Assembly (NCBI GenBank): GCA_016178505.1 | Contig: JACOTG010000048.1 | Span: forward strand, 5,110-69,109 | Origin: Planctomycetota bacterium | Lineage (GTDB): Bacteria; Planctomycetota; JACOTG01 | Reading direction: 5' to 3' | DNA: 64,000 nucleotides | Part shown: one piece after another, positions 1 through 64,000 of the stretch | How positions within the stretch are numbered: the stretch's first letter is position 1 | Layout: the number at the start of each line of letters is the position of its first letter | Translations under genes and position numbers: made by a program | The notes under the pieces: generated by a model | What the model was told of the DNA's origin: nothing | Seen by the model: only the letters and a program-made list of their open reading frames with translations | Database searches by the model: none

Positions 1-418
1 CGGGCGCGAGCTGATGCTTCGCTATCGAAAGCAGTTCGAGGCGGCGCTGGACGCCATCGAAGCGCGCACTCCCGATCCCAAGCGTCGTCTCAAGGCGTTC
101 ATCGAACTCTTCGTTGCCACGCTGCGGATGGGCGATCGCATGTGTCTTTGCGGAATGCTCGCCGTCGAGTACGGGACGCTTCCCCGTGACGTTCAGCTCC
201 AAGTGAAGGAGTTCTTCGGCGAATGCGAGCGATGGCTGGCTCGAACGCTCGACGAGGGCAGGCGATCGAAAGTGCTCTCGTTCGACGGCGAGCCGAAGGA
301 CGCCGCGCGCGTGCTGTTCGCCACGCTCGAAGGAGCCATGATGTCGGCGCGCGCGTTCGGCGACGAGTCGCGCCTCGCGTCGGCAGGCCAATGGATGTTG
401 AAGGCGGTTTCGAAGTGA
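1..418 (+). CDS. TetR/AcrR-family transcriptional regulator, C-terminal ligand-binding domain only (5' end and HTH lie upstream of the window)
   Basis: ORF 14..418 translates to an all-helical TetR_C-like sequence (KRRLKAFIELFVATL...). No HTH is present, so the gene must begin before position 1. The annotated Met is probably internal. Confidence 0.5.
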   Translation, partial: GRELMLRYRKQFEAALDAIEARTPDPKRRLKAFIELFVATLRMGDRMCLCGMLAVEYGTLPRDVQLQVKEFFGECERWLARTLDEGRRSKVLSFDGEPKDAARVLFATLEGAMMSARAFGDESRLASAGQWMLKAVSK

Positions 419-472
419 GTTCCTTTTTTTGGATCTCGGTACCTACCTAGTGATAGATAGAAAGGAGAGCCC

Positions 473-1270
473 ATGAAACTGACGTTCGGTATTCTCCTCG
501 TCGTCGTCGTCCTCTTCGCGACCTCGTGCGCTTCGAGCCGACTCGGTGGTGGAACGGCCTCCAAGGGCGAGTCGTTCGACCTCGAAGGCTGGCGTCTGAT
601 CGGTTGCTGCTGCGGGTCGCCATGTCCGTGCCGCATCAACAAGAAGCCGATGCGCTGCCACGGCTGCGATCACACGGACGTCATCCACATCGACAAGGGC
701 TACCTCGGCACCACCGACGTGAGCGGCATCACCTGGGTCATCGCCGGTCGCGGCTTCGGCGAAGACGTGAACCAGAACTGGGTCTACGTCTACGTCACCG
801 ACAAGGCGACGGACGCGCAATACAAGGCGCTCGGCGACATGCTCAACGACGACGTCAAGTCTTGGGGCGACAAAGCGGCGTTCCTCGCCGGCAAGTTCGT
901 CGGGATGCGCAAGGTGCCGATGACCACGGCGCTCAGTCCCGACGGCCTCGGCTACTCGTGCAAGATCCCCGGCATCCTTGACATCGAGACCTGCGCGATC
1001 GTCAACCCGGGACGAACCGAGCCGGTGAAGAGCTCGGGGATCATGGACGCCTGGGGCGACTCGTTCACTCAATGCAACGCGAAGGTTCACACGCTCAACG
1101 ACGCGTCGATCGGCTACTCGTGGGACCTGAGCGGACTCCAAGCGAACTTTGCGAACTTCCACCTGACCCCCGAAAAGAAAGCGGCGGGCGGCGGCTGGGG
1201 CTGCTGGACCGCGAACGCCAAGTACGGCGACAACTCGCCGTACCAAGAGCAGCTGCACGACCACAAATAG
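473..1270 (+). CDS. DUF1326-family lipoprotein
   Basis: Strong RBS AAAGGAGAG 4 nt before the ATG. Signal peptide with lipobox LFATSC. The CCCGSPCPC...HGC cysteine motif resembles the DUF1326 signature CxCxxxCPC. Confidence 0.55.
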   Translation: MKLTFGILLVVVVLFATSCASSRLGGGTASKGESFDLEGWRLIGCCCGSPCPCRINKKPMRCHGCDHTDVIHIDKGYLGTTDVSGITWVIAGRGFGEDVNQNWVYVYVTDKATDAQYKALGDMLNDDVKSWGDKAAFLAGKFVGMRKVPMTTALSPDGLGYSCKIPGILDIETCAIVNPGRTEPVKSSGIMDAWGDSFTQCNAKVHTLNDASIGYSWDLSGLQANFANFHLTPEKKAAGGGWGCWTANAKYGDNSPYQEQLHDHK

Positions 1271-1417
1271 TCCGCCACCGAACGAACGCACGAAACCGTC
1301 TCGCCACGCGCGGGACGGTTCTTTCGTCTACCGCGAACGATCTCGCCGTCGCAAACGGCGAGAGCGCACCGCGGCGCGGGAATCGAGCGACGCGCGGTTG
1401 ACCGCGCTTCCCGGGTC

Positions 1418-1753
1418 GTGCGAGATTCGTCCGTCATGTGGATCACTCAGGAGGAAGCGAAGCGGCTCGCCGCGCTTCCCACTCCGCCGGGCTACAAGAC
1501 GCAGTCCGCCGACACGAGCCCGGCCATCGAGCGCATTCTCTTCGCGGCGTACGCCCGCATGCCGATCTCGGAGAAGGCGCGGATGTTCGCCGATCTCTGC
1601 AACGCGTGCGAGCAACTCGGCCGCGCCGGCATTCGGCAGCGTCATCCGAACGCTACGGAGCGGGAGATTCGACTGCGCCTCGCTTCGCAGCGCCTCGATC
1701 GCGAGACGATGATCAAGCTCTTCGATTGGGATCCTCTCGCGGCTGGGTACTGA
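1418..1753 (+). CDS. small hypothetical protein, possible partner of the downstream nucleotidyltransferase
   Basis: 111-aa ORF whose stop abuts the TTG start of the next gene. No recognisable domain. The start could be the internal MWITQ Met. Confidence 0.35.
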   Translation: MRDSSVMWITQEEAKRLAALPTPPGYKTQSADTSPAIERILFAAYARMPISEKARMFADLCNACEQLGRAGIRQRHPNATEREIRLRLASQRLDRETMIKLFDWDPLAAGY

Positions 1754-1754
1754 G

Positions 1755-2345
1755 TTGACCAACGATTACGTCCGTACTGCACTCGTCGTCGCCGGCATCT
1801 TCGACCGACTGGACATCCCGTACTTCGTGGCCGACTCGGTCGCGAGTTCGCTTCTCGGGGAGATTCGTTCGACGAAGGACGTCGACTTCGTCGCGGACCT
1901 GACCGAGGATCGGGTCGACTCGTTCGTCGCGGCGATGGGCGCCGACTTCTACGCGGATGACGCGACGATCCGCGATGCCATTCGCCGTCGAGCGTCGTTC
2001 AACATCATCGACCTTGCAACGATGACGAAGGTCGACGCGTTTCCGATCCGCGACCTCCATGCTCGTGAGGAGATGCGGCGGCGACGGCGAACGGCGATTG
2101 CCGACTCTCCCGTTGAATCACTCTTCTTGCCGACTCCCGAAGACATCGTGCTCGACAAACTCGAGTGGTATCGCCGCGGCGGCGGCGTCTCGGACCGGCA
2201 GTGGCGCGATCTGCTCGGAGTGCTGAAGGCCCAGGCCGACAAACTGGACCTCGAGTACCTTGAGCAATGGGCCGAGTCGCTCGACTTGTCCGATCTCCTG
2301 GCCCGAGCGTTGGCCGAGGCCGGAATTCCACAGCGACCGCGCTAA
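1755..2345 (+). CDS. nucleotidyltransferase-fold protein (minimal NTase / AbiEii-like family)
   Basis: The N-terminus GIFDRLDIPYFVADSVASSLLGEIRSTKDVDFVADL fits the hG[GS]...DhD NTase motif, followed by a helical C-terminus. TTG start 1 nt after the upstream stop. Confidence 0.5.
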   Translation: MTNDYVRTALVVAGIFDRLDIPYFVADSVASSLLGEIRSTKDVDFVADLTEDRVDSFVAAMGADFYADDATIRDAIRRRASFNIIDLATMTKVDAFPIRDLHAREEMRRRRRTAIADSPVESLFLPTPEDIVLDKLEWYRRGGGVSDRQWRDLLGVLKAQADKLDLEYLEQWAESLDLSDLLARALAEAGIPQRPR

Positions 2346-2452
2346 TGAGAGTGGCGAATCGCGTCGCAGAGATTCGGCGACGGACCATTCTCGTGAAGGG
2401 ATCGGCGAGTCTTGAAAGGGACGTCGTTCTTGCAGCGTCGACTTCATTCCGT

Positions 2453-4984
2453 CTATTCTTCCCGCAAGAGCCGGAGAGTCTTCACATCAATCTCAGAAAT
2501 CCGTGGACCAAACGTTTCACGAAACGCCACTGCTGTGCGCGTGAGCCACTCGATGGCCCCCTGCCAGGTTCCGCGTTCGATGAGCCGGACCTCGTGCGTG
2601 AGCTTGATGCGCTTGTTCCGCTTGTCAGGCCTGGCGTCCCATTCGAGCGGAGCACCGATCCCATCGTCGATCGCCTCGCGCGCCTTCGCCAGTTCCTTGA
2701 ACACCAGACTAGCATCGTCCCCGGTCAGCATCATCGTGACGCATACGCGGTGCTCCGGGACGACTGCGGTCAGTGACAGGTACATGTTGGTTCGACCCAG
2801 GGCGATGTCGTAATAGTGCCGCGGGTGTGGAGATCGGAGGTTGGGAAACTTGCCTGTCGCGGCCAACGCCGGCTTCATCTGAGTCCAGAAGTCGAGCTGC
2901 AACTGCTTCAGTTGAGTCGGTGGATCAGCACTACCAGCCTCATTTTCGTCACCAACGCGTCCGATAGAATTGTATACGACCTGCCATTCGTCAGGGCCGA
3001 TGCCTGCAATCTGCGCCGCCTGCACGCACAGCCTGTGAATCGATGAGGCTGAAAGGTTTGTCTCTACATAGGCACCGTTGTTGAGGCGCCTAGGGCGGCT
3101 TGACCTGCGGAAGCTACCGGCGTCGAAGCTCACCATCCGCGGCAGATCGGCGACGACCCGCTTGAACTCCTCGTCGCCAATGGCGGCGATGCTCTCCAGC
3201 ATCACGATCGCTACTTCAGCCCAGGACTGAACGGGGGTCGAGTGCTCGCGGACCCACACCAGGTTGGGCACCGTTCCCTTCACGGACACCTGATCTGCTT
3301 CGGCGGACTCGACTGACTCCTGTTCGGGACCGAAGTACGGCCAGAGTAACACTGCGAGTTCGGTCAGAACTTCAGATCGGCGCTCGATCTCTTTCGCCGT
3401 CCAACGATCAACCTTCTCGAAGTAGCGATTCAACTCAATGTGACTCACTGCGAAAAGCTGCTTCTTTTCAATGAACGGCGAGTTGCTCAGCTCTGGGTTG
3501 TAACTGGTGAGGGTGAGGTTCCCGAGGGTATGGAGCAGGGCCTCGTGGTCTTCGTCCCAGGTTTCACCGAGCTCCGCCTTCCAGCCATCAGTGAGTGACT
3601 GCGGCATGACGTGCTCGATGGATAGGCTCGACGTTTCGACCCGCTCCTTGTGTCCCAGTCTCCCCTCCAGGCACTCTAGGATTAGGCGGGTCTTCTCTCG
3701 CCGCTCACCACTGCCATACAGCCGCGCGGCCGCGAGACGGTCGCGAAACGTGTCGTCGCGCGGACAGTTCTTGCTGGCAAGAATGCGTTTGATGGCCTCG
3801 ACGAAGTCGGATTCCGACCCAGCCTGATCGTAAAGCGGCGCGAAGATCTTGTTGAGGCCATGCGTGGGGACGCCGACAACGAACCGGCGAACGATGAAAT
3901 TCTCGATCACATCGAGGATAGCGAGTAGTTCGGGTTCGGCGCGACTGCCGCTGGCCATATCAGCGTATACGCGCAGCACGAACGGGTACGCGACCGTCAC
4001 TTCGAGCCTATTCAGGCGCAACAACCGTTCGCGGAGTGCGTTGCTCGGCGCCTTCTCAGGGCGCAACAGCACCTCATAGAACTCCGAGAAGCGATTGAGC
4101 CGTGTGAGGTGCTCGAGTGGCGACTTGGTGGAGTCATCGTCGACGATCGCCTTCAGCCCCGAGTAGACGTCGGACTCTCGCACGACCGTGCCGGACTGAG
4201 TGAGATAGTGGCGTACGAAGTCAGTCAACGCCTCTTCTCCGAGACGCTTCTGCATCGGCCGCCACAGATCCAAGTAAACGCGGTCGTGCTCTGGCTCGGG
4301 GAGGCGCATGAAGAAGTAATTCCGAATGAGGTCGGCCTGCGACAACGGGCGCCCCTTGCCGTTAAGGCTCTCGAAGATCCGGTGAGGATTGTCCTTCTCG
4401 TCAAGGATGATGCTTACGAGTGTCAACCTTGAAGTAATCGCTCGTTGAAGCGCTTCGAGGTTCGATTGATCCCCACGTCGGAGCTTAGTCGCGAAGAATC
4501 CGTAGGCGGCGTTGATGCCAGTCTTTGATGGCCGCCGCTCACCCCCTTCGATGAGGCGAATGAACGTGTCGCGATCGCTATCTGCCGGATCGTCGCCTTG
4601 CGTTGGCAGCAGCTTGTAGCGGTCATGGCCTTCTTCGTGTCGATTCGTGATGAGGTCCTGAATCTTGTCGGCGAGTTTGCTTTCTCCCACGTTACGCGCC
4701 TGATCCCGCACGAGTATGAGCAGGATGATCAACGTCGTCAGGCGCTGCTGCCCATCGATGAGAAGGCGCTTTTCAACACCTTCGGGCACCGAGCGGGCCG
4801 GTGCGGACACGATCGGCCCGAGGAAGTGGGGCTTGGAGTGTGGATCGTCCAGGAGCTCTTCAAGATCATGCCAGAGTGTCTTCCACTGTTCCTCGCGCCA
4901 CGAATAGGGACGTTGGAAATGGGGGATGAGGAATTGCTTGCTGCCCTCGAGGACGCGCTGAATCTTCGCTTCGCCGGCTTCCAT
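2453..4984 (-). CDS. GmrSD-like type IV restriction-family protein (N-terminal DUF262/ParB-like NTPase and DUF1524 His-Me nuclease) with a roughly 250-aa extra C-terminal region
   Basis: 843 aa. FQRPYSW and IDGQQRLTT are DUF262 motifs. The downstream SIEHVMPQSL region is DUF1524-like. The gene lies in a segment of visibly lower GC than its flanks. Confidence 0.75.
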   Translation of the reverse strand: MEAGEAKIQRVLEGSKQFLIPHFQRPYSWREEQWKTLWHDLEELLDDPHSKPHFLGPIVSAPARSVPEGVEKRLLIDGQQRLTTLIILLILVRDQARNVGESKLADKIQDLITNRHEEGHDRYKLLPTQGDDPADSDRDTFIRLIEGGERRPSKTGINAAYGFFATKLRRGDQSNLEALQRAITSRLTLVSIILDEKDNPHRIFESLNGKGRPLSQADLIRNYFFMRLPEPEHDRVYLDLWRPMQKRLGEEALTDFVRHYLTQSGTVVRESDVYSGLKAIVDDDSTKSPLEHLTRLNRFSEFYEVLLRPEKAPSNALRERLLRLNRLEVTVAYPFVLRVYADMASGSRAEPELLAILDVIENFIVRRFVVGVPTHGLNKIFAPLYDQAGSESDFVEAIKRILASKNCPRDDTFRDRLAAARLYGSGERREKTRLILECLEGRLGHKERVETSSLSIEHVMPQSLTDGWKAELGETWDEDHEALLHTLGNLTLTSYNPELSNSPFIEKKQLFAVSHIELNRYFEKVDRWTAKEIERRSEVLTELAVLLWPYFGPEQESVESAEADQVSVKGTVPNLVWVREHSTPVQSWAEVAIVMLESIAAIGDEEFKRVVADLPRMVSFDAGSFRRSSRPRRLNNGAYVETNLSASSIHRLCVQAAQIAGIGPDEWQVVYNSIGRVGDENEAGSADPPTQLKQLQLDFWTQMKPALAATGKFPNLRSPHPRHYYDIALGRTNMYLSLTAVVPEHRVCVTMMLTGDDASLVFKELAKAREAIDDGIGAPLEWDARPDKRNKRIKLTHEVRLIERGTWQGAIEWLTRTAVAFRETFGPRISEIDVKTLRLLREE

Positions 4985-5270
4985 GTCGTGCCGATGTTAT
5001 CCGCACCGGGTCGCGACCGCTACGGTGAGCAAGCCGAATCGGCGCCCGTTCCCGACGTCGAAGGCAATGTGCGCGTCGCCTACTGTGTTCGAGGCGTCGG
5101 GACTACTGGAGTCGCCGATCTGCAGCCGAATCGATAAGCCGCTCGCGCGGCTGGCCCCTGGCTGAGACCCACATCTCTCGACTCACTCGCTGGAGGCGGG
5201 GCACGGCGCCCTCGTCTGTCACGCGAATCGGTCGGCATCTCGAGCGCGACGGTGACTGCGATTGCGAAAT

Positions 5271-7673
5271 CTAGCGCGGGCGCTTTCTGAGGTGCAGGGC
5301 GTTGTCGTATCGGTACAAGATCTCGAGGGTCAACACGTTGATCGCCGTCTGGTAGAGCGGTCCGGTCCCGTGGGACCAGCGGTCGCGGACGAGCCAGCCG
5401 CCTTTCGAGCACGACGTCTCCGATTTGTCTTGAAGGCTGAGAATCGACTCGGACACCGCCTTGTTCCAAGGTCCCCAGTACTTGCCCGTCTTGCGTGGAC
5501 CGTCAGGACCATCGAACAGGTAAAGTGCGAGGCTGCCGAAGTACCAGTAGTAGTAGTCGATCGAAAACTTGTCCTTGGAGATCAACGGAAGGTCCTCGAG
5601 GAGCTGCTTGGCAGCGAGATCGAGGAAGGGATCATTCGGGTTGTGCTCGATGAACGTGCGAATGCACACGCCGAGCGCCGACATCGTCGCGACGTGATAG
5701 TCGTACTGGTCGCCTGGACCGCCGATCGTTCCGCCCGCTCCTTCCGGAGCTAGATAACCAACCAAGCCGTTGCCGTTCTGCGGGGTCACCCATTTCACGA
5801 AGTCGAGAGCACCGTCGAACGCGCTTTGTGGAACCTCGAAGTCCGCGAGGACGGCCGACTTCAGGGCCATGATCACCCAGCACGTCACGGACGTGTCCGC
5901 TTCGTGAAGGAGCTTCTCGTAGGCCGCCGCTTCCCTGGGGTCATTGACGTCGCGCGGCTTCGTCTTCTCGAGGTCGAACCGGGGTCGGTACCGCCAGCCC
6001 CACAGGGCTCCGGAGCCGTTCGGGTTCTGGAGCTGCGCGTCGACGAGAAATCGGACGGCGCGTTGTGCGGAGTCTCGCCAAAGTGGATTTCGCGTCAGTC
6101 CGTAGGCTTCGCACATTGCGAGGGTGGCGATCGCTTCGTTGTACATCATGAAATTGCGCTGATCCGAGAAGGAGCCGTCCTCGTTCTGATGTTGTGTCAG
6201 CCACGAGAGTCCTTGCTTCACGGTGTCCCGAATCGTGAGGCGCTTTTTCGTGACGGGATCGACGATCACTTGTCGAGACTCGTCACTGTAGCCAGCACCG
6301 AGGAATGCGAGCAGGGCCAGCCCTGTGAGGCCCTCGACAGCCTCGGGCGCGAATACTTCGTCCTTCGCAACGCACGTGGATTCGGGGAGGCAGCGCTCGC
6401 TCAGTTTGTCGGCGCTCCAGGAGCCGTTAGGGTTCTGATGACGCATGAGCCAGCGCAGCCCCTCGAGGACGGCCTCTTCAGTTCCGCGGGTCTGCGTCGC
6501 CGGCGACTTAGCGGCGACTGGCGCGGGTCCAATCGGCTGCGCATCGTCGGTCGTCGCGCACGCCATGGACAAAGGCGTCACCATCGCGAGGGCGCCGACA
6601 AAAGCGAGCGCCGCGACGCCGCGCGACGGTTCGCGCCGGCTCCGCGTCGCATCGAGGATTGCTTGGAGCCGGGCTTCGATCTTCGTCGAGCGCGCCATCG
6701 CGATTCCGGCCGCGGTCGACAGCGCGTGCCAGCGCGCACCCGATGCGACGGTGAGGAGATGCTCGGCGTAGTCCGTCGGCTCCGATCCGGAGCGCAAGAC
6801 CTGGTCGTCCGCGGCGCGCTCGCGCTCGACGCAGAGTCGCCGCGTCGCGATCCAGACGAGCGGATGGAACCAGAAGATCGCGGATGCTGCGCGCGCGAGC
6901 AGCAGCGTCACGCCGTCTCGGCGCCGGACGTGCGCCAGCTCGTGCAGGATCACTGTGCGCAGGCGATCCGTCGGCCACGATTCCGCGTCGTGCGGCAGGA
7001 GCACGGTGGCCGTCCTTCCGCCGAACGCCATCGGCATCGCGCCACATGGTCCCTCGATGAGTCGAACGCGTGAAGAGATGCCCAGCTCGCGTCGAATCTC
7101 GTCGAAGACCGCGTGGCAGCCGCCGTCGGTCACGCGGCGCGAATGCTCGACGAGCCAGCACATCCGCGCCCATCCGGCGAGAACCCAGGCGATCACGGCG
7201 AACGCACCGAGTGCCCAAGCGATGAGGAGCCACGCGCGAGGATCGACGAGCAAAACGTTCGGCGTTGCGCTTTCCGCGCGCGCGCCCGCAGGGTGAACGG
7301 CGGCCGCGCGGTCGATCCCGTCGAAACGCTTGGCCGAGTTCCCCGCGATCTCATGGGTCGACGCGTCGTGATGCGCGGCGGGGACGCCGGTGCGCGAACG
7401 ATCGGGCTCGACGGATGAAGCGGCGTTTCCGAGCGATGGCGGCAGCACGCGCCACAAGGGCAGCGTTGCGGAAAGCAGCGGCAGAAGAAGCACTCCGCCG
7501 ATCGCCGCCGTCCACACGAGATGGCGCGTCGCGGCCGACGCGCGTCGCAATGCAAGCGTCGTCACGCTCGCCAGCGCGAGGAGAACCGCGCCCTTCCACG
7601 CGGAGTCGACGAGAACCGGCAGCCACCTCTCGACGAGAAACCCGATCGACGACTGAATCCCCCAGTCCGTCAT
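5271..7673 (-). CDS. BlaR1/MecR1-family M56 peptidase (membrane signal transducer) fused to C-terminal prenyltransferase/squalene-cyclase-like alpha/alpha-toroid repeats
   Basis: The six-frame ORF 5271..8126 overlaps blaI. A real start at ATG 7673 (MTDWGIQSS) lies 2 nt after the blaI stop. Transmembrane helices, an HELAHVRRRD HExxH motif, then the repeats GLRWLMRHQNPNGSWS / GLSWLTQHQNEDGSFS / VRFLVDAQ. Confidence 0.75.
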   Translation of the reverse strand: MTDWGIQSSIGFLVERWLPVLVDSAWKGAVLLALASVTTLALRRASAATRHLVWTAAIGGVLLLPLLSATLPLWRVLPPSLGNAASSVEPDRSRTGVPAAHHDASTHEIAGNSAKRFDGIDRAAAVHPAGARAESATPNVLLVDPRAWLLIAWALGAFAVIAWVLAGWARMCWLVEHSRRVTDGGCHAVFDEIRRELGISSRVRLIEGPCGAMPMAFGGRTATVLLPHDAESWPTDRLRTVILHELAHVRRRDGVTLLLARAASAIFWFHPLVWIATRRLCVERERAADDQVLRSGSEPTDYAEHLLTVASGARWHALSTAAGIAMARSTKIEARLQAILDATRSRREPSRGVAALAFVGALAMVTPLSMACATTDDAQPIGPAPVAAKSPATQTRGTEEAVLEGLRWLMRHQNPNGSWSADKLSERCLPESTCVAKDEVFAPEAVEGLTGLALLAFLGAGYSDESRQVIVDPVTKKRLTIRDTVKQGLSWLTQHQNEDGSFSDQRNFMMYNEAIATLAMCEAYGLTRNPLWRDSAQRAVRFLVDAQLQNPNGSGALWGWRYRPRFDLEKTKPRDVNDPREAAAYEKLLHEADTSVTCWVIMALKSAVLADFEVPQSAFDGALDFVKWVTPQNGNGLVGYLAPEGAGGTIGGPGDQYDYHVATMSALGVCIRTFIEHNPNDPFLDLAAKQLLEDLPLISKDKFSIDYYYWYFGSLALYLFDGPDGPRKTGKYWGPWNKAVSESILSLQDKSETSCSKGGWLVRDRWSHGTGPLYQTAINVLTLEILYRYDNALHLRKRPR

Positions 7674-7675
7674 GG

Positions 7676-8065
7676 TCAGCGTCCTTTCTTTCGGGCGTCG
7701 CGAATCAAGTCGGCGAGTCGCGCCAGCTCGGTGGCGTCGAGGTCGGTCGCGGCATCCGTGAGGTGCGACGCGAGAGCCTTCTCGAGAGAACCGGCGAAGA
7801 ACGTCTGCAGCACGCGGCGGAACGCGGATCGGGCGGCCAGCGCTCGCGGCCGGCTCGGCCGATAGAGATAGGTCTTGCCCACCTCGCGATGCTTGAGGTG
7901 TCCCTTGTGCTCGAGAATTCGGAGAAGCGTGCGCACCGCGGTCTTCGTGGGAGCGTCGGGCAGGCCTTCGCGGACCTGCGCGGCGGACGCCTCGCCGCGC
8001 ACGTAGACGACGTCCATGATCTGTCGCTCGCGACGGCTCAAGTGCTCGAGGTGATGGCCGGCCAC
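7676..8065 (-). CDS. BlaI/MecI/CopY-family transcriptional repressor
   Basis: 129 aa. LSRRERQIMDVVYVRGEASAAQVRE is a winged-helix penicillinase-repressor motif. GTG start with RBS GAGGAGG. Lies immediately upstream of the M56 gene. Confidence 0.8.
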   Translation of the reverse strand: MAGHHLEHLSRRERQIMDVVYVRGEASAAQVREGLPDAPTKTAVRTLLRILEHKGHLKHREVGKTYLYRPSRPRALAARSAFRRVLQTFFAGSLEKALASHLTDAATDLDATELARLADLIRDARKKGR

Positions 8066-8134
8066 GCGGTTTGCCTCCTCCTTGTGGATAGGCCAAAAAA
8101 TTAACCGATGAAGGAGTGGCCGTCAATGATTGAA

Positions 8135-8149
8135 GGCCAAAATTTTGGC
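8135..8149. promoter_or_regulatory. perfect palindrome GGCCAAAATTTTGGC in the blaI promoter region, a candidate BlaI operator
   Basis: 14-bp perfect inverted repeat about 70-85 bp upstream of the blaI start. A second GGCCAAAAAATT half-site-like copy lies about 25-40 bp upstream of the start (8091-8102). Confidence 0.3.
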
Positions 8150-8164
8150 TCGTCGAGCGCAGAG

Positions 8165-8203
8165 CGAAAAAAAGGGCGACCCGCCGCGCGGCGGGCCGCC
8201 CCT
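8165..8203 (-). terminator. rho-independent terminator downstream of the 8223..9476 gene
   Basis: On the minus strand, GGGCGGCCCGCCGCGCGGCGGGTCGCCC forms an approximately 13-bp GC-rich stem followed by TTTTTTT. Confidence 0.5.
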
Positions 8204-8222
8204 CGAACTTCGCGAGTCGCGA

Positions 8223-9476
8223 TCAGAACATGTTGAAATCGGTGAGGAACCAGGTCACGTGCGGGGCGCCAATCAGCACCGCACCGCCGACTCCGTTGGA
8301 GCTTCCCCAGTCCTCGAACTGTTGGCCGAGAACGATTCCCGTGTAGGACATGGTCTGGAAGCCACGCAGCGTCTCGACTCCTTCGAACCACTGATTGCCC
8401 AGATTCGCCGGATTGCAACCGTCTCGGTGGTTCAAGAAGCCCTGGTCGATCCTCAGGTACTCGATGCCCGGGTACGCGTTCGGGTTCGACCAGAAACCGA
8501 TCTTCTTCTGGATGAACGGGAGCGGCGCACCGTTCGCCGGCACGACTTGCGAGCCGCACTGACCGACGACGTCGACGTTCGTGTCCGCATACTGGAGCGG
8601 CGCGATCGGCAACGCGCTGCACGGGCAGTACTGGTTGATGGGGTTGATGCCGCCGCCGCCGACCGGCTCCTCGAAGAGGCAGATGTTCGGGACGGTCGGC
8701 CAGTTGTTCTTCCGGAACGACTCCTGCAGCGGCTGAACTTGGCCTTGGCTGAACGGTCCGTTCACCGGATCGGTCATGAAGCCCGCGGACGGCCAGACGA
8801 AATCGAACGAGCGGGTCGGGTGGAAGCCGCCGGCGGGCGCCGGCCGCACCGTGAACCCCGCGTGATCGATGAAGTCCTTGTCATGGTTCAGCGCGCCGGC
8901 GGTCGTCCACTGACCCGTCTGGCAATCCCGGGCGTAATCGAAGTACCCGGTGAAGTAGACGCGCTGGAATTGGAAGTAGCAGCGCGGCACGACGCACTGA
9001 TTCTGTCCCGCCTGCTGGAGCAGGAACTGAGACGGGACGAGGTCGCCGTTGAGCAGGAATCGCCACACGCCGAGCTGCCGTCCGTTGTTGTCGACTTCGA
9101 GCCAGTTGCGCGCGTAGTGCGCGCGCATCGTGCCCGACCAGAGGACTTGGGCGGCCGCGCCGCACGTCTTCACTTGGACGCGGATCAGGTAGACGCCGCA
9201 GACGAGCGCGCCACCCTGCTGTGCGGGCTGCGGTGCGCCGAAGTCGACGCACAGGTTGCGATCGATGCGGGGCGCGCATCCATCGAAGCAGATGAACCGG
9301 ATGTCACCCGAGCGACTCGGGAACTGCGGCAGCGCGACCTGCGTCGGCTGACAGCACGGGCCGTCCAAATTGTCGCGTTGACAGAAGCCCTGGGCGAACG
9401 CCGCTGAAGTGAACATCGTCGCGAACAGTGCAGCGAACAGCGAAGATCCAAGCCAACGACTCGAGCGAGAGGTCAT
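8223..9476 (-). CDS. secreted cysteine-rich hypothetical protein
   Basis: Start at ATG 9476 with RBS GGAAGGAG. Signal peptide MTSRSSRWLGSSLFAALFATMFTSAAFAQG. Many Cys and Trp residues. No family recognised. Confidence 0.5.
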   Translation of the reverse strand: MTSRSSRWLGSSLFAALFATMFTSAAFAQGFCQRDNLDGPCCQPTQVALPQFPSRSGDIRFICFDGCAPRIDRNLCVDFGAPQPAQQGGALVCGVYLIRVQVKTCGAAAQVLWSGTMRAHYARNWLEVDNNGRQLGVWRFLLNGDLVPSQFLLQQAGQNQCVVPRCYFQFQRVYFTGYFDYARDCQTGQWTTAGALNHDKDFIDHAGFTVRPAPAGGFHPTRSFDFVWPSAGFMTDPVNGPFSQGQVQPLQESFRKNNWPTVPNICLFEEPVGGGGINPINQYCPCSALPIAPLQYADTNVDVVGQCGSQVVPANGAPLPFIQKKIGFWSNPNAYPGIEYLRIDQGFLNHRDGCNPANLGNQWFEGVETLRGFQTMSYTGIVLGQQFEDWGSSNGVGGAVLIGAPHVTWFLTDFNMF

Positions 9477-9865
9477 GAGTGACTCCTTCCGTTTTCGATT
9501 TCGAACCCCTGACGAACAAATGATCCAAAGCACCCAACACGGGACGTCGACTGAGTCCTGAGTCTCCCCGGCAAGTCGAGGTCTGGAAAGCAACCGTCGT
9601 GCCGCGCTCGAGTCGGCCCATGGAGCGAGCAATGGCGACATCGCCAAACTGCACGAAAATGGCCGAGAATCCTTCGAATCACACGGGTTGACGCGGCGCC
9701 GGGCCAGGCGCCGAAGGGGCTGCGCCGGCGGCCGCGAGTGAAAGGAAACGTGACACGCCGCCGCTCCGCCGCAAGGTCGGCAGGTGGGGAGGCGCGGCCG
9801 TCTTCCCGCCCATGGCGCCGACCTCGACGAGCCTCAGCGACGACGAGTCGTCGCGATCGATCGGC

Positions 9866-10468
9866 TCAGCGGCGCTTCGATCCGGTGCCGGCGAGGGCTT
9901 GCTTCGTCGACTTTTCGCCCCGCACGAGCTTCAGGAATTCGCGCAGGAACGCCGGGTGGTCGGGCCACGCGCGTGACGTGACGAGGTTTCGATCGACGAC
10001 GACCTCGACGTCCTTGAACGTCGCGCCGGCGCTCTCCACCTCCGGGCGGATCGCGGGATACGCGGTCATCGTTCGGCCGCGGACGACGCCCACCGCGGCG
10101 AGGATGAGCGCGGCGTGGCAGATCGCCGCGACGGGCTTTCCCTCGTCGAAGAAGTGGCGGACGATCCGCGCGAGGTTCTTGTCGTTGCGGATCCACTCGG
10201 GCGCGCGGCCGCCTGGGATCACGAGCGCGTCGAAGCGCGCGGGGTCGACGTCCGCGAACGCGACGTCGGCGGGAATGCGATAGCCGAGCTTCTCGGTGTA
10301 GGTGTCGAAGCCGGGCTCGAAGTCGTGGACGACCGACTGCAACACCTTTTTCGTCGGCGCGGCGAGCGTCACGGCGAAGCCTTCCTCGCGCAGCCGTTGG
10401 AGCGGGTACATCACCTCGAGCGCCTCGGCAGCGTCGCCGGTCACGATCAGAATCGATGGCGTGCTCAT
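9866..10468 (-). CDS. DJ-1/PfpI-family protein (class I glutamine amidotransferase-like)
   Basis: MSTPSILIVTGD...AAICHA nucleophile-elbow motif. RBS AGGAGGTG. Start chosen at Met28 of the six-frame ORF. Confidence 0.75.
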   Translation of the reverse strand: MSTPSILIVTGDAAEALEVMYPLQRLREEGFAVTLAAPTKKVLQSVVHDFEPGFDTYTEKLGYRIPADVAFADVDPARFDALVIPGGRAPEWIRNDKNLARIVRHFFDEGKPVAAICHAALILAAVGVVRGRTMTAYPAIRPEVESAGATFKDVEVVVDRNLVTSRAWPDHPAFLREFLKLVRGEKSTKQALAGTGSKRR

Positions 10469-10598
10469 GTCTCTGTCACCTCCTGCGCGGATTCTTCGCC
10501 TTGCGCACCGCGAAATCAAGCCGCCCCTCGCTGCGATGGACGCGGGCACGCGAATCGGCTACGGTCGTCGCCACTCGAAATGCAAAGGAGGATCGTCG

Positions 10599-11636
10599 AT
10601 GCGAACACTCGCGCTCGCCGCAACGTCGTTCGTTTTCATCGCGCTCGTCGCGGAGTCGCGCGCCGCGCAGCAGCCGGCCGCGAAACCGATCACGCTCGAG
10701 TCGCTGCAGATCGCGAAATCGGAGTTGCCCGCAGGCTGGACTTTCGTGGACGAGCTGCGGTGCGTCTCGCAGCAGCCACTGGGCTTTTTCGATTCGCCCG
10801 AAACGGCAGGGCTCTTCCCGAAGGCGAAGGCCAAGGCCTTTCAAACGATTGCCGCCGCGGGCAGCCACGGCGGAACGGTCTTGTACTTCGAGTACGCGGA
10901 ACCGTTCGAGGCTCGCAGGAAGTCGACCCTCGCCGGCCTCCTCTGGGGCGGCGTAGAACCGTCGAAAATGCACCCGGAGCAGTTCGCCATCTACGACCAC
11001 TTCCTCGTCATCCTCTCGTTCCCGCAGAACAGCGACGAGGCCGAGTGGGTGAAGGACCGACTTCGGCCGATGATCCCCCTTCGTCTGCCGCGCGCCTGGA
11101 AGAGCCTGCAACCCGTGTTCGCGGAAGCGTTCAACGCGCAGCGAGCGGAACAGCCCGATCGCGGGCTCGCCGCACTTCAGAAACATGCCGACGAGGTCGC
11201 CAAATGCTCGTTCGCGCAATTCCTCACCGGCGAACTCTACTCGCAGAAGCAGGACCACGCCGCCGCGGAGAAGGCGTACACGCGGGCTCTCGAGTTGGAC
11301 GTGAAGGACGATCCGCTTCCCGGCGAGGACAGGATCGTTTGGGCGTCGCTCGATGGCGTGCTCATCGCACAATGCATGCAAGGAAAGATGAAGGAAGGGA
11401 TCGTCACCGGCGAAAAGGCGGCGGCCGTCGCGCGTCGCATGCGCGACGACAAGTCGCTGTCGCAAACCCTCTACAACCTCGCGTGCGCGTACGCGGAGAC
11501 TTCGCGCTTCGAGGAGGCGCACAAGACGCTCGAAGAGTGCCTGCGGCTCGCACCGAATCTCAAGGACCAGGCGCGGAACGATTCGTCATTCAAGAAAGCG
11601 CTCGAGCGGAAGGACTTCCAGGATCTCGTGAAGTGA
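10599..11636 (+). CDS. secreted TPR-repeat protein
   Basis: Start at internal ATG with RBS AAAGGAGG. Signal peptide MRTLALAATSFVFIALVAESRAAQQ. TPR-like helices at the C-terminus (AAAEKAYTRALELD..., YNLACAYAETSRFEEAHKTLEECLRLAPN). Confidence 0.55.
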   Translation: MRTLALAATSFVFIALVAESRAAQQPAAKPITLESLQIAKSELPAGWTFVDELRCVSQQPLGFFDSPETAGLFPKAKAKAFQTIAAAGSHGGTVLYFEYAEPFEARRKSTLAGLLWGGVEPSKMHPEQFAIYDHFLVILSFPQNSDEAEWVKDRLRPMIPLRLPRAWKSLQPVFAEAFNAQRAEQPDRGLAALQKHADEVAKCSFAQFLTGELYSQKQDHAAAEKAYTRALELDVKDDPLPGEDRIVWASLDGVLIAQCMQGKMKEGIVTGEKAAAVARRMRDDKSLSQTLYNLACAYAETSRFEEAHKTLEECLRLAPNLKDQARNDSSFKKALERKDFQDLVK

Positions 11637-11721
11637 GCACGCGCTCAGTTCGTGCCCGACGTTCGAATCGCGGACGCGTCATTGACCGAGAAGTCCTGCT
11701 TCGCGCGCGCGACGCCGTCGC

Positions 11722-13701
11722 TCAGAACTCGATCTGAGCGCCGAGTTCCACGACGCGGTTCGGAGGAAGGCCAAAGTACTCCGTCGCCGAGCGCGCGTTT
11801 CGCGACATGAACGTGAAGAGCCGCTTTCGCCAGCGCGCGAGCCGTGCGCGACCGGTCGGGATGAGCTGCTCGCGGCCGAGGTAGTAGGTCGTGTCGCTCG
11901 GGCGAACCTTCATGCCGGCGTGTCCGCAATCGGTCATGACTTCGCGCACGCGCGGCGTCTGCATGAACCCGAACTTCGCCGTGACGCGAAAGAATCCCTC
12001 GCCGAGCGACTCCACGTGCACGCGGTCTCGCCGCGGCACCTCCGGCACGACCGCCGTCACGATCGACAGCAAGATCACCTGCTCGTGGAGCACCTTGTTG
12101 TGCTTCAGGTGGTGCAAGAGCACGACCGGCGCGCCGCTGGGGTCCGACGTCATGAACACGGCGGTGCCAGGCACGCGGATCGGCTTTGCGCGCTTCACAT
12201 CGTCGAGAAACGTCTCGAGGGGAAGGCTCGCGGCGCGGAGGATCTTGAGCAACTCCTGCCGCCCGCGCCTCCAGGTCGTCATCATGGAGTAGACCACGAC
12301 GGCGACCACCAGCGGGAACCAACCGCCGTGTTGGATCTTCACGGCGTTCGCGAACAAGAACGAGAGATCGATCACGAGGAAGAACAGGAGGAACACGCCT
12401 GAGTTTGCTCCCGACCACTGCCAGCGCTCGTGCGCGATCACGTAGAAGAGCAGCGTCGTGATCACCATCGTGCCCGTCACCGCGATGCCGTACGCCGACG
12501 CGAGAGCGCTCGACGATCCGAAGCCGAGCACGAGCGCGATGGATCCGATCATGAGCGCTTGATTGATCTCGGGGATGTAGATCTGGCCGGCCTCATCCTT
12601 CGACGTGTGCCGAACCGTCACCCGCGGCGAGTAGCCGAGCTGCATGGCCTGCTGTGTGAGCGAGAAGGCTCCCGAGATCAGAGCCTGAGACGCGATGACC
12701 GCGGCCGTCGTCGCCAGGATCAACATCGGGTACTGCAGCACCGATGGTACGAGCCGATAGAACGGGTTGACCGCGGCGCTCGCGTCCCGCAAGAGGAGAG
12801 CGCCTTGACCGAAGTAGTTGAGGAGCAGCGCCGGGAACACGAGCGCGAACCACGCCAGCCGGATCGGACGTCGCCCGAAGTGCCCCATGTCGGCGTACAG
12901 GGCTTCCGCTCCAGTGACGACGAGAACGACCGCGCCGAGGATCAGGAACCCGTGCAGCCCGTTGTGGCGGAAGAACTGCACGCCGTACCACGGATTGACG
13001 GCACCGAGGATTTCCGGTTCGCGCGCGATCTCCGCCACTCCGAGCGCCGCGATGCTCACGAACCACACGAGCATGATCGGTCCGAAGACCCGGCCGATGC
13101 CGTCGGTCCCGCGGCGTTGGAAGACGAACAGCACCAACAGCACGAGGACGGTCGCGGGCACCACGAACTTCTCGAACACGGGCGCCGCGACCTTCAACCC
13201 TTCGAGGGCACCGAGGACGGAGATCGCGGGCGTGATGATTCCGTCGCCGTACAGGAGCGCAGCACCGAAGATCCCGAGCGCGATCAGCACCGGCATTCGA
13301 ACCGTGCCGGTGCTCTGCTGGAGGCGCTGTTGAATCAGTGCAAAGAGAGCGAGGATGCCCCCCTCTCCGTCGTTGTCGGCCCGCATGATGAAGACGATGT
13401 ACTTGACGCTGACGACGAGGGTGAGCGACCAGACGATGAGCGACAGGATGCCGTACACGTTTTCCGGAGTGTGCACGACGCCGGACGTGGAGCCGAAGCA
13501 CTCCTTGAGCGCGTAGAGCGGGCTCGTTCCGATGTCGCCGTACACGACGCCGAGCGCCGTGAGCGAGAGCACGCCGAGCCTCTTGCCTCGCGGGCGGACG
13601 TCGACGCGATGGCGGTCTTGAGGAATCAGGAACGTGCCGGAAGCGTCGCGGCGCGGAACTTCGCCGCCGGCATCATCCGCCGATCGTTGATCAGGGTTCA
13701 A
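11722..13701 (-). CDS. kup: KUP/HAK/KT potassium transporter
   Basis: GDIGTSPLY signature, 12 predicted transmembrane helices, about 650 aa. Probably a TTG start. Confidence 0.85.
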   Translation of the reverse strand: MNPDQRSADDAGGEVPRRDASGTFLIPQDRHRVDVRPRGKRLGVLSLTALGVVYGDIGTSPLYALKECFGSTSGVVHTPENVYGILSLIVWSLTLVVSVKYIVFIMRADNDGEGGILALFALIQQRLQQSTGTVRMPVLIALGIFGAALLYGDGIITPAISVLGALEGLKVAAPVFEKFVVPATVLVLLVLFVFQRRGTDGIGRVFGPIMLVWFVSIAALGVAEIAREPEILGAVNPWYGVQFFRHNGLHGFLILGAVVLVVTGAEALYADMGHFGRRPIRLAWFALVFPALLLNYFGQGALLLRDASAAVNPFYRLVPSVLQYPMLILATTAAVIASQALISGAFSLTQQAMQLGYSPRVTVRHTSKDEAGQIYIPEINQALMIGSIALVLGFGSSSALASAYGIAVTGTMVITTLLFYVIAHERWQWSGANSGVFLLFFLVIDLSFLFANAVKIQHGGWFPLVVAVVVYSMMTTWRRGRQELLKILRAASLPLETFLDDVKRAKPIRVPGTAVFMTSDPSGAPVVLLHHLKHNKVLHEQVILLSIVTAVVPEVPRRDRVHVESLGEGFFRVTAKFGFMQTPRVREVMTDCGHAGMKVRPSDTTYYLGREQLIPTGRARLARWRKRLFTFMSRNARSATEYFGLPPNRVVELGAQIEF

Positions 13702-13898
13702 TGTTGTGAATCCAAGTCTCTCGGTTGGCGGAGCGCGCTGACGTCGAATCCAACGAACGGAATGCCGATCGGACCACCGGAATCGAAGCCCGTGAACTTA
13801 TCGATTCCGCGTGCGGAGTAAAGCGTCCGAATCCTGGGGTCCCGTTGCGCCGTGCCGCGTCGAGCGTTGCCGAGCCTGCTATTCGGGCTGGGACGCGC

Positions 13899-15146
13899 TC
13901 ACAGGAAGCTCAGCCAGGCCGCGCGACGCCGGCTCTTCACTCCCGCGAACCATCGGCAGGGAAAGTACAGCGCGGCGACGACGAGCGCGGTCACGAGGTA
14001 CACGACGGGAAGCGAGTACCCGTAGCCCGGCGGCGGTGGGCCCGCGGCCATCGGTTGGTTTGCCGTCAACCACGGCACGATCACGCCGAAGTGGGCGAGC
14101 GACAGCGCGATCGCGATCCCATGGATGAGCGGGATGTGCAGCACGTAGTAGAAGAACGGGACGCGCCCGATCGTCGCGACGGCGTCGACGATTCGGCCCC
14201 GCGCGCGCTCGATCAGCGGGAGCAGGGCGATCGTCGGCCCGAGCGTCATCAACAAGTACAGCAGCGACGCCGGGTACTTCTGCGTGTTCACGAACGCCAG
14301 CACGGTGAGCATCGGGGACGCCTGGGGTGTCCACGGCCTCGGATCGCCGTAGAGGTTGATTTCGCGCAGGACGAGGAACGCCGCGATCGAAGCCAGGCCG
14401 ATGCCGAGACTGAGTCGTCGCCGTCGCGCCGCGTCGAGCGTCAGGATGGAGCCGAACGCGTAGCCCAGCGCCATCACGCCGACCCACGGAACGATCGAGA
14501 ACAGAATCGCGAGCGTCGGCCCGCCGCCGATCGAGACCGGGCCGCCGTAGTAGAGGATTTGCCAAAACCATCGCCACTCGCTCGTTTGCAGCTTCGACAG
14601 GATCGTGGGCGCGAAGCCATTGAGCACGTTGTGGCCGGCGACGAGAGCGAGGCCGATCAGCGCAATCGCGCCCATCGGCAGCCACACGAGCGCGGCGAGT
14701 CCGACGAGACACCACCCGATCATCCAGATCACGCCGCCGAGCAAGTAGTGCGAGAAGTCGAGGTTGAACGTCCAGCCGAGGCGCATCACGGTCAACTCGA
14801 TGACGACGAGCCACAGGCCGCGTGCGAGGAGGAAGCGCGACAGCGCCGCGCGACTCTCGGTGCGACGGCCGTGGAGAAACGTACCCGTGCCGGCGAGGAA
14901 GACGAACGCGGGCGCGCAGAAGTGCGTCACCCATCGCGTGAGGAAGATCGCGACGCTCGCATTCGCGAGATTCGTCGGGTCGCCGCGAAAGTCGGAGAGG
15001 AACCAGCGCACGTGATCGAGCGCCATCAGCACCATGACGGCGCCGCGGACCACGTCGAGCGATGCGATGCGTTGTCGAGGCGTCGATGGCGCGGTCGCGA
15101 CGAACCCGCCCGACGCGACGTCGTTGCTGGCAGTCACCGTTGGCAT
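13899..15146 (-). CDS. DUF1624 / HGSNAT-like membrane acyltransferase-family protein
   Basis: The true start (MPTVTAS, ATG 15146, RBS GGAG) is internal to the 751-aa six-frame ORF. RIASLDVVRGAVMVLMALDH motif followed by a polytopic membrane protein. Confidence 0.55.
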   Translation of the reverse strand: MPTVTASNDVASGGFVATAPSTPRQRIASLDVVRGAVMVLMALDHVRWFLSDFRGDPTNLANASVAIFLTRWVTHFCAPAFVFLAGTGTFLHGRRTESRAALSRFLLARGLWLVVIELTVMRLGWTFNLDFSHYLLGGVIWMIGWCLVGLAALVWLPMGAIALIGLALVAGHNVLNGFAPTILSKLQTSEWRWFWQILYYGGPVSIGGGPTLAILFSIVPWVGVMALGYAFGSILTLDAARRRRLSLGIGLASIAAFLVLREINLYGDPRPWTPQASPMLTVLAFVNTQKYPASLLYLLMTLGPTIALLPLIERARGRIVDAVATIGRVPFFYYVLHIPLIHGIAIALSLAHFGVIVPWLTANQPMAAGPPPPGYGYSLPVVYLVTALVVAALYFPCRWFAGVKSRRRAAWLSFL

Positions 15147-15392
15147 CGTCAGGACTCCGAGTTCCGTAGGGACGCTTCGTTCGCCAGTGCGCGATCGGGA
15201 TACGATCGGGGACACGCTACGTGTCGAGATCCGCCGACGCTTTCGAAATCTTGCTCGTTGTGCCGGCACCGCGTGTCGACCCGGGAGTTCGCGATCCGCG
15301 TCTGCCTCACGAATCCAATGGACTTCGAGGATCCTTGCCAAGACGCTCACGTATCGAGAGCGCCGTGATCTCCTGAGGAGCGAGGACGTCGC

Positions 15393-16193
15393 ATGAGCCA
15401 AGCGCCGAAGTTGTCGTTGATCTTCCCGACGTTCGTCGTGCCCGACGTGCGCGCGACGGTCGCGTACTATCGCGATGCGCTCGGCTTCCGACCGTGCACC
15501 GAGGCGGGGACCCCGCCGAACCTGTTCGCGATCGTCGAGAGCGCGCCCGGACAGGGTTTTCACTTCAAGCATTCGGCGAGCGCGATCGGCCGAAAGAATC
15601 GCGCGGACGGCGGCGACCAGCTCGACGCCTACGTTCGAATCGGCCGCGGCGAGGACGTCGACCGCCTGTCCGCGGCGCTGACGAAGGGTGGCGCGGCTCG
15701 CATCGCGGCGCCGATCGACCGACCGTGGAAGATGCGCGAGCTGGAGCTCGTGGACCCGAACGGCTTCGCCCTTTGCTTCGCCGGCGATCTCGCGGGCGAG
15801 GCCACGCCGGGAACGATCGTCGTGTCCCCGCAGTTCGTCGTGCGCGACGTCGCAAAGACCGCGGCGTGGTATCAGGACGTGCTCGGGTTCCGAACGCTGG
15901 GGCAATGGGGCGAGCCGCCCGAGTACGCAATCGTTGCGCGCGACGACGTGCGCGTTCATCTCGGCCGCGCCGCCGAAGGCGCACGCATTCGCAAGAATCG
16001 CGACGCCGCCGGGATCTGGGACGCGTACGTCGAGTGTCGCGGGATGGACGCGCTTCACGACGCTTTCCGCGGACGCGGCGCGACGATCGTGCGCGGACCG
16101 CAGAACGCGGAGTACGACATGCGAGAACTCGTCGTTCGCACGCCGGACGGCCACGACCTCTGCTTCGGCGAGCCCGTCATCGCGAGCCGCTGA
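15393..16193 (+). CDS. tandem VOC (glyoxalase/bleomycin-resistance/dioxygenase-fold) domain protein
   Basis: Two copies of the F(V)VPDV..YYRDxLGF VOC module. Confidence 0.7.
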   Translation: MSQAPKLSLIFPTFVVPDVRATVAYYRDALGFRPCTEAGTPPNLFAIVESAPGQGFHFKHSASAIGRKNRADGGDQLDAYVRIGRGEDVDRLSAALTKGGAARIAAPIDRPWKMRELELVDPNGFALCFAGDLAGEATPGTIVVSPQFVVRDVAKTAAWYQDVLGFRTLGQWGEPPEYAIVARDDVRVHLGRAAEGARIRKNRDAAGIWDAYVECRGMDALHDAFRGRGATIVRGPQNAEYDMRELVVRTPDGHDLCFGEPVIASR

Positions 16194-16251
16194 CCCCTGG
16201 ATCGGTTCGCGGCGGGCGTCGTATCATGTCGGCCTCCCGGGTCCAGTTTTC

Positions 16252-17364
16252 ATGGAGGATGGCGAAGTGATTCTCACCCGCATCATCGCGACCGCTCTTT
16301 TCGTGTCGTCGCTCGGGCTCTCGCGGTTCGTTCCCGCGCCCGCCGCGTGCGACGTTTGCCACGACCAGAAAACGGTCCAATGCCCGAACTGCGAAGGCAA
16401 GGGCACGTTCCTCGACAAGTGCCCGACTTGCGAGGGCAAGGGCAAGATGCCATGCCCGATCGAGGGCTGCGGCACGACGAAGAAGGGGATGCTTCCCTGC
16501 CCGAACAAGTCATGCGTCAAGGGCATGATCCCGTGGGAGGGGGGCGACAAGGATTCCTGCCACATTTGCTCGGGACGCGGCGCCATCGATTGCCCGACGT
16601 GCAACGATTCCGAGGTCACGTGCTTCCGTTGCGCGGGCAAGCACACGGTGCAGTGGGGGTGTCTCGACTGTCGCTCGACCGGCCGGCTTCCTTGTCCGAA
16701 GTGCCAGCTTCGGGTGGACGCTTCAGACTGCGTGTGGTGTCACGGCGCCCACGATCTCACGTGTCCGCGATGCAAGGGGAGCGGAAACGAGCTCTTCGTG
16801 TGTCCGGTTTGCCGAGGGACGGACAAGGCATACTGCACCGAGTGTCTCGGACTGGGAAAGGTCGCGTGCGACACCTGCCACGGCACGGGATGGAAGCGCT
16901 ACAAGATGGTCGACAGGTCCGGAGTGAACCACGGCTCCGGCGGGCGGCGGCAATGCGACTCGTGCAACGGCACCGGGACCGAGACTTGTCCGCAGGGCAA
17001 GGATCGGCAGCTGCCGTGCTGGATCGGGAACGTGTTGAAGCGGTGGAAGCACGTCGAAGGCAAACTCGTCGCGAGCTGTCTCTGGTGCGACGGGGACAAG
17101 CACCTTCCGTGCGGAGGGTGCTACCGCGGCGAGCAGCGCGGTCTCGAGATTTCGGCTCGCGTTCTCGCCAAGGCGAATCATCACGCGGAGGCGGCGACGA
17201 TGCTGCGCGCGGCACTCGCTCGGGCGCAGGCCTATTTTGCGCGCGGCCCACAAGGCGAAGTGAAGTCGCCGGACGATCTCGCCAAGTTCAATCGCGCTCG
17301 CTCCGACACTCTGGCGCGCATCGAGGGCGAAATCGCAACCGAGGAAAAGACGCCGGCGAAATAG
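16252..17364 (+). CDS. membrane-anchored protein with multiple DnaJ-type CxxCxGxG zinc-finger motifs
   Basis: N-terminal hydrophobic segment. Eight CxxCxGxG motifs (CPNCEGKG, CPTCEGKG, CHICSGRG, CPRCKGSG, CPVCRGTD, CTECLGLG, CDTCHGTG, CDSCNGTG) plus further CxxC pairs. The start is internal to the six-frame ORF 15688..17364. Confidence 0.6.
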   Translation: MEDGEVILTRIIATALFVSSLGLSRFVPAPAACDVCHDQKTVQCPNCEGKGTFLDKCPTCEGKGKMPCPIEGCGTTKKGMLPCPNKSCVKGMIPWEGGDKDSCHICSGRGAIDCPTCNDSEVTCFRCAGKHTVQWGCLDCRSTGRLPCPKCQLRVDASDCVWCHGAHDLTCPRCKGSGNELFVCPVCRGTDKAYCTECLGLGKVACDTCHGTGWKRYKMVDRSGVNHGSGGRRQCDSCNGTGTETCPQGKDRQLPCWIGNVLKRWKHVEGKLVASCLWCDGDKHLPCGGCYRGEQRGLEISARVLAKANHHAEAATMLRAALARAQAYFARGPQGEVKSPDDLAKFNRARSDTLARIEGEIATEEKTPAK

Positions 17365-17374
17365 GCGACCGCTT

Positions 17375-17938
17375 TCAGCGCAGCGATTCGAGCGCGGTCC
17401 ATCCTGTTTTCGAAACGTGCTTCGACGCGTCGAGTGTCTGCGCCGCGGCGCGCAGCGCCTCCCCGTCGCGCGCAACGACGAGCGCGAGCGGCACGCCGTC
17501 CCGATCCTCGGTCCAGACTGAACCCGAGAGCTTGCCGGACGCCTCGGCCCAGCGCGGTGCGAGGAGTTTGTCCGCGGCGACGATCGCATTCGTCGCGAGA
17601 ACGAGATCGTCCGCGGAGAGGACCGAGCCCGGACGCGTCACCAGCTCGTCCACGCTCGTTGCGTCGTGTGAGACGCGCGAGTACGGCTCGTACGGACCGT
17701 CGCCGTCGTCGCGGTTCGACGTCCACGTCGGGCGCTTTTCGCGATACACGCGAAGCCAGTCGGGGTCGGATGCGCCCGGGCCGAGCAGCCAATCGCGGTA
17801 TCCCGAGCCGTGGTGCGCCCTGCCCGCCGCCGCATCGCGCGCATGGACGAGCGTCGCGGGATAGTTCGCGAAGACCTCGAACGACGGCGCGTCGGAGGAC
17901 GCAGCGAGTGAGGCGAGAAGGGTCAACGCGGGAATCAT
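17375..17938 (-). CDS. small secreted hypothetical protein
   Basis: Start at Met43 of the ORF (MIPALTLLASLAASSDAP signal peptide). No domain recognised. Confidence 0.4.
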   Translation of the reverse strand: MIPALTLLASLAASSDAPSFEVFANYPATLVHARDAAAGRAHHGSGYRDWLLGPGASDPDWLRVYREKRPTWTSNRDDGDGPYEPYSRVSHDATSVDELVTRPGSVLSADDLVLATNAIVAADKLLAPRWAEASGKLSGSVWTEDRDGVPLALVVARDGEALRAAAQTLDASKHVSKTGWTALESLR

Positions 17939-17981
17939 GGCCGATCCGTACGACGCGAGGAGCGGAAGCGTTGGCCGAGTC

Positions 17982-19757
17982 TCACTTCTTCGCGGCCTCT
18001 TCCACGATGCGCGGAAGGAGGTTCTCCTCGCCGAGCTTCCAGCGCTGAACCTCCTTGCCGGCAACGAAGATCATCGGGATCGCCGTGAGGCCGAGCTTCT
18101 TCGCCGCCGCCACGTCGTCGCCGATCGAGTTCAGGAGCTCTGGAAGCTGCATGGCCTCCCACAAGACGTCGCCCTCGATGCCGATGGCCGTCGCCTCGGC
18201 CGAGACCGTGGCCTTGTTGAAGTCTCCTTGGTGCGTCATCAGCCAGTCGTGCATTTTCCAGAACGCCTCGATGCCGCCGAGCGCGGCGCTGGCCTCGGCC
18301 GCGCGCGCGGCGAGGCACGCGAGCGGGTGGAGAGTTTTCTCGGCCGTCCCGTTGCACTGTTGATCGACGGGGTAGTGGCGGAACGCGTACCTCACGTCCG
18401 AGCGCACCTTCACCATCGTGCGACACGTGCGATCGACTTCGGCCGTGTACGGCTCCTGGTAGTCGCCGAAGACGACGATGCTCACGGGCGCCGAGTCAGG
18501 GCCGAGCGTTCGGGGGAACGCGTCGGGCGGCATCGCCACGGTCGGTGCCTCGCGCCAGTCGCCGAGGCTCTTCTCGAGCGCCAACGCCGGTCGATCGGAC
18601 TCGGCCGTGGTCGCCGCCGGGCGCTTCGCCTCGAGCGTGGCGATCGTTCGCAGGACGGCGTCGGGCGCGTTCCAGCCGCGAAGCTCCACGCCGTTCACGA
18701 AGATCATCGGCGTCGTCGAGATCCCGAGCTTCATCGCCTCCGCAATGTCGGCCTGCACGTTTGCGAGCGTCTGCGGACCGTGAATGGCGGCGACGACTCG
18801 CGTGCGATCCAGCCCCAACTCCGCGAGCCCGCGGTCCAGTTCCTCGTTCGTGAACGAGCCGCCGCGTGCGAACAACCACTCGTGCATCTTCCAGAAGCCC
18901 GCCGATCCGCCGACCTGACCCGCGGCCTCGGCAGCGCGCGCGGCCCAACAAGCGTTCGCGTGCATCGTGGGCGCGTTCGGGTTGCACTCGGCGCACATGG
19001 GGAAGTGCTTCACGGAGAGCGACACGGAATCGTGCGTCTTCATCGCGGTGCGCAGCTCGCCCTCGATGCGCTTGCAGTCGGGGCACTGGTAGTCGGTGAA
19101 GACGACGATGCGGATCGCGGCGGGATCGGGTCCCAAGCGGTAGCGTCCGGTGAAGGTGCCCGTGAACTTTCCCATTTCCGACATCGACGCGGCGAGGTCG
19201 CGCTCGGCGCGCGCGCGCACGGCGCCGCGGGTGGAATGCTCCGCGAACGCGAGAAGTCCGGTCATCAGCGCGAAGGCCGCGACGCCGGTCGCGACTTGCC
19301 ATTTCGAAGGCGCGGCCGCCGGACGAGCGAGGCGTCCCCACTCGACGATTGCCCAAAAGACGACGCTTGCGACGTGAACCGCGAGGCACCACGGACAGAG
19401 GAGTTGCTCGCCGATCATCGCCCCGACGAACGTCGTCGACCCGAAGGCGCCGAGCCGCGAAAGCCAGGCGAGGCTCGGGCCCGGCGTGCCGCGCGCCGCG
19501 CTCCACGCCGCCGCAAGGCCCGCGAACCAGGCGACACCGAGGAACGAGACGGGCCAATCGACGAGCGGGACCTTGCCCCACGTGCTCGCCGCGAGCTTCG
19601 CGCACGCGCTCTCAGGCCCGCAGCCCGGAACGGCCATCGCGCCCAAGTGTCCGAGCGCCAGCACGAGCGCGCTTCCGCCCGCGACGACGAGCGCCACGAG
19701 CCCGAATCCAAAGCGGAGCGATGCCGACTGCGGTGGAGCGGGAACCGACTTCGTCAT
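17982..19757 (-). CDS. vitamin K epoxide reductase (VKOR) domain fused to two DsbA-like thioredoxin domains
   Basis: N-terminal VKOR-like transmembrane region with CxxC (CPWC). Two DsbA-like modules (DYQCPDC; FGDYQEP...QCNG). 591 aa. Confidence 0.75.
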   Translation of the reverse strand: MTKSVPAPPQSASLRFGFGLVALVVAGGSALVLALGHLGAMAVPGCGPESACAKLAASTWGKVPLVDWPVSFLGVAWFAGLAAAWSAARGTPGPSLAWLSRLGAFGSTTFVGAMIGEQLLCPWCLAVHVASVVFWAIVEWGRLARPAAAPSKWQVATGVAAFALMTGLLAFAEHSTRGAVRARAERDLAASMSEMGKFTGTFTGRYRLGPDPAAIRIVVFTDYQCPDCKRIEGELRTAMKTHDSVSLSVKHFPMCAECNPNAPTMHANACWAARAAEAAGQVGGSAGFWKMHEWLFARGGSFTNEELDRGLAELGLDRTRVVAAIHGPQTLANVQADIAEAMKLGISTTPMIFVNGVELRGWNAPDAVLRTIATLEAKRPAATTAESDRPALALEKSLGDWREAPTVAMPPDAFPRTLGPDSAPVSIVVFGDYQEPYTAEVDRTCRTMVKVRSDVRYAFRHYPVDQQCNGTAEKTLHPLACLAARAAEASAALGGIEAFWKMHDWLMTHQGDFNKATVSAEATAIGIEGDVLWEAMQLPELLNSIGDDVAAAKKLGLTAIPMIFVAGKEVQRWKLGEENLLPRIVEEAAKK

Positions 19758-20050
19758 TCGCGCGACGAGCCTCCGACAACGGTGATCGACAAAGGAGAAT
19801 CGGCGCGCGAGTGTATCCGAATCCGCGAGTCGTCGCCGAGAGATCGCTAACGGTTATCGTGGTGCCAACTGGACCCACGGGACAGAATGTTCGAACCGTC
19901 GCTGCTCGTGAGTGGGGCGGTCGGGGTCGCTGACGCTATGGACCGCCGCATGCTTGAATGCAAGTCCAGGTTCATGGTCAGCCCGGATAGAATCCGCTCC
20001 ATTCAGATTGTGGGACGCACCCATCCCAACGATGTGGAGGCTGCTGACCG

Positions 20051-22243
20051 GTGACCCTCACCCGAAGGCGCATGGCGTCGGCGATTCTGGCCGGACTCGT
20101 CTTACTGGGTACGGGCATGTTGATTTGGCGCATGATGCGCTCGGAAACGCCTGGGCCATCAAATGGCGCGACTCCTGCTCTGAGTGCGACGCGGACTGAG
20201 ACGCGATCTTCGACGACTACTGGGACTGAACGCGAACTCTCGCGATCGAGTGTCGCAGAACTCCAACGTTCTCCGTCGACGGCGAATCGCTTGGGCGCCT
20301 TGCGGGGTCGGGTGATTGGGCGCGCCGGAGAGCCGGTTTCGAGCGCAACGGTCGAGGTGCGGAAAAACTCGGCGAGCGACTCGTCCATATTGCGGCCAGA
20401 CGTGTCCGCGCCGCCCCTACGAAGTGTGGCGACGGATCGAAATGGAGAATTCAGCTTCGACCTTCCGGCTGGACGGTCGTTCGATCTTCGTGTGATGGCT
20501 GAGGGCTTTGCGCCGATCGTCCGGACCGACCGTTACGCGGGAGAGAACGTCCTCGTCGAAGTCGGACGCGGGGGAACGATCCGCGGAAACGTGAGCCGAT
20601 CGACCGACGGCACTCCGGTCGCGAATGCAATCGTTCGGCTGTCCGGCGGTGGCGCTGACATCGCGAGTCGCAGCGAGACGGACCCAGGAGGCCGCTACGA
20701 GATCGAAGTGGGCGATCCCGGAACGTACTGGTTGAGTGTCTATCCATCGGCGGATGGTGCAGTCGAATCACGAAGGATCGATCTCGAGGAAGGCGAGACT
20801 GTGCGCCAAGACATCGAGGTCGATCCCGGTGTCACCTTCTCGGGACGCGTGACCGATGCCCGAAGCCATGAGCCGATCATCGGGGCTCACGTGACGGATC
20901 GCGGTATCGGCGAGAGATTCGCGGAGACGAACTCGGACGGATACTTCATGCTCGACGGAATCAACCCAGCTCCTCAACGAGGGATTTTCATTCGCGCGAG
21001 CGCCCCGGATCATGCGACCGCGGAGCTCCATGTCGATTCGGCCACTGCGGCGGCGGCACCGCTCGAGTTCGCGCTCCAACGTGGCGGCGACGCACGCGGG
21101 GTCGTCATCGATGCGATGGGCAGACCCGCCTCGGACGTCGAGGTTTCGATACTCGTCATCGACCCTCGCTACATGATGCCGCGTCAAACCACACCGGCGA
21201 TTCTCAGCCGTGCCGACGGCGCCTTCGAGTTTCGAGAGCTGCGTCCCGATGCACGTCATCTCCTCATTGCACGGAAGGATGGTTTCGCGACCCGGACAGC
21301 CGTACTCGATTCGTTTGGCGAACATGCCGGCGTGGCCGATCTTGGCGTCTTTGCGCTCGATCCCCCCGCATCGATTGTCGGACGCGTCACGCGCGAAACG
21401 GGCGAGCCGGTTTCCGACGTGTTCGTGAAGATCGAGTCGTGCGACCGAAGCCGGGGATCGTCGGAAACGCCTCTCGATGCGATCGCGCTTTCGAGCTCGC
21501 GCTCACGGCGCACGGACACGACGGGCCGTTTCTGCATCACGGATTTGGCGGCAGGGCGATATCGGGTGAGTGCCCAGATTCAGGGGCGGCGCAACGACGC
21601 GAAGCGCGACATCGAATTGAAGGTCGGACAAGCGGTCGACGGAATCGATCTCGTCCTCGAGCAAGGACCCTCGATCAGCGGAAGGGTCGTCGATTCGTTT
21701 GGAAAGGGCGTTTCGTTCGTACGCATCGAAGCGTTCGCCGATTCCCTCCCGAAGTCGGCCAAGACGCGGCTCTCGACCGAATCCGACGGTTCCTTCCACA
21801 TCGAGGGGCTCGCCGAAGGAACGTACACCGTCACTGCGCAACGTGTCGAACTCAGCGGTAATCGAGGTGAGTCTCCATTCGGTGTAGGGATTGCCCGTGG
21901 AGTCGCCACCGGATCCGAGGCGCTTCAAATCGAACTTCGCCGTGCGCGACCGACGTCAGGCATTCTCCTCGATCACGAAGATCAGCCCGTCGCCGGCCTC
22001 ACGATTCTCGTATCCGATCCGATAGATCGATTCAGTGATGTCACGGTCACGGATGCCGAGGGTCGATTTTCGATCGTCATGCCGGAACCGGCGCAGTTGA
22101 ACTTCGACGTCGCGACCACGAGCGGATTTACACTCGACGTCTCGGGCCCCGGTACGGTCGAGGCTGCGGTGGCGGAGCGTGCCGTCACAGGAATCCAGTC
22201 GGGAGTGAGCGACTTGGTTTTTCGTCTAGTGCCTAAACGCTAG
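20051..22243 (+). CDS. membrane-anchored protein with tandem carboxypeptidase-regulatory-like (CarbopepD_reg) domains
   Basis: N-terminal transmembrane helix, then repeated G(R)V.D..G.PV beta-sandwich modules (GRVIGRAGEPVSSATV, ISGRVVDSFGKGVSFVRI, and others). Confidence 0.6.
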   Translation: MTLTRRRMASAILAGLVLLGTGMLIWRMMRSETPGPSNGATPALSATRTETRSSTTTGTERELSRSSVAELQRSPSTANRLGALRGRVIGRAGEPVSSATVEVRKNSASDSSILRPDVSAPPLRSVATDRNGEFSFDLPAGRSFDLRVMAEGFAPIVRTDRYAGENVLVEVGRGGTIRGNVSRSTDGTPVANAIVRLSGGGADIASRSETDPGGRYEIEVGDPGTYWLSVYPSADGAVESRRIDLEEGETVRQDIEVDPGVTFSGRVTDARSHEPIIGAHVTDRGIGERFAETNSDGYFMLDGINPAPQRGIFIRASAPDHATAELHVDSATAAAAPLEFALQRGGDARGVVIDAMGRPASDVEVSILVIDPRYMMPRQTTPAILSRADGAFEFRELRPDARHLLIARKDGFATRTAVLDSFGEHAGVADLGVFALDPPASIVGRVTRETGEPVSDVFVKIESCDRSRGSSETPLDAIALSSSRSRRTDTTGRFCITDLAAGRYRVSAQIQGRRNDAKRDIELKVGQAVDGIDLVLEQGPSISGRVVDSFGKGVSFVRIEAFADSLPKSAKTRLSTESDGSFHIEGLAEGTYTVTAQRVELSGNRGESPFGVGIARGVATGSEALQIELRRARPTSGILLDHEDQPVAGLTILVSDPIDRFSDVTVTDAEGRFSIVMPEPAQLNFDVATTSGFTLDVSGPGTVEAAVAERAVTGIQSGVSDLVFRLVPKR

Positions 22244-22427
22244 CCGTTCTCTCGCCGGGGCAACCCTTACGAACTCGCCACACCGCCGCACGCCAGTGCT
22301 CGATCGTGATCGCAAGGGCGAGTTGTCGCGCTCGTCGGGATCGAGGGTGCGGTCCGACGGTGTTCGCCCACGTCTTCAGGCTGTCGTAGTCAGCCTCTGC
22401 CGTCGAATCCGAACGTCTCGTTATCGG

Positions 22428-24302
22428 TCAGAAACTGTTGCCGGTGTTCCGGCTCGTGTTCGAAGACGAGCCGTAGTGGAAGCGGATGATCGCCGGCGGA
22501 TGGCGTCGCATGAGTTCGAGCTGCTCCGGCGTGAGCACGTGGTGGAACTCGCGCTCCATGCGCGCTTGAAGTACGAAGAAGTCCTCGTAGAGCCGCGCTT
22601 GTTCTGTGGGGCTGAGCGCCCGCGGGTTGGCGCCGTACTGTCCGTAGTCGCGCAGGAGTCGCTCGGCCTCGGTCGTGTAGCTTGCGGCGACGGACCGCAC
22701 CGCGCCCTGCTGGCTCTCGTCGAACGAGTAGGCCCAGTCCCATTGTTGGTAGACGTTTTCGGCGTACTTCCCACTCGCGACGTCGTCGAGCATCCCGATG
22801 TCGCCGATCGATTCGTCGCCTCGCATCAGTCGCCCGCTCACGTTCTGGATTGCGTCCCATTGCGCGCGCTGAGAATCGGTGAGCATCCCGTTCACGGAGT
22901 TCGTGATGTCGGAGATCAACTGCATCCGCGCGCGGTACAGCTCGACCGGGAGCGCCGTCGACGGATCGAGCTCCGACAGCCGGCCGGCGAGGAGAGATCG
23001 CGTCGTCTTGTCCAGCTCGGCGAGCTGACTCTCGGTGAGACCGAGGGACTTGCTGAACATGGCGTGGACGTAGTCGGGGAGAATCTTCGGATCGAAGAAA
23101 GGAACGGGCGACGCGGTCTTCACTTGCGCGACGAGCTTCATGTACTCGCTCAGCATGGCGGCCATCTTGGCTTGTTGCTCGGGAGTGAGCTTGTTCTCGT
23201 CCTTCATCGCGATCGCGAGGAGATCGACGTTGTTGGCGAGTAGCTCGGCGAACTTCGTCCAATCGATGGCATCGGGACCGACGAGCTTCGCTTTTCCGTC
23301 GCCGGCCTTCACCGCGGAGTTCGGTGAGGGCGCGAGTTCCGCGCTCGACGCGAGACGAGCGCGATCGGCCGACGCGAGCGCGTCCTGCGCGGTGCGCGCT
23401 TCGGCTTCCTTCTTGTGCAGCGCGTCGATGGTGCGCGCGTAGTCGGCCTTCAGTTTCTCGAACTCGGCCTTGCTGACGCTCGCAGCATCCGAGTGGGTCG
23501 CGTTCTTCTCGAGGGACGGGGCCGCGCCGTCGGCTCGGAGAATCGTACGGCCGGCCCACAGCCCCGCGCCGAGCGACACGATGCCGAGAATCAAAGCGCC
23601 GCCGATGATCTGCTTCGTCATGAGGATTCCTCCTAGGGTCAAACCGGTGCTGATCGTGGCCGTCGACGTCGCGTTCGCGGCGATCGTCATCAGCGATGCC
23701 GAGAGCTTCGCGGGTACGTGAAGCGCCGCCGACGAGCGCATGAGGCTCTCGACGTTCGGGACGACCGAGAGATAGCCCGCCGTCGCAAGTCCTCGCTTGA
23801 GCAGTTTCAGAGCTTTCTGAATTCGCGTCTGGGCGGTCGTGCGCGAGATCGCCAACGCCTCCGCGACCTCGAACTGCGACAGGCCTTGGTAGTAGTGCAA
23901 GAGGATCAGCGATCGCGACGCTTCCGGAAGTTTCGCGATCTCCCCCTCCACGACGGCCTCGAGTTCGCGATGCTCCAGCCGCTCTTTTTCCTCGAACTCG
24001 TCGCGCTTCATGGGCGCCTCGCTCTCCCTCTGCCGTCGCAGCTTGGAGTCTCGGATGAAGTTCCGGAGCACGCTCGTGGCCACTCGGTAGATCCACGGCT
24101 TCAGCGCGCGACGCGAGTCGTAGCGGTGAAAGTTGCGCAGCACCGTGATGAAGATTTCTTGGGTTGCGTCCGCGGCGTCGGCCTCGTTGCCGAGCATGCG
24201 GTACGCGAGGTTGTAGAGCGGACGCTGCCAGTCGAGGACGACTTGCGCGAGCGCCTCGCCGTTCCGGGATGGTTCGCTCGGTTCGAGCACGGCCGTTTCC
24301 AT
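22428..24302 (-). CDS. ECF (sigma-70 family) sigma factor fused to a transmembrane helix and a roughly 370-aa extracytoplasmic domain
   Basis: Region 2 (DATQEIFITVLRNFHRYD...KPWIYRVATSV) and region 4 (ILLHYYQGLSQFEVAEALAISRTTAQTRIQKAL). The frame continues through a transmembrane helix (IIGGALILGIVSLGAGLWAG) into a long Ala/Glu-rich domain. No stop codon at the junction, checked on the DNA. Confidence 0.7.
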   Translation of the reverse strand: METAVLEPSEPSRNGEALAQVVLDWQRPLYNLAYRMLGNEADAADATQEIFITVLRNFHRYDSRRALKPWIYRVATSVLRNFIRDSKLRRQRESEAPMKRDEFEEKERLEHRELEAVVEGEIAKLPEASRSLILLHYYQGLSQFEVAEALAISRTTAQTRIQKALKLLKRGLATAGYLSVVPNVESLMRSSAALHVPAKLSASLMTIAANATSTATISTGLTLGGILMTKQIIGGALILGIVSLGAGLWAGRTILRADGAAPSLEKNATHSDAASVSKAEFEKLKADYARTIDALHKKEAEARTAQDALASADRARLASSAELAPSPNSAVKAGDGKAKLVGPDAIDWTKFAELLANNVDLLAIAMKDENKLTPEQQAKMAAMLSEYMKLVAQVKTASPVPFFDPKILPDYVHAMFSKSLGLTESQLAELDKTTRSLLAGRLSELDPSTALPVELYRARMQLISDITNSVNGMLTDSQRAQWDAIQNVSGRLMRGDESIGDIGMLDDVASGKYAENVYQQWDWAYSFDESQQGAVRSVAASYTTEAERLLRDYGQYGANPRALSPTEQARLYEDFFVLQARMEREFHHVLTPEQLELMRRHPPAIIRFHYGSSSNTSRNTGNSF

Positions 24303-24534
24303 TGCTTCGTCACCTGTGTCAGACCCATGGATTACACGCTTCCGGCATGAGCGGACGGGAAATTCTGCGATGCGGTCGAAGATTTCGCGCGAAACATCCG
24401 CCGCGCTCTCGACCGAGCGAGATGAATTCCAAACCCCTCGGGCGCCATCACGTCTAAGGACCGCGGCGCACGCACGATGCCGACGCTGGTGAGCGCGCGG
24501 GGATGGCGACGGGAGACTTCACAGGAGACTCGAG

Positions 24535-26043
24535 ATGACGTCACGACTCATGCGACACGCACGGCTGTGCGTCCTGATCTTCGCGGCCGCCGCCCGCGCT
24601 TCGGCGGGAGGTCCGGCACTCGACCTCGACAACCGCTCCGTCGTCGACCACCTCGGAGGTCGCGGGCGGGCGTTCACGATGACTTCCGCCATTCTCGGCG
24701 AGACGCGGCGCATCGACGTCGCCACGCCGGAGTCGTTCGACGTCACCGGCCCCAATCGTCGCTATCCGGTGATCCTGGTGTTCGACGGCGAGTACAACTT
24801 CGCGCACACCACCGCGACGGCCCAGTATCTCGCCGAGGCCGGCCAAATCCCCGAGGCGCTCGTCGTCGCCGTCGAGAACATCGGCGGAAACGAGGAGCGA
24901 GTGCGCGACCTCACTCCGCCGGGACTTTCCGTGAGCGGCAGCAGCCTGAACGAAGGCGGCGATCGCTTTCTGGACTTCCTCGAGAAGGAGCTGCTCCCGG
25001 CGCTTGCGACGCAGTTTCGGGCAGGCCCGCCCAACGTGCTCATCGGTCATTCGTCCGGCGGGATCCTCGTGACGTACGCTGCGGCAACGCGCACGACGGT
25101 GTTTCCGTTCATCGTGTCGATCGACGCGCCGACGCACTTGCAAGACGGCTGGCTCGTGGCGCAGCTCGTTGCGAAGGCGCAGAAGCCCCCGGCGAAACCG
25201 CTGCGGTATGCGTCGCTCGAGTCACGCTTCGGTTGGTCGGACAAGGACTGGGCCGCGCTGCAATCGGCGGCGCCGGCGTCTTGGAAACTGCACCGCGAGA
25301 AACTCGCTCACGAAACCCACAACTCGATGCCGCTCCTCGCGACGTACCTCGGCCTGCGCGAAGTGTTCGCGGACTACTCGATGCTGGCGGCCCGCGATTC
25401 ACCGACGAGCGCGGCGCTCGAGCACTACCGCAAGTTCAACGAGTCGCTCGGCGTCACCGTCGTGCCGCCGCGCCCGTTGCTCGGTCGCGTGATCGAAGAC
25501 TTGCTGATCGAAGGCAACGCGAAGGTGGCTCAGTCCGCACTCGATTCGCTGATCGCCGGGTACGGCGACACTCCGAACGCTGCGACGATCCGCGCGCAAA
25601 TCGCGGAAGCGGCCAAGCTGCCGCCGCTGACGGAGACCGTCGAGGACTTGCTGAGCGCTCCGAAGCCCGACCCGAAAGCGATGGCTCCGTTCCTCGGAGA
25701 ATGGAACGGCACGATCCGTCACCGCGGCAGCATTCCCGAGCCCTTGCGCGTGCGTCTGGAAGTGCAGGGCGGCGTGGTCACGGGCGTGCTCACTCATTTC
25801 CCGGAACCGGGCGTGGAGCTGCCGATGCCGCTCCAATACGTCAAGATCGTGGAGGGCGGCTTGCACTTCGGCTTCATGAACGGGATGCGCCCGCGCGGCA
25901 TGATCGTTTACGAGGGCATTCTCCACGATGGCAAGCTCGAAGGCGAAGCGCCGATTCGCGGCGTGCGCTTCGAGCGTCCCCCCGGCGCGCCCGACACGCA
26001 CTTCTCGCTCCAGCTCACCAAGCCGGCGACGCGGAAGGTGTGA
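24535..26043 (+). CDS. secreted alpha/beta-hydrolase, putative esterase family
   Basis: Signal peptide, GHSSGG nucleophile elbow, about 500 aa. Confidence 0.65.
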   Translation: MTSRLMRHARLCVLIFAAAARASAGGPALDLDNRSVVDHLGGRGRAFTMTSAILGETRRIDVATPESFDVTGPNRRYPVILVFDGEYNFAHTTATAQYLAEAGQIPEALVVAVENIGGNEERVRDLTPPGLSVSGSSLNEGGDRFLDFLEKELLPALATQFRAGPPNVLIGHSSGGILVTYAAATRTTVFPFIVSIDAPTHLQDGWLVAQLVAKAQKPPAKPLRYASLESRFGWSDKDWAALQSAAPASWKLHREKLAHETHNSMPLLATYLGLREVFADYSMLAARDSPTSAALEHYRKFNESLGVTVVPPRPLLGRVIEDLLIEGNAKVAQSALDSLIAGYGDTPNAATIRAQIAEAAKLPPLTETVEDLLSAPKPDPKAMAPFLGEWNGTIRHRGSIPEPLRVRLEVQGGVVTGVLTHFPEPGVELPMPLQYVKIVEGGLHFGFMNGMRPRGMIVYEGILHDGKLEGEAPIRGVRFERPPGAPDTHFSLQLTKPATRKV

Positions 26044-26067
26044 CCGCGAACGCTCCCGGCGTCGGGT

Positions 26068-29000
26068 CTAGCGTGGAGTGCGCGTCGGCAGCGTGACGCG
26101 CACCTCGTGGTCGCGAGGCCCGACGATCTCGACGGGGATGTCGATGTCGGGATACTGGAGCACCGTGATGTGGAGCCTGTAGCTTCCGACAGGAAGCGCG
26201 TTCCTCAATATCGTGCGACCTCGGAAGAGAGAGCCCGCCCACTGAGAGCGCGACGAGCCGGCTTCGAAGATCTGCACGTTGCTCATCAGCGAATTCTGGG
26301 ACGCATCCAATAGCTGCTGCTCAAAGGCCACTTCACGTGTTGCAAACCGTTCGTCGTCGACGACGAGAACGATGCGGCCCGCCGGCTTGATGGGAAACGT
26401 CCGATCGATTCGGTCGCCGTCGGTGACGGTGAAGCGAGCGCCGGCGACTTGGAAGCTCCCGCGCGAATCTTCGCGAGCGTTCAGCTCGAGGACGTACTCG
26501 CCGGCCGGAAGGTGCATGAATTCGAATCGCCCGCGGGCGTCCGTGTGCGCGCTGCCTCGCGACCGGCGAGTCACGGCGTCGAGCGCTTCCACCTCGATGT
26601 CGGAGAGATCGACGACGTCGCCTGCGTCGAGCCTTCCGACGAGAGTTGCCGGCGGCGACAGCTCGATGCGAATCCCCGTGACGTCCTCGCCCGCACGAAC
26701 GGTCAACGGCCGCTTCGTCACCTCGTGCCCCGTCGATTCGGTGATTTCCATCGTGTAGTCGCCGGGCAGGACGTTCTCGAATTCGAAGTGCCACGCCATG
26801 GTGCGCGGGATCAAGGACCGGCCGTTGGCATGCTGCATCCACATCGAGTATCGCGTGACGCGCTTTCCATCGCGATCGAACACTGCGCCTTCGACGCGCT
26901 GGCCGGCGACGTGGCCGCCGGGAGGCGCGGACAGTTGGAGTTGGACGGGCTCGTCGCCGGCCGTGATGACCGACGCCTGCAGCCGGTACGGATTCACGAA
27001 GTTCCACGCTCGCACGCGGTAGGGGCCTTCCGGCAGATCCTCGAAGCGGAACCGGCCGGCTTCGTTCGTTTCTCGTGTCCCGAGGATTCCCGGGTCGAAG
27101 GGATTGGCCGTTCGATCGAGCGCGGTGTCGGCGTCGGCGCGCACCACGCGAACCTCTGCGCGCGCGGGCCGTCCGTCGGAGTCGACGACTCGTCCTTCGA
27201 CGACGTGCGCGGCTTGGAGCGTGACGCCGAGCGCGACGCCTTCGTCCGGATAGCAATCCAGCGTGACGCTGCTCTTCGCGAAACCGGGCGCTTCGATCTC
27301 CAGCATTCGCGGAAAATCAGTGGGACGGAAGCAGCGATCGAGACGGGCCATCCCTTTTTCGTCCGTTCGATCGCCCGGGTACGTGAGGAGGTATTGGACG
27401 AGCGCGCCGAACACCGGAGACCCACGATCGTCGGCGACGTGGATCTCGAAGCGGCTCGATCGATGAACGAGGCGAATCGTCACGTCCGCAGCATCCGGCG
27501 AATCGGCGACCTCGATCCCGCCTGACGTTCCGTCGTCGGTTCCGCTCCACACCCAGAAGGCCCCGCCGGTGTGAAAACGCGGGATCGCCGGAAACTCGAA
27601 ATGACCGTTCGCGTCGGCCGAGGTCTCCGCGCTCTGTTCGACTTGTCGAGTGAGCGGCGGGAGGTGAGCGCCGACCTCGATTCCGAGAAGCGAGTGAAGG
27701 TCGTAGCTCACGCCCGCTCCGGCGACGGGCCGATCTTCATCGTCGACGACCACGCCGCGCACGACGCGCGTTCGAACGAGACGCACTTCTTCGACGGGCG
27801 ACGACGACGTGTTCCAGGCGAGGCCGAACCGGCCGGACGCCCGAGCGACGATGCACAGCGGCTCCTCTCGAAAGGGCGCGCCGAGGACGACTTCGCCGTC
27901 CTCGTTCGTCGTCGCCTCGCCGAGACTCACGGCTCCGACGTATCCCGATTCGCGACCCGTGCCGACGCTCACCGTGCGTTCGCGTCCCGACCAAGCGGCG
28001 ACGTTCGCGTCCTTCACGGGGAGTTCGGTTTCCGCATCGAGAACGCGGACGCGCAATCCCTCTCCCGCGACGAGGTCGATCTCACGAGGATGCTCCCGAG
28101 TCGACGCGCCGGCGCGGAACCGGTCGTCCATGTCCAGCTTCAACGGTTGGTATCCGTCGCGCGAAATCCGAAGCTCGGTCGCGTCCCAGTATCTGCCGTT
28201 CCCCGGATCAGGAGTGGAGAAGCGGCCCTGCGAATCCGATTGCGTAAGCCCGCGCGAGACGACTCCGCCTCGCAGCACGAACGTCTCGGCGGATGCGCCG
28301 GCGAGCGGTTCGCCCGTGTCGCTGTCCCAGATGATGAAATACATCGTGCGCGCCGCCTCGAGTCGCAGCTCGACGTCGCGCGGTCTCGAGGCGACCACGA
28401 TGCGCGAGTCTTGTCGGTAGCCGTCGGCGTCGGCGACGACTCGCCGCACTCGCTCGCTGCCGGGGACCCGAATCTCGAACTCGCCTTCTGCGCCGCTCAA
28501 TGTCGCGGGCTTGCCGTCGAGCGTTCCCATCGAATCCGCCGAGCTGATGCGGAGACGAGCGCCGGCGATGGGTCGTCCGTCTTCGTCGACGACGCGCCCG
28601 TCGATGCGCCATGCATTCGGATCGACGGAAGGGACCGAGGACGTCGCCATCGCGTCGGGCGACTCCGGCGCGGAGGCGTTCAGGGGTAGAACGGAAGCCG
28701 TCGTCGACGCGGCGCCCGTCACCGCGGCGATGGTCGTCGCGCGCTCGTCGCGGCTCCCGGCGAAGCGCCACAGCGCCAAGACGGCGAGCAGCAGCAACGC
28801 CGCGATCCACACAACCTTCGCCTTCATCGCCATCACGCCTCCGACCACTGCGCCCACGCCCGTTCGCTTCGACTCGAGCCCGACGAGCGGCAAGAGCGCG
28901 AGCCGCCATTCGCGCGCGTCGTCGCCATGTCGCCGGAGCAACTCGACTCTCAGCATCGCGAGCCCGCGCTTCACTCGCGTGCGCACGGTCTCGACCGGCG

Positions 29001-29454
29001 CGCCGACGCGCTCGGCTATCTCTCGCGGCGGCAGGTCCTCGAAGTAGCGAAGCACGACCGCGGTGCGGTACGGCTCATCGAGGCTCATGACCGCAGTCAG
29101 CACACGGCTTTGCTCCGCGATCCGCGCGATGACGCCGTCCGTCGAAGGCTGTGCCTCTGGGCGAGCGGCGGCTTTCTCGCGCTGGCTGCGGTGCTTGTCG
29201 CTGCGGACGAACCGCCGCGCGACGTTCCGGGCCACGCCGCGGATCCACGCTCGCGAGCTTGCTTTCCGCGAATGCGGCTCGCGCAGCGCGACGAGCATCG
29301 TTTCCTGAACGACGTCGTCGGCGACGGTCTCGTCGAAAACGAGGCTTCTCGCCAGCCGTCGCACGCCATCGACGTGCGCGAGCAGAAAAGTCGGATCGAT
29401 CCGCGAAGCGTCGTCGCTCATGTCGTTCACGGAGAAGTGCCAGCGGCTCGGCAA
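26068..29454 (-). CDS. ECF sigma factor fused to a transmembrane helix and a large extracytoplasmic array of carboxypeptidase-regulatory-like domains
   Basis: N-terminal sigma regions 2 and 4 (ADDVVQETMLVAL...; REIAERVGAPVETVRTRVKRGLAMLR). Transmembrane helix (VVWIAALLLLAVLALW). More than six CarbopepD_reg-like repeats (IDGRVVDEDGRPIAGARLRI, VEGRVVDSDGRPARAEVRVV, and others). 1128 aa. Confidence 0.7.
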   Translation of the reverse strand: MPSRWHFSVNDMSDDASRIDPTFLLAHVDGVRRLARSLVFDETVADDVVQETMLVALREPHSRKASSRAWIRGVARNVARRFVRSDKHRSQREKAAARPEAQPSTDGVIARIAEQSRVLTAVMSLDEPYRTAVVLRYFEDLPPREIAERVGAPVETVRTRVKRGLAMLRVELLRRHGDDAREWRLALLPLVGLESKRTGVGAVVGGVMAMKAKVVWIAALLLLAVLALWRFAGSRDERATTIAAVTGAASTTASVLPLNASAPESPDAMATSSVPSVDPNAWRIDGRVVDEDGRPIAGARLRISSADSMGTLDGKPATLSGAEGEFEIRVPGSERVRRVVADADGYRQDSRIVVASRPRDVELRLEAARTMYFIIWDSDTGEPLAGASAETFVLRGGVVSRGLTQSDSQGRFSTPDPGNGRYWDATELRISRDGYQPLKLDMDDRFRAGASTREHPREIDLVAGEGLRVRVLDAETELPVKDANVAAWSGRERTVSVGTGRESGYVGAVSLGEATTNEDGEVVLGAPFREEPLCIVARASGRFGLAWNTSSSPVEEVRLVRTRVVRGVVVDDEDRPVAGAGVSYDLHSLLGIEVGAHLPPLTRQVEQSAETSADANGHFEFPAIPRFHTGGAFWVWSGTDDGTSGGIEVADSPDAADVTIRLVHRSSRFEIHVADDRGSPVFGALVQYLLTYPGDRTDEKGMARLDRCFRPTDFPRMLEIEAPGFAKSSVTLDCYPDEGVALGVTLQAAHVVEGRVVDSDGRPARAEVRVVRADADTALDRTANPFDPGILGTRETNEAGRFRFEDLPEGPYRVRAWNFVNPYRLQASVITAGDEPVQLQLSAPPGGHVAGQRVEGAVFDRDGKRVTRYSMWMQHANGRSLIPRTMAWHFEFENVLPGDYTMEITESTGHEVTKRPLTVRAGEDVTGIRIELSPPATLVGRLDAGDVVDLSDIEVEALDAVTRRSRGSAHTDARGRFEFMHLPAGEYVLELNAREDSRGSFQVAGARFTVTDGDRIDRTFPIKPAGRIVLVVDDERFATREVAFEQQLLDASQNSLMSNVQIFEAGSSRSQWAGSLFRGRTILRNALPVGSYRLHITVLQYPDIDIPVEIVGPRDHEVRVTLPTRTPR

Positions 29455-29647
29455 TTCGGTTCAAACAAACCGATTCAAGAGTACGCGACCGACGAACGGC
29501 GGGTCAGTAGCCCGCTGCTGGTTGAACGTCCTCCGATCGGAGCACGTCAGGTCCTTGCTGACCTTTCGCGATGGGCGGGCGAGTTCGCTCGTCGATCGGG
29601 GTCGAGTCCCGAAGGGTCTGGTGGCATCCGTCGCGAGTGCGGGTTCG

Positions 29648-31417
29648 TCACTGGATCGCGACCACGACCGCGTTGGTGACGCTGAACCCGATCGAGTTCG
29701 CCGCGCCGGCGTCTTCGATGGCGCCCTGGATCGTGAACATGCGGGCTCGTCCCGCGTTCGAACGTCGAAGGGTCCACGGCGCGGGCCCGGGCCCGACGAC
29801 GTCGATGATGCCACGACTCGCCGCGGGAGGAACGCCGCCGCGAAGGCAGGCGGCGGGTTGCGGACCGGCGCCGAGCTGGATTGGCGTCGGCGCGATCATG
29901 CAGCCGAGCGATTGGCCGCGCGCAACGAAGTCCACGGGATCCATGGGCGCCCCTCGCCAGATCCAGAGCACGTATCGTGCGGGCGTCGGTCCGGTGGGAG
30001 CCGCCGCGAGGGACACCTCGATGGGGGAGGCGGTGTCGACGGGAACGAACCGAGGATTGCCGTTCACGACGAGAACATTGACGACAGGGCCCTGCCCCGC
30101 GTTCACCGTTCCCTGGGCGCAGGACATGCGATCGTGCACGAACACATCCATGGAACCGTTCGTGTCGTTCATCACGAGGTTCGTTGCGTAGCTGATGAAC
30201 GCGACCTGCCGCCCATCGCCCGAGAGGGCGGGGAAGTAGGAATCGCCGTTCGCTTCGGTGCCTGCGGAGTCGATGCTCACGCGCTCCGTTGTCCCTGCTC
30301 GCAAGTCGCGCACGAAGACGTCTTGCAGCCCGTTGGTGTCGCCTGGGACGAGGTTCGTCGCTGTGCTCAAGAACGCCACGTACCGCCCGTCGCGGGAGAG
30401 CGACGGCGCCACGCTCACGCCGTCGCAGGTATCGCCCGACGGCGTCGTACTCACGAGAGACGTTTCACCGGTCGCCATGTCGTGCAAGAAGACGTCGGCG
30501 AGCTCGTTCGAATCGGCCGCCGTCAAGTTCGTGGCGCTGCTCGCGAACGCCACGAACCGACCGTTTGCGGAAACCGACAGCCGGTCGTTGCCGCTCGTGC
30601 CGTTCGCCTGGGCGCCGGTCGAGCTGACGCTCACGCGCGTCGTCGCGAGAATGGCGCGGTCGTAGAGAAACACGTCGTTCACGCCGTTGGTATCTCCGGC
30701 GACGAGATTGCCGGCGAGATGTTGAAACGCCACGAAGCGTCCGTCTGCCGAGATCGCGAGGAAGTTGGCGACGCCGAAGCGATCCGGCTGCGCTCCGAAG
30801 CGTCCGATGCTGACTCGCGACGTCTCGTCGGCGTCGAGGTCGCGCACGAACACGTCCGCGAATCCGTCCGTGTCCCCGACGACGAGGTTCGTTGCGGCGC
30901 TCGTGAACGCCACGAAGCGCCCGTCCGCCGAAATTGCAGCGAGGTCGCTTCGTCCGTCCGCGTCGGCGCCGTTCACTCCGACGCTGACGCAAGAGGTCTC
31001 ACCGCTGGCTCGGTCGTGGACGAACACGTCGACCACGCCGTTGCCGTCGCCGGACACGAGGTTCGACGCGTCGCTCGAGAAGGTCACGTAACGACCGTCA
31101 TCCGAAGTCGAGGCGAAGAAACTATCGCCGTTTCCCTGCCCTCCGGTCGAGTCCACGCTGACGCGCTCGGTCTGCCCCGTGAGTCGGTCGCGAAGGAACA
31201 CGTCCATGAAACCGTTCGTGTCTCCGGGGACCAGGTTCTGCGCTGCACTATGGAAGGTGACGAAGCGTCCATTGGCGGAGATCGAGGGTGCGGTGCTGAA
31301 TGCGTCGCCCTGCAGCTCCGACGCGCTGACGCTGACGCGGGTCGTGGCTTGCTGGGCGAAAGCCCAATCGACGAGGGTGAGCGTCGCAACGACGCAGATG
31401 ACTCTTGTGAAGCACAT
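29648..31417 (-). CDS. secreted beta-propeller repeat protein (TolB/PD40-like repeats)
   Basis: Start at Met64 (MCFTRVICVVATLTLVDWAFAQQ signal peptide). At least eight repeats of SxDGRFVAFxSxAxNLVxGDTNGxxDVFVxDR. Confidence 0.6.
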   Translation of the reverse strand: MCFTRVICVVATLTLVDWAFAQQATTRVSVSASELQGDAFSTAPSISANGRFVTFHSAAQNLVPGDTNGFMDVFLRDRLTGQTERVSVDSTGGQGNGDSFFASTSDDGRYVTFSSDASNLVSGDGNGVVDVFVHDRASGETSCVSVGVNGADADGRSDLAAISADGRFVAFTSAATNLVVGDTDGFADVFVRDLDADETSRVSIGRFGAQPDRFGVANFLAISADGRFVAFQHLAGNLVAGDTNGVNDVFLYDRAILATTRVSVSSTGAQANGTSGNDRLSVSANGRFVAFASSATNLTAADSNELADVFLHDMATGETSLVSTTPSGDTCDGVSVAPSLSRDGRYVAFLSTATNLVPGDTNGLQDVFVRDLRAGTTERVSIDSAGTEANGDSYFPALSGDGRQVAFISYATNLVMNDTNGSMDVFVHDRMSCAQGTVNAGQGPVVNVLVVNGNPRFVPVDTASPIEVSLAAAPTGPTPARYVLWIWRGAPMDPVDFVARGQSLGCMIAPTPIQLGAGPQPAACLRGGVPPAASRGIIDVVGPGPAPWTLRRSNAGRARMFTIQGAIEDAGAANSIGFSVTNAVVVAIQ

Positions 31418-31718
31418 CACGGTGTCTCCTCGCGCGCCTCGAGTGATGAAGCCTGCAGGCGGGCATACGACGCGGGCACGCGCGGCAAAAAACCAGGAGA
31501 GGCCTGACGAAAGCTGCCCATCGTCCCCGAGTGAGCAAATCACAGTCCTCGGCGCGACCGAGAATCCGCCCGTCGGCAGCACGGGATTATGAGGCAGATG
31601 GCTCATCAGGTGCGCCGAACACGGATCCTCGTCGGGAGAATCGACCTCGGTCTTCCGGTGGGGTTGAACGGATTACACGCCCCTTTGCCCTGCGACAGGA
31701 ACCGTGCTGGTGCGTCAG

Positions 31719-32990
31719 TCACGATCCTCGCACAGCGGTCACGACCGTGGCGTAGCAGTTGGGAAACGTGCTCTCGAGCGAATCGAGGTCTGGGAGGATC
31801 TGCGCTCTTTCGAATCCGGCGCGCTCGAGCGATCGGATCCAGTGCAACGGTGCCAGGTATGCGTGATCGGGTCGCACCTCGGGATCTCGCTGCGCGGCGG
31901 TTCGATGGTAGCGCGAGAGGTTCAGGGTCAGCTCCCGCGGCGCCATCTCGCCCACGTGTCGTCGCACGCGCTCGGCGAAGAGAATCCGCCCGCGTGGTCG
32001 GAGTGCTTCCCGGCACTCCGTCAGGAAGGCGACGACGTCGCACGCGACGTGTGCGGCGTTGACCCCGTAGATCAGATCGACGCTTGCGGGCGCCACCTTC
32101 TGGCTCGCGAAAGGCTTGTTCACGTCGAGGAACTGCCACGCACAGGCAAGCGATGGATAGAGCTTCGAGATCTCGCGTCGGGTTCCGAGGACGAACGGGA
32201 TGCTGACGTCGGTGAAGACGTATCGCTCGATGCGCTCGAGCCGCCCCGCGCGCGCGAGATCACCGAGAAGATGTCGCGTTCCATTGCCGGTGCCGCCTCC
32301 GACCTCGAGGGCGACGCCTCCGTCGAAGAGATCGCACGCCGCGTGCGCGCCCATCCTCCCATGGAGATCCTGCAGCGGATCGACGTTGGTCGCTCGATGC
32401 CAAAGGTCGGCAAACCTCGGCTCCTTTCCGGATAGCACGCGGTCGAGGAGATCGGGGTCGTCTCGCAGCGCCTCGAGGAAATGGTCGGCGCCGAATTTCA
32501 CGAAGTCGAGAGCCGACACATAGTCCTCGCCGAGAGCGACCATTTCCGCAGACAACTCGGAGATCTCATCTTCCGGATTGCACGTACTCGCATCGGCGAC
32601 GACGCGGAAATACCCGGCATCGGATCGCTCCTCGACCGCGCAATGGCCACGTTTCGCCAACCTGCGCAGCGCCGCATCGACCGCGACGTCAGCGGTTTGC
32701 TCGAGCCTGAGGAGGCTCGCGATCTCCCGCGCCGACCGGGGAGCGCGAAGGCATTCGTCGAGGTCCAGGCTTCGGAACACTCGAATGAGTTGAGCGTCGC
32801 AGTACCGCTGAACGATGCCTTCGGCGCGGACCACCTCCGGAGTAAAGAGCGCGCCGCGACACCATGCGGTGAATGCGTCGGGCGCGTCCTTCTCGCGGAT
32901 GGGCGGCAGCGCATCAACGGATCCCGCGCCGCTGCTGCCGTAAGTCGACCGGTCGACTCGGTCGTCCGATCGGTCGTCTAGAACATTCAT
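31719..32990 (-). CDS. class I SAM-dependent methyltransferase, O-methyltransferase-like with an N-terminal winged-helix/dimerisation region
   Basis: Motif I LEVGGGTGNGTRHL. Start at Met96 of the six-frame ORF (MNVLDD). Confidence 0.65.
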   Translation of the reverse strand: MNVLDDRSDDRVDRSTYGSSGAGSVDALPPIREKDAPDAFTAWCRGALFTPEVVRAEGIVQRYCDAQLIRVFRSLDLDECLRAPRSAREIASLLRLEQTADVAVDAALRRLAKRGHCAVEERSDAGYFRVVADASTCNPEDEISELSAEMVALGEDYVSALDFVKFGADHFLEALRDDPDLLDRVLSGKEPRFADLWHRATNVDPLQDLHGRMGAHAACDLFDGGVALEVGGGTGNGTRHLLGDLARAGRLERIERYVFTDVSIPFVLGTRREISKLYPSLACAWQFLDVNKPFASQKVAPASVDLIYGVNAAHVACDVVAFLTECREALRPRGRILFAERVRRHVGEMAPRELTLNLSRYHRTAAQRDPEVRPDHAYLAPLHWIRSLERAGFERAQILPDLDSLESTFPNCYATVVTAVRGS

Positions 32991-33612
32991 GGCTGGTACC
33001 CCTCCATCGACAGAATCGCGTGCACGACGCCAAGAGTCGCAAGGAGAGACGATCCGGCGCTGCAACGATGGTTCATCGGGGTCGCGGAACAGATTCGATT
33101 CACCGATCCGCGACGCTCGCGTTGTTTCTCGCAAGGGTCCGAACCGCACGCAAGCCGTGCGCGCTCCGACCGTGCATCGCGGAACGAGCGGAGCGATCGC
33201 CATGCCAACGTCGGTGCCGCTGAACGGCCCGGCCGGTGGAAGTGCTGAGATCGTCCGGCCGGGCATCGAGGACAATCCCGGCGGAGCGACTGTAGATGTA
33301 AGAATTGCGCCGCTGCAGGGCGCGAAGACCGATCGGAGCCGGTCGGCGCTCGAGCTCGCGGCGTCGAATCGTGCGCCTCACGACGAGTGCGCGTGATTCG
33401 GCTTTCTCGCCGCGCGCACTTCACACGAGTTGAGCTCGAGTGACTTCGAGGCCGCGATCCTTCGCCGTTTGCGCGACGTCGCGATCACGGCCTGGCACAC
33501 CCCTTGCTCCGTCCTTGTTGCGTCTCGCGAAGGACCGCTCACCGAGAGGTTCGAATCGTTCGGCGATCGGTTCACTGAAACGTTTGGAGTAAGTGCGAAG
33601 TAGGGAATTCCG

Positions 33613-34806
33613 ATGCAAGCAATCCTGATGCGTGGCCTGACGAACTGGTACGCACGCGTGCAGCAGATGCGGGCGCTCCGAGGCATTCATTCGGCGCGAG
33701 AACTCCATTCGATCATCGAGCGCGAGCGAGCTCGCGTCGATCGCAATTCGCACGAGTTCGCGCTCATCGTTTTCGAGTTCGCGCCGGAAGCGACCGACGA
33801 CAGGTCGCTTTCGCGATTGGCGTTCGTGCTCGCCCGACGGGTTCGGTCCACGGACGAAGTGGGATGGTTCGACGGACATCGCATCGGCGTCGTGTTGCCT
33901 TATACGTCCGCGGCAGGTGCCTGGAATCTCGCGGACGAGATCTGCGGCAAGGCCGTCGAGATCGGGAAAGTCGCGCGGCCCAAATGCACCGTCTACACCT
34001 ATCCGAACGCGGACGTGAACGGACGGAACGGAATGTCGTCACACAATCGAATGCCGGAGGTGTGGCCCGAAACGCGATCGATTACGGCGCGCAACCGGCG
34101 GCGATTCGAGACTCCCCCGGGTTACGTGGCGTTCGCGGCTGCCAGCGATTCCGTGGATCACGCACCCGCTCGACCCGTGTCGGAACTTCAGCGACTTCTC
34201 GTGCATCCGCTCCCGGGTTGGAAGCGGGTCGTCGATGTCGTCGGTGCCGCCATCGCACTGGTCGCTTTCTCGCCCTTGATGCTCGTTGTTGCCCTGCTCA
34301 TCAAGCTGACGTCGCCCGGCGCGGTCATCTTCAAGCAGAAACGCGCAAAGGAGTGCGGCGAGCCGTTCACCTTCTACAAGTTCCGCACGATGTACGCGGA
34401 CGCCGAGAAGCGAAAGCAGGAGCTGCTCAGCCAGAACGAGCAGACCGGTCCCGTCTTCAAGATGCGAAACGATCCCCGCGTGACGCCGATCGGCCGGCTG
34501 CTGCGGGAGACCAGCATCGACGAGCTGCCGCAACTGTGGAACGTGCTCAAGGGCGACATGACGCTCGTCGGTCCGCGGCCGCCGACCCTCGACGAAGTCC
34601 CGCAGTATGAACACTGGCAACGGCGCCGCCTCTCGATCACACCTGGGATCACCTGCATCTGGCAAGTCAGTGGACGGAACGAAATCGGCTTCGAAGACTG
34701 GATGAGGTTGGACATTCGATATGCCGAAGCGCGGTCGCCTCTGCTCGATCTCGCGATTCTCTCCCGGACGGTCGTTGCCGTGCTCTCGCGCAGAGGCGCC
34801 TGCTGA
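33613..34806 (+). CDS. polyprenyl-phosphate sugar-1-phosphate transferase (bacterial sugar transferase, WbaP/EpsZ-like) with an extra N-terminal regulatory-like domain
   Basis: C-terminal VIFKQKR...FYKFRTM...PRVT..G..LR..S.DELPQL..VL.G.M.LVGPRP signature of bacterial sugar transferases. About 190 aa of N-terminal extension and one transmembrane helix. Confidence 0.8.
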   Translation: MQAILMRGLTNWYARVQQMRALRGIHSARELHSIIERERARVDRNSHEFALIVFEFAPEATDDRSLSRLAFVLARRVRSTDEVGWFDGHRIGVVLPYTSAAGAWNLADEICGKAVEIGKVARPKCTVYTYPNADVNGRNGMSSHNRMPEVWPETRSITARNRRRFETPPGYVAFAAASDSVDHAPARPVSELQRLLVHPLPGWKRVVDVVGAAIALVAFSPLMLVVALLIKLTSPGAVIFKQKRAKECGEPFTFYKFRTMYADAEKRKQELLSQNEQTGPVFKMRNDPRVTPIGRLLRETSIDELPQLWNVLKGDMTLVGPRPPTLDEVPQYEHWQRRRLSITPGITCIWQVSGRNEIGFEDWMRLDIRYAEARSPLLDLAILSRTVVAVLSRRGAC

Positions 34807-34862
34807 GCCTTGGAGGAGCGCCCACGACTGAGCCCGTTCGAATCCACGAGACCGACGTCCTC

Positions 34863-36551
34863 GTGATCGGGGGTGGCGGCGCGGCCACCGCAGCCGCTCT
34901 CGCCGCGCACGAGGCGGGCTCCCGCGTTCTCCTCGCGGTGAAGGGTCGTTTCGGCGTCCCGGGCGGGCGCGGCGCCGGCGCGACCTCGAACCCGATCGCC
35001 GACTTCTGGACGATCCGTACCGTCGGCCCCAAGGGCGGGCTCTTCAACACACCGGACGCCGTTCACGCGGACATGCTCCAGACGGGGCTCGGCATGGCGG
35101 ATCCGGTCCTGTGTCGCGTCTTCGTGGACGAGATCGGCGACACTCTGCGCCGCCTCGACGACATGGGCCTGCGTTTCCGGAGCAAGATGCTTGCGACCTT
35201 GTCGGCCAACTCCGCGGCGGGAGGAACGAACGGCATCGTTGCGACACAGAAAGCGCTGATCCACGACGCCGATATCCCGGTCCTCGAGCAAGCCAACGTG
35301 GTCGACCTGATCGTGAGTGGCGGCCGGTGCGTCGGCGCCTTGGGAGTCGACGACCTGGGAGAGCCGTTCGTGATCGAGGCCGGAGCCGTCGTCCTCGCCA
35401 CCGGAGGAGTGGGCCAGCTCTTCCAGTGGAGCTTCAATCCGCCGGGGAACACGGGGGACGGTTACGCCATGGCGCTGCGGGCGGGAGCCGAGCTGTTCAA
35501 CATGGAGTTCATGCAGCAGGGTCTTGCGACGACGTGGCCGACGCAGGCGATCGTGATGCTCTACGAAGTGGACGAGCCGTACCGACTGGTGAACGCCAGT
35601 GGTCGATCGTTCGTCGAGTCGTACCTGCCGTCCGGTGTCGAACTTCGCGCCGTCACCCGTTCGAAGTCACATCATTGGCCGGTGAGCTGTCGCGACGAAT
35701 CGATCCATCTCGACCGCGCGATCAAAGCGGAGGCACTCGCCGGGCGCGCGACGGCGAACGATGCCGTTCTCCTCGACTTGTCCGCCGTGGATCGTGGGTT
35801 CGAGCCGGAGCTGTTCGTGAAGTTCATGCTGTCGAAGGGAATCGACGTCAAGCGCGACCTCGTGCACGTTCAGGTCCACCACCACACGAGCAACGGCGGC
35901 GTGCGAGTCGACGCCGACGGCGAGACGCGCGTCGCCGGTCTCTTCGCGACGGGCGAAACGATCGGTTGGCAGGGCGCCGATCGGCTCGGCGGCACGATGC
36001 TCGGCGGATCGCAGGTCTTCGGCCGGCGAGCCGGCGCGAAGGCCGCACGCGCGAGCGCGGCGCGCCCGGCCGTGACGCTCGGCGCCGCCGCCGCCGATCC
36101 GCTCATCGATCGCATTCGGTGCCTTCGAGAAGCGTCGGGTCGGGTTCGGCCCTCTGAACTCCGGCTCGGACTGCAGCGGACGCTCTGGGAAACGCTTCTC
36201 GTGGAGAAGGACGTGGAATCGCTTGCTCGCGCCCGCTCCTTCCTCGCGGAGGATCGCGATCGGCTGGAGGCGGACGTTGCGATCACGGAGCCCGGAGATC
36301 TCGTGCTCGCGCTCGAGCAGCGAAACCTCCACGATGTCGCCGAGGCGATCGTCGAGGCGGCGTCGGCTCGCACCGAGAGCCGCGGCAGCCACTATCGGAG
36401 CGATTACCCACGTCGCGACGACGCGAACTGGATGACGAACCTGTTCGCCTCGCATGTGAACGGCGAGCTTTCGTTGCGACGCGAATGGGTCGCGCGCGAG
36501 CACGGATGGACGGATCGTCCCGGCGACGTGCGGATCAAGCCCTGGGGTTGA
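34863..36551 (+). CDS. FAD-dependent oxidoreductase, fumarate reductase/succinate dehydrogenase/L-aspartate oxidase flavoprotein family
   Basis: FAD-binding GGGGAATAAALAAHEAG. RSHHWP...ESRGSHYRSDYP C-terminal motifs typical of the FRD/SDH/NadB family. The start is uncertain: the in-frame DVLVIG lies upstream of the first GTG. Confidence 0.65.
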   Translation: MIGGGGAATAAALAAHEAGSRVLLAVKGRFGVPGGRGAGATSNPIADFWTIRTVGPKGGLFNTPDAVHADMLQTGLGMADPVLCRVFVDEIGDTLRRLDDMGLRFRSKMLATLSANSAAGGTNGIVATQKALIHDADIPVLEQANVVDLIVSGGRCVGALGVDDLGEPFVIEAGAVVLATGGVGQLFQWSFNPPGNTGDGYAMALRAGAELFNMEFMQQGLATTWPTQAIVMLYEVDEPYRLVNASGRSFVESYLPSGVELRAVTRSKSHHWPVSCRDESIHLDRAIKAEALAGRATANDAVLLDLSAVDRGFEPELFVKFMLSKGIDVKRDLVHVQVHHHTSNGGVRVDADGETRVAGLFATGETIGWQGADRLGGTMLGGSQVFGRRAGAKAARASAARPAVTLGAAAADPLIDRIRCLREASGRVRPSELRLGLQRTLWETLLVEKDVESLARARSFLAEDRDRLEADVAITEPGDLVLALEQRNLHDVAEAIVEAASARTESRGSHYRSDYPRRDDANWMTNLFASHVNGELSLRREWVAREHGWTDRPGDVRIKPWG

Positions 36552-37944
36552 GGGCGGTCGCGCGGGGACTCGATGTGTCTTCCGTCTTGACGATCCTCGT
36601 GAGATCGATCGAATCGAGGATGCTTCGCGGCACGGTGTTCCTCACGATCGGTCGCTTCGGCGATAGGGCCACGGTCGCATCGACTCCCATCTTCGCGGTC
36701 CGGCCGTCGGCCGAGTCGCACGACGGATCGAGCGGCGTGCCGACGCGATCCGGCCGAACGACGACGTCTCGATCCGGTTGAACGTGGAGGCCGATCGCGT
36801 TGAGCACTTGGCGCGGATCGTTCACGTCGACTTCCGCGTCGACCACGACGACGTGCTTCACGTAGACGTCGCTGTCGAGGAGCGCGTCGATGACCCTCAT
36901 TGGTTCGGCGTCGTCGGACTTGCGCATCGCGACGAACACGGTGAGGGGCGCGGTCGTCTTCACGCGCTCGACGCCCGGCGCGGCCGCCCTCGCGGTCTTC
37001 ACGAGGTGGCGCTCCATCCCGAGGAGCGGAAGCACCAAGTGCTCGAGATGACCGCTCACGATGTCCTGGAACACGGGACTTCGTCTCGAGGTGATCGCTT
37101 GCACGTGAAGCACGGGAGTGCTCATCGGTCCCGTTGCGTACCCGGTGAATTCTCCAAAAGGCCCCTCGGAGATTCGTTCACCGGGGGGAACGACGCCTTC
37201 GAGGACGAGTTCGGCATTCGCGGGGACCTCGAGCGTCGGTTGCGTGACGCAGCGCACGACACCGAGCGGCTCACGCAGGAGGCCTCCGATCACGTCGAAC
37301 TCCTCGACGTCCGTCGCGCCCGTGAACAATGCGCCGAGCGACCACGCTGGATGAGCGCCGATGAACGCCGCAACTGGCATCGGTCGGCCGACCGCCTCGT
37401 GCTTGAGGTAAATACCGTGGAGGTGTTTGCCGTGGGCCATGTAGAGCGCCGCGAGGTCGCGGCCCGCGATCATGAGCCGGTGATAGCTGAGGTTCGTTCG
37501 GCCGGTCTCCGGGTCGCGAGCGGCGACGATCGCGGCCGTCACGTAAGGGCTCGGCGCATCGTGCTCGTGGTAGATGAGCGACGGAAACGATCCGAGGTCG
37601 ACCGCGGGACCGCGTCGAACGATCTCGTGGACCGGGCCGTCGGCCGCCAGTTCCGGTCGGATCGGGTTTTGGCAGCCATCCTCGTAGCGGCGCGAGAGCT
37701 CGTTCGGATTGCACCGGAGAGCGAGCGAAAGTCGTCCGAGCGATCCGCAAACGTTCGACACGAGCGGCATGTCGCACCCGGCGACGCGATGAAACATGAC
37801 GATCGGTGATCGATGCGCGGCTTCGAGTTTGACGACGGTCGCCGCCGTCTCGAACCGCGGACTCACTTCGTGCTCGATGTCCACCAGATCGGACGGGCGC
37901 TCGCGACGAACGTCGGCAAGGAACCCGCGAAGGTCGCGGCTCAC
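36535..37944 (-). CDS. UbiD-family (prenylated-FMN-dependent) decarboxylase
   Basis: 469 aa with family-wide similarity. GTG start overlaps the upstream stop (GTGA). Confidence 0.8.
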   Translation of the reverse strand: MSRDLRGFLADVRRERPSDLVDIEHEVSPRFETAATVVKLEAAHRSPIVMFHRVAGCDMPLVSNVCGSLGRLSLALRCNPNELSRRYEDGCQNPIRPELAADGPVHEIVRRGPAVDLGSFPSLIYHEHDAPSPYVTAAIVAARDPETGRTNLSYHRLMIAGRDLAALYMAHGKHLHGIYLKHEAVGRPMPVAAFIGAHPAWSLGALFTGATDVEEFDVIGGLLREPLGVVRCVTQPTLEVPANAELVLEGVVPPGERISEGPFGEFTGYATGPMSTPVLHVQAITSRRSPVFQDIVSGHLEHLVLPLLGMERHLVKTARAAAPGVERVKTTAPLTVFVAMRKSDDAEPMRVIDALLDSDVYVKHVVVVDAEVDVNDPRQVLNAIGLHVQPDRDVVVRPDRVGTPLDPSCDSADGRTAKMGVDATVALSPKRPIVRNTVPRSILDSIDLTRIVKTEDTSSPRATALNPRA

Positions 37945-39524
37945 GGCTGAGCCATGGCTTGTACGTCCGGACCGCCGCCAGCGTGCTTCGCTAGCTGCCG
38001 GCGATCCACTTTTCCAGATGCCGTCTTGGGCAGCTGATCGACGAACCGGACCTCGCGTGGTGCGCGAACGAACGGAAGAACTTTCAAGCAGTGTGCGAGG
38101 ATTTCGTCGTCGCTCACCGACTGGTTCCGCGCGCGGACGACGAACGCAAGGATGCGCTCGCCGAGCAGTCGATCGGGCACGCCGACCACCGCGGATTCCG
38201 AGACCGCCCGGTGCGTCGCGATCACGTTCTCGATCTCACGGGGGAAGACGCGTTCGCCAGCGCTCTTGATCAACTCGGACTTTCGGCCGACGAGGTAGAG
38301 GTATCCGTCCTCGTCGAGCCATCCCATGTCGCCGGTGTGAAGTCGTCCCACTTCGTCGATTCGAGGCGACGTGTCCGATTCGTTCGCGACGTACCCGCGC
38401 ATGACGTTCCGCCCCGTCACGGTCACCTCGCCGATTTCGCGAGCGCGGAGCAACGTGTTGTTCTCGGAGAGGATCTCGACGTGAACGCCCGGAATCGGCC
38501 GTCCCACGGATCCGCGTCGCAGCGCGACCTCGGACGGCCCGAGGTGAGTCACGCGCGGCGACGCCTCAGTGAGACCGTAGGCTACGTGAATCGCCACTCC
38601 GGGCAGGCTCGCCTCGAGGTCTCTCAAGACGGCCGGCGCGACTCCGCCTCCGGTCACGAGCACATAGCGCAGATCGGGAAGCGGCGTGTCGCGCAGCCCG
38701 CCCCGTTCCATCAAAGCGACGAAGTGATACGGCACGCCGGAGAAGCCGCTGACGTGGTGCTCCACGATGTCGCGCACGACTTGGCGTGGGAAACGAAAGT
38801 CGGTGGAAAACGCCATCGTTCCGCCGATCCAGGTGTGCATGAGCAGCTGCATTCGTCCGTGAATGAAGTGGAGCGGCACGACCACGAGGATGCTGTCGTC
38901 GCTCCCGAGCGGCATTCTCTCGTTGGCGGCATGTAGGTTCGAGCTGAGATTCTCGTGTGAGAGCTGTACGCCCTTCGGAGTGCCGGTCGTGCCCGAGGTG
39001 TAGACGATCATCGCCACGTCCGATTCGGTTGCCTGGGGAGACGCAGGGTCCTCGGACTCCGTCGCGTCGATTTCGTCGAGCGCATGGATCGACATCGATG
39101 AAAAAGTCGACGCCGGAGAATCCAGCGGAGCTTTGTCGGTGAAGACGACGCGTGGCAATGCGGCGCCCGCGCCCGAGTCCACGATCTGTTGAAGCAAGCG
39201 TTGCGAGATGACGATCGCGCGCGGTCGGCATTCGGCGAGGAGCGACTGGATGGCTGCCTGGCTCGCGACGGTCGGGACGTCCACCGAGACGGCGCCGCGC
39301 TTCAGGATTCCCCAGAAGTAGACGACTGCCGCTGGAGCGTTTTCGTGCAAGATCGCCACGCGATCCCCCGTGCCGATGCCGAGGCGACGAAGTCGAGCGG
39401 CGACTTTTCCACTCTTCTCCGCGAGCGTCGCAAAGGAGATGCGCTCGTCCGGAAACGCAAGGGCAATTTTCTCCGGGAAACGCTCCGCGGATTCCTCCAG
39501 AAAGTCGGGAATGATCTGGCTCAT
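37941..39524 (-). CDS. AMP-dependent synthetase/ligase (acyl-CoA or acyl-ACP ligase)
   Basis: IVYTSGTTGTPKGVQLSHEN (A3), YGLTE, GDMGWLDEDGYLYLVGR motifs. The start is Met42 of the six-frame ORF and overlaps the ACP stop (ATGA). Confidence 0.8.
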   Translation of the reverse strand: MSQIIPDFLEESAERFPEKIALAFPDERISFATLAEKSGKVAARLRRLGIGTGDRVAILHENAPAAVVYFWGILKRGAVSVDVPTVASQAAIQSLLAECRPRAIVISQRLLQQIVDSGAGAALPRVVFTDKAPLDSPASTFSSMSIHALDEIDATESEDPASPQATESDVAMIVYTSGTTGTPKGVQLSHENLSSNLHAANERMPLGSDDSILVVVPLHFIHGRMQLLMHTWIGGTMAFSTDFRFPRQVVRDIVEHHVSGFSGVPYHFVALMERGGLRDTPLPDLRYVLVTGGGVAPAVLRDLEASLPGVAIHVAYGLTEASPRVTHLGPSEVALRRGSVGRPIPGVHVEILSENNTLLRAREIGEVTVTGRNVMRGYVANESDTSPRIDEVGRLHTGDMGWLDEDGYLYLVGRKSELIKSAGERVFPREIENVIATHRAVSESAVVGVPDRLLGERILAFVVRARNQSVSDDEILAHCLKVLPFVRAPREVRFVDQLPKTASGKVDRRQLAKHAGGGPDVQAMAQP

Positions 39525-39781
39525 GGCTGTGCCATTCGACCGTTCAGGTTCTTCTCGACGTACGCCCTGAGATTTCGAACCGAGCCGAAGTTCTCGGGCA
39601 CGAGGTCGTCGACAGCGACTTGAAATGAGAAATGCTCCTCGATCCACACGACGAGCTCCATCATCGCCGTGGAGTCGAGCATCCCCGAGCCCACGAGGTC
39701 TGTGGTCGCCGTGACGTCCGGCCGTGGGCCGGAGACGAGCTTTTCATGGATGAATCGCATGATGGTGTCTTCGATGTTCAT
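39521..39781 (-). CDS. acyl carrier protein
   Basis: 86 aa. GMLDSTAMMELV phosphopantetheine-attachment motif. The start overlaps the upstream stop (ATGA). Confidence 0.7.
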   Translation of the reverse strand: MNIEDTIMRFIHEKLVSGPRPDVTATTDLVGSGMLDSTAMMELVVWIEEHFSFQVAVDDLVPENFGSVRNLRAYVEKNLNGRMAQP

Positions 39782-40932
39782 GCGGCGACTCCTCCGAAGT
39801 GCTGGAAAACGAGAGGGGGCGAAACGGCGAAGCGCGCAAGCATGTCTTCTCGAACGCGGACGCCGAGTCCCGTCATCGTTACCGACGCGGGTCCGTCGGC
39901 AGTGCGCGAGGTCGAGGGGGTCTCGACGACGTCTTCGGTGAGCAGAAAACGGCTCTGGCCCTTGCCGTCGAGGAAGTCGAAGCCCTCGACTCGGCTGCCG
40001 AAGATTTCGGAAGCACGGGAGAGGATCCCCGTCTCGCCGACGAGCGTTCCGAGATGACAATCGATTCCGGCATCGCGAGCGACTCGGACGAGTGCGAGCG
40101 ACGCGACGAACCCGCCGCACTTGGCGAGGCGGATGTTGAACGCATCGGCTGCGCGCTCTGCGATCAGCCGATGCGCATCATCGAGCGTGCACACCGACTC
40201 GTCGGCCGTCACCGCGAGCCCCGTGCGCTCCCGAACGAGTCTCATGCCGGCGAGATCGGTCGCGGGCACCGGCTGTTCCACGAACTCGATGTCGATGTGC
40301 TGCATGGCTTGCAGCCGCTCGATCGCGACGCGGGCGGACCACGTGCCGTTTGCATCGACGCGGAGGCGAGCCGTCTTGCCGAGCGTCTTGGAAATGATCT
40401 CGAGGCGGCGCACGTCGTCGTCGCAGCCGATCTTCACCTTTACGTGCCGGCGGCCCGCGAGCCGCACGAGCGTGCAGTGCCACACCAGTTCGTCCGTCGG
40501 AACTTCGAACCCGATCACGACGCCCGGCTCAAGAGAACCCGAGCATGTCGGACCGAGCACGTCGCCGGCATCGAATCCGATCGCCCGTCCGGCGACGTCG
40601 AGCGCCGCCATCTCGAACCCCGTGAACGTCGCAAGCGCGCGGCCGGCGTCGCGAAGGTCGCCTTCGATTGCAGCGACGACGTCTTTCGAGTCCTCGAGTC
40701 TCCGTCCGAGCCACCTGCGGGCCATCGTCGGGCCGTGGTCATGGAGCACGCTCTGGATCGTCTCTCCCGTCAGGTACGGACGCGGCAAGATCTCGCCGAA
40801 GCCACGCTCGCCGGAGTCGGACGTGATCGCGACGATCACGGCGTCGGTCTGACGCCGTTCGTGCGACGCATGCTGGAACGGCGCCCGCAACGGGATCTGG
40901 ATGACGTGTAGTTCAACGTCTCGAATCTGCAT
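39778..40932 (-). CDS. enolase-superfamily enzyme, mandelate racemase/muconate-lactonising/o-succinylbenzoate-synthase-like
   Basis: KVKIG...RLRVDANGTW...IDIEFVEQP metal-ligand pattern of MR/MLE. Confidence 0.75.
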   Translation of the reverse strand: MQIRDVELHVIQIPLRAPFQHASHERRQTDAVIVAITSDSGERGFGEILPRPYLTGETIQSVLHDHGPTMARRWLGRRLEDSKDVVAAIEGDLRDAGRALATFTGFEMAALDVAGRAIGFDAGDVLGPTCSGSLEPGVVIGFEVPTDELVWHCTLVRLAGRRHVKVKIGCDDDVRRLEIISKTLGKTARLRVDANGTWSARVAIERLQAMQHIDIEFVEQPVPATDLAGMRLVRERTGLAVTADESVCTLDDAHRLIAERAADAFNIRLAKCGGFVASLALVRVARDAGIDCHLGTLVGETGILSRASEIFGSRVEGFDFLDGKGQSRFLLTEDVVETPSTSRTADGPASVTMTGLGVRVREDMLARFAVSPPLVFQHFGGVAA

Positions 40933-42577
40933 GAATCCTTTCCGCGATCTCGAACTCGTGGAGAACGCTCGCGTTTCGGGTCAAGTGAATGGGTTTGAGC
41001 TGGTCGGGGCTTGCGCCGTTCATCACGCGCCGGCGCTGCCATGCCGCATAACCACCCGGTTCCACGATCCAGACTTCCGGCGGTCCAAGGCGCAAGGACG
41101 CGCGCTTCGTTGCGTACTCGATGTTCTGACGCTCGATCTCGCGGTCGAGCGTCCCAGGGAAACTCGCCAGACGTTGCGGCTGCGCTGGAGACGCGACCTC
41201 GACGAGAAGCACGTAGTGGGGAAACGGTTCGGCAGCGGGGAAGAGAGTGAACGATTCGAGGTCGATTCCGATCGCGCTTGCGCTCGCAGAAACGGCTTCG
41301 GTCACTTGGTCTTCCGTGAGCTTCTCGCCGGTCATCGAGCACGTGGCGCCTGCACGGTGGAGAAACTCGACGATCGGAGTCGCACCACGGAATCCGTGAA
41401 CCCGCACGACGTCGCCGATGTGGTAACGATACAGCCCTGCGGACGTGCTCAGGATCACGACGTATCGACGGCCCACTTCGAGCTCGTGAGCGAGACGGAC
41501 CTCCGGTTCGCTGCAATCGACTTCTTCCTCGGCGACGAACTCGAAGAAGTGAGTTTCCGTCGCGAGCACTCCGCCGGGCCCTTCATCGACGTCGTCGAAC
41601 GGGATCGCAATGACCCCTTCGGATGCCATGCAAACGTAGTCGCGCTGCGCCGCCCCTCCGATGTACGGCTCGAGCAGCCGGAGATACGGACGCAGCATCG
41701 GGCTCCGCCAGCACACGACCAGGGCAAGCGACAGCCAGATCTCGCTCGCGATCAGGCGCGGGCCGTCGTCGTGCAGCAGCGCTTCGAGCTCACGGGCGCG
41801 CGTTGGATTGGCAGGACATCTTGCCGCGACGAGATCGCGAACGGAGTCGTCGACGTTCACGGTGGCGCCGAGGCCCCCGCGCGCCACGTCTTCGATGAGT
41901 GAGTCGGCGAAGTCCGAGAGTTTCTGCAGGAAAACGAGCAGCGTGCTCGGATGGAGCGCCATGAGGAGTGGGAGGTCCTCTTCGAGGAGGATCCGAGCGG
42001 TCGCATACGCGCGAGCGTCGACGTCGACGATCGAGCCGATCTCGCGCGGCACGAGCGGCGTGCGGCGAAGCGACAATCCCGAGCTCCACGCGGACCAGAA
42101 AGCGCTCTCGGAGCTGCACGGGATGCCGCCCCACGTGAGCGTCGGTGCGCCCGATTCCACGAGGCTCATCACCATCGTCGAGCGATTCACGCTCGGGTGC
42201 CGCTCGAAGACGCGGCTCCAGTAAGTACCGAATGCACGCCACTTGTCCCGAATCAACGAAGCGGTGACGGGGACGCGCTTCGGCTCGCCGGTCGATCCAC
42301 TCGTGAGAAAGAAATGGCGCACCGGCTCGGCGACGAGCACGCTCGCTTCGCCGCGCGCCATGCGATCGACGTCCGCGCGGATGTTCTCGTAGCGGACGAT
42401 CGGAACGGCGCGCTGGTAATCGCGGACCGAGCGAACCACGCGGAACTGGTGCCGACACCCGTATTCGCAGTCTCGATTCGGCTCGACGATCCGTTTCAAC
42501 AGGCACTCCTCTTGAAGGATGTCCGGGCGATCGAGGCCATTCCTCGAGGCGTCGTGCGGCGCGCGAGTGGTCGTCAC
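40913..42577 (-). CDS. GH3-family acyl-acid amido synthetase (adenylate-forming)
   Basis: VPIVRYENIRADVDRMARGEASVLVAEPVRHFFLTSGSTGEPKRVPVT matches the GH3 N-terminal signature. GTG start with RBS GGAGGA overlaps the upstream stop (GTGA). The six-frame ORF extends further upstream into the neighbouring gene. Confidence 0.75.
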   Translation of the reverse strand: MTTTRAPHDASRNGLDRPDILQEECLLKRIVEPNRDCEYGCRHQFRVVRSVRDYQRAVPIVRYENIRADVDRMARGEASVLVAEPVRHFFLTSGSTGEPKRVPVTASLIRDKWRAFGTYWSRVFERHPSVNRSTMVMSLVESGAPTLTWGGIPCSSESAFWSAWSSGLSLRRTPLVPREIGSIVDVDARAYATARILLEEDLPLLMALHPSTLLVFLQKLSDFADSLIEDVARGGLGATVNVDDSVRDLVAARCPANPTRARELEALLHDDGPRLIASEIWLSLALVVCWRSPMLRPYLRLLEPYIGGAAQRDYVCMASEGVIAIPFDDVDEGPGGVLATETHFFEFVAEEEVDCSEPEVRLAHELEVGRRYVVILSTSAGLYRYHIGDVVRVHGFRGATPIVEFLHRAGATCSMTGEKLTEDQVTEAVSASASAIGIDLESFTLFPAAEPFPHYVLLVEVASPAQPQRLASFPGTLDREIERQNIEYATKRASLRLGPPEVWIVEPGGYAAWQRRRVMNGASPDQLKPIHLTRNASVLHEFEIAERIHADSRR

Positions 42578-43509
42578 GATCGTTCCTCCATCGAAGAGAG
42601 GGGACGACCCGAGTGGGGCCGGAGCAAGTCGTCGATCCACGAGAGGACGCGAATGGAAACGGCTTCCGGCTCGTCGAGCTGCATGGCGTGGGCGCAATCG
42701 CACGCAGCGATCGTGACGGGAAGCTCGGAGAGGCTTCGAAACGCGCGCGCGGTCCGCGCGTTGGCGACGACCTCGTCGCGCGAGGCCAGGAGCACGAGCG
42801 TCGGCTGCTGCAAGCGCGCGAGGCCCAAGACCGCATCGATTCCCAGGCGCCGCATCGCGCGGAAAAAGCGCGGCGTGAATGCGCGAAGTCGCCGCGCGTC
42901 GGGCAGGATGAACGATTTCAGCGCAGGTCCCGTCGTGAACTGCTCCTCGCGAATCGGACTCACCAGGCAAGGCGCGTCGGCGGGACTCGAGCGCATGGCG
43001 GAATCCTGCGATCGCATCGCACCGAGGATCGCCTCCGATGGGAAAAGACCGGGTGCCAACAGTGCGAGGCCCGCGATGCGCGGACCGAACTCGAGTGCGG
43101 CGACAACGGCAAGCGCAGCGCCCCAACACCAACCCACGACGACGAGCGGGGCCGTCGTCGCTTCGGTCTCGCGGCGGAGAATCCGATCCAGATCATCGAC
43201 GAGGATTCGCGATGACGGCGCGTCTCCGCGTGCCTCGTCGTTCAGCCCGGAGCCGCGGCGGTCGGCTCCGACGACGTGCAGCCCCGCGCGTGCAAGGCGC
43301 CCGGCCAGCGGCTCGAACCAAAGGGAATGGCTCATGACGCCGTTCACGAGCGCGACCGTCGCCCGCCGCGCGGCTGCCGGCCATACCCGATAGTGCAGCC
43401 GATAGCCATCCGAGGAGACGACGCATCGAACTTCGGCTTCGGCCGGCCCTTCGCCTGGGACGAGCGCGGGCAACGCCGGGCTCGATGGACTAGACCGTAG
43501 TATTGCCAC
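42574..43509 (-). CDS. alpha/beta-hydrolase-fold protein
   Basis: GWCWG-type nucleophile motif and acid/His residues. The start is ambiguous: GTG at 43509 overlaps the SDR 3' end, and a TTG at about 43470 is the alternative. Confidence 0.55.
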   Translation of the reverse strand: MAILRSSPSSPALPALVPGEGPAEAEVRCVVSSDGYRLHYRVWPAAARRATVALVNGVMSHSLWFEPLAGRLARAGLHVVGADRRGSGLNDEARGDAPSSRILVDDLDRILRRETEATTAPLVVVGWCWGAALAVVAALEFGPRIAGLALLAPGLFPSEAILGAMRSQDSAMRSSPADAPCLVSPIREEQFTTGPALKSFILPDARRLRAFTPRFFRAMRRLGIDAVLGLARLQQPTLVLLASRDEVVANARTARAFRSLSELPVTIAACDCAHAMQLDEPEAVSIRVLSWIDDLLRPHSGRPLSSMEERS

Positions 43510-44278
43510 CGCAGACGTTCCATGCTTCCCCGGTAATGCCGCTCGACGCCGGCGAGGCGAGGAAGAGCGCCAGGGAAGCAACTTCGAAAGCCGTAATGAG
43601 ACGACGTTGCGAATCGTCTCCGAGAACCTGATCGATGTGTTCTCGGTCGGATCGACCGAACATTTTCCCGCGCGCCTCCATCGTTTCGTGGACGAGGTCC
43701 GTCTCCACGTGCCAGGGGCAGATGGCGTTGACCGTGATGCCGAGCTTTGCGGTCTCCAACGCGACGGACTTCGTGAATCCGATGACCGCGGCCTTCGAAG
43801 CCGCATAGGCGCTGTTGAATGCCGCTCCGACCTTCCCGGAGACGGAGGATACGTTGATCACGCGTCCCGACCGCGCCTTGATCATCGGGCGGATCGCGGC
43901 CTTCGTGCACCGGTAGACGCCGAAGACGTTGGTCTCGATCACGCGCCGCCACTCGTTCTCGTCGGACATGATCAAGTTGGCCACGTAACTCACACCCGCG
44001 TTGTTGACCAGGATGTCGATCCTGCCGAACTCGTCCAGCGCGGCCGTGACCATTCGATCGACGGCGCTTTGGTCGGTCACGTCCGCCACGATCGAGAGCA
44101 CGGCTCCGCTACCGGTCGAACGAACCCTGTTCGCCGTTTCCTCCAGGGGCTCTACGGACCGCGACGACAAGACCACGGCGGCCCCCTGTTGGGCGAACAG
44201 CAGGGCGATCTCCCGTCCGATGCCGCGTCCGGCTCCGGTGATGACGGCGACCTTGCCAGTCAGTTCAGCGCTGCTCAC
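43490..44278 (-). CDS. SDR-family oxidoreductase (FabG-like)
   Basis: TGAGRGIGREIA...NNAG...YAASKAAV catalytic YxxxK. GTG start with RBS GGAGGA chosen over the upstream Met, which would add a Pro/Arg-rich extension. Confidence 0.75.
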   Translation of the reverse strand: MSSAELTGKVAVITGAGRGIGREIALLFAQQGAAVVLSSRSVEPLEETANRVRSTGSGAVLSIVADVTDQSAVDRMVTAALDEFGRIDILVNNAGVSYVANLIMSDENEWRRVIETNVFGVYRCTKAAIRPMIKARSGRVINVSSVSGKVGAAFNSAYAASKAAVIGFTKSVALETAKLGITVNAICPWHVETDLVHETMEARGKMFGRSDREHIDQVLGDDSQRRLITAFEVASLALFLASPASSGITGEAWNVCGGNTTV

Positions 44279-44400
44279 GGATCCTCCAGCCCTCCGCCTC
44301 GTGGCACTTCTTGCAAACCTCGGTCCCGGTCGCGGCGGGTTGCAGGGGCGCGGCACGGCGCGTGCGTTTCACGTCGCGGGATAGACAGGAAGGTTTGTCG

Positions 44401-45579
44401 ATGCCGGAAAGTCTGTCGGCCGCCGATCCGACTCGGGCGGATGGAGTCGCACGATGGCAAGAAATGCCAGCGGTGCGCGCATTTTACGAGTCGGACGTGC
44501 CGGAGGTGGCCGACCTCTTCGTCCGATCGTTTCGCCCCGGAGGGTCTGCTTCCGCGGCGGCGGTCGCGGCGTACACGCGACGAGCTTACTTCGCGAATCC
44601 GTGGCGCGACGATGCCTACCCGTGCCTGGTTCACGAGGGGCGCGACGGCCGCATCGACGGGTTCCTCGGAGTCATTCCCCGTCCCGTGCGGTTCCGCGGA
44701 GCGGCGATGACCGCCGCGGTCGCGGGCAATTTCATGGTTCGCGCCGACGCGTCCGGACGGCGCGATCCTCTCGCTGCGGTGAACCTCGTGAGGGCTTTCT
44801 TCGCAGGCACTCAGGACGTGTCGTTGACGGACACCGCCAACGATCTATCGCAGTCGATCTGGCAGGCGTGCGGCGGCGTCACGGCGCGCATGCACAGCTT
44901 CACCTGGATCCGGCCGATTCGACCATTTCGACTGGCCGTCGAAGAGCTTGCGAAACGCGGCGACCGTTCGCCGCTCCACGCGCTCGGACGCATGGTTTGT
45001 CCGTTCGCCGACCCGTTCGCTGCGCGGATGGCAGTCCGCCCGCTTCGTCGCGCTGCGGACGAATGCGTCGTCGACGAGCTTCGGGCGAGCGATCTGCGAA
45101 AAGCGTTGTCTGCATGGTGCCGGCACGAACTCTCTCCGGACGACGACGAGGCGTCGCTCGAATGGCTGCTCGAAGAAGTCGGTCGAAAGAACGGGGCGGG
45201 GATCGCTCGGCGATCGCTCGTTCGAGATGCGCACGGTGTTCCGATCGGATGGTACGTCTTCTACCTGAAGCCGGGCGGCATCAGCGAAGTCTTGGGGCTC
45301 GGCGCCGATCCGCGTCACGCGGACCGCGTCGTCTCGCGGCTGATCGTCGACGCGGCGAAGGAGGGCGCGATTGCGCTGCGCTGCCGCTCCGACCCTGAGC
45401 TGGTGACGTTTCTCTCTCGGAGATACTGCTTCTTCTACAACGCCGGCGCTTGGGTGCTCGCGCACTCACGCCACACGGACGTGCTCAACACGATTCACTC
45501 CGGGAGCGCGCTTCTGGGCGGCCTTCACGGCGAGACCTGGACGCGCTTCACCGGAGATTCGTTCGACGAGGAAGTGTGA
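44401..45579 (+). CDS. hypothetical protein, possibly a GNAT/FemAB-like acyltransferase fold, divergent from the GH3 operon
   Basis: 392 aa. RBS GGAAGG. Weak two-lobed resemblance to GNAT-fold acyltransferases. Low confidence. Confidence 0.35.
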   Translation: MPESLSAADPTRADGVARWQEMPAVRAFYESDVPEVADLFVRSFRPGGSASAAAVAAYTRRAYFANPWRDDAYPCLVHEGRDGRIDGFLGVIPRPVRFRGAAMTAAVAGNFMVRADASGRRDPLAAVNLVRAFFAGTQDVSLTDTANDLSQSIWQACGGVTARMHSFTWIRPIRPFRLAVEELAKRGDRSPLHALGRMVCPFADPFAARMAVRPLRRAADECVVDELRASDLRKALSAWCRHELSPDDDEASLEWLLEEVGRKNGAGIARRSLVRDAHGVPIGWYVFYLKPGGISEVLGLGADPRHADRVVSRLIVDAAKEGAIALRCRSDPELVTFLSRRYCFFYNAGAWVLAHSRHTDVLNTIHSGSALLGGLHGETWTRFTGDSFDEEV

Positions 45580-45582
45580 GCG

Positions 45583-45614
45583 GCTGGGGTAGGGGAACAG
45601 CCCCACCCCAGCCG
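45583..45614. terminator. GC-rich hairpin between convergent genes, a putative bidirectional terminator
   Basis: GGCTGGGGTAGGGG-AACA-GCCCCACCCCAGCC: a stem of about 13 bp with one bulge, lying between stop codons at 45579 (+) and 45621 (-). No U-tract. Confidence 0.35.
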
Positions 45615-45620
45615 GTTCAT

Positions 45621-47420
45621 TCAGAACTGCGAGCGATAGGCATCCCACATCGCAGCCGGGAAGTCGCTCCACGTCACCTGCCAATTTGGAGCGCCGATGT
45701 CTCGGCACACCTGCCGGTAGCGGTCCAGGTAGTCGAAGAGCGCGTCGTGATTCCACAGCGCCTCGACTCCCATGATGCGAGCCGAGAGCACGACTCCCCA
45801 CCATGCGTTCGCCGTGCAGCACGTGCGGTAGGCGTTCCCGTACCACGCCTTCGCATCGGACGTGGGATCGGTCGAGTGGCGAATCCCCCACTCGGGCGTG
45901 CCGACGTCGCGGGCGTCATAGCCGCCGTACCCAAAGTCAAACACGCCCGCGCTGGTTTCCTGGACGTAGAAGGTCTGCCCGTCCTCCCCGAACTCGACGC
46001 TCGAATCGAAGCCGATCGCGCTCATGGACGGATCCGCGAGCATGAGGCCGGCAAACAGAATCGGCCACTTTCGGCCGCTGCCGTGTCCGCCGTTGGGCGT
46101 CCAATTGTGAATGCCGCCGGCGCGCACGATTCCATAGAGGTCGATGCCGAGCTGCACGTAGCGGACGAGGAGTCGCTGCTTTTGCGCCGGCGAGAAGTTC
46201 AGTTGCAGCATGAGGGCGCCGGTCGAGATCTGATCGGTGAGGTCACGCCCATAGTCCGGCATGTCGTCTGCCGGATGGTGATAGCGACCCAACCAGCCCG
46301 GGATGTGGTCGATCCACGGCCTTTCGAAGTAGCGCTCGACGACGGCGAGACTCGGCGTCTCGGCGATCGGCGCTAGACTCGCGAGCAGCGCCGTCTGGAG
46401 CTGCGATCGGTTGAATTGCACAGTCTTGTCGCTTCCGCAGTAGGGCGGGCGGAAGCTTCCCGGCGCTGGAGCGGAGTCGAGCACGGTGAGGATCGCCGCA
46501 GTTCGGATCTGCGGCTCGGCGCCAGCCTCCGGCTCACTGATCGTCGAAACGAGTGACGAGCCCGAACGGAGGACGAGCGGGTTCGCCTGAGAAACGTCGA
46601 GCGCGAGGTTCAGGTTCGGTTGGTACTCACCGTTGTCGTACTGACCGTACATGCGGCTGTCATAACCGTGGACCGTTGTCGTCGGATTCGGATTCAACAT
46701 GGACCCGTTCATCGTTCTCGCTCCCGAAGAGAGCGACTCCGGATCGATCCGGATGATCGTCGTCGGGCCGACGACCCACCAGTCGCCGTTTGCGAAGAGT
46801 CCCACCGGATAGTCGTGGTCGAACGTCCACGTGATCCCGAACTGGCTGAGCGACGAGCGAAGGCTCGTTCTCGAAACCGTGACGGCCACTCCATTGCTCA
46901 GCGCGAAGCCCCCGGATAGCGCGTTCTGGTCCTCGACGAACGCCTGGACGAAGATCGTCAAGCCTGCCCATCTCTGAGGGACTCGAGCGACGAACGTCGT
47001 CGACGGGTGAGAGATTCCGATCCCGATCATGGGTCGGAACGGTGGGGTGTTCGTAGCGTCCGGCGTGAGGTCCGGAACGAGGAGCGCGCCTGGGCCAAAC
47101 TGCGACGAGACGTCGGTGCAACCGGCACGAAGCTGCCACCCGATGAACACTCGCGTCGCCGTCGGCGAGAGGTCGCTCACCGTCAATGCGGCCGACTGTC
47201 CCGGAACGAGCGGGTCGATCGAGATCTGCGGAACGAGACCGGTTCCACCTGCAGTCCCGCCGCCGACGCACTGCGCCGACGCGGAGGACGGGACGCCCGC
47301 CGCGACGATGACGAGAGCGAGCAGTGCACCGACCGCAAGTGCGCTTTTCGATCGCAAGCGGTCGGACCCGTGATGGACGGTCGATGACGGCAACACGCGA
47401 GCAGTTTGAACACTAGACAT
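45621..47420 (-). CDS. secreted hypothetical protein (about 600 aa)
   Basis: RBS AGAAGGAG. Signal peptide ...ALAVGALLALVIVAAGVPSSASAQ. Trp/Gly-rich with no recognisable family. Confidence 0.5.
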   Translation of the reverse strand: MSSVQTARVLPSSTVHHGSDRLRSKSALAVGALLALVIVAAGVPSSASAQCVGGGTAGGTGLVPQISIDPLVPGQSAALTVSDLSPTATRVFIGWQLRAGCTDVSSQFGPGALLVPDLTPDATNTPPFRPMIGIGISHPSTTFVARVPQRWAGLTIFVQAFVEDQNALSGGFALSNGVAVTVSRTSLRSSLSQFGITWTFDHDYPVGLFANGDWWVVGPTTIIRIDPESLSSGARTMNGSMLNPNPTTTVHGYDSRMYGQYDNGEYQPNLNLALDVSQANPLVLRSGSSLVSTISEPEAGAEPQIRTAAILTVLDSAPAPGSFRPPYCGSDKTVQFNRSQLQTALLASLAPIAETPSLAVVERYFERPWIDHIPGWLGRYHHPADDMPDYGRDLTDQISTGALMLQLNFSPAQKQRLLVRYVQLGIDLYGIVRAGGIHNWTPNGGHGSGRKWPILFAGLMLADPSMSAIGFDSSVEFGEDGQTFYVQETSAGVFDFGYGGYDARDVGTPEWGIRHSTDPTSDAKAWYGNAYRTCCTANAWWGVVLSARIMGVEALWNHDALFDYLDRYRQVCRDIGAPNWQVTWSDFPAAMWDAYRSQF

Positions 47421-48109
47421 GCAGGGTGCTCCTTCTGGAATCACTTAGTCTGGACCTAAGAACTAAGGCTCCGGCCGCGCTGGAAGCGTCCAGCCCAAGG
47501 ACGCACTCGCGGGGAGCTGAGAGCGGCACGACGAACTTGCTGCACGAGTCGCAGCAACTCGAAAGAGATCGATGGGAACCGATGCATCACGGAAGGAATC
47601 ACGACTCGAATCTGGACGAACAACCCAAGATGCGCTCCCACGAATGGAGGCACATTGCCAGTACCGAACGACGAGTCGCACGATGAAGATGAAGTCGAGT
47701 AACGTCATCAGACTTCTTTGCAAGACACTTCGCGAGGCGTGTGGCCGTGGCTGAAAAGCCCGCCTGTAGTCTTGAACTCCTTACTCTCAGGTGGTCTTCG
47801 GTTTTGCGGGTTGAGAACAAATTGAACGTCGCACAACGATGCGCCGCACTCTACAGAATCCGTTCATCGAGAACAAACGATTCCTTGGTGCTCGACGCTG
47901 CCTTTTCTTTGAAATCGTCGCTGCCGAGAAAATTGACGGATCGCGGCCGATCGCCCGTCGCGTCGGTGATTTCAGAGACGAGGCACGAGGTGGACTGGGA
48001 CTGTCATCGGCTCGGCGGCGCGGACGACTTGATGGTGTCGCGCGTTGCGTCGGCTCAGAGTGAACGGATGCCCGACGAGAAACGACGCATGTAAAAGTTG
48101 CCGCTCATC

Positions 48110-48688
48110 TCAGCGGATGTTCCGTGCACGCGAGATGTAAGAATTGCCGTCCGACTTTGGTCGAGAGAATTTTTTTCGAAGCGGGTCATTCGGCGTGTGA
48201 GTCGTCGCTCGAGCGCCGTCGATGAAACCGCGCAGCGCTGAAATCAATCGATCGGACGCCTGAGGTGCGAGGGCGCCGGAAGCGGTGAGCGTCGATAGTT
48301 CGTCGAGACGCGCATCGAGCTCGCGCTCGTCGAGCGCCACGGCAACCCATCCGAACTCGCGGAAGATTCGCGCCGTGGCGACTTGGTGATCGTTGCGCGT
48401 TTCTTGCAGGTCTCCGCGCCGCGGCATCACGAGGATCGGCTTTCCCATTTCGCGCGCCGTGATGATCGATCCCATTCCAGCGTGAGCGACGATGGCGGTC
48501 GCCGACCGAACCTTCTCGCGGAACTCCGATTGATCGAGGAATTTCGTCCATGCGATGTGTCGAGGATGCCAGTCGGTCGGCCCAATCTGGGCGAACGCAT
48601 CGCTGCGACCCTGTCGCAACGCCCACTCGTCGACGCCGCGCACGAGGCGATCAAAGGGCATTTGAGCGCCAACCGTCACGAAGATCAC
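48110..48688 (-). CDS. Alg13-like glycosyltransferase catalytic subunit (Glyco_tran_28_C, PssE-like)
   Basis: VIFVTVGAQMPFDRLV...AHAGMGSIITAREMGKPILVMPRR. GTG start overlaps the upstream stop (GTGA). Confidence 0.6.
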   Translation of the reverse strand: MIFVTVGAQMPFDRLVRGVDEWALRQGRSDAFAQIGPTDWHPRHIAWTKFLDQSEFREKVRSATAIVAHAGMGSIITAREMGKPILVMPRRGDLQETRNDHQVATARIFREFGWVAVALDERELDARLDELSTLTASGALAPQASDRLISALRGFIDGARATTHTPNDPLRKKFSRPKSDGNSYISRARNIR

Positions 48689-49161
48689 AGCACCGATCCT
48701 TCGAAGGCCGGGCCCATCGGCCGGGCGAGATGAGGCCATTGCGTCAACCACAGATCGACGAAGCGTCCGACTCGCTCGCCCGATAGGGAGAGGCGCTCGA
48801 CGTTCGCGATGCTGTCGATCCATACCGTCCTCGCACCGATCGACTTGGCGAGCAGGATCCCGATGAACCCCGGCGCCGCGCCCGTCGAGACCACGACGTG
48901 CGGGCGCTCGCGCAACAGGATCCACGCGAGCTGGAGCGCCAGTCTTGCGAGGCCGATCTTGTTCCATCGGGTGGCGTCGCTCACCACGTAGAAAGGCGAT
49001 GAGCCGACGTCGCCGCGATAGGTCGGGTTCACCGTCACGAACGATGCGCGATGCCCAGCGAACGCGGGACGCAAGCGCATCAATTGCACCCAATGTCCGC
49101 CCCCGGAGGCGATGGCGAGAATCTTCTTCGGCTCCATGGATTGCGACTTGCCAGCAATCAC
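48685..49161 (-). CDS. Alg14-like glycosyltransferase membrane subunit (PssD-like)
   Basis: KILAIASGGGHWVQL...VVSTGAAPGF pattern of Alg14-family proteins. Precedes the Alg13-like gene. Confidence 0.6.
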   Translation of the reverse strand: MIAGKSQSMEPKKILAIASGGGHWVQLMRLRPAFAGHRASFVTVNPTYRGDVGSSPFYVVSDATRWNKIGLARLALQLAWILLRERPHVVVSTGAAPGFIGILLAKSIGARTVWIDSIANVERLSLSGERVGRFVDLWLTQWPHLARPMGPAFEGSVL

Positions 49162-49264
49162 AGTTCCAAAGACCTCGACTTCGGCCCAAGGATCGACTCG
49201 GGCAAGGCGTTTGCTCCGCGGAGTCGGCGTGCTTGGCCTATCCCAGGGAAGCTATGGGAATCCC

Positions 49265-49963
49265 ATGACAGACGTCTCGGCGAACGGTCACGGAGTCCCG
49301 GAGCGACGGATCGTCAACATCATCTTTCACGGCGTCGGCGAACCGTCGCGCCCGCTCGAGCCGGATGCGGATGATCTGTGGCTGACACCGACGGCGTTCG
49401 CCACGATCCTCGACGGCGTTCGGGATCGCGATGATGTGCAGATCACCTTCGATGACGGCAATGCGTCCGACATCGAAGTCGCGCTTCCGGCGCTCGTGGC
49501 TCGCGATCTGACGGCCGAATTCTTCATCCTCGCGGGCAAGCTCGACGAGTCGGGCTATCTCAGTCGCGACGACGTCCGTGTCCTCGCGGAATCCGGCATG
49601 AGAATCGGCTCTCACGGCATGTTCCACCGACCGTGGCGAGGACTCAGCGAAGCCGCGTTGCGCGAGGAACTGGTCGACGCCCGCACGGAAATCGAACAAG
49701 TCGTCGGCGTCGCGATTCGCGACGCGGCTTGCCCGTTCGGCGCCTACGACCGTCGCGTCCTTCACCGGTTGCGCGAATCCGGCTACGAGCACGTCTTCAC
49801 CACGGATCCGGGCCCGGCCACGAGCGGCGCATGGCTTCAACCCCGCAACACGATTCGCCGAGGGCACGACCCTGCGGACGTCGGTCGCGTTCTCGATGGT
49901 TTCGCGAGTGGCAGCCCCGAGATCATTCGGTGGGTGAAGCTAGCAGTCAAACGTTGGCGTTGA
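49265..49963 (+). CDS. polysaccharide deacetylase (CE4/NodB-homology)
   Basis: VQITFDDGNASD motif and a downstream His motif. Start at Met52 of the six-frame ORF. Confidence 0.6.
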   Translation: MTDVSANGHGVPERRIVNIIFHGVGEPSRPLEPDADDLWLTPTAFATILDGVRDRDDVQITFDDGNASDIEVALPALVARDLTAEFFILAGKLDESGYLSRDDVRVLAESGMRIGSHGMFHRPWRGLSEAALREELVDARTEIEQVVGVAIRDAACPFGAYDRRVLHRLRESGYEHVFTTDPGPATSGAWLQPRNTIRRGHDPADVGRVLDGFASGSPEIIRWVKLAVKRWR

Positions 49964-50048
49964 GGCCTGGACAAGAGGCGAATCACGTGCGATCGGAACG
50001 ATCCGAGAGTCGAATGGAAGGCGAGGCGACGACCTCGCTCTGCGAGCC

Positions 50049-51095
50049 ATGCCGTCGATAGACGTCTCGATCATCGTCATCAGCTTCAATACACGCGATC
50101 TCACGCTTGCGTGCTTGAATTCGGTCTTCGAGCACACCTCGAGGATCTCCTATCAGGTGATCGTGGTCGACAACGCGTCGATCGACGGATCTCCGATCGA
50201 GATCGCGGCGAGATTCCCACAAGCGGATCTGATCGCGGTTGGCGACAACCTCGGATTCGCGCGCGGCAACAACCTTGCGGTCGAGCACGCGACGGGCAAG
50301 TATCTGCTCCTGCTGAACCCCGACACGATCGTCCTCGACCGCGCGATCGAGAAACTCCATGCGTTTGCCGAGCATCGCCCGGACGCCGGGATCTTCGGTG
50401 GCCGCACGCTCTTCCCCGATGGCTCGCTGAACCCTGCCTCCTGCTGGGGACGGCCGACTCCGTGGAGTGCGTTTTGTCTTGCGAGCGGACTCACGAGCGT
50501 CTTCCGCGGCACGAGGGCGTTCGACCCGGAGTCCCTCGGATGGTGGGCGCGCGACTATCCGCGTGAGGTTGACATCGTCACCGGCTGTTTCCTGCTGATG
50601 CGACGAGATCTGTGGGACCGGCTTGGTGGGTTCGACGACGCTTTCTTCATGTACGGCGAAGAGGCGGACCTGTGCCTCCGCGCGCGACGAGCTCGCGTGC
50701 GTTGCGTCATCTACCCCGAAGCTCAGATCATCCACTATGGCGGAGCGTCGGAACGCGTGCTCGAGGACAAGATGGTCCGACTTTTCAGTGCGAAGGCGCG
50801 GCTGTTTCGAAAGCACTGGAGTCCGATTGCAGCCCGATTCGGCGTGTTCACGCTCGACCTTTGGGCCTGGTCTCGCGCGATCGCTTTTGGCGTTCTCCAG
50901 CGCGTCCGCCCGGAGCGTGCCGCATCGCACGATACGTGGCGGGCCATTTGGCGGCGTCGCGCCGAGTGGCGACGGGATTCCGCGGCGATCCTCCAGCCGG
51001 CCGCCAGCGGCGATCGACGACCGATCCACGCCTCCGCATCACCCGAATCGAGCGTGGACGCGAGTGCGGGTCGTGCCGCTGCGAGAAGGGGATGA
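50049..51095 (+). CDS. family 2 glycosyltransferase
   Basis: VSIIVISFNTRDLTLACLNSV...VIVVDNASIDGS...DxD-like GT2-A fold motifs. Confidence 0.8.
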   Translation: MPSIDVSIIVISFNTRDLTLACLNSVFEHTSRISYQVIVVDNASIDGSPIEIAARFPQADLIAVGDNLGFARGNNLAVEHATGKYLLLLNPDTIVLDRAIEKLHAFAEHRPDAGIFGGRTLFPDGSLNPASCWGRPTPWSAFCLASGLTSVFRGTRAFDPESLGWWARDYPREVDIVTGCFLLMRRDLWDRLGGFDDAFFMYGEEADLCLRARRARVRCVIYPEAQIIHYGGASERVLEDKMVRLFSAKARLFRKHWSPIAARFGVFTLDLWAWSRAIAFGVLQRVRPERAASHDTWRAIWRRRAEWRRDSAAILQPAASGDRRPIHASASPESSVDASAGRAAARRG

Positions 51096-51123
51096 ACATC
51101 GTGTACGTGCAAGGAGAGCTCGA

Positions 51124-51873
51124 GTGATCACGATCTCAGCCATCACGGGGATATCGGCGGGGGTCGTCGGCGCTTGCGCCTATTTTGCCCCACAAGTCCT
51201 GCGCGTCCGAGACGAACGCGCGCTTCGCCAGCGTTGCGCGAGAAGCCGATCGCTGGTTCTGTCCTACGACGATGGACCCGGTGCGGAGCTCACTCCACGG
51301 CTTCTCGACGTGCTGGCGGGTGAGAGTGCGCGCGCGACGTTCTTCTTGCTCGGGGTTCGCGTCGCGAAGAACCCCGAGCTCGTAGACCGAATCGTCGAGG
51401 GCGGACACGAGGTCGGTTGCCATTCGCAGCAGCATCTCAACGCGTGGACGACGTGGCCATGGAAGGCGGTTGCGGACATCGACGCGGGATACCGCACTCT
51501 GTCACGTTGGATCTTCGACGATGCGCTCTTCCGTCCGGCCTATGGAAAGCTCTCGTTCGCGACGTGGCTCGTGGTGCGCCGCCGCGGCGCGGCCATCGGC
51601 TGGTGGACGATCGACTCCGGAGATACGCATAGCGTCGAGCCGAGCCCGCAGCAAGCTATCGATCAACTGAAGCGCGACGGCGGCGGCGTCGTCCTCCTCC
51701 ACGATTTCGACCGCTCTCCGAAACGCGCCGCGTTCGTGCTGCAAACGACCGAGCTCCTGCTACGAACCGCGAAACGGGAAGGGCTCATGGTGAGACGCCT
51801 CGGCGACGTGTTCGCCGATAGTGGACGGTGCGTTGCCGCTTCGAGACCCCCGGGAACGGGAGTTGCACGGTGA
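51124..51873 (+). CDS. polysaccharide deacetylase (CE4) with an N-terminal membrane anchor
   Basis: LSYDDGP...HEVGCHSQQH motifs. GTG start with RBS AAGGAG. The six-frame ORF 50623..51873 overlaps GT2 in another frame. Confidence 0.65.
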   Translation: MITISAITGISAGVVGACAYFAPQVLRVRDERALRQRCARSRSLVLSYDDGPGAELTPRLLDVLAGESARATFFLLGVRVAKNPELVDRIVEGGHEVGCHSQQHLNAWTTWPWKAVADIDAGYRTLSRWIFDDALFRPAYGKLSFATWLVVRRRGAAIGWWTIDSGDTHSVEPSPQQAIDQLKRDGGGVVLLHDFDRSPKRAAFVLQTTELLLRTAKREGLMVRRLGDVFADSGRCVAASRPPGTGVAR

Positions 51874-51880
51874 TTGCGCC

Positions 51881-53140
51881 ATGCAACCGCTGATGAACGC
51901 GACCGACGAGGCGCCAGCGATTTTCGCGGGCGATCGGCAGGCGACGAAAGGCAAGGTTGCCACGTGCGACGGCGTCGTCTGCTACGCGGGAGTCGACTGG
52001 TGGTACCACAACCGCGGACACAGCGAATGTCAGATCATCAGCCGGCTCGCGAAGCGTGTTCCGGTCGTTTGGGTGAACTCGATCGGCATGCGAACACCCG
52101 TCCTCGGCAAAACCGAGCTGGCGTTCCGCCGCTACTTTCGAAAGATCAAGAGCACACTCAAGGGTGTGCGGCGCGATCCTTCGGGGATGCGGGTCGTGAG
52201 CCCGCTTTTCATTCCTCGATACTCGAAGCGCGCCGTCGAGGCGAATGGAGTCCTTCTCTCTGCCCAGGTCCGGCTCTTGTGCCGCTGGCTCGGGATCCGC
52301 CGACCGTCCGCGTGGGTCACGGTCCCGACGACCGTGGCGGCGGTGGAACGCGGTCGTTGGCAAAGCATCGTGTTCAATCGCTGTGACGCGTTCTCGACGT
52401 TTCCGGAGGTGAACTCCAAGCTGATCCAGTCGCTCGAGCATCGTCTCCTCGACCGCGCGGATCACGTGATCTACGTCAACCGGCTCCTCTACGAACACGA
52501 GCGTCCGCGCGTCAAGAGCGCCGAGTACATCGGCCACGGCGTCGACTTCGACCATTTCGCGCGCGCGCGCTCCGCGCGGGACCGGCGCCTCGCGCCCGAC
52601 GCGATTCTCGCGCTGCACCGACCGATCATCGGGTACTACGGCTCGCTCGACGACTACACGATCGATCTCGACCTCCTCGTGAAGGTCGCGCGTCACGTGA
52701 GCCCCGCGACGCTTCTGCTCATCGGATTCGAGGCGATGGATCTCCGACGGCTTCTCGCGGAGCCCAACGTCGTGTATCTGGGGCCCGTGCCGTACGGGGA
52801 GCTTCCGGCGTACGCGGCGCAGTTCGACGTCGCGATCATGCCGTGGCAGCGGAACGAATGGATCGAAGGATGCAATCCGATCAAGCTCAAGGAGTATCTC
52901 GCGCTCGGATTCCCCATCGTGACGACGCGATTTCGTGAGCTCGAGCCCTACGAACACCTCGTCTACGCGGCGAACACTCACGAGGAGTTCCTGCGTGGCA
53001 TCGACCGCGCGCTCGTCGAGTGCGACTGCGATCTCGTGGCGTCGCGCCGTCGCGCCGTGGCTCAGGACAGTTGGGACGCGCTCGCCGACCGGGTCGCCGA
53101 TCTCCTGCTCGTCCCGCCTTCCGGAACGGTGGCCGTCTGA
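51881..53140 (+). CDS. glycosyltransferase, group 1 (GT4-like)
   Basis: C-terminal GCNPIKLKEYLALGFPIV (E-x7-E-like). The start is Met21, 8 nt after the upstream stop. Confidence 0.65.
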   Translation: MQPLMNATDEAPAIFAGDRQATKGKVATCDGVVCYAGVDWWYHNRGHSECQIISRLAKRVPVVWVNSIGMRTPVLGKTELAFRRYFRKIKSTLKGVRRDPSGMRVVSPLFIPRYSKRAVEANGVLLSAQVRLLCRWLGIRRPSAWVTVPTTVAAVERGRWQSIVFNRCDAFSTFPEVNSKLIQSLEHRLLDRADHVIYVNRLLYEHERPRVKSAEYIGHGVDFDHFARARSARDRRLAPDAILALHRPIIGYYGSLDDYTIDLDLLVKVARHVSPATLLLIGFEAMDLRRLLAEPNVVYLGPVPYGELPAYAAQFDVAIMPWQRNEWIEGCNPIKLKEYLALGFPIVTTRFRELEPYEHLVYAANTHEEFLRGIDRALVECDCDLVASRRRAVAQDSWDALADRVADLLLVPPSGTVAV

Positions 53141-55098
53141 TGTGCGGCATTGCCGGCTACGTCGACTTCGCATCCCGGAGGCCGTCTCCCGAAATCCTCG
53201 AGTCGATGACGCGATCGCTCGGTCACCGCGGGCCGGACGCGAGCGGCGTTCTCGTCGACGGCCCTTGCGGCCTCGCGCACACGCGACTGAGCATCATCGA
53301 TCTCGAGGGGAGCGCGCAACCCATGCGGGTCGCCGCGAGCGCCATCGCGCTCGTGTTCAACGGTGAGATCTACAACTACCGCGAACTCCGATCGAAGTTG
53401 GTTTCGGCCGGAATCGGATTCGAGACCAACGGGGATACGGAGGTCCTGCTGCGATGCGTCGACGGCGAATGGACGGACGCGTTGTCGCGGTTCGACGGAA
53501 TGTTCGCGTTCGCGGCGTGGGACCGCGTTCGCGAGCGGCTCCTCTTGGCGCGGGATCCGTTCGGCAAGAAGCCGCTCTTCTTCGCGACTCCGTCCCGAGG
53601 CACGCTCGTGTTCGGCAGCGAGATCAAGGCGGTGCTCCAACACCCGGCGGTCGATCGCGAGCTCGACGCCGATGCGCTGCGGCAGGCGCTTCGCTTCCGC
53701 GCGGTCTACGGAGTGCGTTCTCTGTATCGCGGCGTCCGTCAGCTCGAGCCGGGATGTTTCATCGAGTTCGACGCCGACGGTGTGCGGGCCGGCCGGTACT
53801 TCGACCTCAGTGAGCAAGTCGCGCTGGCTCGCGAGACGATGCATGGCCTCGACGATGACGCCCTCGTGCGCGAAGGCGGGCGGATCTTCGAAGGCGCCGT
53901 GCGAAAACGCCTGATCGCGGACGTGCCGGTCGGTGCGTTTCTCTCGGGCGGACTCGACTCGAGCCTCGTCGTTGCCGTCATGCGCGCCCTCCGCGCGCCG
54001 GAAGAGGAAGTTCGCACGTTCTCCGTTGGCTTCCGCAACGACCCCGGCGACGAGCTGCCGCACGCTCGCCTCGTCGCGCAGACGCTCGGCACGCGGCACA
54101 CGGAAGTCCCGCTCACGGAGTCGGACTACCAGAGTTCATTTGCCGACCTCACGGCCTGCCGCGACGCGCCCATCAGCGAGCCCGCCGACTTGGCGATCGC
54201 GCGGATGAGCGAGGTCGCTCGTCGCACCGTCAAGGTCGTCCTCTCGGGCGAGGGCTCGGACGAGGCATTTTGCGGGTACCCGAAGTATGCGTTCGCACGA
54301 ATGCCCGGCGCGCTGAGAGCCGGAATCCGATTCCTCGGGCCGGAGCGCGTGGCGACGTTCGCGGCCCGGCTGGGACTCGACCGCCGCCGCGCTCTCGTCG
54401 CCGCGCGTGCGCTTGCGCCCACCAACGAGCTGTCTCGTCTCGTCCAATGGTTCAGCGATTTCGACCGCATGACGCTCCGCACGTTGCTTCCCGGCCTCGA
54501 CTGGTCGGACGACAACTGGCGGGAGACGACTCGAAGCCAGCGCGAGGCTCTCGATCGTACGCGGCGCATTGGCGCATCCGCGGTCGTGCGAATGCAAGCG
54601 GTCGACTGTCTGACGTGGCTGCCTTGCAATCTTCTGGAACGCGGCGATCGCATGACGATGGCCGCGGGCCTCGAAGCGCGCGTGCCGTTTCTCGACAAGC
54701 AGCTCGTGCCGTTCGGCCTCGCGCTGCCCGACCGTTTCAAGGTGCGCGGCCGGACGCTCAAGTGGATCGTCCGGCAGTGGGCGCGAGACCGGATTCCTCC
54801 GTCGATCGTCCGCCGTCCGAAGTGGGGCTTCCGCGTGCCGCTCGCGAGCTGGTTCCGCGGCGACATGCGACCCATGCTCTTCGACTACCTCACCAACCCG
54901 CGGGGAGTGTGCGGGACGTGGGGCGATTCTCGGCGAGTGCAGGCTCTCCTCGAGTCGCACGATTCCGGGAGAGCCGACGCGAGCCTCGCGCTGTGGACGC
55001 TCCTCGCGACGGAGCTGTGGTACCAGGACGTCTTCCTGAACGCGCGCGTCGCTCATTTCCGTCCCGCTCCCGACGCTCGCATCGCCCATCTTGCGTAG
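53140..55098 (+). CDS. asnB: asparagine synthetase (glutamine-hydrolysing) family amidotransferase
   Basis: MCGIAGY N-terminal nucleophile Cys2, SGGLDSS PP-loop, about 650 aa. The start overlaps the upstream stop (TGATG). Confidence 0.85.
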   Translation: MCGIAGYVDFASRRPSPEILESMTRSLGHRGPDASGVLVDGPCGLAHTRLSIIDLEGSAQPMRVAASAIALVFNGEIYNYRELRSKLVSAGIGFETNGDTEVLLRCVDGEWTDALSRFDGMFAFAAWDRVRERLLLARDPFGKKPLFFATPSRGTLVFGSEIKAVLQHPAVDRELDADALRQALRFRAVYGVRSLYRGVRQLEPGCFIEFDADGVRAGRYFDLSEQVALARETMHGLDDDALVREGGRIFEGAVRKRLIADVPVGAFLSGGLDSSLVVAVMRALRAPEEEVRTFSVGFRNDPGDELPHARLVAQTLGTRHTEVPLTESDYQSSFADLTACRDAPISEPADLAIARMSEVARRTVKVVLSGEGSDEAFCGYPKYAFARMPGALRAGIRFLGPERVATFAARLGLDRRRALVAARALAPTNELSRLVQWFSDFDRMTLRTLLPGLDWSDDNWRETTRSQREALDRTRRIGASAVVRMQAVDCLTWLPCNLLERGDRMTMAAGLEARVPFLDKQLVPFGLALPDRFKVRGRTLKWIVRQWARDRIPPSIVRRPKWGFRVPLASWFRGDMRPMLFDYLTNPRGVCGTWGDSRRVQALLESHDSGRADASLALWTLLATELWYQDVFLNARVAHFRPAPDARIAHLA

Positions 55099-55137
55099 GC
55101 GCCGCTTCCGCCCGCGCAGACTTCGTCGAGCGTGGAC

Positions 55138-55676
55138 TTACTTGCGTTTCGGCTCGCGCGTGAAACCAATTCGACGGCGTCGCGTCTCGGGCGGCGGCGC
55201 CATCATCTCGCGAATCGCGTCGAACACGACGCGGAACCGTTCGTCGTAGTTCCGCTCCAGCTCGTCGAGCCTCTTCGCGAGATCGACGTGCGAGGCGAGG
55301 ATTCGTCGGAGTCGAACGAACGCGCGCACGATCTCGATGTTCACTTCTACGGCCCGTGGACTCTTCAGCACGGACGACAGCATGGCCACGCCCTGCTCCG
55401 TGAACGCGTAAGGCCGGTATCGGCGGCCGCCACGGACAGTCTTTGAGGTTCCAATTTGGAACCTCAAACGGTGGAACTCCTCCGCAGAGAGCTGAAACAT
55501 GAAGTCGCCCGGAATCGGCTGAGGTTTCGTGTCACCGCCTTGACCAGGTTCTTGGTTGCCACCTCGTAGAGCTCGGCGAGATCCACGTCGAGCATTACTG
55601 TCTGGCCGCGGATCGAGAGAATCCGCCTTTCAATGCGCTCCCCGGGGACGAGCGCAGTGGTCTTGCGTTCAGTCAA
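55138..55676 (-). pseudogene. ORF6N-domain protein gene disrupted by a -1 frameshift near 55500
   Basis: ORFs 55464..55676 (…[29 protein letters not shown]) and 55138..55500 ([20 protein letters not shown]…[19 protein letters not shown]…) are the N- and C-halves of one ORF6N domain in different frames. Confidence 0.6.
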
Positions 55677-55799
55677 GGGTCACGACCTCCGGGACCAATG
55701 GGAGCCGCAGAGATCGTCGACCGTCGCCGCGCGAAGTTGCAGGCGAAATCGGGACCCTCGCGCGAACATCTAGTGCCAATGCATCGACGGCGGCGACTC

Positions 55800-58046
55800 C
55801 TACCGCGTTTGCGCGCTCCCGGGCGTTGGATGCTCGACCGGAGTGGCGGCGCTTGCCGGTGGCGGTGCGAGGAGCGGGTGCTGCCATGGCGATTCGTCGA
55901 GCGCCTGAGTCATCGTCGAGAGGTATCGCGCGCAGTCCTCGACCGTGCGCTCCCACCAGCGGCTCGCACGGATGACGTCGCGCGTCTCCTCGGGGAACCG
56001 ATAGCGGATCAGGCGCGCGGGGTTGCCGGCGACGATCGCGAACTCAGGGACGTCCTTCGTCACAACGGCGCCGGCGCCGATCACCGCGCCGATGCCGACG
56101 TGCTTGCAGCCGGGCGTGAGGATCGCGCGCTCGCCGATCCACGCATCGTGGCCGATCTCGAGAGTTCCTGACTCGATCGTGTCTTCGGAAACGAGACCGA
56201 GCTGGCGATTGAAGAAGTACGGATGCGTCGAGAGTCGATCGATGGGATGGTTGCGCACGAAGACGCGCACGCCCGCCGCGATCGAAACGTACCGGCCGAT
56301 CCGGACGCCGCTCGGAAACGCGCCCGGCACCATGCACTCGCCGTAGCTGTACGCTCCGACATGAACGCCGTGGTACGCGGCCAGGATCTCGCGCGCCGTC
56401 GCCGAGCGAAAGGGACCTCCCTCCAGCTTCAGGCAAAGGTCCATGCAGACGTTCCTCAGACGCCGGAAGCGGTACGCGCGGAAGATCGCGTTTCCGAGGA
56501 GCGAGCGGCGCAGCTCGCCGGCGTCGCCGATCGAGGGCCGCGAGTCGGCGGCGGTCAACTCATCGTGAGAAGCCTTTCGGAGGATCTCCTCGGAACTCGC
56601 CCCGAGGAGGATCGCGCGGCAGTCGCGCCGGAACCAAGGGAAGACGCCGAGCATGCCGGCGACGAGCAGTGCGATGAGCAGCAGGGACAGGAGGATGGCA
56701 ACGACCCAATGCCGCTCGGCGACGCCGGCCGCTCCGAGCGCGGACGCGGCGACGATTCCTGCCGCGGCCACGAGCGCGGGCTTGAGACACCAGGCGATCC
56801 GGATTCCGTATTGCCGGCGCAGCCGCGCGACGCACACGACGAGCGCGAGCGCCTCACCGGCGACTCCGAACGCGGCAACCCACACGAGGCTCCCGCGTTC
56901 GGCGGCGACGGCCAGCACGCCCGCGAACGCGGTCGTGCGCGCGAGGTTCGACACGAGCGAGTTCTGCGTGTCGCCTCGCGCCATCGCCGCCAGAGTCGGA
57001 GCGACGCGAATCACTCGCAGGGCCTGCGTCGACGCGAGCAGCCCGATGAACAGACCAGCCGCGGCATAGTCCGCGCCGAACAATCGTGTCATCAACCATC
57101 CGCCGGCGACGATGAACGGAATGGCGAGCGTCCCACCCACGAGCGACAGCGTCAAAGCGCACAGCTCGTAGGCGCGCTCGAACGTCGCCGGCGTCGATTG
57201 CGCGCGCGAGAGGATGGGCAGGAGCAGCGACGAGAAGACGCGCGCGATCATCACGCTCGGCGCGAGCGTGAGCGAGAACGCGGCCGCGTAGACGCCGACC
57301 TCTTGAAGCGAGTAGCCGCTCGAATCGAACAGGCGACCCGCGGATCCGATGATGAAGATGTCGCCCTGGAAAATCAGGAACATGAGCGAGCCATTGATGA
57401 GGAGCGGCCAGCCGAATGCGAGGCTTCGCCGCGCGTAGCTCGGCACCCAACTCCAACCGTAGCGTCGTTCGGCGACGAGATGCGACGCGACCACGTAAGT
57501 CACCGCTTGCGCGAGAAGGATCCACACCATGGCCGAGTAGTCGCGCAGCAAGGCCCCGAGCGGCCAAGCGGCGAGCGTGACGACGACGCTCGACGCGACC
57601 TCGACGACGATTGCCGGCCTGAACATCATGCGGCGGTGCAGCCGGAACATGTCTAGGTGCGCGAAGCCCCTCACGAGCGGGATGGCGGCGAGCCAACGGA
57701 ACGCCCACGTCGCGTCCGGGACCGCGAGCAGGCTCGTGACGGGCGCGGCGAGAACGAAGGTCAACGCCGCGTTCACGACTCCACGGATCGCCTGCATCGC
57801 GTGCGCGGTGTCCACGAAGTGTGGCTCGTCGCCGTCCTCCGCCTGCACGAGGAACGCATCGATCGCGAGGTTGCTGATCATGTCGATCAGCAGGTAAGTG
57901 GTCGCGAACAGAGTGGCGACGCCGAAGTCGGGGGGGCCGATGAGCCGCGCGACGATGACGTTGCGAACGAACGAGAACGCCTGAGTGAGCACGTGTCCGC
58001 CCGCGAGCTCGAGCCCGCCACGCAGAATCCGCCGTCGCGCGCTCAT
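55800..58046 (-). CDS. MOP-superfamily polysaccharide flippase (Wzx-like) fused to a C-terminal hexapeptide-repeat acetyltransferase
   Basis: About 480 aa polytopic membrane domain, then a left-handed beta-helix acetyltransferase region (GECMVPGAFPSGVRIGRYVSIAAGVRVF...IGHDAWIGERAILTPGCKHVGIGAVIGAGAVVTKDVPEFAIVAGNPARLI). One uninterrupted ORF. Confidence 0.65.
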   Translation of the reverse strand: MSARRRILRGGLELAGGHVLTQAFSFVRNVIVARLIGPPDFGVATLFATTYLLIDMISNLAIDAFLVQAEDGDEPHFVDTAHAMQAIRGVVNAALTFVLAAPVTSLLAVPDATWAFRWLAAIPLVRGFAHLDMFRLHRRMMFRPAIVVEVASSVVVTLAAWPLGALLRDYSAMVWILLAQAVTYVVASHLVAERRYGWSWVPSYARRSLAFGWPLLINGSLMFLIFQGDIFIIGSAGRLFDSSGYSLQEVGVYAAAFSLTLAPSVMIARVFSSLLLPILSRAQSTPATFERAYELCALTLSLVGGTLAIPFIVAGGWLMTRLFGADYAAAGLFIGLLASTQALRVIRVAPTLAAMARGDTQNSLVSNLARTTAFAGVLAVAAERGSLVWVAAFGVAGEALALVVCVARLRRQYGIRIAWCLKPALVAAAGIVAASALGAAGVAERHWVVAILLSLLLIALLVAGMLGVFPWFRRDCRAILLGASSEEILRKASHDELTAADSRPSIGDAGELRRSLLGNAIFRAYRFRRLRNVCMDLCLKLEGGPFRSATAREILAAYHGVHVGAYSYGECMVPGAFPSGVRIGRYVSIAAGVRVFVRNHPIDRLSTHPYFFNRQLGLVSEDTIESGTLEIGHDAWIGERAILTPGCKHVGIGAVIGAGAVVTKDVPEFAIVAGNPARLIRYRFPEETRDVIRASRWWERTVEDCARYLSTMTQALDESPWQHPLLAPPPASAATPVEHPTPGSAQTR

Positions 58047-58047
58047 C

Positions 58048-59394
58048 TCACGCCATCCTCGCGCTCTGGAGGCGCCGCGGGCGCGCCTGAGTCGTCGTCT
58101 GCGGGCTTCGGCGCGCCGAAACGGGCGCGAGCGTGGCGATCATCGCAAGAACCAGATTCCAGACGAAGATGATCTGGCCGAAGTAGGAGACTGCAAGGAA
58201 GTTCGTCACGTGGACGAAAAGCGAGGCCCCGAGTGCCCACGCGATCGCGACCTTCCATGGCGGCCCCGGGAGCGCGCGCCACGCGCGACCCACGGCCTGG
58301 AAGCCGAGCGAGATCACGATCACGAACAAGACCAGGCCGACGAGTCCGCCACGCACGGCCTCGAGGACGAACTGGTTCGTGACGTCGAACAACCCGTCGC
58401 CCCAGTGTTCGGTGTCGAGAGTGCCCGCGACGAACCACTCGCCGAAGTTCCGGATCGTTTGATCGATGAGGAGGAATCGATGATAGCCCGTCGAGCCATC
58501 GACCACGTCGACGCGCGCGAGCAGATGCCACACGGGTTGCTTCATCACCAGGTGGAGACCGATGAGACCGGCGAGCAATCCCCACCGCACGAGCCGCATC
58601 CAGCGTCGCGCGAGCCACGCCACGAGACCGACGGCTGCGAACAGGCATGCCGTCACCGGCGTGCTCGAGCTGCAGGTGACGATCACGATCGCCGACGCGG
58701 CGACCCCGATCGCAGCGAGCACCGTCGCCGCCTTTCCCTGGAAGCCGCGCGCGATGACGAGGGGCAGGAGCCCCGCCCAAAAGCACCCCGCAAGGATCGG
58801 GTGTGCGAAGGCGCCTTGGCAGCGAAGTCGTCCCTCGCGGACGACCGTGATCTCCGGCACGCCGCCGAACACGGAGAACGCATTGCGACCGGTAGTCTTC
58901 TCGACGAGAAACGCGATCGCGACCGGGATGCTCACGAGCGTGAAGGCGAGAATCACGCGGTCGAAGTCCCTCCACTCGCGGAGAAGGAAGCGGAAGAGGA
59001 AGTACATCCCGAGCGAGTCGAACATCACGCCGAGGATGTAGACGAGATCGCTGAACGCGCCGTGAAGCGCGGTGTACGCGACCGTCGTCGCGCCGGCCCA
59101 CAGCACGATCATCGTGTCGATCGGCTTCCAGGTGAGTCCTTGCATTTCGCCGCGGAAGACGAGGCGCATGAAGCCGCACACGACCATCACTCGAAGGAGA
59201 TCGAAGTCGAGCGTGAAGAGGACGATTCGCTGCGCGGGCGCGATGAAGCACGCCATCAGGATCATGGGAACGAGCGCGAAGCGGCGCGGCACGACGAGCA
59301 TCGTGAACCCGAGTACGAGGACGGCCGCCAGACCGAGCGGATGCAGGGTGGTCGTGTTGTCGTACTCGTGGTGACCGAACGCGGAGTCTTGCAT
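58048..59394 (-). CDS. O-antigen ligase/polymerase-like (Wzy-type) polytopic membrane protein
   Basis: 448 aa with about 10-12 transmembrane helices and a large loop. The alternative-frame ORF 58043..59449 is Arg-rich junk. Confidence 0.5.
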   Translation of the reverse strand: MQDSAFGHHEYDNTTTLHPLGLAAVLVLGFTMLVVPRRFALVPMILMACFIAPAQRIVLFTLDFDLLRVMVVCGFMRLVFRGEMQGLTWKPIDTMIVLWAGATTVAYTALHGAFSDLVYILGVMFDSLGMYFLFRFLLREWRDFDRVILAFTLVSIPVAIAFLVEKTTGRNAFSVFGGVPEITVVREGRLRCQGAFAHPILAGCFWAGLLPLVIARGFQGKAATVLAAIGVAASAIVIVTCSSSTPVTACLFAAVGLVAWLARRWMRLVRWGLLAGLIGLHLVMKQPVWHLLARVDVVDGSTGYHRFLLIDQTIRNFGEWFVAGTLDTEHWGDGLFDVTNQFVLEAVRGGLVGLVLFVIVISLGFQAVGRAWRALPGPPWKVAIAWALGASLFVHVTNFLAVSYFGQIIFVWNLVLAMIATLAPVSARRSPQTTTQARPRRLQSARMA

Positions 59395-59396
59395 GG

Positions 59397-60701
59397 TCAG
59401 GGCGTGACGGCCGTCGTCTCCCGCGCACGAGGCGGAACGTACGGCTCACAGGTCAGACGCTGTCGCAGCTTCTTCGTGAAGACACGCTTCGCCGTTCCGT
59501 AGAAGGACTGCGCCTTCTCCTTCAGAGAGAGCTGCGTCCACCAGGTCCAAAAGAGCGGGAACCGGTCGAAGCGCGGCGCGGCCGCGCCGAAGAGCCGGCA
59601 CGTCAGCGTCCGACCCCAGACGGCGCCGCGCGTTCGCGCGAGCTCGCGCTGCGACGCCGGAAGGATCGCGGGATCGGCGCGATCGAGCCGCAAGTAGCCC
59701 GCATCTCGCGCCGCGGCGACCGCACGGCGTCCGCGCTCGCTGCGCACGAGCACGAGCGAACGACCCGGTTCGCCCGCGCGAATCTTCCGGTACCAGGGAT
59801 CGCCCACCGAGACGTCGGCGAACTCGCCCGTGTGATCGGCGCACACGTAGCACCGCCACTGCCGATGCTTTTCGAGGACGCCGCCCCACGACTGGTCGTA
59901 CGTCAGCTCGCGTGTCTCCTCACCCGCCTCCGTCCGGAATCGAACGGCGGCCTTGCCCGGCCAACCCATCCCGCGATAGCGCACGCTCACGACGCTCTCG
60001 GGATCGTCGATGCCCATGCGCCGGATCATCTCGAGCGTGCCTCGGGTGGATGGGGTGCCCGCGCAGAAGAACGCGATGGTCAGCCCGAGCTTCTCGTCGA
60101 GTTTCGGGCGAATCGCGCGCGCCTTGACGGTGGCTGCGACGTCGCAGGGTTTACCGATGAAGACGCACGGTCGTGGTGCCTCTTCGACGAGATGCAGTTC
60201 GTCGCAGGGGCTCGCGGGCGCGTAGCGCGATCCCGTCGCCGCGAGGATCTCCTCGCGCGACGTGCTGAGCACCGTGCGGTTCAGGTATGGAACGTCCGGG
60301 CGCGCGGCGACGTGGAGGACGCCGTGCATGTCTGCGCGTTCGATGCAGAAGAGCGCGAGCGCGCTTGCGGCTCCGCCGCTCGACGACGCCCAGCGGATCT
60401 CCGGATCGACGGCGTGACCTTCCCACACCTCGAGCACCGGCCCCCACGTGGGCAGCAGCTCGCGGATGACTTCGGGCGCGCGCTTCTCCCGCGGATGTTC
60501 GAGTCCGACGCCGGGACAGACCTTCAGCGCGTCCGCCGTACGTGAGGCTTCGCCGAGCGCGTTTTTCAGCCGGGGTCGTCGACCTTGGTCGAGGACGTCG
60601 ATCATCTCGATCTCGCCCGGGCACGCGTAAGCGCACGCGCCGCATCCGCAGCAGAGCTGCCTTGCAGCGACCTCGCCGACGTCACGGAACGTCGATCTCA
60701 C
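59397..60701 (-). CDS. coenzyme F420 hydrogenase/dehydrogenase beta-subunit-like (FrhB-family) Fe-S protein
   Basis: CCGCGACAYACP 4Fe-4S motif, then the FrhB-like N and C domains. GTG start with RBS AAGGAG, internal to the 561-aa six-frame ORF. Confidence 0.6.
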   Translation of the reverse strand: MRSTFRDVGEVAARQLCCGCGACAYACPGEIEMIDVLDQGRRPRLKNALGEASRTADALKVCPGVGLEHPREKRAPEVIRELLPTWGPVLEVWEGHAVDPEIRWASSSGGAASALALFCIERADMHGVLHVAARPDVPYLNRTVLSTSREEILAATGSRYAPASPCDELHLVEEAPRPCVFIGKPCDVAATVKARAIRPKLDEKLGLTIAFFCAGTPSTRGTLEMIRRMGIDDPESVVSVRYRGMGWPGKAAVRFRTEAGEETRELTYDQSWGGVLEKHRQWRCYVCADHTGEFADVSVGDPWYRKIRAGEPGRSLVLVRSERGRRAVAAARDAGYLRLDRADPAILPASQRELARTRGAVWGRTLTCRLFGAAAPRFDRFPLFWTWWTQLSLKEKAQSFYGTAKRVFTKKLRQRLTCEPYVPPRARETTAVTP

Positions 60702-60735
60702 GATTGCGTCTCCCGCTCCTTCTTCTGATGTCGGA

Positions 60736-62112
60736 TCAGAAGCTGGCCGCCGTCGAACGCGGCTCGGTCGAGCGAAGCCGTAGGTTCCCGTTGGTGTTCG
60801 GCTCCTGACTTTCGACGAGAGGGCGCGACACACCCAGAATGTCGTCCATCTGCGATTCGGCTTGCCTGACGATTCCCGGAGCAGCGGCAGCGAGGCGTTC
60901 TTTCGTCGCCGTGCGCTCGCACCACGAGCACCAAAGGCTCTCGATGATCTCTTCCGTGTCGAGCCAACGCGGATCCGCAACACGGTCGCCTTGGCCGCAC
61001 GTCTCGAACACGCCAAGTGCCTTCGAGCTATAGGCGATTGCAGACGTCGGAACGCCCGCGGAAAGCGCGGCGATGGTCGCATGCATTCGCGTGCCGCAGA
61101 ACCAGTCGAGCTTGGAGATCACCCACTTCGCTTCGCGCGGATCCGCGAGAGGAGGCATCACGGCCAAGCGTTCGCGGCCATACGGCGCGAGGAGTTTGCA
61201 GAGGTCGTCGCAGGCGTCCACGTCGGACTCGTAGTGGCCGGGCGGCGTGACCACGTGCGGGACGAGCAGCACGTTCACGTCGCTCTGTTCGAGCAGCCGG
61301 ACGAGGAACGAGGTGACGGCCCGCCGGTAGTCGGCGAGAAGTCGATACCGCCGCGCCGAGCCCGCCGGGTCGTTGTAGATGAGACCGCTCACGTTGAAGC
61401 CGGCGATTCTTCGCCCGCGCTCGAGTCGAGACTTCAGCCACGAATCGATTGGCTGAGAGAGGGGTGTCGAAGGTCGGCGAGGCTCGAGGGCGAAAGCGAC
61501 GTCGACTCCGCTGCGATGACGATCGGGGGCAAAGTCCTCGCCCGCCAGTTCACGGAGTCGTTCGAAGCTTTGCCGGTCTCGAGCCCACGCCGTATTTGCA
61601 CTGCGGACGATTCGTTGAGCCGTGCGCCGAATGCGATCGGACGAGAACGGACCGTAGGTCTGAGGCAAGAGCACGAGCGAGCTCCGTGATTCGAGCGCAA
61701 GGCGCTTCGGCATGACGACGGCCTCGAACCGGTCGATCCCGTAGAGGTCGGTGAAGCTGTCACCGCCGCTCGCGTCGAGCACGACGTCGGCCTCGGCAAC
61801 GGCGCGCGCGCCGGCGTTCGCGAGCCCGCCGAACCATCCGCACACGCGCATGTTCCAGAAGCTTTCCGGGCGATAGAAGCGCCGCGAGTAGCGTGCTCCA
61901 CAAAGTTCGTAGGAAAAGTCTCGCCCGTCGATCGACGTGCTTGCCGGCCGGACTCCCCAGCCGTTGTCGAACACCGTGAGACGTGCCTGAGGAAGGCGGC
62001 GCGCGATCGCCGTGATCGCCGAAAGGCACAAAGCGGAAACGCCCAAGTTCCCCGTGTCGGGAGCCGCGCCGAAGAGGCAGATCCGACGACGATCCGATGA
62101 TGATGAACGCAT
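60736..62112 (-). CDS. polysaccharide pyruvyl transferase family protein
   Basis: ICLFGAAPDTGNLGVSALCLSAI N-terminal motif of PS_pyruv_trans. Start at Met71 with RBS AGGAG. Confidence 0.65.
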   Translation of the reverse strand: MRSSSSDRRRICLFGAAPDTGNLGVSALCLSAITAIARRLPQARLTVFDNGWGVRPASTSIDGRDFSYELCGARYSRRFYRPESFWNMRVCGWFGGLANAGARAVAEADVVLDASGGDSFTDLYGIDRFEAVVMPKRLALESRSSLVLLPQTYGPFSSDRIRRTAQRIVRSANTAWARDRQSFERLRELAGEDFAPDRHRSGVDVAFALEPRRPSTPLSQPIDSWLKSRLERGRRIAGFNVSGLIYNDPAGSARRYRLLADYRRAVTSFLVRLLEQSDVNVLLVPHVVTPPGHYESDVDACDDLCKLLAPYGRERLAVMPPLADPREAKWVISKLDWFCGTRMHATIAALSAGVPTSAIAYSSKALGVFETCGQGDRVADPRWLDTEEIIESLWCSWCERTATKERLAAAAPGIVRQAESQMDDILGVSRPLVESQEPNTNGNLRLRSTEPRSTAASF

Positions 62113-62307
62113 GTGTTTCGATGACTCCTGATGTTGCCGCGAGAACTCGGATGGACACTCAAGCGAATCAGGTGCCGCGAAAGGTCCGGCTGGCGACGGC
62201 CGTTTCTCGGGCTGCCGGAGCGGCCTGGCTCGTTTTTTGATCCATCTCGCCGGTTTTCGAGGATTGGCAGAGAAATCGGAAATGCGCACACGTGCGCTCG
62301 GCGGCGA

Positions 62308-64000
62308 ATGGAGATTTTGCACATCACTCGTCCGGTAGGAACGTCGGCGCCATCGCGCCCGCTCGAGGTCGGCGTGGCGACGTCGTTCAACGGGCGTGCG
62401 GCGTCAGGGACGCCGGGCCCGCTCGAGGTCCTCGTCGCGACGTCGCTCGACGGACTTCCTGCGGTTCGGGCTGATTGGCTTTGCGTGCGGGCGCGCCGCG
62501 GAATCACGACCCCCAACACCGACCCGGACTGCTTCGAAAAGACGCTTCCGGCGCTGGGGCCCGGGGTGCGGCCCTACGTTGCGGTCTTCCGGAACGGACT
62601 GGGTCCGCGGGCCATCGTCATCGGCCGAATCGTCGAGCGGCCGGTCTTGTGCCGGTGGGGCTACCTCAATTTCAGGACGCCGCGCCTGCGTTGCCTCGAG
62701 ATCGTGTACGGCGGGCTCATCACCGACGGCGATCGAAGCGCCTGTGCGGCCGTCGCTCATCACCTGCGCGGCCTGCTCGAGACCGGCGTCGTCGAGCACA
62801 TGATGATCAACCATCTCGACCTCAGCGACCCCATGTACGCGGAGGTCTCCGGCCGCGGTGCCATCCACGAGATCATCGAGCCACACTGGATCACGCGGGC
62901 GGTCCCCGGCTCGTTCGAGCAGACGATGTGGCACCACAAGTCGAAGACGAGGCGGAATCTGCGTCGCTTGGACAAGAAGCTCATGGAGCACTTCGGCGGC
63001 GACGCAACGCTGCGAATTTACACTCGCCCTGAAGAAGTCGGGTCGTTTCTTACCGATGCCGCGGACATCTCCAAGCACACGTATCAAGCGGGCCTCGGGG
63101 CCGCGGTGATGGATGATCCCAAGTGGCGGACGATCCTCGATGCCCTCGCGCAGGGCTCTTACTTCCAGTCCTATGTCCTGGTCGCTGGGGGTCGCCCCAT
63201 CGCGTATCAGCAAGGAAGTCGATCGAAGGACGTGCTCATTCTCGGCCCGACCGGCTACCTGCCGCAGTACCGCAGCCTGAGCCCCGGGACGGTGCTGTAC
63301 ATCCGCATCCTCAAGCATCTTTGCGACGAGGGATTCACGGTATGCGATTGGGGATTCGGCGACGCGGACTACAAGCGAATCAATGCGACCGAGTACTGGA
63401 AGGAAACGACGTTGAACTTCTACGGTCGTGGCCTCCGGCCGGGGATCGCGCGCATTCTCGATGTCTCGGTTCTCGCGGCGGCGCGACTGACGGGGCGTGC
63501 CGCGGAATCCGTCGGGCTCGCAGACCGAATCAAGCGTCGATGGCGCTCGCGACTCTCTGCGGATGCGCCGAACGGATCGGACCCGGCGGCCGCCGGTCCC
63601 TCGGTTGCCGCGATCCGACGATCGCCCACGCCCGAGCGGGCGTCGGCTCTCGCGTCGATGCCGCTCGCTCGAGCCGAGCGTCCGTCGGTTGAAGTCGCGA
63701 TCTCGCATGCGGACGTGGAGGCGACGCGCTCGGACTGGCTTTCGCTCCGCAAACGGCACGGCGTTGCGACGCCGAACTCGGACCCCGATCGCTACCTCGC
63801 CGCTCTGCGCGCGATGGGCGATGACGTGCAACCGCACGTCTCGATCTTCCGAGACGGCGGAGCCGTTCGCGCACTCGTCGTCGGGAGGACGACCCGCCGG
63901 CGGATCCGTTGCGATTTCGGATATGCACGCCTTTCCACGCCGTCCCTTCGCTGCCTCGACGTCGTCTACGGCGGGCTCATCACCGACAAGAGCCCGGCTA
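62308..64000 (+). CDS. CelD/FemAB-like GNAT-fold acyltransferase with an internal tandem duplication (3' end beyond the window)
   Basis: Frame 1 (positions ≡1 mod 3) is open from 62122 to the window end and is absent from the six-frame track because it has no stop. Two homologous units share ...LRCLEIVYGGLITD (62690) and LRCLDVVYGGLITD (63960). The start is probably ATG 62308. Confidence 0.55.
   Translation, partial: MEILHITRPVGTSAPSRPLEVGVATSFNGRAASGTPGPLEVLVATSLDGLPAVRADWLCVRARRGITTPNTDPDCFEKTLPALGPGVRPYVAVFRNGLGPRAIVIGRIVERPVLCRWGYLNFRTPRLRCLEIVYGGLITDGDRSACAAVAHHLRGLLETGVVEHMMINHLDLSDPMYAEVSGRGAIHEIIEPHWITRAVPGSFEQTMWHHKSKTRRNLRRLDKKLMEHFGGDATLRIYTRPEEVGSFLTDAADISKHTYQAGLGAAVMDDPKWRTILDALAQGSYFQSYVLVAGGRPIAYQQGSRSKDVLILGPTGYLPQYRSLSPGTVLYIRILKHLCDEGFTVCDWGFGDADYKRINATEYWKETTLNFYGRGLRPGIARILDVSVLAAARLTGRAAESVGLADRIKRRWRSRLSADAPNGSDPAAAGPSVAAIRRSPTPERASALASMPLARAERPSVEVAISHADVEATRSDWLSLRKRHGVATPNSDPDRYLAALRAMGDDVQPHVSIFRDGGAVRALVVGRTTRRRIRCDFGYARLSTPSLRCLDVVYGGLITDKSPA

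Follow-up and report, generated by a model that had tools for sequence, protein, structure and literature searches.

A solitary GmrSD-family gene with a DUF4268 tail in a Planctomycetes genome: a probable modification-dependent restriction nuclease

GmrSD-family nucleases that carry a C-terminal DUF4268 domain were catalogued by Machnicka et al. in 2015 (PMC4619093), and DUF4268 has been predicted to bind DNA (PMC5714182). HEC-06 (bioRxiv 2024.01.29.577857) and BrxU/HEC-05 (PDB 7P9K) are single-protein GmrSD-like defences that often lie within Hma, BREX or type I restriction-modification (R-M) systems. Defence by HEC-06 is abolished when its Q/R or E/H equivalents are mutated (bioRxiv 2024.01.29.577857). 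The same is true of the equivalent residues in TgvAB, which targets hypermodified phages independently of HsdR (PMC11411939). Madara/PDC-S11 (bioRxiv 2026.09.05.749240) and MdgA/MdgB (bioRxiv 2025.02.28.640651) restrict ghmC-T4 but not unmodified T4, and both reports propose DUF4268 as the modification sensor, or reader. DndI attacks unmodified DNA, is restrained by phosphorothioate (PT) marks of the host and is toxic without PT (PMC11662687). DndI is the later name (PMC11662687) of Orf5, the ORF5 of the Salmonella dpt/dnd cluster (PMC2978375).

We analysed a 64-kb stretch of DNA (the window) that encodes an 843-aa GmrSD-family protein on the minus strand (2453-4984), to which strand all features of the gene given below also belong. 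The reading frame is intact from ATG to stop, and the product is 100% identical to a database entry from a Planctomycetes MAG, the NCBI 'DUF4268 domain-containing protein [Planctomycetes bacterium]'. No NCBIfam model matched the protein. Pfam identified an N-terminal GmrSD_N/DUF262 ParB-like NTPase domain (aa 9-225, 4310..4960, E 9.6e-36) and a GmrSD_C/DUF1524 His-Me finger nuclease domain (aa 408-542, 3359..3763, E 1e-29). Between them lies an all-helical linker domain (aa 230-405, 3770..4297), which is spanned by the full-length Orf5 and HEC-06 models of PADLOC and appears in the AF2 model as helices at aa 230-419 with pLDDT above 90. The DUF262 motifs, as defined in PMC11411939, are present as QR (Q24-R25, 4910-4915), DGQQR (D77-R81, 4742-4756) and FESLN, an instance of FxxxN (F204-N208, 4361-4375). 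The coordinates of all three were verified, and the motifs are invariant in an alignment of 101 homologs. DUF1524 contains the EH motif E457-H458 (3611-3616) and N489/N496 (3497-3523), together with N501 and H515/N519. Residues E457, H458, N489, N496 and N519 are invariant in the homolog alignment, and beta-beta-alpha elements are seen in the AF2 model (strands 455-458 and 490-493, then a helix). The full-length model has a pLDDT of 89.6, and over 75 homologs can be aligned with the protein along its entire length. The original prediction, which had placed the gene in the DUF262/DUF1524 GmrSD-like type IV family, is borne out in full by the HMM matches, the motifs and the structure model.

PADLOC models of GmrSD-like proteins are 543-600 positions long and match aa 1-550 only. 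The protein had been described as about 250 aa longer than typical GmrSD fusions, and the extension of ~250-290 aa beyond these models bears this out. The ~290 aa comprise two domains, a middle domain of ~105 aa followed by DUF4268. The middle domain (aa 569-674, 2963..3280; beta-beta-alpha-alpha...alpha-beta) is compact in the model, with pLDDT 92-98. Pfam gave no match in this part of the protein, and a search of the PDB found no relative. The domain is shared with ~680-aa sister proteins that do not have DUF4268, and it is rare, with 146 representatives among 1.84 billion proteins. Its fusion partners include HSDR_N nucleases, Mrr_N, Hypoth_Ymh and one KAP NTPase. Short matches from the representative search were considered as new architectures, but 34 of the 52 proved to be GmrSD ORFs that are truncated. 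We regard the middle domain as a putative DNA-binding or reader module. Given that it also occurs in fusion with restriction modules (HSDR_N, Mrr_N), it probably contributes to the recognition of hypermodified DNA.

DUF4268 occupies aa 689-843 (2456..2920; alpha-beta-beta-beta-alpha-beta-beta-alpha). The Pfam match (aa 695-828, E 2.4e-20) covers model positions 1-139 of 140. The PADLOC models for PDC-S11 (Madara) also match here with their C-terminal half (aa 687-831, E 1.7e-24, model positions 168-312 of 313). The original prediction had suggested DUF4268 within an extra C-terminal region of unknown function. The region and the domain are there, but the tail is neither wholly unknown nor unusual, having been catalogued in 2015 (PMC4619093), and DUF4268 has since turned up in modification-dependent defences with experimental validation, Madara/PDC-S11 and MdgA/MdgB. 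In the AF2 model DUF4268 has pLDDT above 90, and its invariant residues across the family are L, G and W. Since its topology starts alpha-beta-beta-beta-alpha-beta, we considered a degenerate PD-(D/E)XK nuclease; this idea was rejected, as the domain has no conserved acidic/lysine catalytic residues and no nuclease fold match. No sequence relative of DUF4268 was found in the PDB. Fold searches gave only weak matches, YbjN/T3SS-chaperone-like at E about 0.01, and returned no EVE/PUA/SRA/YTH-type reader fold. The authors of Madara call its sensor distantly EVE-like, a suggestion to which the fold predicted here lends no support. By analogy with Madara and MdgA/MdgB, DUF4268 is nonetheless the probable modified-DNA reader of this protein. 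A more speculative and rather unlikely extension is that the two C-terminal domains act as a tandem 'dual reader', in which the middle domain represents a new, rare family of modules that recognise DNA or modified bases. If true, the substrate specificity of this GmrSD clade would be distinct from hmC/ghmC or phosphorothioate sensing.

Taken with what is known of its relatives, the domain content suggests that the 843-aa protein is a GmrSD-family nuclease that works alone, as a single polypeptide, against phages and acts in type IV, modification-dependent restriction; we put the probability of this reading at about 0.62. Its most likely function would be that of an NTP-gated, modification-dependent endonuclease. 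By extension from the characterised relatives Eco94GmrSD, BrxU, HEC-06, TgvAB, SspE and DndI, DUF262 would bind and hydrolyse NTP and, by switching its conformation or oligomeric state, would gate the nuclease. The His-Me finger would nick or cleave DNA, as it does in characterised GmrSD relatives. DUF4268, as proposed for Madara/PDC-S11 and MdgA/MdgB, would recognise hypermodified phage DNA and direct or license cleavage, with the middle domain assisting in recognition and unmodified host DNA being spared. Most relatives are embedded in a type I R-M operon, where the enzyme may be a complementary arm that catches modified phages escaping R-M.

A counterpoint to the type IV reading is that DndI/Orf5, which supplies both the closest solved structure and the best PADLOC model, is not a classical type IV enzyme. 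The Orf5/DndI-type model PDLC02693 matched with 610 bits (E 1e-183); mREase_IV matched as well, as did HEC-06 (258 bits), whose model PDLC04157 (E 5.7e-77, 558 positions) aligns from position 14 to 556 with aa 8-549. With the Orf5 score far higher, HMM comparison places the protein in a sub-clade other than HEC-06. Foldseek likewise returned DndI first (9JFL, E 5.8e-17, 623 aligned columns, TM 0.61 normalised to target length), followed by SspE (E 8.7e-10) and BrxU (E 2.9e-5). Like DndI, the protein combines a DUF262 NTPase with a DUF1524 nickase/nuclease. These matches could point to a DndI/SspE-like effector that attacks unmodified invaders and is held or switched by the host's own marks, either phosphorothioate or type I methylation. 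Such a mark might be sensed through a hydrophobic patch of DUF262 and/or the C-terminal domains. Where DndI has the PT-sensing Y25 (Y30 in SspE), the protein here has F23, and the family consensus at this position is Y. The surrounding sequence, PHFQRPYSW here and PTYQRDYSW in DndI, does not discriminate, since P-x-Y-Q-R is a motif of DUF262 in general and not PT-specific. Sequence identity to DndI is only 18%, and DndI has neither the middle domain nor DUF4268.

Gene context bears on the same question. More than 100 database proteins with 48-71% identity share the DUF262-DUF1524-DUF4268 architecture. Five of eight homologs adjoin hsd genes (hsdR/M/S) and run in the same direction, and one more adjoins a methyltransferase (MTase) and ResIII. 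The co-orientation with hsdM/hsdS would suit sensing of type I methylation, but the T1RM-embedded TgvAB acts on modified phages independently of HsdR (PMC11411939). In our window, Pfam scanning of the larger ORFs found no dnd, ssp, hsd or DNA-methyltransferase gene, nor was there one in an extra 7.5 kb beyond the edge. A tblastn search with the HsdM, HsdS and HsdR proteins of the homolog loci gave no match in the window. Unlike most homologs examined, the GmrSD gene here is solitary and lies outside any type I R-M operon. DndI is encoded with dndBCDE/FGH and is phosphorothioate-dependent; dnd and ssp genes are absent from all nine homolog contexts, as they are here. Full-length copies are also solitary in three other genomes. 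These solitary copies, in at least four genomes, argue for autonomous function and are hard to reconcile with the toxicity of DndI without PT. From the window and the homolog contexts covered here we consider a self-mark sensor unlikely, and we favour a modification-dependent nuclease.

The gene had been placed between an NTase-fold pair and a blaI/blaR1 locus, of which the second part is confirmed. Directly upstream on the same strand, Pfam identified blaI (Penicillinase_R, E 2.9e-20) and blaR1 (Peptidase_M56, E 1e-28). The other neighbours (1436-2345, plus strand; 105 aa and 196 aa) have no HMM or PDB support as an NTase-fold pair and are a putative toxin-antitoxin (TA) pair. They showed a sub-threshold match to Rv0078B-antitoxin (E 7e-4) and, by eye, a minimal-NTase-like motif, SSLLGEIRSTKDVDFV. 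An NTase assignment for the 196-aa protein was not borne out: searches of Pfam, NCBIfam, PADLOC and the PDB (phmmer) were all negative. Other defence-like genes around the locus, besides this putative pair, are NOV_C, AlbA_2 and HATPase_c_4 genes just past the window edge.

The proximity to blaR1 raises another explanation, namely that the gene is a decayed, inactive remnant, or that its product binds DNA and has been recruited to a different task, in which case it might, for instance, be under BlaI/BlaR1 control. The two genes share a strand, with a 286-bp spacer (4985..5270, minus strand) from the blaR1 stop codon to the GmrSD ATG downstream, and scanning of this spacer detected neither a sigma-70-like promoter nor an intrinsic terminator. 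However, the promoter scan covered sigma-70-type consensus only and is uninformative for Planctomycetes, and the spacer is a probable site for the gene's own promoter. A repeat scan found an imperfect 29-nt inverted repeat across the GmrSD start codon (4793-4821 / 4986-5014). A blaI-blaR1 neighbourhood was seen in none of the nine homolog contexts. The frame runs its full length, the catalytic motifs are all intact and equal to the family consensus, and the predicted folds are highly confident. We regard the blaI-blaR1 pair as unrelated to the GmrSD gene, and decay or co-option as very improbable.

The segment had also been described as a horizontally acquired, low-GC island of about 58-60% GC between flanks of about 70%. 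We found the GC content of the gene to be 59.2%, within the range given, compared with a window mean of 65.1% (sd 1.9%, 2.5-kb windows). It is the lowest-GC 2.5-kb stretch within the 64 kb, the next lowest being 61.5%. The flanks are at 60-68%, not 70%; neighbouring genes are at 63-68%, and a single stretch (~6.4-7.6 kb) reaches 70%. Of the 5.8-point deficit, amino-acid composition accounts for ~3.7 points and codon choice for 2.1. The gene has a GC2 of 0.41, compared with 0.50 +/- 0.04 in other genes and 0.40-0.45 in the family, and the amino-acid-driven low GC is common to homologs at all seven loci examined. GC3 is 0.726 versus 0.790 +/- 0.052 (-1.2 sd). The codon-choice residual is also -1.2 sd, third-lowest among 27 genes, so that codon choice is no outlier. 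The dip is one gene long, mostly due to amino-acid composition and a family-wide trait, and the 'island' is therefore weak evidence of recent transfer.

We weighed these data against the possibility that the gene is a recently acquired foreign gene, forming a small genomic island with blaR1 on one side and the putative toxin-antitoxin pair on the other. Consistent with this, the gene combines the lowest GC with the lowest codon-fit score of the 27 genes, gene context is wholly different between close homologs, and the defence-like genes named above are nearby. On the other hand, two thirds of the GC deficit follows amino-acid composition, codon residual and GC3 lie inside the host range, and two other genes match host codon usage about as poorly. 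A tRNA scan found none within the window, a repeat scan found no direct repeats bracketing the gene, and there was no integrase among the neighbours. No donor is identifiable, as the nearest homolog is only 68% identical. An empty-site search of species-representative genomes with BlaR1 as query found no orthologous locus; the best match was 43% identical and covered the N-terminal part only. Recent acquisition thus appears doubtful. That gene context differs even from this closest homolog suggests long-term mobility of the gene.

The locus contributes a member from the Planctomycetes to the GmrSD-type defence nucleases, a widespread class; its significance goes little beyond annotation. It does show that GmrSD+DUF4268 proteins can be encoded apart from the type I R-M genes that usually accompany them. 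It also brings out the segment between DUF1524 and DUF4268 as a discrete, rare and mobile domain with no Pfam model, which decorates other restriction nucleases. This domain, or the DUF4268 fold, could guide work on the recognition of modified DNA by type IV enzymes.

When compared with HEC-06, the protein is matched at aa 3-550 by the HEC-06 HMMs (E 6e-77) and keeps the essential Q/R and E/H. Its homologs, like HEC-06 and BrxU, are also found embedded in type I R-M operons; the gene in the window is embedded in no system, and both HEC-06 and BrxU are without the DUF4268 tail. BrxU is a far weaker structural match and has an RLFDS nucleotide motif. TgvAB shares the same motif set, and its GmrSD-family enzyme lies between hsd genes, as in the five homologs described above, but it is a two-protein system without DUF4268. 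In Madara and MdgA/MdgB, as here, DUF4268 is C-terminal to a nuclease, although their nuclease modules are unrelated to the one here. The Madara nuclease is a NucS-like PD-(D/E)XK enzyme, whereas the protein here has a His-Me finger and a ParB-like NTPase, and the PDC-S11 models match its tail only. Judged from sequence, it shares a domain with the Madara family and is not a member. The GmrSD+DUF4268 class (PMC4619093; PMC5714182) has the identical domain order, DUF262, linker, DUF1524 and DUF4268, with no architectural difference; neither paper names the ~105-aa domain that separates the last two. The 843-aa gene is an ordinary new member of this class, whose architecture has been known since 2015.

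The GmrSD gene (2453-4984, minus strand; 843 codons with an ATG start, by ORF list and translation) encodes GmrSD_N/DUF262 (aa 9-225, Pfam E 9.6e-36), GmrSD_C/DUF1524 (aa 408-542, E 1e-29) and DUF4268 (aa 695-828, E 2.4e-20). In PADLOC, aa 1-550 gave full-length matches to 'Orf5' (PDLC02693, E 1e-183) and HEC-06 (E 6e-77); the type IV model mREase_IV matched partially, in two stretches (best aa 172-550), and the tail matched the PDC-S11 models over their C-terminal half (E 1.7e-24). Foldseek with the full-length AlphaFold model (pLDDT 89.6) retrieved DndI (9JFL, E 5.8e-17, 623 columns), SspE (6JIV, E 8.7e-10) and BrxU (7P9K, E 2.9e-5). The motifs that define the GmrSD family (PMC11411939), namely Q24-R25, D77GQQR81, F204xxxN208 and E457-H458...N489...N496/N501/N519, are all present and are invariant in the product and its aligned homologs (n=101), and it is unlikely that the gene is decayed or serves outside defence. 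By Pfam, PADLOC, motifs and fold matches, the original prediction of a GmrSD-like DUF262/DUF1524 gene was right, and the HMM search bore out its guess of DUF4268. NCBI holds an identical protein, 'DUF4268 domain-containing protein [Planctomycetes bacterium]' (GCA_016200105.1), and the first 15 kb of the window are 99.97% identical to a 22.5-kb locus of that assembly.

We modeled aa 545-843 (pLDDT 89.3) and found two compact domains with a disordered linker between them. The middle domain (aa 569-674) has no Pfam model and is common to a sister group of GmrSD proteins that are ~680 aa long and have no DUF4268. With this domain as the query, phmmer run exhaustively against 1.84 billion representatives returned only 146 matches at E <= 1e-3, mostly GmrSD proteins or their fragments. 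It also lies C-terminal to an HSDR_N-type PD-(D/E)XK nuclease (P0213, P0261 and, in two copies, P0224) and at the C-terminus of an Mrr_N protein (P0191), a Hypoth_Ymh protein (P0174) and a KAP NTPase protein (P0253). Such fusions pair a nuclease with an accessory domain, as is typical of modification-dependent enzymes. Tandem pairs occur in P0224, P0263 and P0233 (partnered by an HSDR_N nuclease in one, a His-Me finger in one and no recognized domain in one), and such copies are consistent with a modular DNA-recognition unit. The DUF4268 domain (aa 689-843 in the model) is ordered alpha-beta-beta-beta-alpha-beta-beta-alpha. Foldseek found no match to it in PDB and BFVD at E <= 1e-3, the best being YbjN, AmyR and T3SS-chaperone structures (E ~0.01, TM 0.4-0.57), and a profile search of PDB sequences gave no match for either domain. 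Two minor leads emerge: the middle domain, which has no name, may be a mobile module associated with restriction, and fold searches did not link DUF4268 to EVE-type readers.

We sampled the contexts of eight homologs on longer contigs. Type I hsd genes adjoin or lie near five of them, directly adjacent in four, in arrangements that include gene-hsdM-hsdS, hsdR-gene-hsdM-hsdS, gene-hsdM-hsdS-hsdR and hsdR-hsdM-hsdS-gene. One homolog lies behind a methyltransferase and a ResIII helicase, and two are solitary. The hsd neighborhoods match published reports that GmrSD-like genes are often embedded in loci of type I R-M, Hma and BREX systems, which they complement against modified phages (bioRxiv 2024.01.29.577857, PMC11411939). 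One homolog locus (L085) also encodes a 567-aa DUF262-only protein (14080-15783, minus) beside a HipA-like kinase, ~4.6 kb from the GmrSD-DUF4268 gene; these may form another defense or TA module.

The best-supported reading, to which we assign a probability of about 0.6, is that the product is a stand-alone, NTP-gated, modification-dependent endonuclease. DUF262 would bind and hydrolyze NTP and control nuclease conformation, the His-Me finger would cut DNA, and DUF4268, probably with the middle domain, would recognize hypermodified invading DNA; relatives are the basis on which we infer the gating, the substrate class and the reader roles. In the main rival reading, the product resembles DndI/SspE, with unmodified DNA as its target and host marks holding it in check. 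This reading draws on the DndI/Orf5 similarity, but we consider it improbable: no modification module for it was seen in the window or any homolog context, and solitary copies count against it because DndI is toxic without phosphorothioate marks (PMC11662687).

Nowhere in the 64-kb window did we find hsd, dnd or ssp genes or a DNA methyltransferase gene. The GmrSD gene follows, on the same strand, a blaI-like repressor gene (7676-8017, minus) and, downstream of that, blaR1 (5271-7673, minus), which encodes an 800-aa BlaR1-like M56 peptidase; a 286-bp gap separates blaR1 from the GmrSD gene. Over its long C-terminal region this peptidase weakly matches squalene-hopene-cyclase and TED-type alpha/alpha-toroid domains, not a penicillin-binding sensor. 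An imperfect 29-nt inverted repeat (4793-4821 / 4986-5014; 79% complementary, arms 164 nt apart) straddles the GmrSD start codon and may be due to chance. Convergent with the GmrSD gene is a pair of genes with 1 nt between their coding regions. The 105-aa product (1436-1753, plus) has a sub-threshold Rv0078B-antitoxin match (E 7e-4), and the 196-aa product (1755-2345, plus) has a minimal-nucleotidyltransferase-like motif (SSLLGEIRSTKDVDFV) and no HMM or PDB match; together they may form a MenA/MenT-type toxin-antitoxin system. Farther along, two proteins (22428-24302 and 26068-29454, both minus) carry N-terminal ECF-type sigma-70 regions 2 and 4 with very long C-terminal extensions, an unusual architecture. 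The extension of the 1128-aa protein is full of CarboxypepD_reg/transthyretin-like repeats, and a 730-aa CarboxypepD_reg repeat protein (20051-22243, plus) adjoins these genes. A polysaccharide-biosynthesis cluster (48685-61082), unrelated to the GmrSD gene, encodes an Alg14-like protein, two polysaccharide deacetylases, asparagine synthase, an FrhB/FdhB-like protein and a Polysacc_synt flippase fused to hexapeptide repeats.

The gene had been predicted to form a horizontally acquired island of 58-60% GC in ~70% flanks. Its GC is indeed 59.2% (GC1/2/3 = 0.64/0.41/0.73) vs 65.1% for the window, the lowest of all 2,532-bp windows (mean 0.651, sd 0.019; independent runner-up 0.615). The contrast was overstated, however: immediate flanks are 60-66% and neighboring genes 63-68%, with 70% only in blaI and the 5' half of blaR1 (~6.4-7.6 kb). 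The 3' third of blaR1 also falls to ~58-62%. When the amino-acid sequence was recoded to the codon frequencies of 26 other window genes, expected GC was 61.3%, so that amino-acid composition accounts for ~3.7 and codon choice for 2.1 points of the 5.8-point deficit. Codon choice is not atypical: the residual is only -1.2 sd (third-lowest among 27 genes), GC3 is within range (0.726 vs 0.790 +/- 0.052), and the fit to host codon usage is about as poor in two other genes. Since low GC2 (0.40-0.45) and gene GC below flank GC recur in all seven readable family loci, the dip is largely a family trait. The island is thus a modest single-gene dip, mostly due to protein composition. Scans found no tRNA in the window and no direct repeats bracketing the gene, no integrase lies near it, and an empty-site comparison gave no result because no close genome was found. 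A recent island is weakly supported. Gene context is wholly different in every homolog examined (the closest, at 68% identity, adjoins Ham1 and RNase PH); over longer timescales the family is evidently mobile. Just past the window's left edge, beyond a truncated TetR gene (14-418), the GCA_016200105.1 locus holds a defense-like cluster (15402-18813 of that locus) of NOV_C (GC 57%), AlbA_2/Schlafen-like and HATPase_c_4/Fic-like_C genes. A small variable or defense neighborhood may extend over the wider region, although the GmrSD gene has no island boundaries.

The GmrSD plus DUF4268 architecture is a known, common class, with >100 database proteins sharing the three Pfam domains at 48-71% identity, many from Polyangia MAGs. 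DUF4268 was described as an extra domain mostly alongside DUF262 and DUF1524 (Machnicka et al. 2015, PMC4619093) and predicted to bind DNA (Jablonska et al. 2017, PMC5714182). A functional-metagenomics preprint found it in the nucleases MdgA and MdgB, which shield E. coli against T4 though not against T4-GT7, and proposed it as the substrate-recognition element (bioRxiv 2025.02.28.640651). PADLOC's 'Orf5' goes back to the dpt/dnd cluster of Salmonella Cerro 87, where the gene was named ORF5 (PMC2978375); it has since been characterized as DndI (PMC11662687), which is also the top Foldseek match. PDC-S11, renamed 'Madara', combines a NucS-like nuclease with a C-terminal sensor and restricts ghmC-T4 but not T4(C) (bioRxiv 2026.09.05.749240). 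The GmrSD gene product shares the C-terminal DUF4268-type tail with Madara, whereas the NucS-like nuclease is Madara's own.

Follow-up and report, generated by a model that had tools for sequence, protein, structure and literature searches.

What kind of protein is specified by a Cys-rich open reading frame at 16252..17364 on the forward strand was the question raised by the 64,000-nucleotide stretch of planctomycete DNA analyzed here (the window). The 370-aa translation contains 38 Cys (10.2%), with 16 occurrences of CxxC (3.8 ± 1.8 expected; maximum of 14 in 20,000 shuffles), 11 of CxxCxG, and 7 of the strict DnaJ-type motif CxxCxGxG (0.05 expected; maximum of 2 in 20,000 shuffles). The initial annotation had reported about eight CxxCxGxG motifs plus extra CxxC pairs, which was essentially right except that the strict count is seven; its main point, that DnaJ-type knuckles are present in numbers far above the four of DnaJ, was borne out. 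Two further knuckles have the form Cx4C (C68/C73 and C83/C88), and two Cys (C246 and C256) stand alone. The reading that we favor, with a probability of roughly 45%, is that of an exported protein of the periplasm that has a TPR-like cap and ten potential zinc sites, arranged as two ladders, and we infer that it functions as a holdase or scaffold.

The gene and its family

Long spurious open reading frames are common in GC-rich DNA, and 44 open reading frames were listed in 8 kb, so that a chance reading frame that is no gene was one explanation to be weighed. The frame at 16252..17364, which runs from ATG 16252 to a stop codon at 17362-17364 with no internal stop, had GC contents of 0.59, 0.54, and 0.81 at codon positions 1, 2, and 3, respectively, and a third-position value of 0.81 in a window with a GC content of 65% indicates that the frame is coding. 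Furthermore, full-length homologues with identities from 67% down to 23% share invariant Cys, and the AF2 model had a mean pLDDT of 93.7. Thus, a chance reading frame was so improbable that it was rejected, and the region is coding, as the initial annotation had assumed.

Translation probably starts at GTG 16267, giving a coding sequence of 365 aa (16267..17364, forward strand), because a Shine-Dalgarno-like GGAGGA (16254..16259, forward strand, read from the sequence) lies 7 nt upstream of this codon and the NCBI start is also located there. No Shine-Dalgarno-like motif was found upstream of ATG 16252. The 365-aa NCBI protein from a metagenome-assembled genome (MAG), P0001, is identical to the window protein; residue numbers below follow the 370-aa translation. 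A scan for promoters and terminators returned nothing exceeding chance, and no paralogue of the Cys-rich protein was found within the window.

The window protein has many relatives. In an exhaustive HMM search, 97 representatives, nearly all of them 360 to 465 aa long with 35 to 44 Cys, were returned at an E value of ≤1e-30 and 357 at ≤1e-10; every named relative came from a Planctomycetota MAG and was called a "hypothetical protein." No relative was found when the single window protein was searched against the contigs of GTDB representatives, and a word-indexed homologue search with alignment A2 returned only 5 proteins, with Cys-rich words saturating the candidate list. The window protein scored below every curated threshold in Pfam and NCBIfam, and literature searches turned up no account of a bacterial protein of this kind, consistent with the initial annotation, which had not recognized the architecture as a described family. 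The absence of a J-domain was likewise confirmed, with no match to PF00226 (J-domain) or PF01556 (DnaJ_C) at an E value of ≤10. Longer relatives (P0107, P0133, and others) that were checked for domain fusions had no informative Pfam domains. Although the family occurs widely in Planctomycetota metagenomes, it has no informative name or known function; alignment A3 could serve directly to define a Pfam-style family.

An alignment of 109 family members has 40 Cys columns, corresponding to 20 knuckles, and nearly all of the Cys are kept in homologues down to 23% identity. Three CxxCH motifs in the window protein (CDVCH, CVWCH, and CDTCH) might suggest a multiheme c-type cytochrome or another Fe cofactor protein, and at one homologue locus (L004) the upstream gene encodes a cytochrome c assembly protein. 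However, the median number of CxxCH motifs per family member was 0, with none in 80 of the 109; the Cys are followed by G-x-G rather than His; and the window protein had no cytochrome match in Pfam. Heme binding was rejected on the grounds that CxxCH is not conserved in the family, and a cytochrome is a very improbable explanation.

Predicted export and architecture of the two modules

The initial annotation had described the protein as membrane anchored. However, its N terminus fits a cleavable Sec signal peptide better than an anchor. The predicted signal peptide (16267..16344, forward strand; aa 6-31), a rule-based call according to the -3/-1 rule, has an n-region with R10, an h-region of IIATALFVSSLGL, and a c-region ending in A29-P30-A31, followed by A32. 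The hydrophobic stretch, which is flanked by Arg and precedes A-P-A and the next Ala, comprises only 13-14 uncharged residues (14 by the count for which the family median was 16). This falls short of a span of at least 18-20 residues, and the membrane-anchored reading was not supported. The classical Sec layout recurs across the 109 members, with a K/R n-region, an h-region of 11-20 residues, and AxA before Q(D/E). A lipoprotein reading was also rejected, because P-A-A, rather than the lipobox L-[AS]-[GA]-C, precedes C33 in the window protein and 58% of the family has no Cys at this position. Sec export and cleavage near the A31/A32 junction would yield a soluble periplasmic protein. The predicted mature protein is basic, with a mass of ~36.6 kDa and a pI of about 8.5.

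The Cys are arranged in two modules of ten knuckles each. The N-terminal ladder module (16348..16704, forward strand; aa 33-151) comprises knuckles N1 to N10, with first Cys at residues 33, 44, 57, 68, and 83 and then 103, 114, 124, 137, and 148. The C-terminal ladder module (16729..17121, forward strand; aa 160-290) comprises knuckles C1 to C10, with first Cys at residues 160, 171, 184, 195, and 206 and then 235, 246, 256, 276, and 287; in the window protein, knuckles C7 and C8 each have no second Cys (G249 and G259). Knuckle spacing in the N module is mirror symmetric (11, 13, 11, variable, and then 11, 10/11, 13, 11), and that in the C module is 11, 13, 11, 11, and then 11, 10, 13, 11. Alignment of the N half with the C half by hhalign (probability, 99.4%; E value, 3.8e-21) placed 116 columns in register; the C module is an internal duplicate of the N module.

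In order to be joined in common sites, the knuckles of a module could be matched in 945 possible pairings. In mean-field DCA of the N module, the nested matching (N1+N10, N2+N9, N3+N8, N4+N7, and N5+N6) ranked 1st, and N1-N10, N2-N9, N3-N8, and N5-N6 were reciprocal best partners. Of the 109 family members, 45 had both N1 and N10 and 63 had neither; the remaining one was the sole exception to their joint presence or absence (108 of 109 in agreement). By these measures of covariation the N module pairs in a nested, DnaJ-like manner, which we count among the demonstrated features of the family even though the Cys4 sites themselves are predicted. As many as 115 residues separate the mirror-related knuckles that are predicted to share a site in the N module.

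In the C module, the nested matching ranked 63 and the adjacent matching ranked 20 of the 945 pairings. Putative nesting of this module is supported by its homology to the N module (hhalign) and by the AF2 strand pattern, and couplings of C2 to C9, C3 to C8, and C1 to residue 297, together with the mirror-related strands of the model, favor it. No positive covariation was detected between mirror-related spacer lengths. The co-loss of C249 with C259, and of C279 with C290, fits sites formed from adjacent knuckles equally well.

A 5-sequence alignment (A1) gave an unusable AF2 model (pLDDT, 49.8), and a 69-sequence alignment gave a confident one (mean pLDDT, 93.7; pTM, 0.80). Both halves of this model show mirror-related strands, and a strand of 5 residues lies in each of the two 13-residue spacers; a Foldseek search with it against the PDB returned no fold match. 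The Cys-free C-terminal domain (17131..17349, forward strand; aa 294-366) has three AF2 helices, located at residues 294-307, 311-330, and 340-366, and most of it had block-mean pLDDT values of about 94-98. Helices 1 and 2 are predicted to form one TPR-like motif, and the third helix is predicted to pack on knuckle N10 and the intermodule linker. DCA contacts in this part of the protein were 302-318, 299-356, 306-364, 146-355, and 149-350. The family profile matched consensus TPR proteins (9gzg; E value, 1.1e-6) over about 30-40 residues only, and Pfam TPR_4 scored 9.7 bits on the window protein against a cutoff of 27. TPR repeat proteins have three or more tandem 34-residue helix-turn-helix repeats, whereas the window protein has one TPR-like motif and one further helix.

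The Cys-rich domain (CRD) of DnaJ has four CxxCxGxG motifs, the first pairing with the fourth and the second with the third, and binds two zinc ions. According to the reading that we favor, the same principle would be extended from two to five nested rungs. Each module would be one long beta-hairpin, in which knuckle k of the outgoing arm is matched by knuckle 11-k of the returning one, the two forming one tetrahedral site with four thiolates, most likely binding zinc, and the TPR-like three-helix cap would pack against the bases of the ladders. The family resembles the DnaJ CRD in having CxxCxGxG knuckles on a beta-hairpin and, in the N module, nested outer-outer and inner-inner Cys4 pairing. 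It differs in having ten knuckles and five rungs per hairpin, in two tandem hairpins, compared to the four knuckles and two rungs of DnaJ, as well as a tighter knuckle spacing of 11-13 residues. It also has no J-domain, G/F region, or C-terminal substrate-binding domains, and it is predicted to be exported, in contrast to the cytosolic DnaJ.

Metal ligands versus disulfides

Zinc is most likely the metal. However, Cys4 zinc sites are unusual in an oxidizing periplasm with DsbA and VKOR, and exported Cys-rich proteins are usually disulfide bonded, both of which count against a zinc ladder. The 38 Cys might instead be oxidized by DsbA/VKOR to about 19 disulfides that bridge the hairpin arms or lie inside single knuckles, in a metal-free ladder that serves as a highly stable structural protein outside the cytoplasm. 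Consistent with this alternative, the predicted signal peptide would direct the protein to an oxidizing periplasm, a VKOR + 2xDsbA fusion is encoded 0.6 kb away, and some Cys are lost in pairs (249 with 259, and 279 with 290). ERdj3, a DnaJ of the endoplasmic reticulum lumen, uses its Cys-rich region for disulfides.

The substitution pattern points in the other direction. The 55 non-gap replacements in Cys columns included 14 His and 3 Asp, and because lost Cys often become His or Asp, metal ligands rather than disulfides are indicated; such a single-Cys loss would leave an unpaired thiol in a disulfide ladder but keeps a metal site. In addition, N1 and N10 come and go together as a four-Cys unit, and the family has the CxxCxGxG signature and profile matches to the zinc-binding BSD2 and to DnaJ CRDs. 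The proximity of the fusion gene, from which a functional link had been suggested, did not hold up as evidence: the gene lies on the opposite strand in convergent orientation with another gene between, and the flanking genes examined for 11 homologues included no VKOR or DsbA. It seems unlikely that the protein is a disulfide ladder.

Loss of one Cys in the window protein may have been accompanied by the gain of a new ligand. Cys259 is absent in all six members of its clade (the window protein, P0002, P0003, P0006, P0007, and P0009) and in the L011 paralogue, and the same proteins have 'CW' and an insert of 6-7 aa with an invariant His. In the window protein, this clade-specific insert after knuckle C8 (17029..17061, forward strand; aa 260-270) contains the invariant His267-x-x-Gly270. 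Loss of Cys259 always comes with the insert, and His267 is probably its replacement ligand. The window protein would then have eight complete Cys4 sites and two remodeled sites, one formed by C184/C187/C256 and probably His267 and the other by C195/C198/C246 and some fourth ligand.

Possible functions and relationship to known proteins

Most knuckles of the family keep Gly at positions +5 and +7, and Cys and Gly are the only conserved residues of the ladders; beyond them almost nothing is conserved, save a small number of Ala, Leu, and Arg residues that belong to the helical cap. Because almost nothing is conserved outside Cys and Gly, the protein is most likely a metal-stapled rigid platform rather than an enzyme.

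Profile comparisons relate the family to CRDs. Among solved structures, the best matches of the family profile to CRDs were BSD2 (6ekb; E value, 4.2e-6) and EMB2737 (E value, 1.2e-5), followed by DnaJ CRDs (1exk from Escherichia coli, 2.5e-4; 6jzb, 1.3e-3). On the window protein, DnaJ_CXXCXGXG (PF00684) scored 18.7 bits against a cutoff of 32.7 (E value, 0.0021) and BSD2_CRD (PF25436) scored 12.9 bits against a cutoff of 27; PF00684 matched 24 of the 109 family members at an E value of <0.01 (best, 2.2e-7). Weak profile matches to the Anti-TRAP structures 3lcz and 2bx9 and to TOP3A were also detected, and NCBIfam RtpA (NF058604) scored 7.5 bits on the window protein against a cutoff of 65. Anti-TRAP (RtpA) of Bacillus is likewise a small bacterial DnaJ-CRD-like zinc protein with no J-domain, but it is a cytosolic protein of 53 aa with one zinc site from adjacent knuckles, unlike the family. 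Tandem zinc-ribbon arrays, such as the C-terminal domains of topoisomerases I and III, also have several Cys4 sites along one polypeptide; these sites are formed by sequence-adjacent knuckles in independent ribbons, in contrast to the mirror-related knuckles of the N module.

The plastid J-domain-less DnaJ-like proteins (BSD2, ZnJ6, LQY1, PSA2, OR, and EMB2737) have, as here, a stand-alone CRD and an N-terminal signal for a noncytosolic location. They act as holdases, assembly factors, or oxidizing chaperones. They are eukaryotic and accommodate four motifs, with two zinc ions, within about 60-80 residues, compared to twenty knuckles, two five-rung modules, and a TPR-like cap in the Planctomycetota family. 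By analogy with BSD2, ZnJ6, and LQY1, we infer that the rigid platform may serve other exported proteins as a holdase or scaffold that works independently of ATP, and the proposal in the initial annotation of a holdase or redox protein was a reasonable analogy. No conserved partner gene was found around the 11 homologues, and because gene context is not conserved, it lends the chaperone role no independent support. CarboxypepD_reg and FG-GAP neighbors recur among the 11 loci; these are common exported proteins in Planctomycetota.

Redox-active zinc-thiolate behavior has been reported for Hsp33 and, among DnaJ-like proteins of plants and algae, for ZnJ6, LQY1, and CYO1. It is possible, if quite doubtful, that the knuckles of the window protein similarly cycle between zinc-thiolate and disulfide states in a redox-active chaperone or oxidoreductase, which could be a periplasmic disulfide oxidase, an isomerase, or an oxidative-stress switch. 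The family has twenty CxxC motifs, a predicted extracytoplasmic location, and a motif type shared with ZnJ6, which has four such motifs, binds zinc, and has holdase activity as well as oxidizing activity on reduced RNase A (PMC7865324). However, it has no thioredoxin fold, no conserved residues beside any CxxC to tune redox potential, and no conserved redox partner near the 11 homologues. A further suggestion, for which we see little likelihood, is that the ten regularly spaced Cys4 centers are redox active, as rubredoxin-like Fe sites or by thiolate/disulfide cycling, and that two roughly parallel rods of five centers could serve in the planctomycete periplasm as a redox capacitor or as a relay for electrons or for thiol-disulfide exchange.

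Ten thiolate sites per 37 kDa, a very high density of conserved Cys4 sites, could also serve as a periplasmic metal buffer, either a zinc store or a trap for Cd, Hg, or Cu(I), in the manner of a structured metallothionein; predicted export and a poorly conserved surface on which the metal sites are the only conserved feature fit this idea. Metallothioneins are marked by small size, Cys-x-Cys clusters, and no regular secondary structure, and the window protein is without these usual hallmarks. Moreover, strict spacing, GxG turns, duplication, and the TPR-like cap suggest structural sites with slow exchange, and no metal-resistance or zinc-uptake genes recur near the 11 homologues. A role in metal sequestration is considered improbable.

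We know of no comparably long nested zinc-stapled hairpin. If the model of a zinc-stapled platform holds, the two-zinc hairpin of DnaJ has been extended to a five-rung 'zinc ladder' that is present twice per protein, with up to 10 metal sites, and such a compact and highly regular scaffold may be of interest for protein design. The family would also give the J-domain-less DnaJ-like chaperones of plastids a counterpart in the bacterial periplasm. One must then ask how Cys4 zinc sites can be assembled, and maintained in the reduced state, in a compartment that contains DsbA.

The cysteine-rich gene and its family

The ORF at 16252..17364 on the + strand translates into 370 aa with no internal stop, and its GC content by codon position (0.59/0.54/0.81 for positions 1/2/3, in a window averaging ~65% GC) has the pattern expected of a true coding frame. 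The in-frame third-position value of 0.81 refutes a non-coding ORF, as the initial annotation had expected. The real start is probably GTG 16267, because it begins 7 nt downstream of a GGAGGA at 16254-16259 and is also the start of NCBI record P0001 (365 aa; 'MAG: hypothetical protein HYR85_04830 [Planctomycetes bacterium]'). Cys accounts for 38 residues (10.2%) of the protein, which is numbered here by the 370-aa translation. There are 16 CxxC motifs, compared to 3.8 ± 1.8 (maximum, 14) in 20,000 shuffles of the protein's own residues, and 7 strict CxxCxGxG motifs (expected, 0.05; shuffle maximum, 2). The earlier count of about eight of the latter was therefore slightly high, but many further relaxed Cys pairs (knuckles) are present: CxxCxG occurs 11 times and Cx4C twice (C68/C73 and C83/C88). 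Only C246 and C256 are unpaired.

Pfam searches of the window protein returned only subthreshold matches, to DnaJ_CXXCXGXG (18.7 bits versus a cutoff of 32.7) and, weakly, to zf-AtTam37, GRXCR1-2_C, and BSD2_CRD; no J-domain was found, in agreement with the initial annotation. NCBIfam gave nothing meaningful. A word-indexed homologue search recovered only five clusters (100, 67, 52, 31, and 23% identity). Exhaustive HMMER searching with the alignment of these clusters as the query yielded 2839 representatives at E≤1e-3, 357 at E≤1e-10, and 97 at E≤1e-30, and most of the best 150 matches listed were full length. The 109 full-length members that were aligned have 360 to 465 aa (median, 390), 35 to 44 Cys, and a basic median pI of 8.8. 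Every named member is a 'hypothetical protein' from Planctomycetes/Planctomycetota MAGs, and one ENA contig with a family member was likewise binned as Planctomycetota. The family falls short of every curated Pfam and NCBIfam threshold, and literature searches turned up no account of a bacterial protein of this kind; the architecture appears to match no described family, as the initial annotation suggested. By sequence comparison, these proteins form a real, conserved, unnamed family.

Arrangement and pairing of the knuckles

The family alignment has 40 Cys columns at ≥25% occupancy, giving twenty knuckles, N1 to N10 and C1 to C10. Modal first-Cys spacings are 11, 13, 11, a variable 15 to 65, ~18, 11, 10/11, 13, and 11 in the N half and 11, 13, 11, 11, ~22, 11, 10, 13, and 11 in the C half, with a modal linker of 12 residues. 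Therefore, each half is mirror-symmetric about a central turn, and the halves repeat each other. Profile-profile alignment of the two halves gave a probability of 99.4% and an E value of 3.8e-21, which the Cys-rich composition may inflate, over 116 columns with all ten knuckles in register; it is this end-to-end register, rather than the E value, that carries weight for the internal duplication read from the alignment. Between N4 and N5 (window protein residues 68 to 83), most members have a Cys-free, apparently helical insert of 25 to 50 residues (median spacing, 53); the spacing is minimal, 15 residues, in the clade of the window protein.

N1 (C33/C36) and N10 (C148/C151), at a distance of 112 residues, occur together in 45 sequences and are both missing from 63, with a single exception, and thus behave as one four-Cys unit. 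Mean-field direct coupling analysis (DCA) of the 109 sequences (Meff, ~108) placed among its top pairs 33/36-148/151 (N1-N10); 46-139, 51-142, and 51-144 (N2-N9); 64-131 (N3-N8); and 91-110 (N5-N6). When couplings were summed per knuckle block, the nested arrangement N1-N10, N2-N9, N3-N8, N4-N7, N5-N6 ranked first of 945 perfect matchings, versus 99 and 119 for the adjacent-pair matchings. In the DnaJ cysteine-rich domain (CRD), motif 1 pairs with 4 and motif 2 with 3, as established for PDB 1EXK. Covariation thus places five nested four-Cys units in the N module, the DnaJ pairing principle stretched to five rungs.

In the C module, where Cys and Gly columns show almost no variation, the nested matching ranked 63 and the adjacent one 20 of 945. 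Nesting is nevertheless favoured there as well, because the best partners by DCA are C2-C9 and C3-C8, residues 161 and 165 are coupled to 297, the two halves are homologous, and the DSSP strands of a confident AlphaFold2 model are mirror-related in both halves. In that model, five-residue strands occupy both 13-residue spacers (52-56/132-136 and 179-183/271-275) and strands elsewhere have three residues. Mean pLDDT was 93.7 and pTM was 0.80 with a 69-sequence alignment, compared to a pLDDT of 49.8 with 5 sequences. Foldseek found no PDB match to the model at E≤1e-3; the top match was the DnaJA2 zinc-finger region (E, 0.012; TM, 0.05), and the helical tail weakly resembled TPR, MIT, and SycD-like bundles.

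Three helices make up residues 294-366. A search of PDB sequences with the family profile matched the first two to a single consensus TPR motif (9gzg; E, 1.1e-6 summed over repeats), which identifies a TPR-like cap. Couplings across modules (W95-R216 and 104-203, or 108-207 in match-column numbering) suggest that two hairpins of nested sites (ladders) lie side by side, and couplings to the tail (139/144-296 and 146-150 with 346-362) suggest that the bases of the ladders pack against the C-terminal helices.

Nature of the four-cysteine sites

The family profile matched PDB sequences of BSD2 (6ekb; E, 4.2e-6), EMB2737 (8xku_R; E, 1.2e-5), the E. coli DnaJ CRD (1exk; E, 2.5e-4), and anti-TRAP (E, 7.6e-3), which indicates a distant yet significant homology to the zinc-binding CRDs of DnaJ and BSD2. 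PF00684 was matched at E<0.01 by 24 of the 109 members, GRXCR1-2_C by 14, and BSD2_CRD by 10.

When a conserved Cys is lost, a metal ligand frequently takes its place. His is found at column 235 in 10 sequences (Asp in 2), at column 174 in 3, and at column 249 in 1 (Asp in 1); in total, 14 His and 3 Asp account for 17 of 55 non-gap replacements. Cys259 is absent from all six members of the window protein's clade (the window protein and homologues P0002, P0003, P0006, P0007, and P0009), all of which have Trp257 and a 6- to 7-residue insert bearing the invariant His267-x-x-Gly270. The pattern resembles a Cys-to-His ligand swap. A tandem paralogue on another contig, L011, is additional to these six; the two family genes there, 2084-3181 (365 aa) and 3207-4310 (367 aa, 39 Cys), both belong to this Trp-and-His-insert clade. 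The same Cys pairs could form a pure disulfide ladder; however, His or Asp replacements would then leave orphan thiols, whereas Cys-to-His swaps keep a metal site, which argues for metal over disulfide. We infer that the metal is zinc. A haem protein was considered and refuted.

Location, gene neighbourhood, and proposed function

The initial annotation proposed a membrane anchor, but the window protein has a stretch of only 13 to 14 uncharged residues between R10 and R25 followed by A29-P30-A31|A32, and no second hydrophobic segment was found in it. Family-wide, the uncharged stretch is 16 residues long at the median and 25 at most, 85 of 109 n-regions carry K or R, and c-regions are typically AxA then Q(D/E). 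This rule-based reading predicts a cleavable Sec signal peptide and a protein that is most probably soluble, either in the periplasm or secreted, rather than membrane-anchored. A lipobox is excluded because the first Cys is missing in 58% of members.

Upstream lie genes for a Kup-type K+ transporter (11722-13701, -) and an HGSNAT/acyltransferase-3 membrane protein (13899-15134, -), which appear to be ordinary housekeeping genes, and, across a 58-nt gap, a 266-aa protein with two tandem glyoxalase/VOC domains (15393-16193, +). A weak terminator-like hairpin in that gap (16231-16243) is within chance expectation. A 591-aa fusion of VKOR with two DsbA/Thioredoxin_4 domains (17982-19757, -) is convergent with the cysteine-rich gene; downstream of it on the same strand is a ~187-aa ORF (17375-17938, -) that lacks Cys and Pfam matches, has an N-terminus resembling a signal peptide (MIPALTLLASLAASS...), and ends with its stop codon 10 nt from that of the cysteine-rich gene. 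A functional link to the VKOR-DsbA gene had been raised, but it finds no backing in this convergent orientation or among the flanking neighbours shown for 11 examined homologues, none of which included a VKOR or DsbA gene. No other conserved neighbour was found across these 11 contigs, where inositol phosphatase, ABC/FtsX, PQQ, and amidase genes occur, and no informative fused domains were found in longer relatives, so context yields no functional lead. A large protein with multiple CarboxypepD_reg repeats (20051-22243, +) lies 2.7 kb from the gene, and similar proteins lie beside or near family members on unrelated contigs (L005, 3287-5863; L006, 3283-5859 and 10089-12296; L012, 10762-12723). 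Proteins with CarboxypepD_reg or FG-GAP domains turn up repeatedly, in a few homologue loci, but both kinds are common in Planctomycetota, and the proximity of the CarboxypepD_reg proteins may simply reflect this.

We propose that the protein is a periplasmic double zinc ladder, in which the window protein would have eight Cys4 and two remodelled sites; we put the double-ladder architecture at roughly three in four. It might act as a rigid, ATP-independent protein-binding platform, either holdase or scaffold, modelled on BSD2 and ZnJ6, DnaJ-CRD proteins that lack a J-domain. ZnJ6, which binds zinc via four motifs of this kind, acts as a holdase and has oxidising activity (PMC7865324). The platform function is less likely than not, and the array could instead belong to a redox-active chaperone, a metal buffer, or a multi-centre redox relay. 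Beyond Cys and Gly, conservation is almost nil except for a handful of Ala, Leu, and Arg positions in the helical domain, which argues for a scaffold and not an enzyme. The building block, the DnaJ-type knuckle, is already known; the five-rung nested hairpin, its tandem duplication, the TPR-like cap, and the bacterial extracytoplasmic setting appear to be undescribed.

Follow-up and report, generated by a model that had tools for sequence, protein, structure and literature searches.

A sigma-less, membrane-anchored seven-repeat CarboxypepD_reg protein of a Planctomycetota bacterium and its relation to ECF sigma factor fusions

The gene at 20051..22243 on the forward strand of a 64,000-nucleotide stretch of Planctomycetota DNA (the window, meaning the whole stretch analysed) encodes a protein with a transmembrane (TM) helix, a stalk and seven beta-sandwich repeats, and without a sigma domain. 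Alignment places the protein in a large family that shares this TM-plus-seven-repeat module and that comprises both sigma-less and sigma-fused members. Probably, it is best explained as a divergent, stand-alone bitopic envelope protein from a family shaped by gain and loss of a sigma cassette.

According to the open reading frame list and its translation, the product consists of 730 amino acids, with a GTG start and a stop codon at 22241–22243. Pfam detects CarboxypepD_reg (PF13620) in seven stretches (E=5.8e-65, 216.1 bits, gathering score 32.3 bits), which places the protein among the CarboxypepD_reg repeat proteins, and a repeat HMM built in this analysis tiles residues 83–726 with seven repeats. 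The sole hydrophobic segment is formed by residues 8–26 (Kyte-Doolittle mean over 19 residues, KD19, 1.99), with RRR just before it. The AlphaFold2 model (pLDDT 82.2, pTM 0.73) comprises a helix at residues 2–29, disorder at 31–79 and then seven beta-sandwiches. Serine and threonine account for 41% of the stalk, and the two cysteines of the protein, C464 and C495, are both located in repeat 5. An earlier note on this DNA, made from the sequence, had described an N-terminal TM segment and repeats of extracytoplasmic type without a sigma domain; Pfam, the repeat HMM, hydropathy and AlphaFold2 all bear this out. The features are as follows:

20051..22243, forward strand: focal gene, sigma-less, TM plus seven CarboxypepD_reg repeats, 730 aa (open reading frame list, Pfam, family profile)
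20036..20040, forward strand: Shine-Dalgarno-like GGAGG, 10 nt upstream of the GTG at 20051 (read from the sequence)
20072..20128, forward strand: TM signal-anchor, residues 8–26 (MASAILAGLVLLGTGMLIW), after RRR (hydropathy, AlphaFold2, N-terminus of the family profile)
20141..20287, forward strand: disordered Ser/Thr/Pro-rich stalk, residues 31–79 (pLDDT <50, 41% Ser+Thr)
20291..20293, forward strand: TTG start of the NCBI record, 650-aa product without TM helix, judged too short (P0001, start MGALRGRV)
20297..20578, forward strand: repeat 1, residues 83–176 (repeat HMM 42.1 bits)
20579..20824, forward strand: repeat 2, residues 177–258 (repeat HMM 51.3 bits)
20834..21079, forward strand: repeat 3, residues 262–343 (repeat HMM 34.3 bits)
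21095..21349, forward strand: repeat 4, residues 349–433, without the signature GAYVAAVA...DW (repeat HMM 33.2 bits)
21371..21661, forward strand: repeat 5, residues 441–537, with C464 and C495 (repeat HMM 59.2 bits)
21671..21940, forward strand: repeat 6, residues 541–630 (repeat HMM 49.2 bits)
21956..22228, forward strand: repeat 7, residues 636–726 (repeat HMM 25.3 bits)

Pfam and NCBIfam gave no sigma family in the protein, and the group sigma HMM matched neither the gene nor any of three frames over the 650 bases before it; the protein is not an ECF (group 4) sigma factor with Sigma70 regions 2 and 4. Nor is it an anti-sigma factor of the class I ASD, ZAS or FecR-like kind, Pfam giving no anti-sigma family and only about seven residues preceding the TM helix. 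Plug, TonB_dep_Rec and Peptidase_M14 had no Pfam match. Membership in SusC/RagA (TIGR04056, 27.3 bits, cut-off 368) and in the Kustd1514-type anammox S-layer glycoproteins (NF052345, 29.5 bits, cut-off 1400) was likewise excluded by score. No DNA-level repeats were found within the gene, and a recent amplification of the repeats was rejected.

An exhaustive HMMER search retrieved at least 640 cluster representatives of the module family at E<=1e-30. The best 150 of these 640 include 57 sigma-less proteins of 703–787 aa and about 60 proteins of 847–986 aa carrying about 200 extra N-terminal residues, both classes aligning end to end with the query; a sigma-domain query finds 59 of the 60 longer ones. 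In these best 150 the sigma-less form (about 730 aa) and the sigma-fused form (about 930 aa) are about equally numerous, and the part following the sigma domains in the roughly 60 fusions is collinear with the whole TM-plus-seven-repeat module. The focal protein aligns in one matched stretch with most family members among the best 150 and, as a single domain from end to end, with a family profile built without it (profile positions 4–733 of 734, residues 6–728, 541 bits). The repeats also correspond by position: repeat i best matches repeat i in six of seven cases against the sigma fusion P0002 (P ~5e-5) and in five of seven against the sigma-less P0003. A word-indexed protein search with the family alignment did not retrieve the class of about 730 aa, and a metagenome locus scan with a narrow alignment gave 8 loci.

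The NCBI record of the focal gene (MBI1849650.1) begins at the TTG at 20291 and describes a 650-aa protein in which the TM helix is missing. The 730-aa form is favoured by the alignment to the family profile over its full span from residue 6, and by sigma-less relatives among the matches listed, which have the same short N-terminus and hydrophobic segment. A separate gene call of 730 aa (P0238) and the GGAGG located 10 nt 5' of the GTG point in the same direction. The long form is therefore favoured, and the NCBI start is judged to be too short a call. It strips off the anchor, by which the protein would wrongly be assigned to the cytoplasm, and is flagged here as an annotation error. Since the gene has no SNP in the sister MAG, strain variation is uninformative on the coding status of the first 80 codons.

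Two ECF fusion genes are located near the focal gene:

22428..24302, reverse strand: convergent neighbour sigma-624, ECF sigma, TM and a conserved domain of about 380 aa, 624 aa (Pfam Sigma70_r2/r4, translation)
26068..29454, reverse strand: ECF sigma, TM and CarboxypepD_reg array, 1128 aa (Pfam, group sigma HMM)

The focal gene had been described as convergent with an ECF fusion gene, and this is true of 22428..24302, the stop of which follows tail-to-tail after 184 bp. However, this fusion has no CarboxypepD_reg repeats, and its region of about 380 aa has no Pfam match. Orthologues of sigma-624 are full-length at 56–32% identity. For the focal gene, 22428..24302 is genomic context and at most a candidate for a functional partner.

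The earlier note had further assigned to the focal protein the same architecture as the sensor part of 26068..29454. A TM helix and a CarboxypepD_reg array do occur in both, but the arrays are only distantly related. Alignment of the repeats, which the note had proposed as a check, yields generic domain similarity (BLASTP 38.9 bits, phmmer 22 bits), with 36 database proteins scoring higher and one of seven repeats on the diagonal. With such generic scores and no positional correspondence, direct paralogy between the two proteins was rejected. The family profile aligns with 26068..29454 weakly (76 bits), with TM helix, linker and first repeats in register. The earlier reading is partly supported, being right in kind and wrong as to the particular partner. 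Against the group sigma HMM, the sigma domain of 26068..29454 reaches 218.8 bits. Its median score with the fused class is 99 bits, at a median identity of 40%, whereas the other sigma factor in the window scores 28.6 bits with that class. These scores assign the fused family members and 26068..29454 to one ECF group.

Sigma-less and fused members interleave in the neighbour-joining (NJ) tree of the module: the two states require 22 Fitch changes, fewer than in shuffled data (40.8, with a minimum of 30), and there are reciprocal nearest pairs of one sigma-less and one fused protein at 48–64% identity. The distances in this tree are near-saturated (about 1.5), so that it does not fix the count and direction of gain and loss events. 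A published model for Planctomycetes proposes that ECF cassettes insert ahead of pre-existing genes (Pinto and da Fonseca 2020, PMC7671368), and the interleaving fits this model. Members also occur in tandem. On a contig of the sister MAG (L097, JACQFJ010000025), three sigma-less genes (732, 742 and 649 aa) are followed on the same strand by two fused ones (935 and 1041 aa); this MAG is 99.7% identical to the window over the overlap and is tied to the source MAG by the accession series. The collinear module in both forms, the shared ECF group and the tandem cluster support domain shuffling, and the suggestion that shuffling created the fusions holds, together with the published model, at the level of the family. 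A relic of a sigma domain was absent from the three frames of 19400–20130, upstream of the focal gene. The gene illustrates a route to fusions already described in Planctomycetes and not a new system.

According to the proposed arrangement, the focal protein would be bitopic in the inner membrane, with about seven cytoplasmic residues followed by one signal-anchor helix, and would expose a flexible Ser/Thr-rich stalk of about 50 residues and seven transthyretin-like domains on the extracytoplasmic side. About half of the family carries this module as the C-terminal extracytoplasmic extension of a sigma factor of one ECF group. The sigma-less and fused forms would be siblings, produced as a sigma2-sigma4 cassette was added to or lost from the 5' end of the gene, and tandem duplication may have spread the module family. 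Without a cytoplasmic domain, the focal protein should be unable to hold or release a sigma factor itself. Most likely, it is a putative non-enzymatic rod for binding or spacing in the envelope, which would do alone what the module does in the fusions.

The two forms represent a natural pair, one extracytoplasmic module that occurs either alone or fused to an ECF sigma factor, in one organism judging by two near-identical MAGs. For one large family, the pair turns the cassette-insertion origin of Planctomycete sigma extensions into a concrete case, and it offers a way to ask whether sigma extensions are regulators or passengers.

The shared module in the focal protein and in the sensor part of the fusions, the tandem arrangement of sigma-less and fused paralogues on one strand in L097 and the two ECF fusion genes within 4 kb in the window also agree with a role as co-receptor or decoy. 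In this case the sigma-less protein would pair with fused paralogues by TM helix or ectodomain, or compete for a ligand or the site-1 protease, and would set the threshold of sigma release. Proteolytic release of fused sigma factors is an established mechanism for IutY and ECF52 (PMC8999054). Furthermore, in about four of seven usable contexts a sigma-less member has an ECF sigma gene no more than 10 kb away, compared with about 13% for a random 20-kb window, a chance figure based on the 1134 ECFs of 23 planctomycete genomes (PMC7671368) and on an assumed typical genome size. Given these contexts, the focal protein may be linked to sigma signalling. However, tandem duplication accounts for the clustering equally well, and the focal copy is located apart from the L097 cluster, with about 30% identity to its members and an array barely related to that of the nearby 26068..29454. 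Contexts with one partner alone exist on both sides: the sigma-less members of L096 and L086 (the latter with just about 1 kb of downstream sequence) have no sigma gene nearby, and the fused members of L099 and L100 have no sigma-less neighbour. The sigma factor adjacent in L089/L090 is of an unrelated, stand-alone, Cys-rich type and is missing in L091. The missing cytoplasmic domain and the failure to find a shared ECF-type promoter also speak against such a role of the focal protein, which is considered unlikely. Slightly less likely still are mixed membrane assemblies in which sigma-less copies, the focal one included, would tune or gate the proteolytic release of tethered ECF sigma factors. 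If true, these would add to ECF signalling a hitherto undescribed layer of co-receptors or decoys formed by paralogues.

Conservation of the three-gene neighbourhood in related genomes had been proposed as a check as well. The neighbourhood recurs solely in the MAG of the same species (L098, 99.7% identical) and is absent from the contexts of sigma-624 relatives (L002–L009) except for one loosely similar case, L002; conservation together with ECF fusion genes across other species was not observed. The 828-aa sigma-less array in L002 was rejected as an orthologue of the focal protein (44 bits; no diagonal, one of seven repeats of L002_828 matching by position; GC3 0.85 vs 0.67).

Adjacent genes commonly belong to ECF regulons, and the focal gene might accordingly be a target of one of the neighbouring ECF sigma factors, encoding an envelope protein induced by the stress that those sigmas sense. 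A promoter-like motif, TTCCnGTC-N14/15-GCGTGTAATCC, precedes sigma-624 and a PD40 gene and recurs in conserved form ahead of the orthologues of sigma-624, which suggests that the neighbouring sigma probably has local targets. A second motif, TTCSAAC-N13-GCGGCATG, is found before the fused paralogues in L097. However, neither motif was found upstream of the focal gene, the 8-mer GTTCGAAC present there occurs at chance frequency (3 observed, 2.3 expected), and the gene is convergent to the sigma gene and does not share its orientation. A common ECF-type promoter was rejected on account of the missing motifs and the chance frequency of the 8-mer, and membership in such a regulon is improbable. 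Scans for terminators and promoters gave hits no more numerous than in shuffled sequence.

The focal copy is unusual within both the window and the family. Its GC3 of 0.67 is the lowest of 21 window genes (mean 0.805, z = -3.2). Of the 98 positions that 80% or more of the members conserve, it keeps 72 (73%, the lowest of 41 aligned members; median 89%), which makes it the most divergent of this set, and it lacks the family signature GAYVAAVA...DW of repeat 4, where the conserved positions missed are Y364E, D380T and W381T. Among 1.84 billion representatives no relative besides itself exceeds about 35% identity. Functional drift, horizontal acquisition or relaxed constraint may lie behind these traits. 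Composition, divergence and the lack of close relatives would all suit a family member that was recently acquired from elsewhere or is in decay and that now serves little or no function in this genome. Nevertheless, nothing interrupts the frame of 730 codons, each of the seven repeats can still be recognised, and the structure is modelled with confidence (pLDDT 82). GC1 and GC2 have values usual for coding sequence, and the sequence is identical in the sister MAG, the neighbouring genes of which carry 38 SNPs. A recently acquired or decaying copy of this kind is considered unlikely.

The reading as a stand-alone envelope rod can be compared with several known systems. Membrane-tethered ECF fusions subject to regulated proteolysis comprise IutY (ECF243), SCO4117 (ECF52), ECF48 and ECF53 (PMC8999054). 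The fused relatives resemble them in combining sigma factor, TM helix and extracytoplasmic domain in one chain, but only about 35–40 residues separate their sigma4 from the TM helix, and neither an anti-sigma nor a zinc-finger domain can be recognised in them; the focal protein lacks both sigma and cytoplasmic domains. By analogy, proteolytic sigma release may be supposed for the fused relatives. The SusC/RagA N-terminal domain and the regulatory domain of carboxypeptidase D belong to the same single-domain fold family (weak hits); there the domain is single and appended, whereas plug, barrel and peptidase domains are all missing from the focal protein. With the generic CarboxypepD_reg proteins of Planctomycetota, Myxococcota and Acidobacteriota the focal protein has the Pfam domain and the database name in common. 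Those proteins are mostly of 1000–1300 aa or giants of 1600–5200 aa with variable repeat number and without positional correspondence, whereas the focal family has a fixed order of seven repeats with position-specific signatures.

NOMO is a single-pass membrane protein with a string of transthyretin-like beta-sandwich domains outside the cytoplasm. Its form NOMO2, a subunit of the BOS complex (PDB 9c7v), is the best solved relative of the focal protein by sequence (E=1e-27, 99.9 bits), and both are membrane-anchored rods of the same domain type. However, NOMO is eukaryotic, has a C-terminal anchor and about 12 domains, and the Pfam NOMO models do not reach their cut-offs when run on the focal protein. 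The likeness lies in domain type and overall shape and does not amount to orthology. Apart from the module pairing and the start-call error, the focal gene encodes an ordinary, uncharacterised envelope repeat protein.

A close parallel in kind is given by the Planctomycete sigma extensions (PMC7671368), where one ECF group carries differing extensions, sigma domains are conserved and extensions poorly so, and non-sigma homologues exist as separate genes, of which the focal gene is one. Two differences are apparent: the focal gene is a sigma-less counterpart and not a fusion, and here one extension type forms a large conserved family with both forms about equal in number and interleaved. The term 'carboxypeptidase' has zero occurrences in the main text of that study, so the TM-plus-seven-repeat module is not named there. 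The same contrast between sigma domain and extension is seen within the present material, as 26068..29454 and the 1041-aa fusion of L097 (L097_1041F) are 48% identical in their sigma domains, with extensions at generic identity.

The open reading frame 20051..22243 (+), present in the ORF list at exactly these coordinates, encodes a protein of 730 aa which matches CarboxypepD_reg (PF13620) in seven stretches (E=5.8e-65, 216 bits), with lesser matches to related prealbumin-like families and none to a sigma family in Pfam. A repeat HMM built in this analysis tiled seven repeats across residues 83-726. Repetition at the DNA level was not found within the gene, and the repeats are therefore old. 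The single hydrophobic segment (residues 8-26, KD19 = 1.99) directly follows RRR, and the cytoplasmic part comprises only about 7 residues. An AlphaFold2 model built with 41 family sequences (pLDDT 82.2, pTM 0.73) consists of a helix (2-29), a disordered stalk (31-79; 41 % Ser/Thr) and seven beta-sandwiches. The feature is real and its architecture is as first described. The window has a G+C content of 60-68 % and matches a MAG labelled Planctomycetes/Planctomycetota bacterium, in which the product of this gene is MBI1849650.1. The neighbouring genes are:

17982..19757, minus strand: VKOR-DsbA fusion, divergent from the 730-aa gene
22428..24302, minus strand: ECF sigma domain, TM helix and about 380 aa without Pfam match (624 aa, here sigma-624), tail-to-tail with the 730-aa gene at a gap of 184 bp
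24535..26043, plus strand: esterase
26068..29454, minus strand: ECF sigma domain, TM helix and CarboxypepD_reg array (1128 aa)
29648..31606, minus strand: PD40 beta-propeller protein

The protein has just two cysteines, both within repeat 5, and the VKOR-DsbA gene (disulfide-bond formation) adjoins it divergently.

The NCBI start, TTG 20291, yields 650 aa without membrane anchor and turns a predicted envelope protein into a seemingly cytoplasmic one. GTG 20051, or at least ATG 20072, is preferred here as the probable start because of a GGAGG 10 nt upstream of GTG 20051, the family profile, the N-termini of the relatives and an independent gene call: a profile made without the protein aligns in one piece to residues 6-728 (541 bits), the sigma-less relatives listed share its short basic N-terminus followed by a hydrophobic segment, and a separate gene call for the locus also gives 730 aa (P0238). 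The public records MBI1849650.1 and MBI3843478.1, the latter from a sister MAG (GCA_016200105.1), both begin downstream of the codons for the TM anchor.

The best non-self match of the first search was a sigma fusion of 931 aa (P0002), whose post-sigma part is collinear with the protein from the TM helix to the C-terminus (150 bits). Repeat by repeat, the best match lies at the same position for 6 of the 7 repeats (P about 5e-5), and for 5 of 7 in the sigma-less P0003, whose frame holds no fused sigma domain because a stop codon lies just upstream of its start. An exhaustive search of 1.84 billion representatives yielded a family of at least 640 at E≤1e-30. Among the best 150 of these matches (the query's own product, P0001, and 149 others), 57 are sigma-less proteins of 703-787 aa which align end-to-end with the query. 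About 60 longer ones (847-986 aa) align from about residue 200, and 59 of 60 match a sigma-domain query. The best 150 also include 19 giant repeat proteins and 13 shorter proteins of 512-679 aa, probably fragments. Identity to members of both main classes is about 30 %; the top matches (P0065, P0066 and P0068; 34-35 %, 284-297 bits) are all sigma-less.

The term sigma-less paralogue, used in the earlier note, thus holds for the family with its collinear sigma-less and fused forms, but not for the 26068..29454 product as partner. Aligned with that array, the repeats show generic similarity only: BLASTP gave 38.9 bits and phmmer 22 bits, the latter lower than for any of the 36 non-self database proteins that the same query retrieved, and a repeat-by-repeat Smith-Waterman matrix placed 1 of 7 on the diagonal, i.e. 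no positional correspondence. The family profile finds TM helix, linker and first repeats in register at only 76 bits and the remainder in fragments. Generic scores and the missing repeat diagonal rule out close paralogy with this sensor; on the alignments the two would be at best distant relatives with a common domain type. The layout, described as convergent with the ECF fusion gene, is correct in that a convergent ECF fusion is present (22428..24302), but the CarboxypepD_reg repeats sit in 26068..29454 instead.

Against the fused class, the sigma domain of 26068..29454 reaches a median score of 99 bits (maximum 138) and that of 22428..24302 reaches 28.6 bits. A sigma HMM made from this class gives 218.8 bits for 26068..29454, whose median sigma identity to the class, 40 %, equals the within-class mean, compared with 24 % for the sigma domain of 22428..24302. 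From these scores it follows that the window carries both halves of a typical fusion in separate genes. The sigma domain of the group is joined here to a different array, and the usual module of the group is encoded without a sigma domain.

One contig of the sister MAG (L098; JACQFJ010000008.1) is 99.7 % identical to window 16077-32243, and accession series tie P0071 and P0076, two members of the family, to both MAGs. Another (L097; JACQFJ010000025.1) carries at 10001-22199 five tandem family genes on one strand, sigma-less ones of 732, 742 and 649 aa followed by sigma-fused ones of 935 and 1041 aa. Their modules are mutually 37-46 % identical, except for the 1041-aa gene (about 20 %), and share 26-30 % with the 730-aa protein. 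The 1041-aa fusion is 48 % identical to 26068..29454 over the sigma domain and juxtamembrane segment, and the ectodomains are unrelated. An extra CarboxypepD_reg gene (926 aa) lies at the start of this locus.

Conservation of the neighbourhood, the second check named in the earlier note, was not borne out, since the three-gene layout was found again only in this same-species MAG (L098). Contexts of sigma-less members differ from locus to locus:

L097: sigma-less members in tandem with fused paralogues
L089 and L090: tandem sigma-less pair, then a convergent unrelated stand-alone Cys-rich ECF sigma
L091: tandem sigma-less pair without this Cys-rich sigma
L088: another array and a divergent sigma-like gene about 9 kb off

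No sigma gene was found near the sigma-less members in L086 and L096, and no sigma-less neighbour beside the fused member P0182. The stand-alone sigma at about 10297-10870 (-) in L090, and in the same region of L089, has about 190 aa and a Cys-rich tail (CGTCAEHGCEDCSC); a longer ORF of 1102 aa enclosing it appears spurious from its GC3 profile. Within L002-L009, the contexts of sigma-624 orthologues, a CarboxypepD_reg array lies within reach in L002 alone; it is a TM-anchored sigma-less protein of 828 aa, convergent at the end of the sigma-624/PD40 pair. With 44 bits, no repeat diagonal and a native GC3, it was rejected as an orthologue of the 730-aa protein.

That domain shuffling created the fusions is supported, and it has already been described in principle. 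According to Pinto and da Fonseca (2020; PMC7671368), minimal ECF cassettes of Planctomycetes are duplicated and insert into coding or non-coding DNA, where the gene behind them is captured as a C-terminal extension. The present family fits this model, as fused and sigma-less states interleave in a neighbour-joining tree of 122 modules (22 Fitch changes vs a shuffle mean of 40.8, minimum 30), in which distances near saturation preclude reading event counts or direction. Several sigma-less/fused pairs, of 48-64 % identity, are each other's nearest neighbours, one member of the 64 % pair being apparently truncated N-terminally. The correlation between sigma identity and that of the module among fused members is only moderate (r = 0.39). 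A sigma relic was not found upstream of the 730-aa gene.

Membrane-tethered sigma fusions freed by proteolysis are known (IutY, ECF52; PMC8999054). The 730-aa protein differs in having neither a sigma nor any other cytoplasmic domain and therefore stands outside this class and the anti-sigma factors; the proposed role as decoy or co-receptor is a minority possibility. The closest solved structure by sequence is human NOMO2 (E=1e-27), a membrane-anchored rod sharing the domain type. Fold comparison of the model gave generic tandem beta-sandwich chains only (TM-score at most 0.15), and no specific NCBIfam model exists for the protein.

A promoter-like motif, TTCCnGTC-N14/15-GCGTGTAATCC, precedes sigma-624 by about 30 nt (24328-24365, -) and PD40 by about 65 nt (31670-31705, -). 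A comparable one (CGTGTATTC) stands before the orthologues of sigma-624 in L002 and L003, and in L002 a 51 %-identical PD40 orthologue directly follows the sigma gene. These motifs suggest a putative autoregulated ECF promoter with PD40 in its regulon. In L097 the motif in front of the fused paralogues is a distinct one, TTCSAAC-N13-GCGGCATG. Neither was found upstream of the 730-aa gene, where the 8-mer GTTCGAAC occurs at chance frequency. The conserved domain of about 380 aa without Pfam match is joined in sigma-624 through one TM helix to the ECF sigma. Full-length orthologues (56-32 % identity) were found only in Planctomycetota MAGs, and the family looks uncharacterised.

The 730-aa gene has the lowest GC3 among 21 window genes (0.67; mean 0.805, z = -3.2). 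Of the positions that at least 80 % of the family conserve, its product retains 73 %, less than any other of 41 members (median 89 %), and it lacks the repeat-4 signature GAYVAAVA...DW. Still, the gene is intact, modelled confidently and invariant across two MAGs while adjacent genes vary. Between window 16077-32243 and L098 there are 50 SNPs and one indel, with no SNPs in the VKOR-DsbA, 730-aa and PD40 genes. Of the 38 genic SNPs, sigma-624 holds 13, the esterase 5 and the 1128-aa sigma fusion 20, with 12 more SNPs classed outside the six genes scored; all genic variation thus lies in a single block of about 7 kb.

At 2453-4984 (-), a restriction endonuclease of the GmrSD type, with its N- and C-terminal domains and DUF4268, also has a GC3 (0.73) under the window average. 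BlaR1-type Peptidase_M56 genes recur near sigma fusions (window 5271-8126, -; L002 915-2461; L099 6488-9659), paired with BlaI in L002 and L099/L100. In P0229, Peptidase_M56 and CarboxypepD_reg repeats are combined in a single protein; various types of membrane signal transducer may share the repeat array as their outside module.

Follow-up and report, generated by a model that had tools for sequence, protein, structure and literature searches.

ECF sigma factors rank third among the major routes by which bacteria transduce signals, and a genome of the Planctomycetes encodes dozens of them. Previously, ECFs with membrane-spanning C-terminal extensions have been described, and one of them, IutY, has been dissected experimentally (PMC5411451, PMC8999054, PMC7671368). 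A fusion of this kind is therefore no surprise, as specialists already know such proteins. IutY of Pseudomonas putida is a sigma/anti-sigma hybrid (ECF243), described as unique, which is inactive until it is cut by Prc and then by RseP (PMC5411451). All IutY variants that retain periplasmic residues need RseP, and Prc is needed only if more than ~50 such residues remain (PMC5411451). In Planctomycetes, the ECF01-Gob group, later called ECF57, carries long C-terminal extensions (PMC8999054, PMC7826278, PMC7671368). Its published hallmarks are a conserved pair of cysteines, proposed to connect sigma2 with sigma4, and, in part of the group, WD40-like repeats (PMC8999054). ECF52 (SCO4117 of Streptomyces coelicolor) is restricted to Actinobacteria, and proteolytic activation has been proposed for it (PMC5826349). 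In Bacillus subtilis, pro-sigmaK is itself the direct substrate of a site-2 protease, SpoIVFB (PMC10202637). Pinto and da Fonseca have asked whether such extensions have any regulatory role, and in what way a sigma factor with a tail ten times its size could bind RNA polymerase (PMC7671368). The clade described here gives a concrete form to the question of how planctomycetal ECFs with huge C-terminal extensions work.

The present study concerns one gene in a 64,000-nucleotide stretch of planctomycetotal DNA, hereafter the window. A first-pass annotation had claimed one uninterrupted 1128-aa ORF here, and the ORF list agrees: positions 26068-29454 of the reverse strand form a single unbroken frame, 1128 aa long if the TTG start is used. 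The NCBI model of the identical protein (P0001, 100% identity) begins at the ATG at 29421 and has 1117 aa. The in-frame GC3 lies between 0.72 and 0.91 in all 100-codon windows, including those over the sigma/TM junction. This steadiness gives no sign of the frameshift or missed stop that had been raised for the junction. The idea that a sigma gene and a membrane-protein gene were merged there by a sequencing or assembly error has a negligible probability. We found no point in its favor; GC3 continues over the junction, and the same uninterrupted architecture occurs in independent assemblies from NCBI, JGI, ENA, and Logan. Since this continuous architecture is repeated in hundreds to thousands of independent sequences, an assembly artefact is excluded. 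The features of the gene are collected in Table 1.

Table 1. Features of the sigma-TM-array gene (window positions; residues of the 1117-aa form)
Feature	Positions	Strand	Residues	Basis or remark
Sigma-TM-array CDS	26068..29421	-	1117 aa from ATG	stop codon 26068-26070; frame open up to TTG 29454
ECF sigma region 2	29164..29394	-	10-86	Sigma70_r2; AlphaFold2 helices, pLDDT about 90
ECF sigma region 4	28930..29142	-	94-164	Sigma70_r4_2; AlphaFold2 helices, pLDDT 91-96
Clade-specific post-sigma4 motif	28882..28929	-	165-180	consensus HGGdR-x-a-W-x-x-A-L-x-P-L
Flexible cytoplasmic tether	28822..28881	-	181-200	pLDDT 39-53
Single TM helix	28759..28821	-	201-221	Kyte-Doolittle and AlphaFold2
Disordered Ala/Ser/Thr/Pro-rich extracytoplasmic stalk	28612..28758	-	222-270	pLDDT 29-38; proposed site-1 cleavage region
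Nine CarboxypepD_reg / transthyretin-like beta-sandwich modules	26092..28611	-	approximate boundaries 271-355, 358-437, 446-550, 552-664, 665-735, 739-830, 841-921, 925-1013, 1015-1110	Pfam, self-built repeat HMM, AlphaFold2

The surroundings of the gene offer no obvious partner. Its stop codon lies 24 nt from that of a convergent esterase gene, the upstream neighbor encodes a PD40-repeat protein, and a methyltransferase gene is also among the neighbors. No TonB-dependent receptor gene and no separate anti-sigma gene lie nearby. A site-1 or site-2 protease gene was found neither near the gene in the window nor as a conserved companion of its relatives. Scans around the gene for sigma-70 consensus promoters and terminators were empty or uninformative. 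At 20051-22243, 4 kb from the gene, lies the frame of a sigma-less protein with the same arrangement of TM, Ser/Thr stalk, and CarboxypepD_reg array.

Judged by its profile matches and predicted fold, the N-terminus is a bona fide, functional-looking ECF sigma factor, as the first-pass annotation had it. Pfam places Sigma70_r2 at aa 26-87 (36.3 bits versus a cutoff of 24) and Sigma70_r4_2 at aa 117-168 (48.1 versus 25.7) of the 1128-aa form, with Sigma70_r4 also matching (34.8 bits versus 24.1). With the NCBIfam model TIGR02937 (sigma70-ECF), the score is 68.9 (cutoff 42.9). Pfam finds no sigma regions 1 or 3 in the protein, and the sigma2-sigma4 linker is short in the AlphaFold2 model (aa 87-93). 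The sigma part is strongly constrained, as residues of both regions are invariant or near-invariant in 30 to 120 relatives; in sigma2, D36, Q39, W59, R73, and E82 are invariant across the family. The nearest solved proteins are the classical ECFs RpoE (2q1z), SigE, and SigW. Two Planctomycete-specific sigma models, TIGR02984 (42.5, cutoff 183.75) and TIGR02989 (46, cutoff 124.55), stay under their cutoffs. A weak, sub-threshold PhyR_sigma2 match (22.3 bits versus 27) could hint that this domain is a sigma-like decoy of the PhyR kind, or no transcription factor at all, the protein serving chiefly in the envelope and using this domain to bind proteins in the cytoplasm. We consider this highly improbable, because sigma2, sigma4, and TIGR02937 are all above cutoff, the receiver domain is absent, and the sigma4 helix-turn-helix is the best-conserved part of the protein, with 74% identity to the orthologue P0002.

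Between sigma4 and the membrane lies a linker of only about 36 residues that holds no anti-sigma domain; no Pfam model matches aa 160-240 even at E<=10. Together with the lack of an anti-sigma gene nearby and of any conserved partner gene in 69 loci of the family, this confirms that the usual anti-sigma partner is missing. The linker begins with a motif that is modeled as two helices, 169-175 and 177-180 (AlphaFold2, pLDDT 85-92). Among 120 relatives, its W172, L176, and P178 are conserved in 90%, 89%, and 80%, respectively. Of 255 family proteins, 151 contain the pattern W..[AL][LIVM].P[LIVMF], at a median position of 171, and the neighboring ECF lacks it. Within the literature that could be searched, no ECF paper mentions this juxtamembrane motif. 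The family consensus of the tether contains a conserved G-x3-M-x2-K-x-K directly before the membrane. A single TM helix between sigma and repeats had been proposed, and two predictions now coincide on it: the 19-residue Kyte-Doolittle maximum (2.39, at aa 214-232 of the 1128-aa form), which is the sole segment above 1.6, and an AlphaFold2 helix at aa 201-219 (1117-aa numbering). Of 120 relatives, 113 have a hydrophobic segment at the equivalent position, and a further count gave 137 of 143. The TM core contains no obvious helix-breaking residue, and no cleavage site could be predicted. The stalk that follows is the region least conserved with respect to the orthologue (30% identity). Family-wide, Ala makes up 20% of the 50 aa that follow the TM, Pro 14%, Glu 9%, and Ser 8%.

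The remainder of the protein had been described as about 900 aa of CarbopepD_reg-type repeats, which resolve into nine modules spanning aa ~271-1110. CarboxypepD_reg (PF13620) matches in five stretches with 134.1 bits against a cutoff of 32.3, and AlphaFold2 models the modules as all-beta, mostly at pLDDT 75-97. Their consensus is GRV-D-x2-G-x-P-x-GA-x-V ... TD-x2-G-x-F. Pfam detects no WD40/PD40 domain in the extension and no FecR domain in the protein. Foldseek matches of the array are only multi-domain beta-sandwich stalks, namely pilins, SdrD B domains, and alpha2-macroglobulin MG domains, and no enzyme fold is present. The pilin matches raised the idea of isopeptide-bonded CnaB-type modules, which was rejected as the module consensus has no conserved Lys. 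The array must be extracytoplasmic, because the protein lacks an N-terminal signal peptide and crosses the membrane just once; this orientation is a matter of logic, and the positive-inside rule lends it no support (K+R of 1.46 before versus 1.34 after the TM). A beta-sandwich module measures roughly 3.5-4 nm, so that the array, if extended, would be long enough to cross the periplasm. Considering this length and the lack of an enzyme fold, the array most likely senses a cue from the envelope or the cell's exterior, by binding or as a 'tripwire', and is not a catalytic domain. No paper was found that names an ECF with a CarboxypepD_reg ectodomain, in line with the earlier remark that this sensor type is uncharacterized.

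A search with the sigma and TM part (aa 1-235) returned 2,462 cluster representatives at E<=1e-30, with alignments that run through the TM; nearly all of them are long and TM-bearing. The family thus comprises at least ~2,400 clusters at 50% identity. In a sample unbiased with respect to the ectodomain, Pfam finds CarboxypepD_reg arrays in 47 of 51 members. Pfam was used to classify the relatives, since the repeat HMM built from the modules of this protein was too narrow and missed CarboxypepD_reg proteins called by Pfam. In species-level genomes, 60 of 70 complete ORFs are long with a TM at the expected place. The relatives found are all from metagenome-assembled genomes of uncultured Planctomycetota, often with several paralogues per genome, and the 80 genome loci reached by a scan with a single peptide pattern, from an N-terminal alignment, included no cultured host. 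Family members are already annotated as 'sigma-70 family' proteins. Going by these searches, the protein is a typical member of a very large Planctomycetota family and not a one-off fusion.

All-against-all BLAST of flanking ORFs from 84 loci revealed no conserved neighbor gene; nothing recurred but the sigma fusion, in 69 loci, and the shadow ORF antisense to it. The neighbors of the orthologue likewise differ from those seen here. Upstream of 77 family genes, counts of 5-mer/N14-19/4-mer patterns disclosed no shared ECF-type promoter: the best pattern reached 18 sequences, versus 12 to 16 in shuffles, and only GC-rich words were involved. In some close sigma relatives the sigma-TM cassette is kept and the outside part is instead SBP_bac_5, FGE-sulfatase, or PDZ. 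Because the cassette persists with swapped ectodomains, we infer a sensory role for the outside part. Thus, the earlier picture of a membrane-tethered 'one-component' sigma factor with an outside sensor stands, on sequence analysis, for the tether, the topology, and the lack of a partner, while the word 'sensor' in it is still interpretive.

The fusion might also carry no regulatory meaning. Pinto and da Fonseca proposed in 2020 a fortuitous-insertion model for planctomycetal ECF extensions (PMC7671368), by which a duplicated minimal sigma2-sigma4 would have landed before the gene of a membrane-anchored CarboxypepD_reg envelope protein, the array keeping its structural role. The sigma-less protein encoded 4 kb away gives a plausible picture of such a partner gene before the fusion. 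We nevertheless find this account rather improbable. A recent accident would not be kept in thousands of lineages, as implied by the 2,462 representatives with the same ectodomain type in 47 of 51. The whole array is also conserved at the level of the 46% identical orthologue, where the ectodomain modules (33-60% identity) are conserved comparably to sigma2 (51%). Furthermore, the conserved unit is not 'minimal' but consists of sigma, post-sigma4 motif, and TM, and it is kept despite ectodomain swaps. The family size, the conserved tether motif, the TM helix, and the ectodomain type together argue for selection on the whole architecture rather than an accidental fusion. If the fusion arose in this way long ago, that would also fit a tethered sigma factor that is released.

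Such release is the reading we lean toward. The protein would be a one-polypeptide transmembrane signaling device: the ECF sigma lies in the cytoplasm, a short tether and one TM hold it at the inner membrane, and a ~50-residue disordered stalk bears nine modules outside. By analogy with IutY and pro-sigmaK, on which this release by proteolysis is modeled, sigma would be unable to act while tethered. A signal that removes or destabilizes the ectodomain would allow a site-1 cut in the exposed stalk. Fewer than about 50 extracytoplasmic residues would then remain, so the stub would become a substrate for a site-2 (RseP-type) intramembrane protease. This protease would free sigma together with the conserved post-sigma4 helix, and the pair could bind RNA polymerase. 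Points against this reading are the missing protease gene beside this gene and its relatives, the TM core with no obvious helix breaker, the lack of a predictable cleavage site, the unsupportive positive-inside count, and the lack of a shared promoter motif upstream.

Alternatively, sigma could be active while anchored, as ToxR, CadC, and TcpP are, with the ectodomain altering its oligomeric state or conformation and RNA polymerase being recruited to membrane-proximal promoters without proteolysis. The 20 disordered residues of the tether and the short helix could give some reach, the post-sigma4 helix and G-x3-M-x2-K-x-K could pass on a conformational signal, and no protease is linked to the gene. 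However, the TM-retaining variants of IutY, the only dissected analogue, were all inactive unless cut by RseP (PMC5411451). A sigma factor must accompany RNA polymerase through promoter opening, for which a tether of ~36 residues between sigma4 and the bilayer is short, and a disordered stalk of ~50 residues between the TM and the first module is a poor conformational transmitter. Activity in the anchored state therefore appears unlikely.

Release by proteolysis can be extended into a bolder proposal, which we offer as possible but doubtful. The sigma, post-sigma4 motif, and TM may be a portable signaling cassette whose radiation in uncultured Planctomycetota gave rise to thousands of one-component envelope sensors, with sigma itself, and not an anti-sigma factor, as the substrate of regulated intramembrane proteolysis. 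The array might then span the periplasm as a 'tripwire' that reports on the spacing or integrity of the envelope, or on its attack by proteases or polysaccharides from outside, and the W-x3-L-x-P helix might stand in for the anti-sigma domain as a built-in element for autoinhibition or for recognition by a protease. In either form, the clade predicts a simple, testable release by proteolysis without an anti-sigma partner. Confirmation would make it the first widespread family whose sigma is itself the membrane-bound substrate of proteolysis, and it would offer compact single-gene transmembrane switches for synthetic biology.

Among the known systems, pro-sigmaK shares with the proposed mechanism a sigma factor that is held inactive at the membrane and cut by a site-2 intramembrane protease. 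In contrast to the protein studied here, it belongs to the group-3 sigmas, carries a short pro-sequence at its N-terminus, and has neither a C-terminal TM nor an extracytoplasmic domain. ECF52 comes closer in layout, with an ECF sigma, a TM, a low-complexity extracytoplasmic stalk (proline-rich in ECF52), and a non-catalytic beta-rich binding domain outside. It differs in having a zinc-finger anti-sigma domain between sigma and membrane, where the present protein has its ~36-residue linker with no Cys/His motif or Pfam match.

The presence of ECFs with transmembrane C-terminal extensions in Planctomycetes, mentioned in the first-pass annotation, is borne out by ECF01-Gob/ECF57 (PMC8999054, PMC7671368). 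By its published description, ECF57 shares with the present protein the phylum, an ECF core with a very large C-terminal extension, the lack of an anti-sigma factor, several paralogues per genome, an unconserved context, and the absence of experimental study. The cysteine pair given for ECF57 is not seen here: aa 1-190 contain no Cys, and of 120 relatives, 62 likewise lack it and 44 have a single one. In place of the WD40-like repeats, the extension is made up of CarboxypepD_reg modules, a separation drawn from the published hallmarks. On the same footing, the clade is distinguished from ECF57 by its own post-sigma4 motif and its tight coupling to CarboxypepD_reg arrays.

IutY is the best functional model, since for no other such protein has a mechanism been demonstrated. 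In both proteins, one chain joins a cytosolic ECF sigma to a periplasmic domain through a single TM, and neither has a separate anti-sigma factor. The outside part of IutY is a FecR-type cell-surface-signaling domain that listens to the adjacent TonB-dependent receptor IutA, whereas nine CarboxypepD_reg modules occupy this place here. Furthermore, where IutY has been described as unique and belongs to another phylum, the present protein is one of a family of thousands.

The window has a G+C content of 60-68% and holds numerous spurious long ORFs; therefore, the length of an ORF is by itself no proof. Despite this background, the sigma-TM-CarboxypepD_reg gene (the target; TM, transmembrane) is a real gene. 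The identical protein is recorded at NCBI as P0001 (titled 'MAG: sigma-70 family RNA polymerase sigma factor [Planctomycetes bacterium]'), with a length of 1117 aa counted from the ATG at 29421. The first-pass annotation had described a single uninterrupted polypeptide comprising an ECF sigma factor, a TM helix and CarbopepD_reg-type repeats outside the cytoplasm, and this interpretation is correct. In-frame GC3 stays at 0.72-0.91 in all 100-codon windows over the full length, including the sigma/TM junction. Both N-terminal sigma-70 models exceed their Pfam cutoffs (Sigma70_r2, 36.3 bits versus 24; Sigma70_r4_2, 48.1 versus 25.7), as does CarboxypepD_reg (134.1 versus 32.3, in 5 stretches). 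Furthermore, the target passes TIGR02937, the NCBIfam model of the ECF superfamily (68.9 versus 42.9), and has exactly one strongly hydrophobic segment.

Positions of the genes in the window, of related loci on other contigs, and of the parts of the target (1117-aa numbering; AlphaFold2 model with 78 relatives in the input, mean pLDDT 77)
Feature	Position	Strand	Length	Remarks
GmrSD-type protein	2453-4984	-	843 aa	GmrSD_N, GmrSD_C and DUF4268
Peptidase_M56 protein	5271-8126	-	951 aa	BlaR1-type domain, 100 bits
VKOR-DsbA fusion	17982-19757	-	591 aa	VKOR domain and two DsbA/thioredoxin-like stretches
Sigma-less array protein	20051-22243	+	730 aa	ATG at codon 8 the likely start
Second ECF fusion	22428-24302	-	624 aa	one polypeptide
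Esterase	24535-26043			convergent with target, stop-to-stop distance 24 nt
Target	26068-29454	-	1128 aa	counted from TTG (ORF list)
PD40-repeat protein	29648-31606	-	652 aa	directly upstream of target, gap 194 nt
L002 paralogues	4801-7830; 8001-10835; 14573-18076		1009; 944; 1167 aa	sigma-TM-CarboxypepD_reg
L018 short ORF	5959-7032		357 aa	complete
L025 short ORF	5968-6837		289 aa	complete
Sigma2 helices	aa 10-86			pLDDT about 90
Short sigma2-sigma4 linker	aa 87-93			
Sigma4 helices	aa 94-164			pLDDT 91-96
Post-sigma4 pair of short helices	aa 169-180			pLDDT 85-92
Disordered tether	aa 181-200			pLDDT 39-53
TM helix	aa 201-219			
Disordered Ala/Ser/Thr/Pro stalk	aa 220-263			pLDDT about 30
Nine all-beta modules	after stalk, to ~aa 1110			mostly pLDDT 75-97

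The nearest solved structures by sequence belong to classical ECFs, namely R. sphaeroides RpoE, M. tuberculosis SigE and B. subtilis SigW, whose match is confined to the sigma part. Only ~36 residues separate sigma4 from the membrane; this linker is free of Cys/His motifs, and Pfam matches nothing in it, even at E<=10. It offers neither space for nor trace of an anti-sigma domain, and the window contains no anti-sigma gene near the target, in keeping with the missing partner noted at first pass. The modules of the array were also recovered by a repeat HMM built from the target protein itself. All Foldseek matches of the array in the PDB were 'stalks' made of several beta-sandwich domains, namely Gram-positive pilins, SdrD B domains, the TIE protein and alpha2-macroglobulin MG domains; none was an enzyme fold.

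A full-length search gave at least 508 matches, and among those listed nearly all were Planctomycetota proteins of 600-1450 aa with r2, r4_2 and CarboxypepD_reg. Since such a search is biased by the ectodomain, the search was repeated exhaustively with aa 1-235 only, counting representatives of 50%-identity clusters. The target is no isolated case, as 2,462 cluster representatives share its sigma-TM part at E<=1e-30 (12,762 at 1e-10), with alignments usually reaching query residue ~220, TM included. The best 150 of these matches had a median length of 888 aa. Of the 143 with at least 260 aa, 137 had the hydrophobic segment; Pfam detected CarboxypepD_reg in 47 of 51 top-ranked long members. Scanning species-representative genomes with a single peptide pattern yielded 80 loci, nearly all from MAGs that bear the label of uncultured Planctomycetota; of the rest, two carried the label Deltaproteobacteria or Myxococcota and several just 'bacterium'. 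The 70 complete ORFs in these loci had a median length of 852 aa, with a TM where expected in 60. The target typifies a very large family that has been annotated but not characterised.

With the same pattern, several MAGs had 2-4 loci each. The three paralogues at locus L002 lie within 19 kb on one Planctomycetota MAG contig, and more copies occur on other contigs of that MAG, which indicates strong paralogous expansion. Two short clade ORFs, at loci L018 and L025, consist of sigma, a hydrophobic segment and a short tail, and are 'ectodomain-less' versions of the cassette.

In the sigma core, D36, Q39, W59, R73, E82, L114, P117, R119 and R152 vary little or not at all, a poor fit to the idea that the N-terminal domain is a sigma-like decoy, which we regard as very unlikely. 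Sigma4 is followed by a clade-specific motif, L-D-x2-H-G-G-d-R-x-a-W-x2-A-L-x-P-L (W172 conserved at 90%, L176 at 89%, P178 at 80%), the core of which occurs in 151 of 255 proteins at a median position of 171. Also conserved in the clade are G-x3-M-x2-K-x-K next to the membrane and, at the outer TM end, a Trp. Five relatives (P0006, P0052, P0032, P0035 and P0111) whose sigma parts are 49-55% identical to that of the target have SBP_bac_5, FGE-sulfatase or PDZ ectodomains and retain the motif region and the TM helix; ectodomains have been exchanged while the sigma-TM cassette stayed constant. Compared with the orthologue P0002 (46% identical to the target), the modules of the array show 33-60% identity each, comparable to sigma2 (51%), and the lowest value is that of the stalk (30%). 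Conservation of core, motif, TM and array argues that the evolving unit is the sigma-motif-TM cassette, not the 'minimal sigma2-sigma4' unit of the fortuitous-insertion model (PMC7671368), and that coupling of the clade to CarboxypepD_reg arrays has been selected. A fusion without function fits this pattern poorly and is improbable; an artefact also fits it poorly and can practically be dismissed.

Synteny with the target is absent even at the orthologue, and no neighbour gene recurs across 69 family loci. The PD40 gene codes for TolB-like beta-propeller repeats. For ECF57, extensions of WD40-like repeats have been described, but here such repeats sit in a gene of their own, which the relatives do not keep as a neighbour. 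Further neighbours code for a methyltransferase, a sugar transferase, Kup and the VKOR-DsbA fusion, which is a module for forming disulfide bonds in the envelope. Elsewhere, the window encodes a type IV (modification-dependent) restriction endonuclease (the GmrSD-type protein) and a BlaR1/MecR1-type membrane sensor-protease (the Peptidase_M56 protein). Such sensor-proteases are common in Planctomycetes.

Two genes within 6 kb are related to parts of the target. The second ECF fusion has sigma2 (57.5 bits), sigma4 (42.8 bits) and then a TM helix (aa ~226-250) ahead of a helical extension of ~370 aa with five L(T/D)xxQ motifs (at aa 372, 422, 474, 527 and 590). Pfam LTXXQ is sub-threshold (20.2 bits versus 24.3); the extension looks like a CpxP/Spy-like periplasmic domain joined to a sigma factor. 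In the sigma part, this protein and the target share only 33% identity, and it lacks the post-sigma4 core pattern, W-x3-L-x-P. The sigma-less array protein has the layout of the target minus the sigma domain: a TM anchor at the N-terminus (aa 8-27) is followed by a stalk rich in Ser/Thr (aa 30-80) and then by a CarboxypepD_reg array of 7 stretches, scoring 216 bits. Its identity to the target is only 25-30%, and the GC3 of its gene (0.67) is below that of neighbouring genes.

Since sigma must be cytoplasmic, and the target has no signal peptide and one TM, we infer that the array lies outside; the positive-inside rule gave no information either way. By analogy with IutY and pro-sigmaK, activation would most likely proceed by regulated intramembrane proteolysis. 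Sigma would be held inactive while tethered to the membrane, until a first cut in the disordered stalk of ~50 residues, the obvious candidate place, leaves a stub as substrate for a site-2 protease, which would release sigma. IutY of P. putida is inactive until Prc and RseP free its ~23-kDa sigma domain; all variants keeping periplasmic residues require RseP, and Prc is required only when more than ~50 such residues are left (PMC5411451). Likewise, pro-sigmaK illustrates that a site-2 protease can have a sigma factor itself as its substrate (PMC10202637). Near the target, the window has no gene for a site-1 or site-2 protease. Alternatively, sigma could be active while tethered, in a ToxR-like manner, which we consider unlikely. 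A binding or tripwire role is preferred for the array, because it has no catalytic fold and could, if extended, be long enough to span the periplasm.

ECFs with fused extensions are already known. Among the modes of ECF regulation, C-terminal extensions rank second in frequency, occurring in 19 groups, and ECF57 has about 5 copies per Planctomycetes genome (PMC7826278). Planctomycetes also have a described ECF clade whose extensions are huge and diverse (PMC7671368), and membrane-spanning fusions are known for ECF48, ECF52, ECF53 and IutY (PMC8999054, PMC5826349). Our literature search found no paper naming a CarboxypepD_reg ectodomain on an ECF. IutY shares the sigma-TM-periplasmic domain layout with the target; in contrast to the target, it has a FecR domain and a receptor. 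ECF52 differs in having an anti-sigma domain. ECF57 is set apart by its description (PMC8999054), which gives it WD40-like repeats in the extension of some members and a two-cysteine hallmark, both lacking in the target. What is specific to the present clade is its own tether motif together with a tight association with CarboxypepD_reg arrays.
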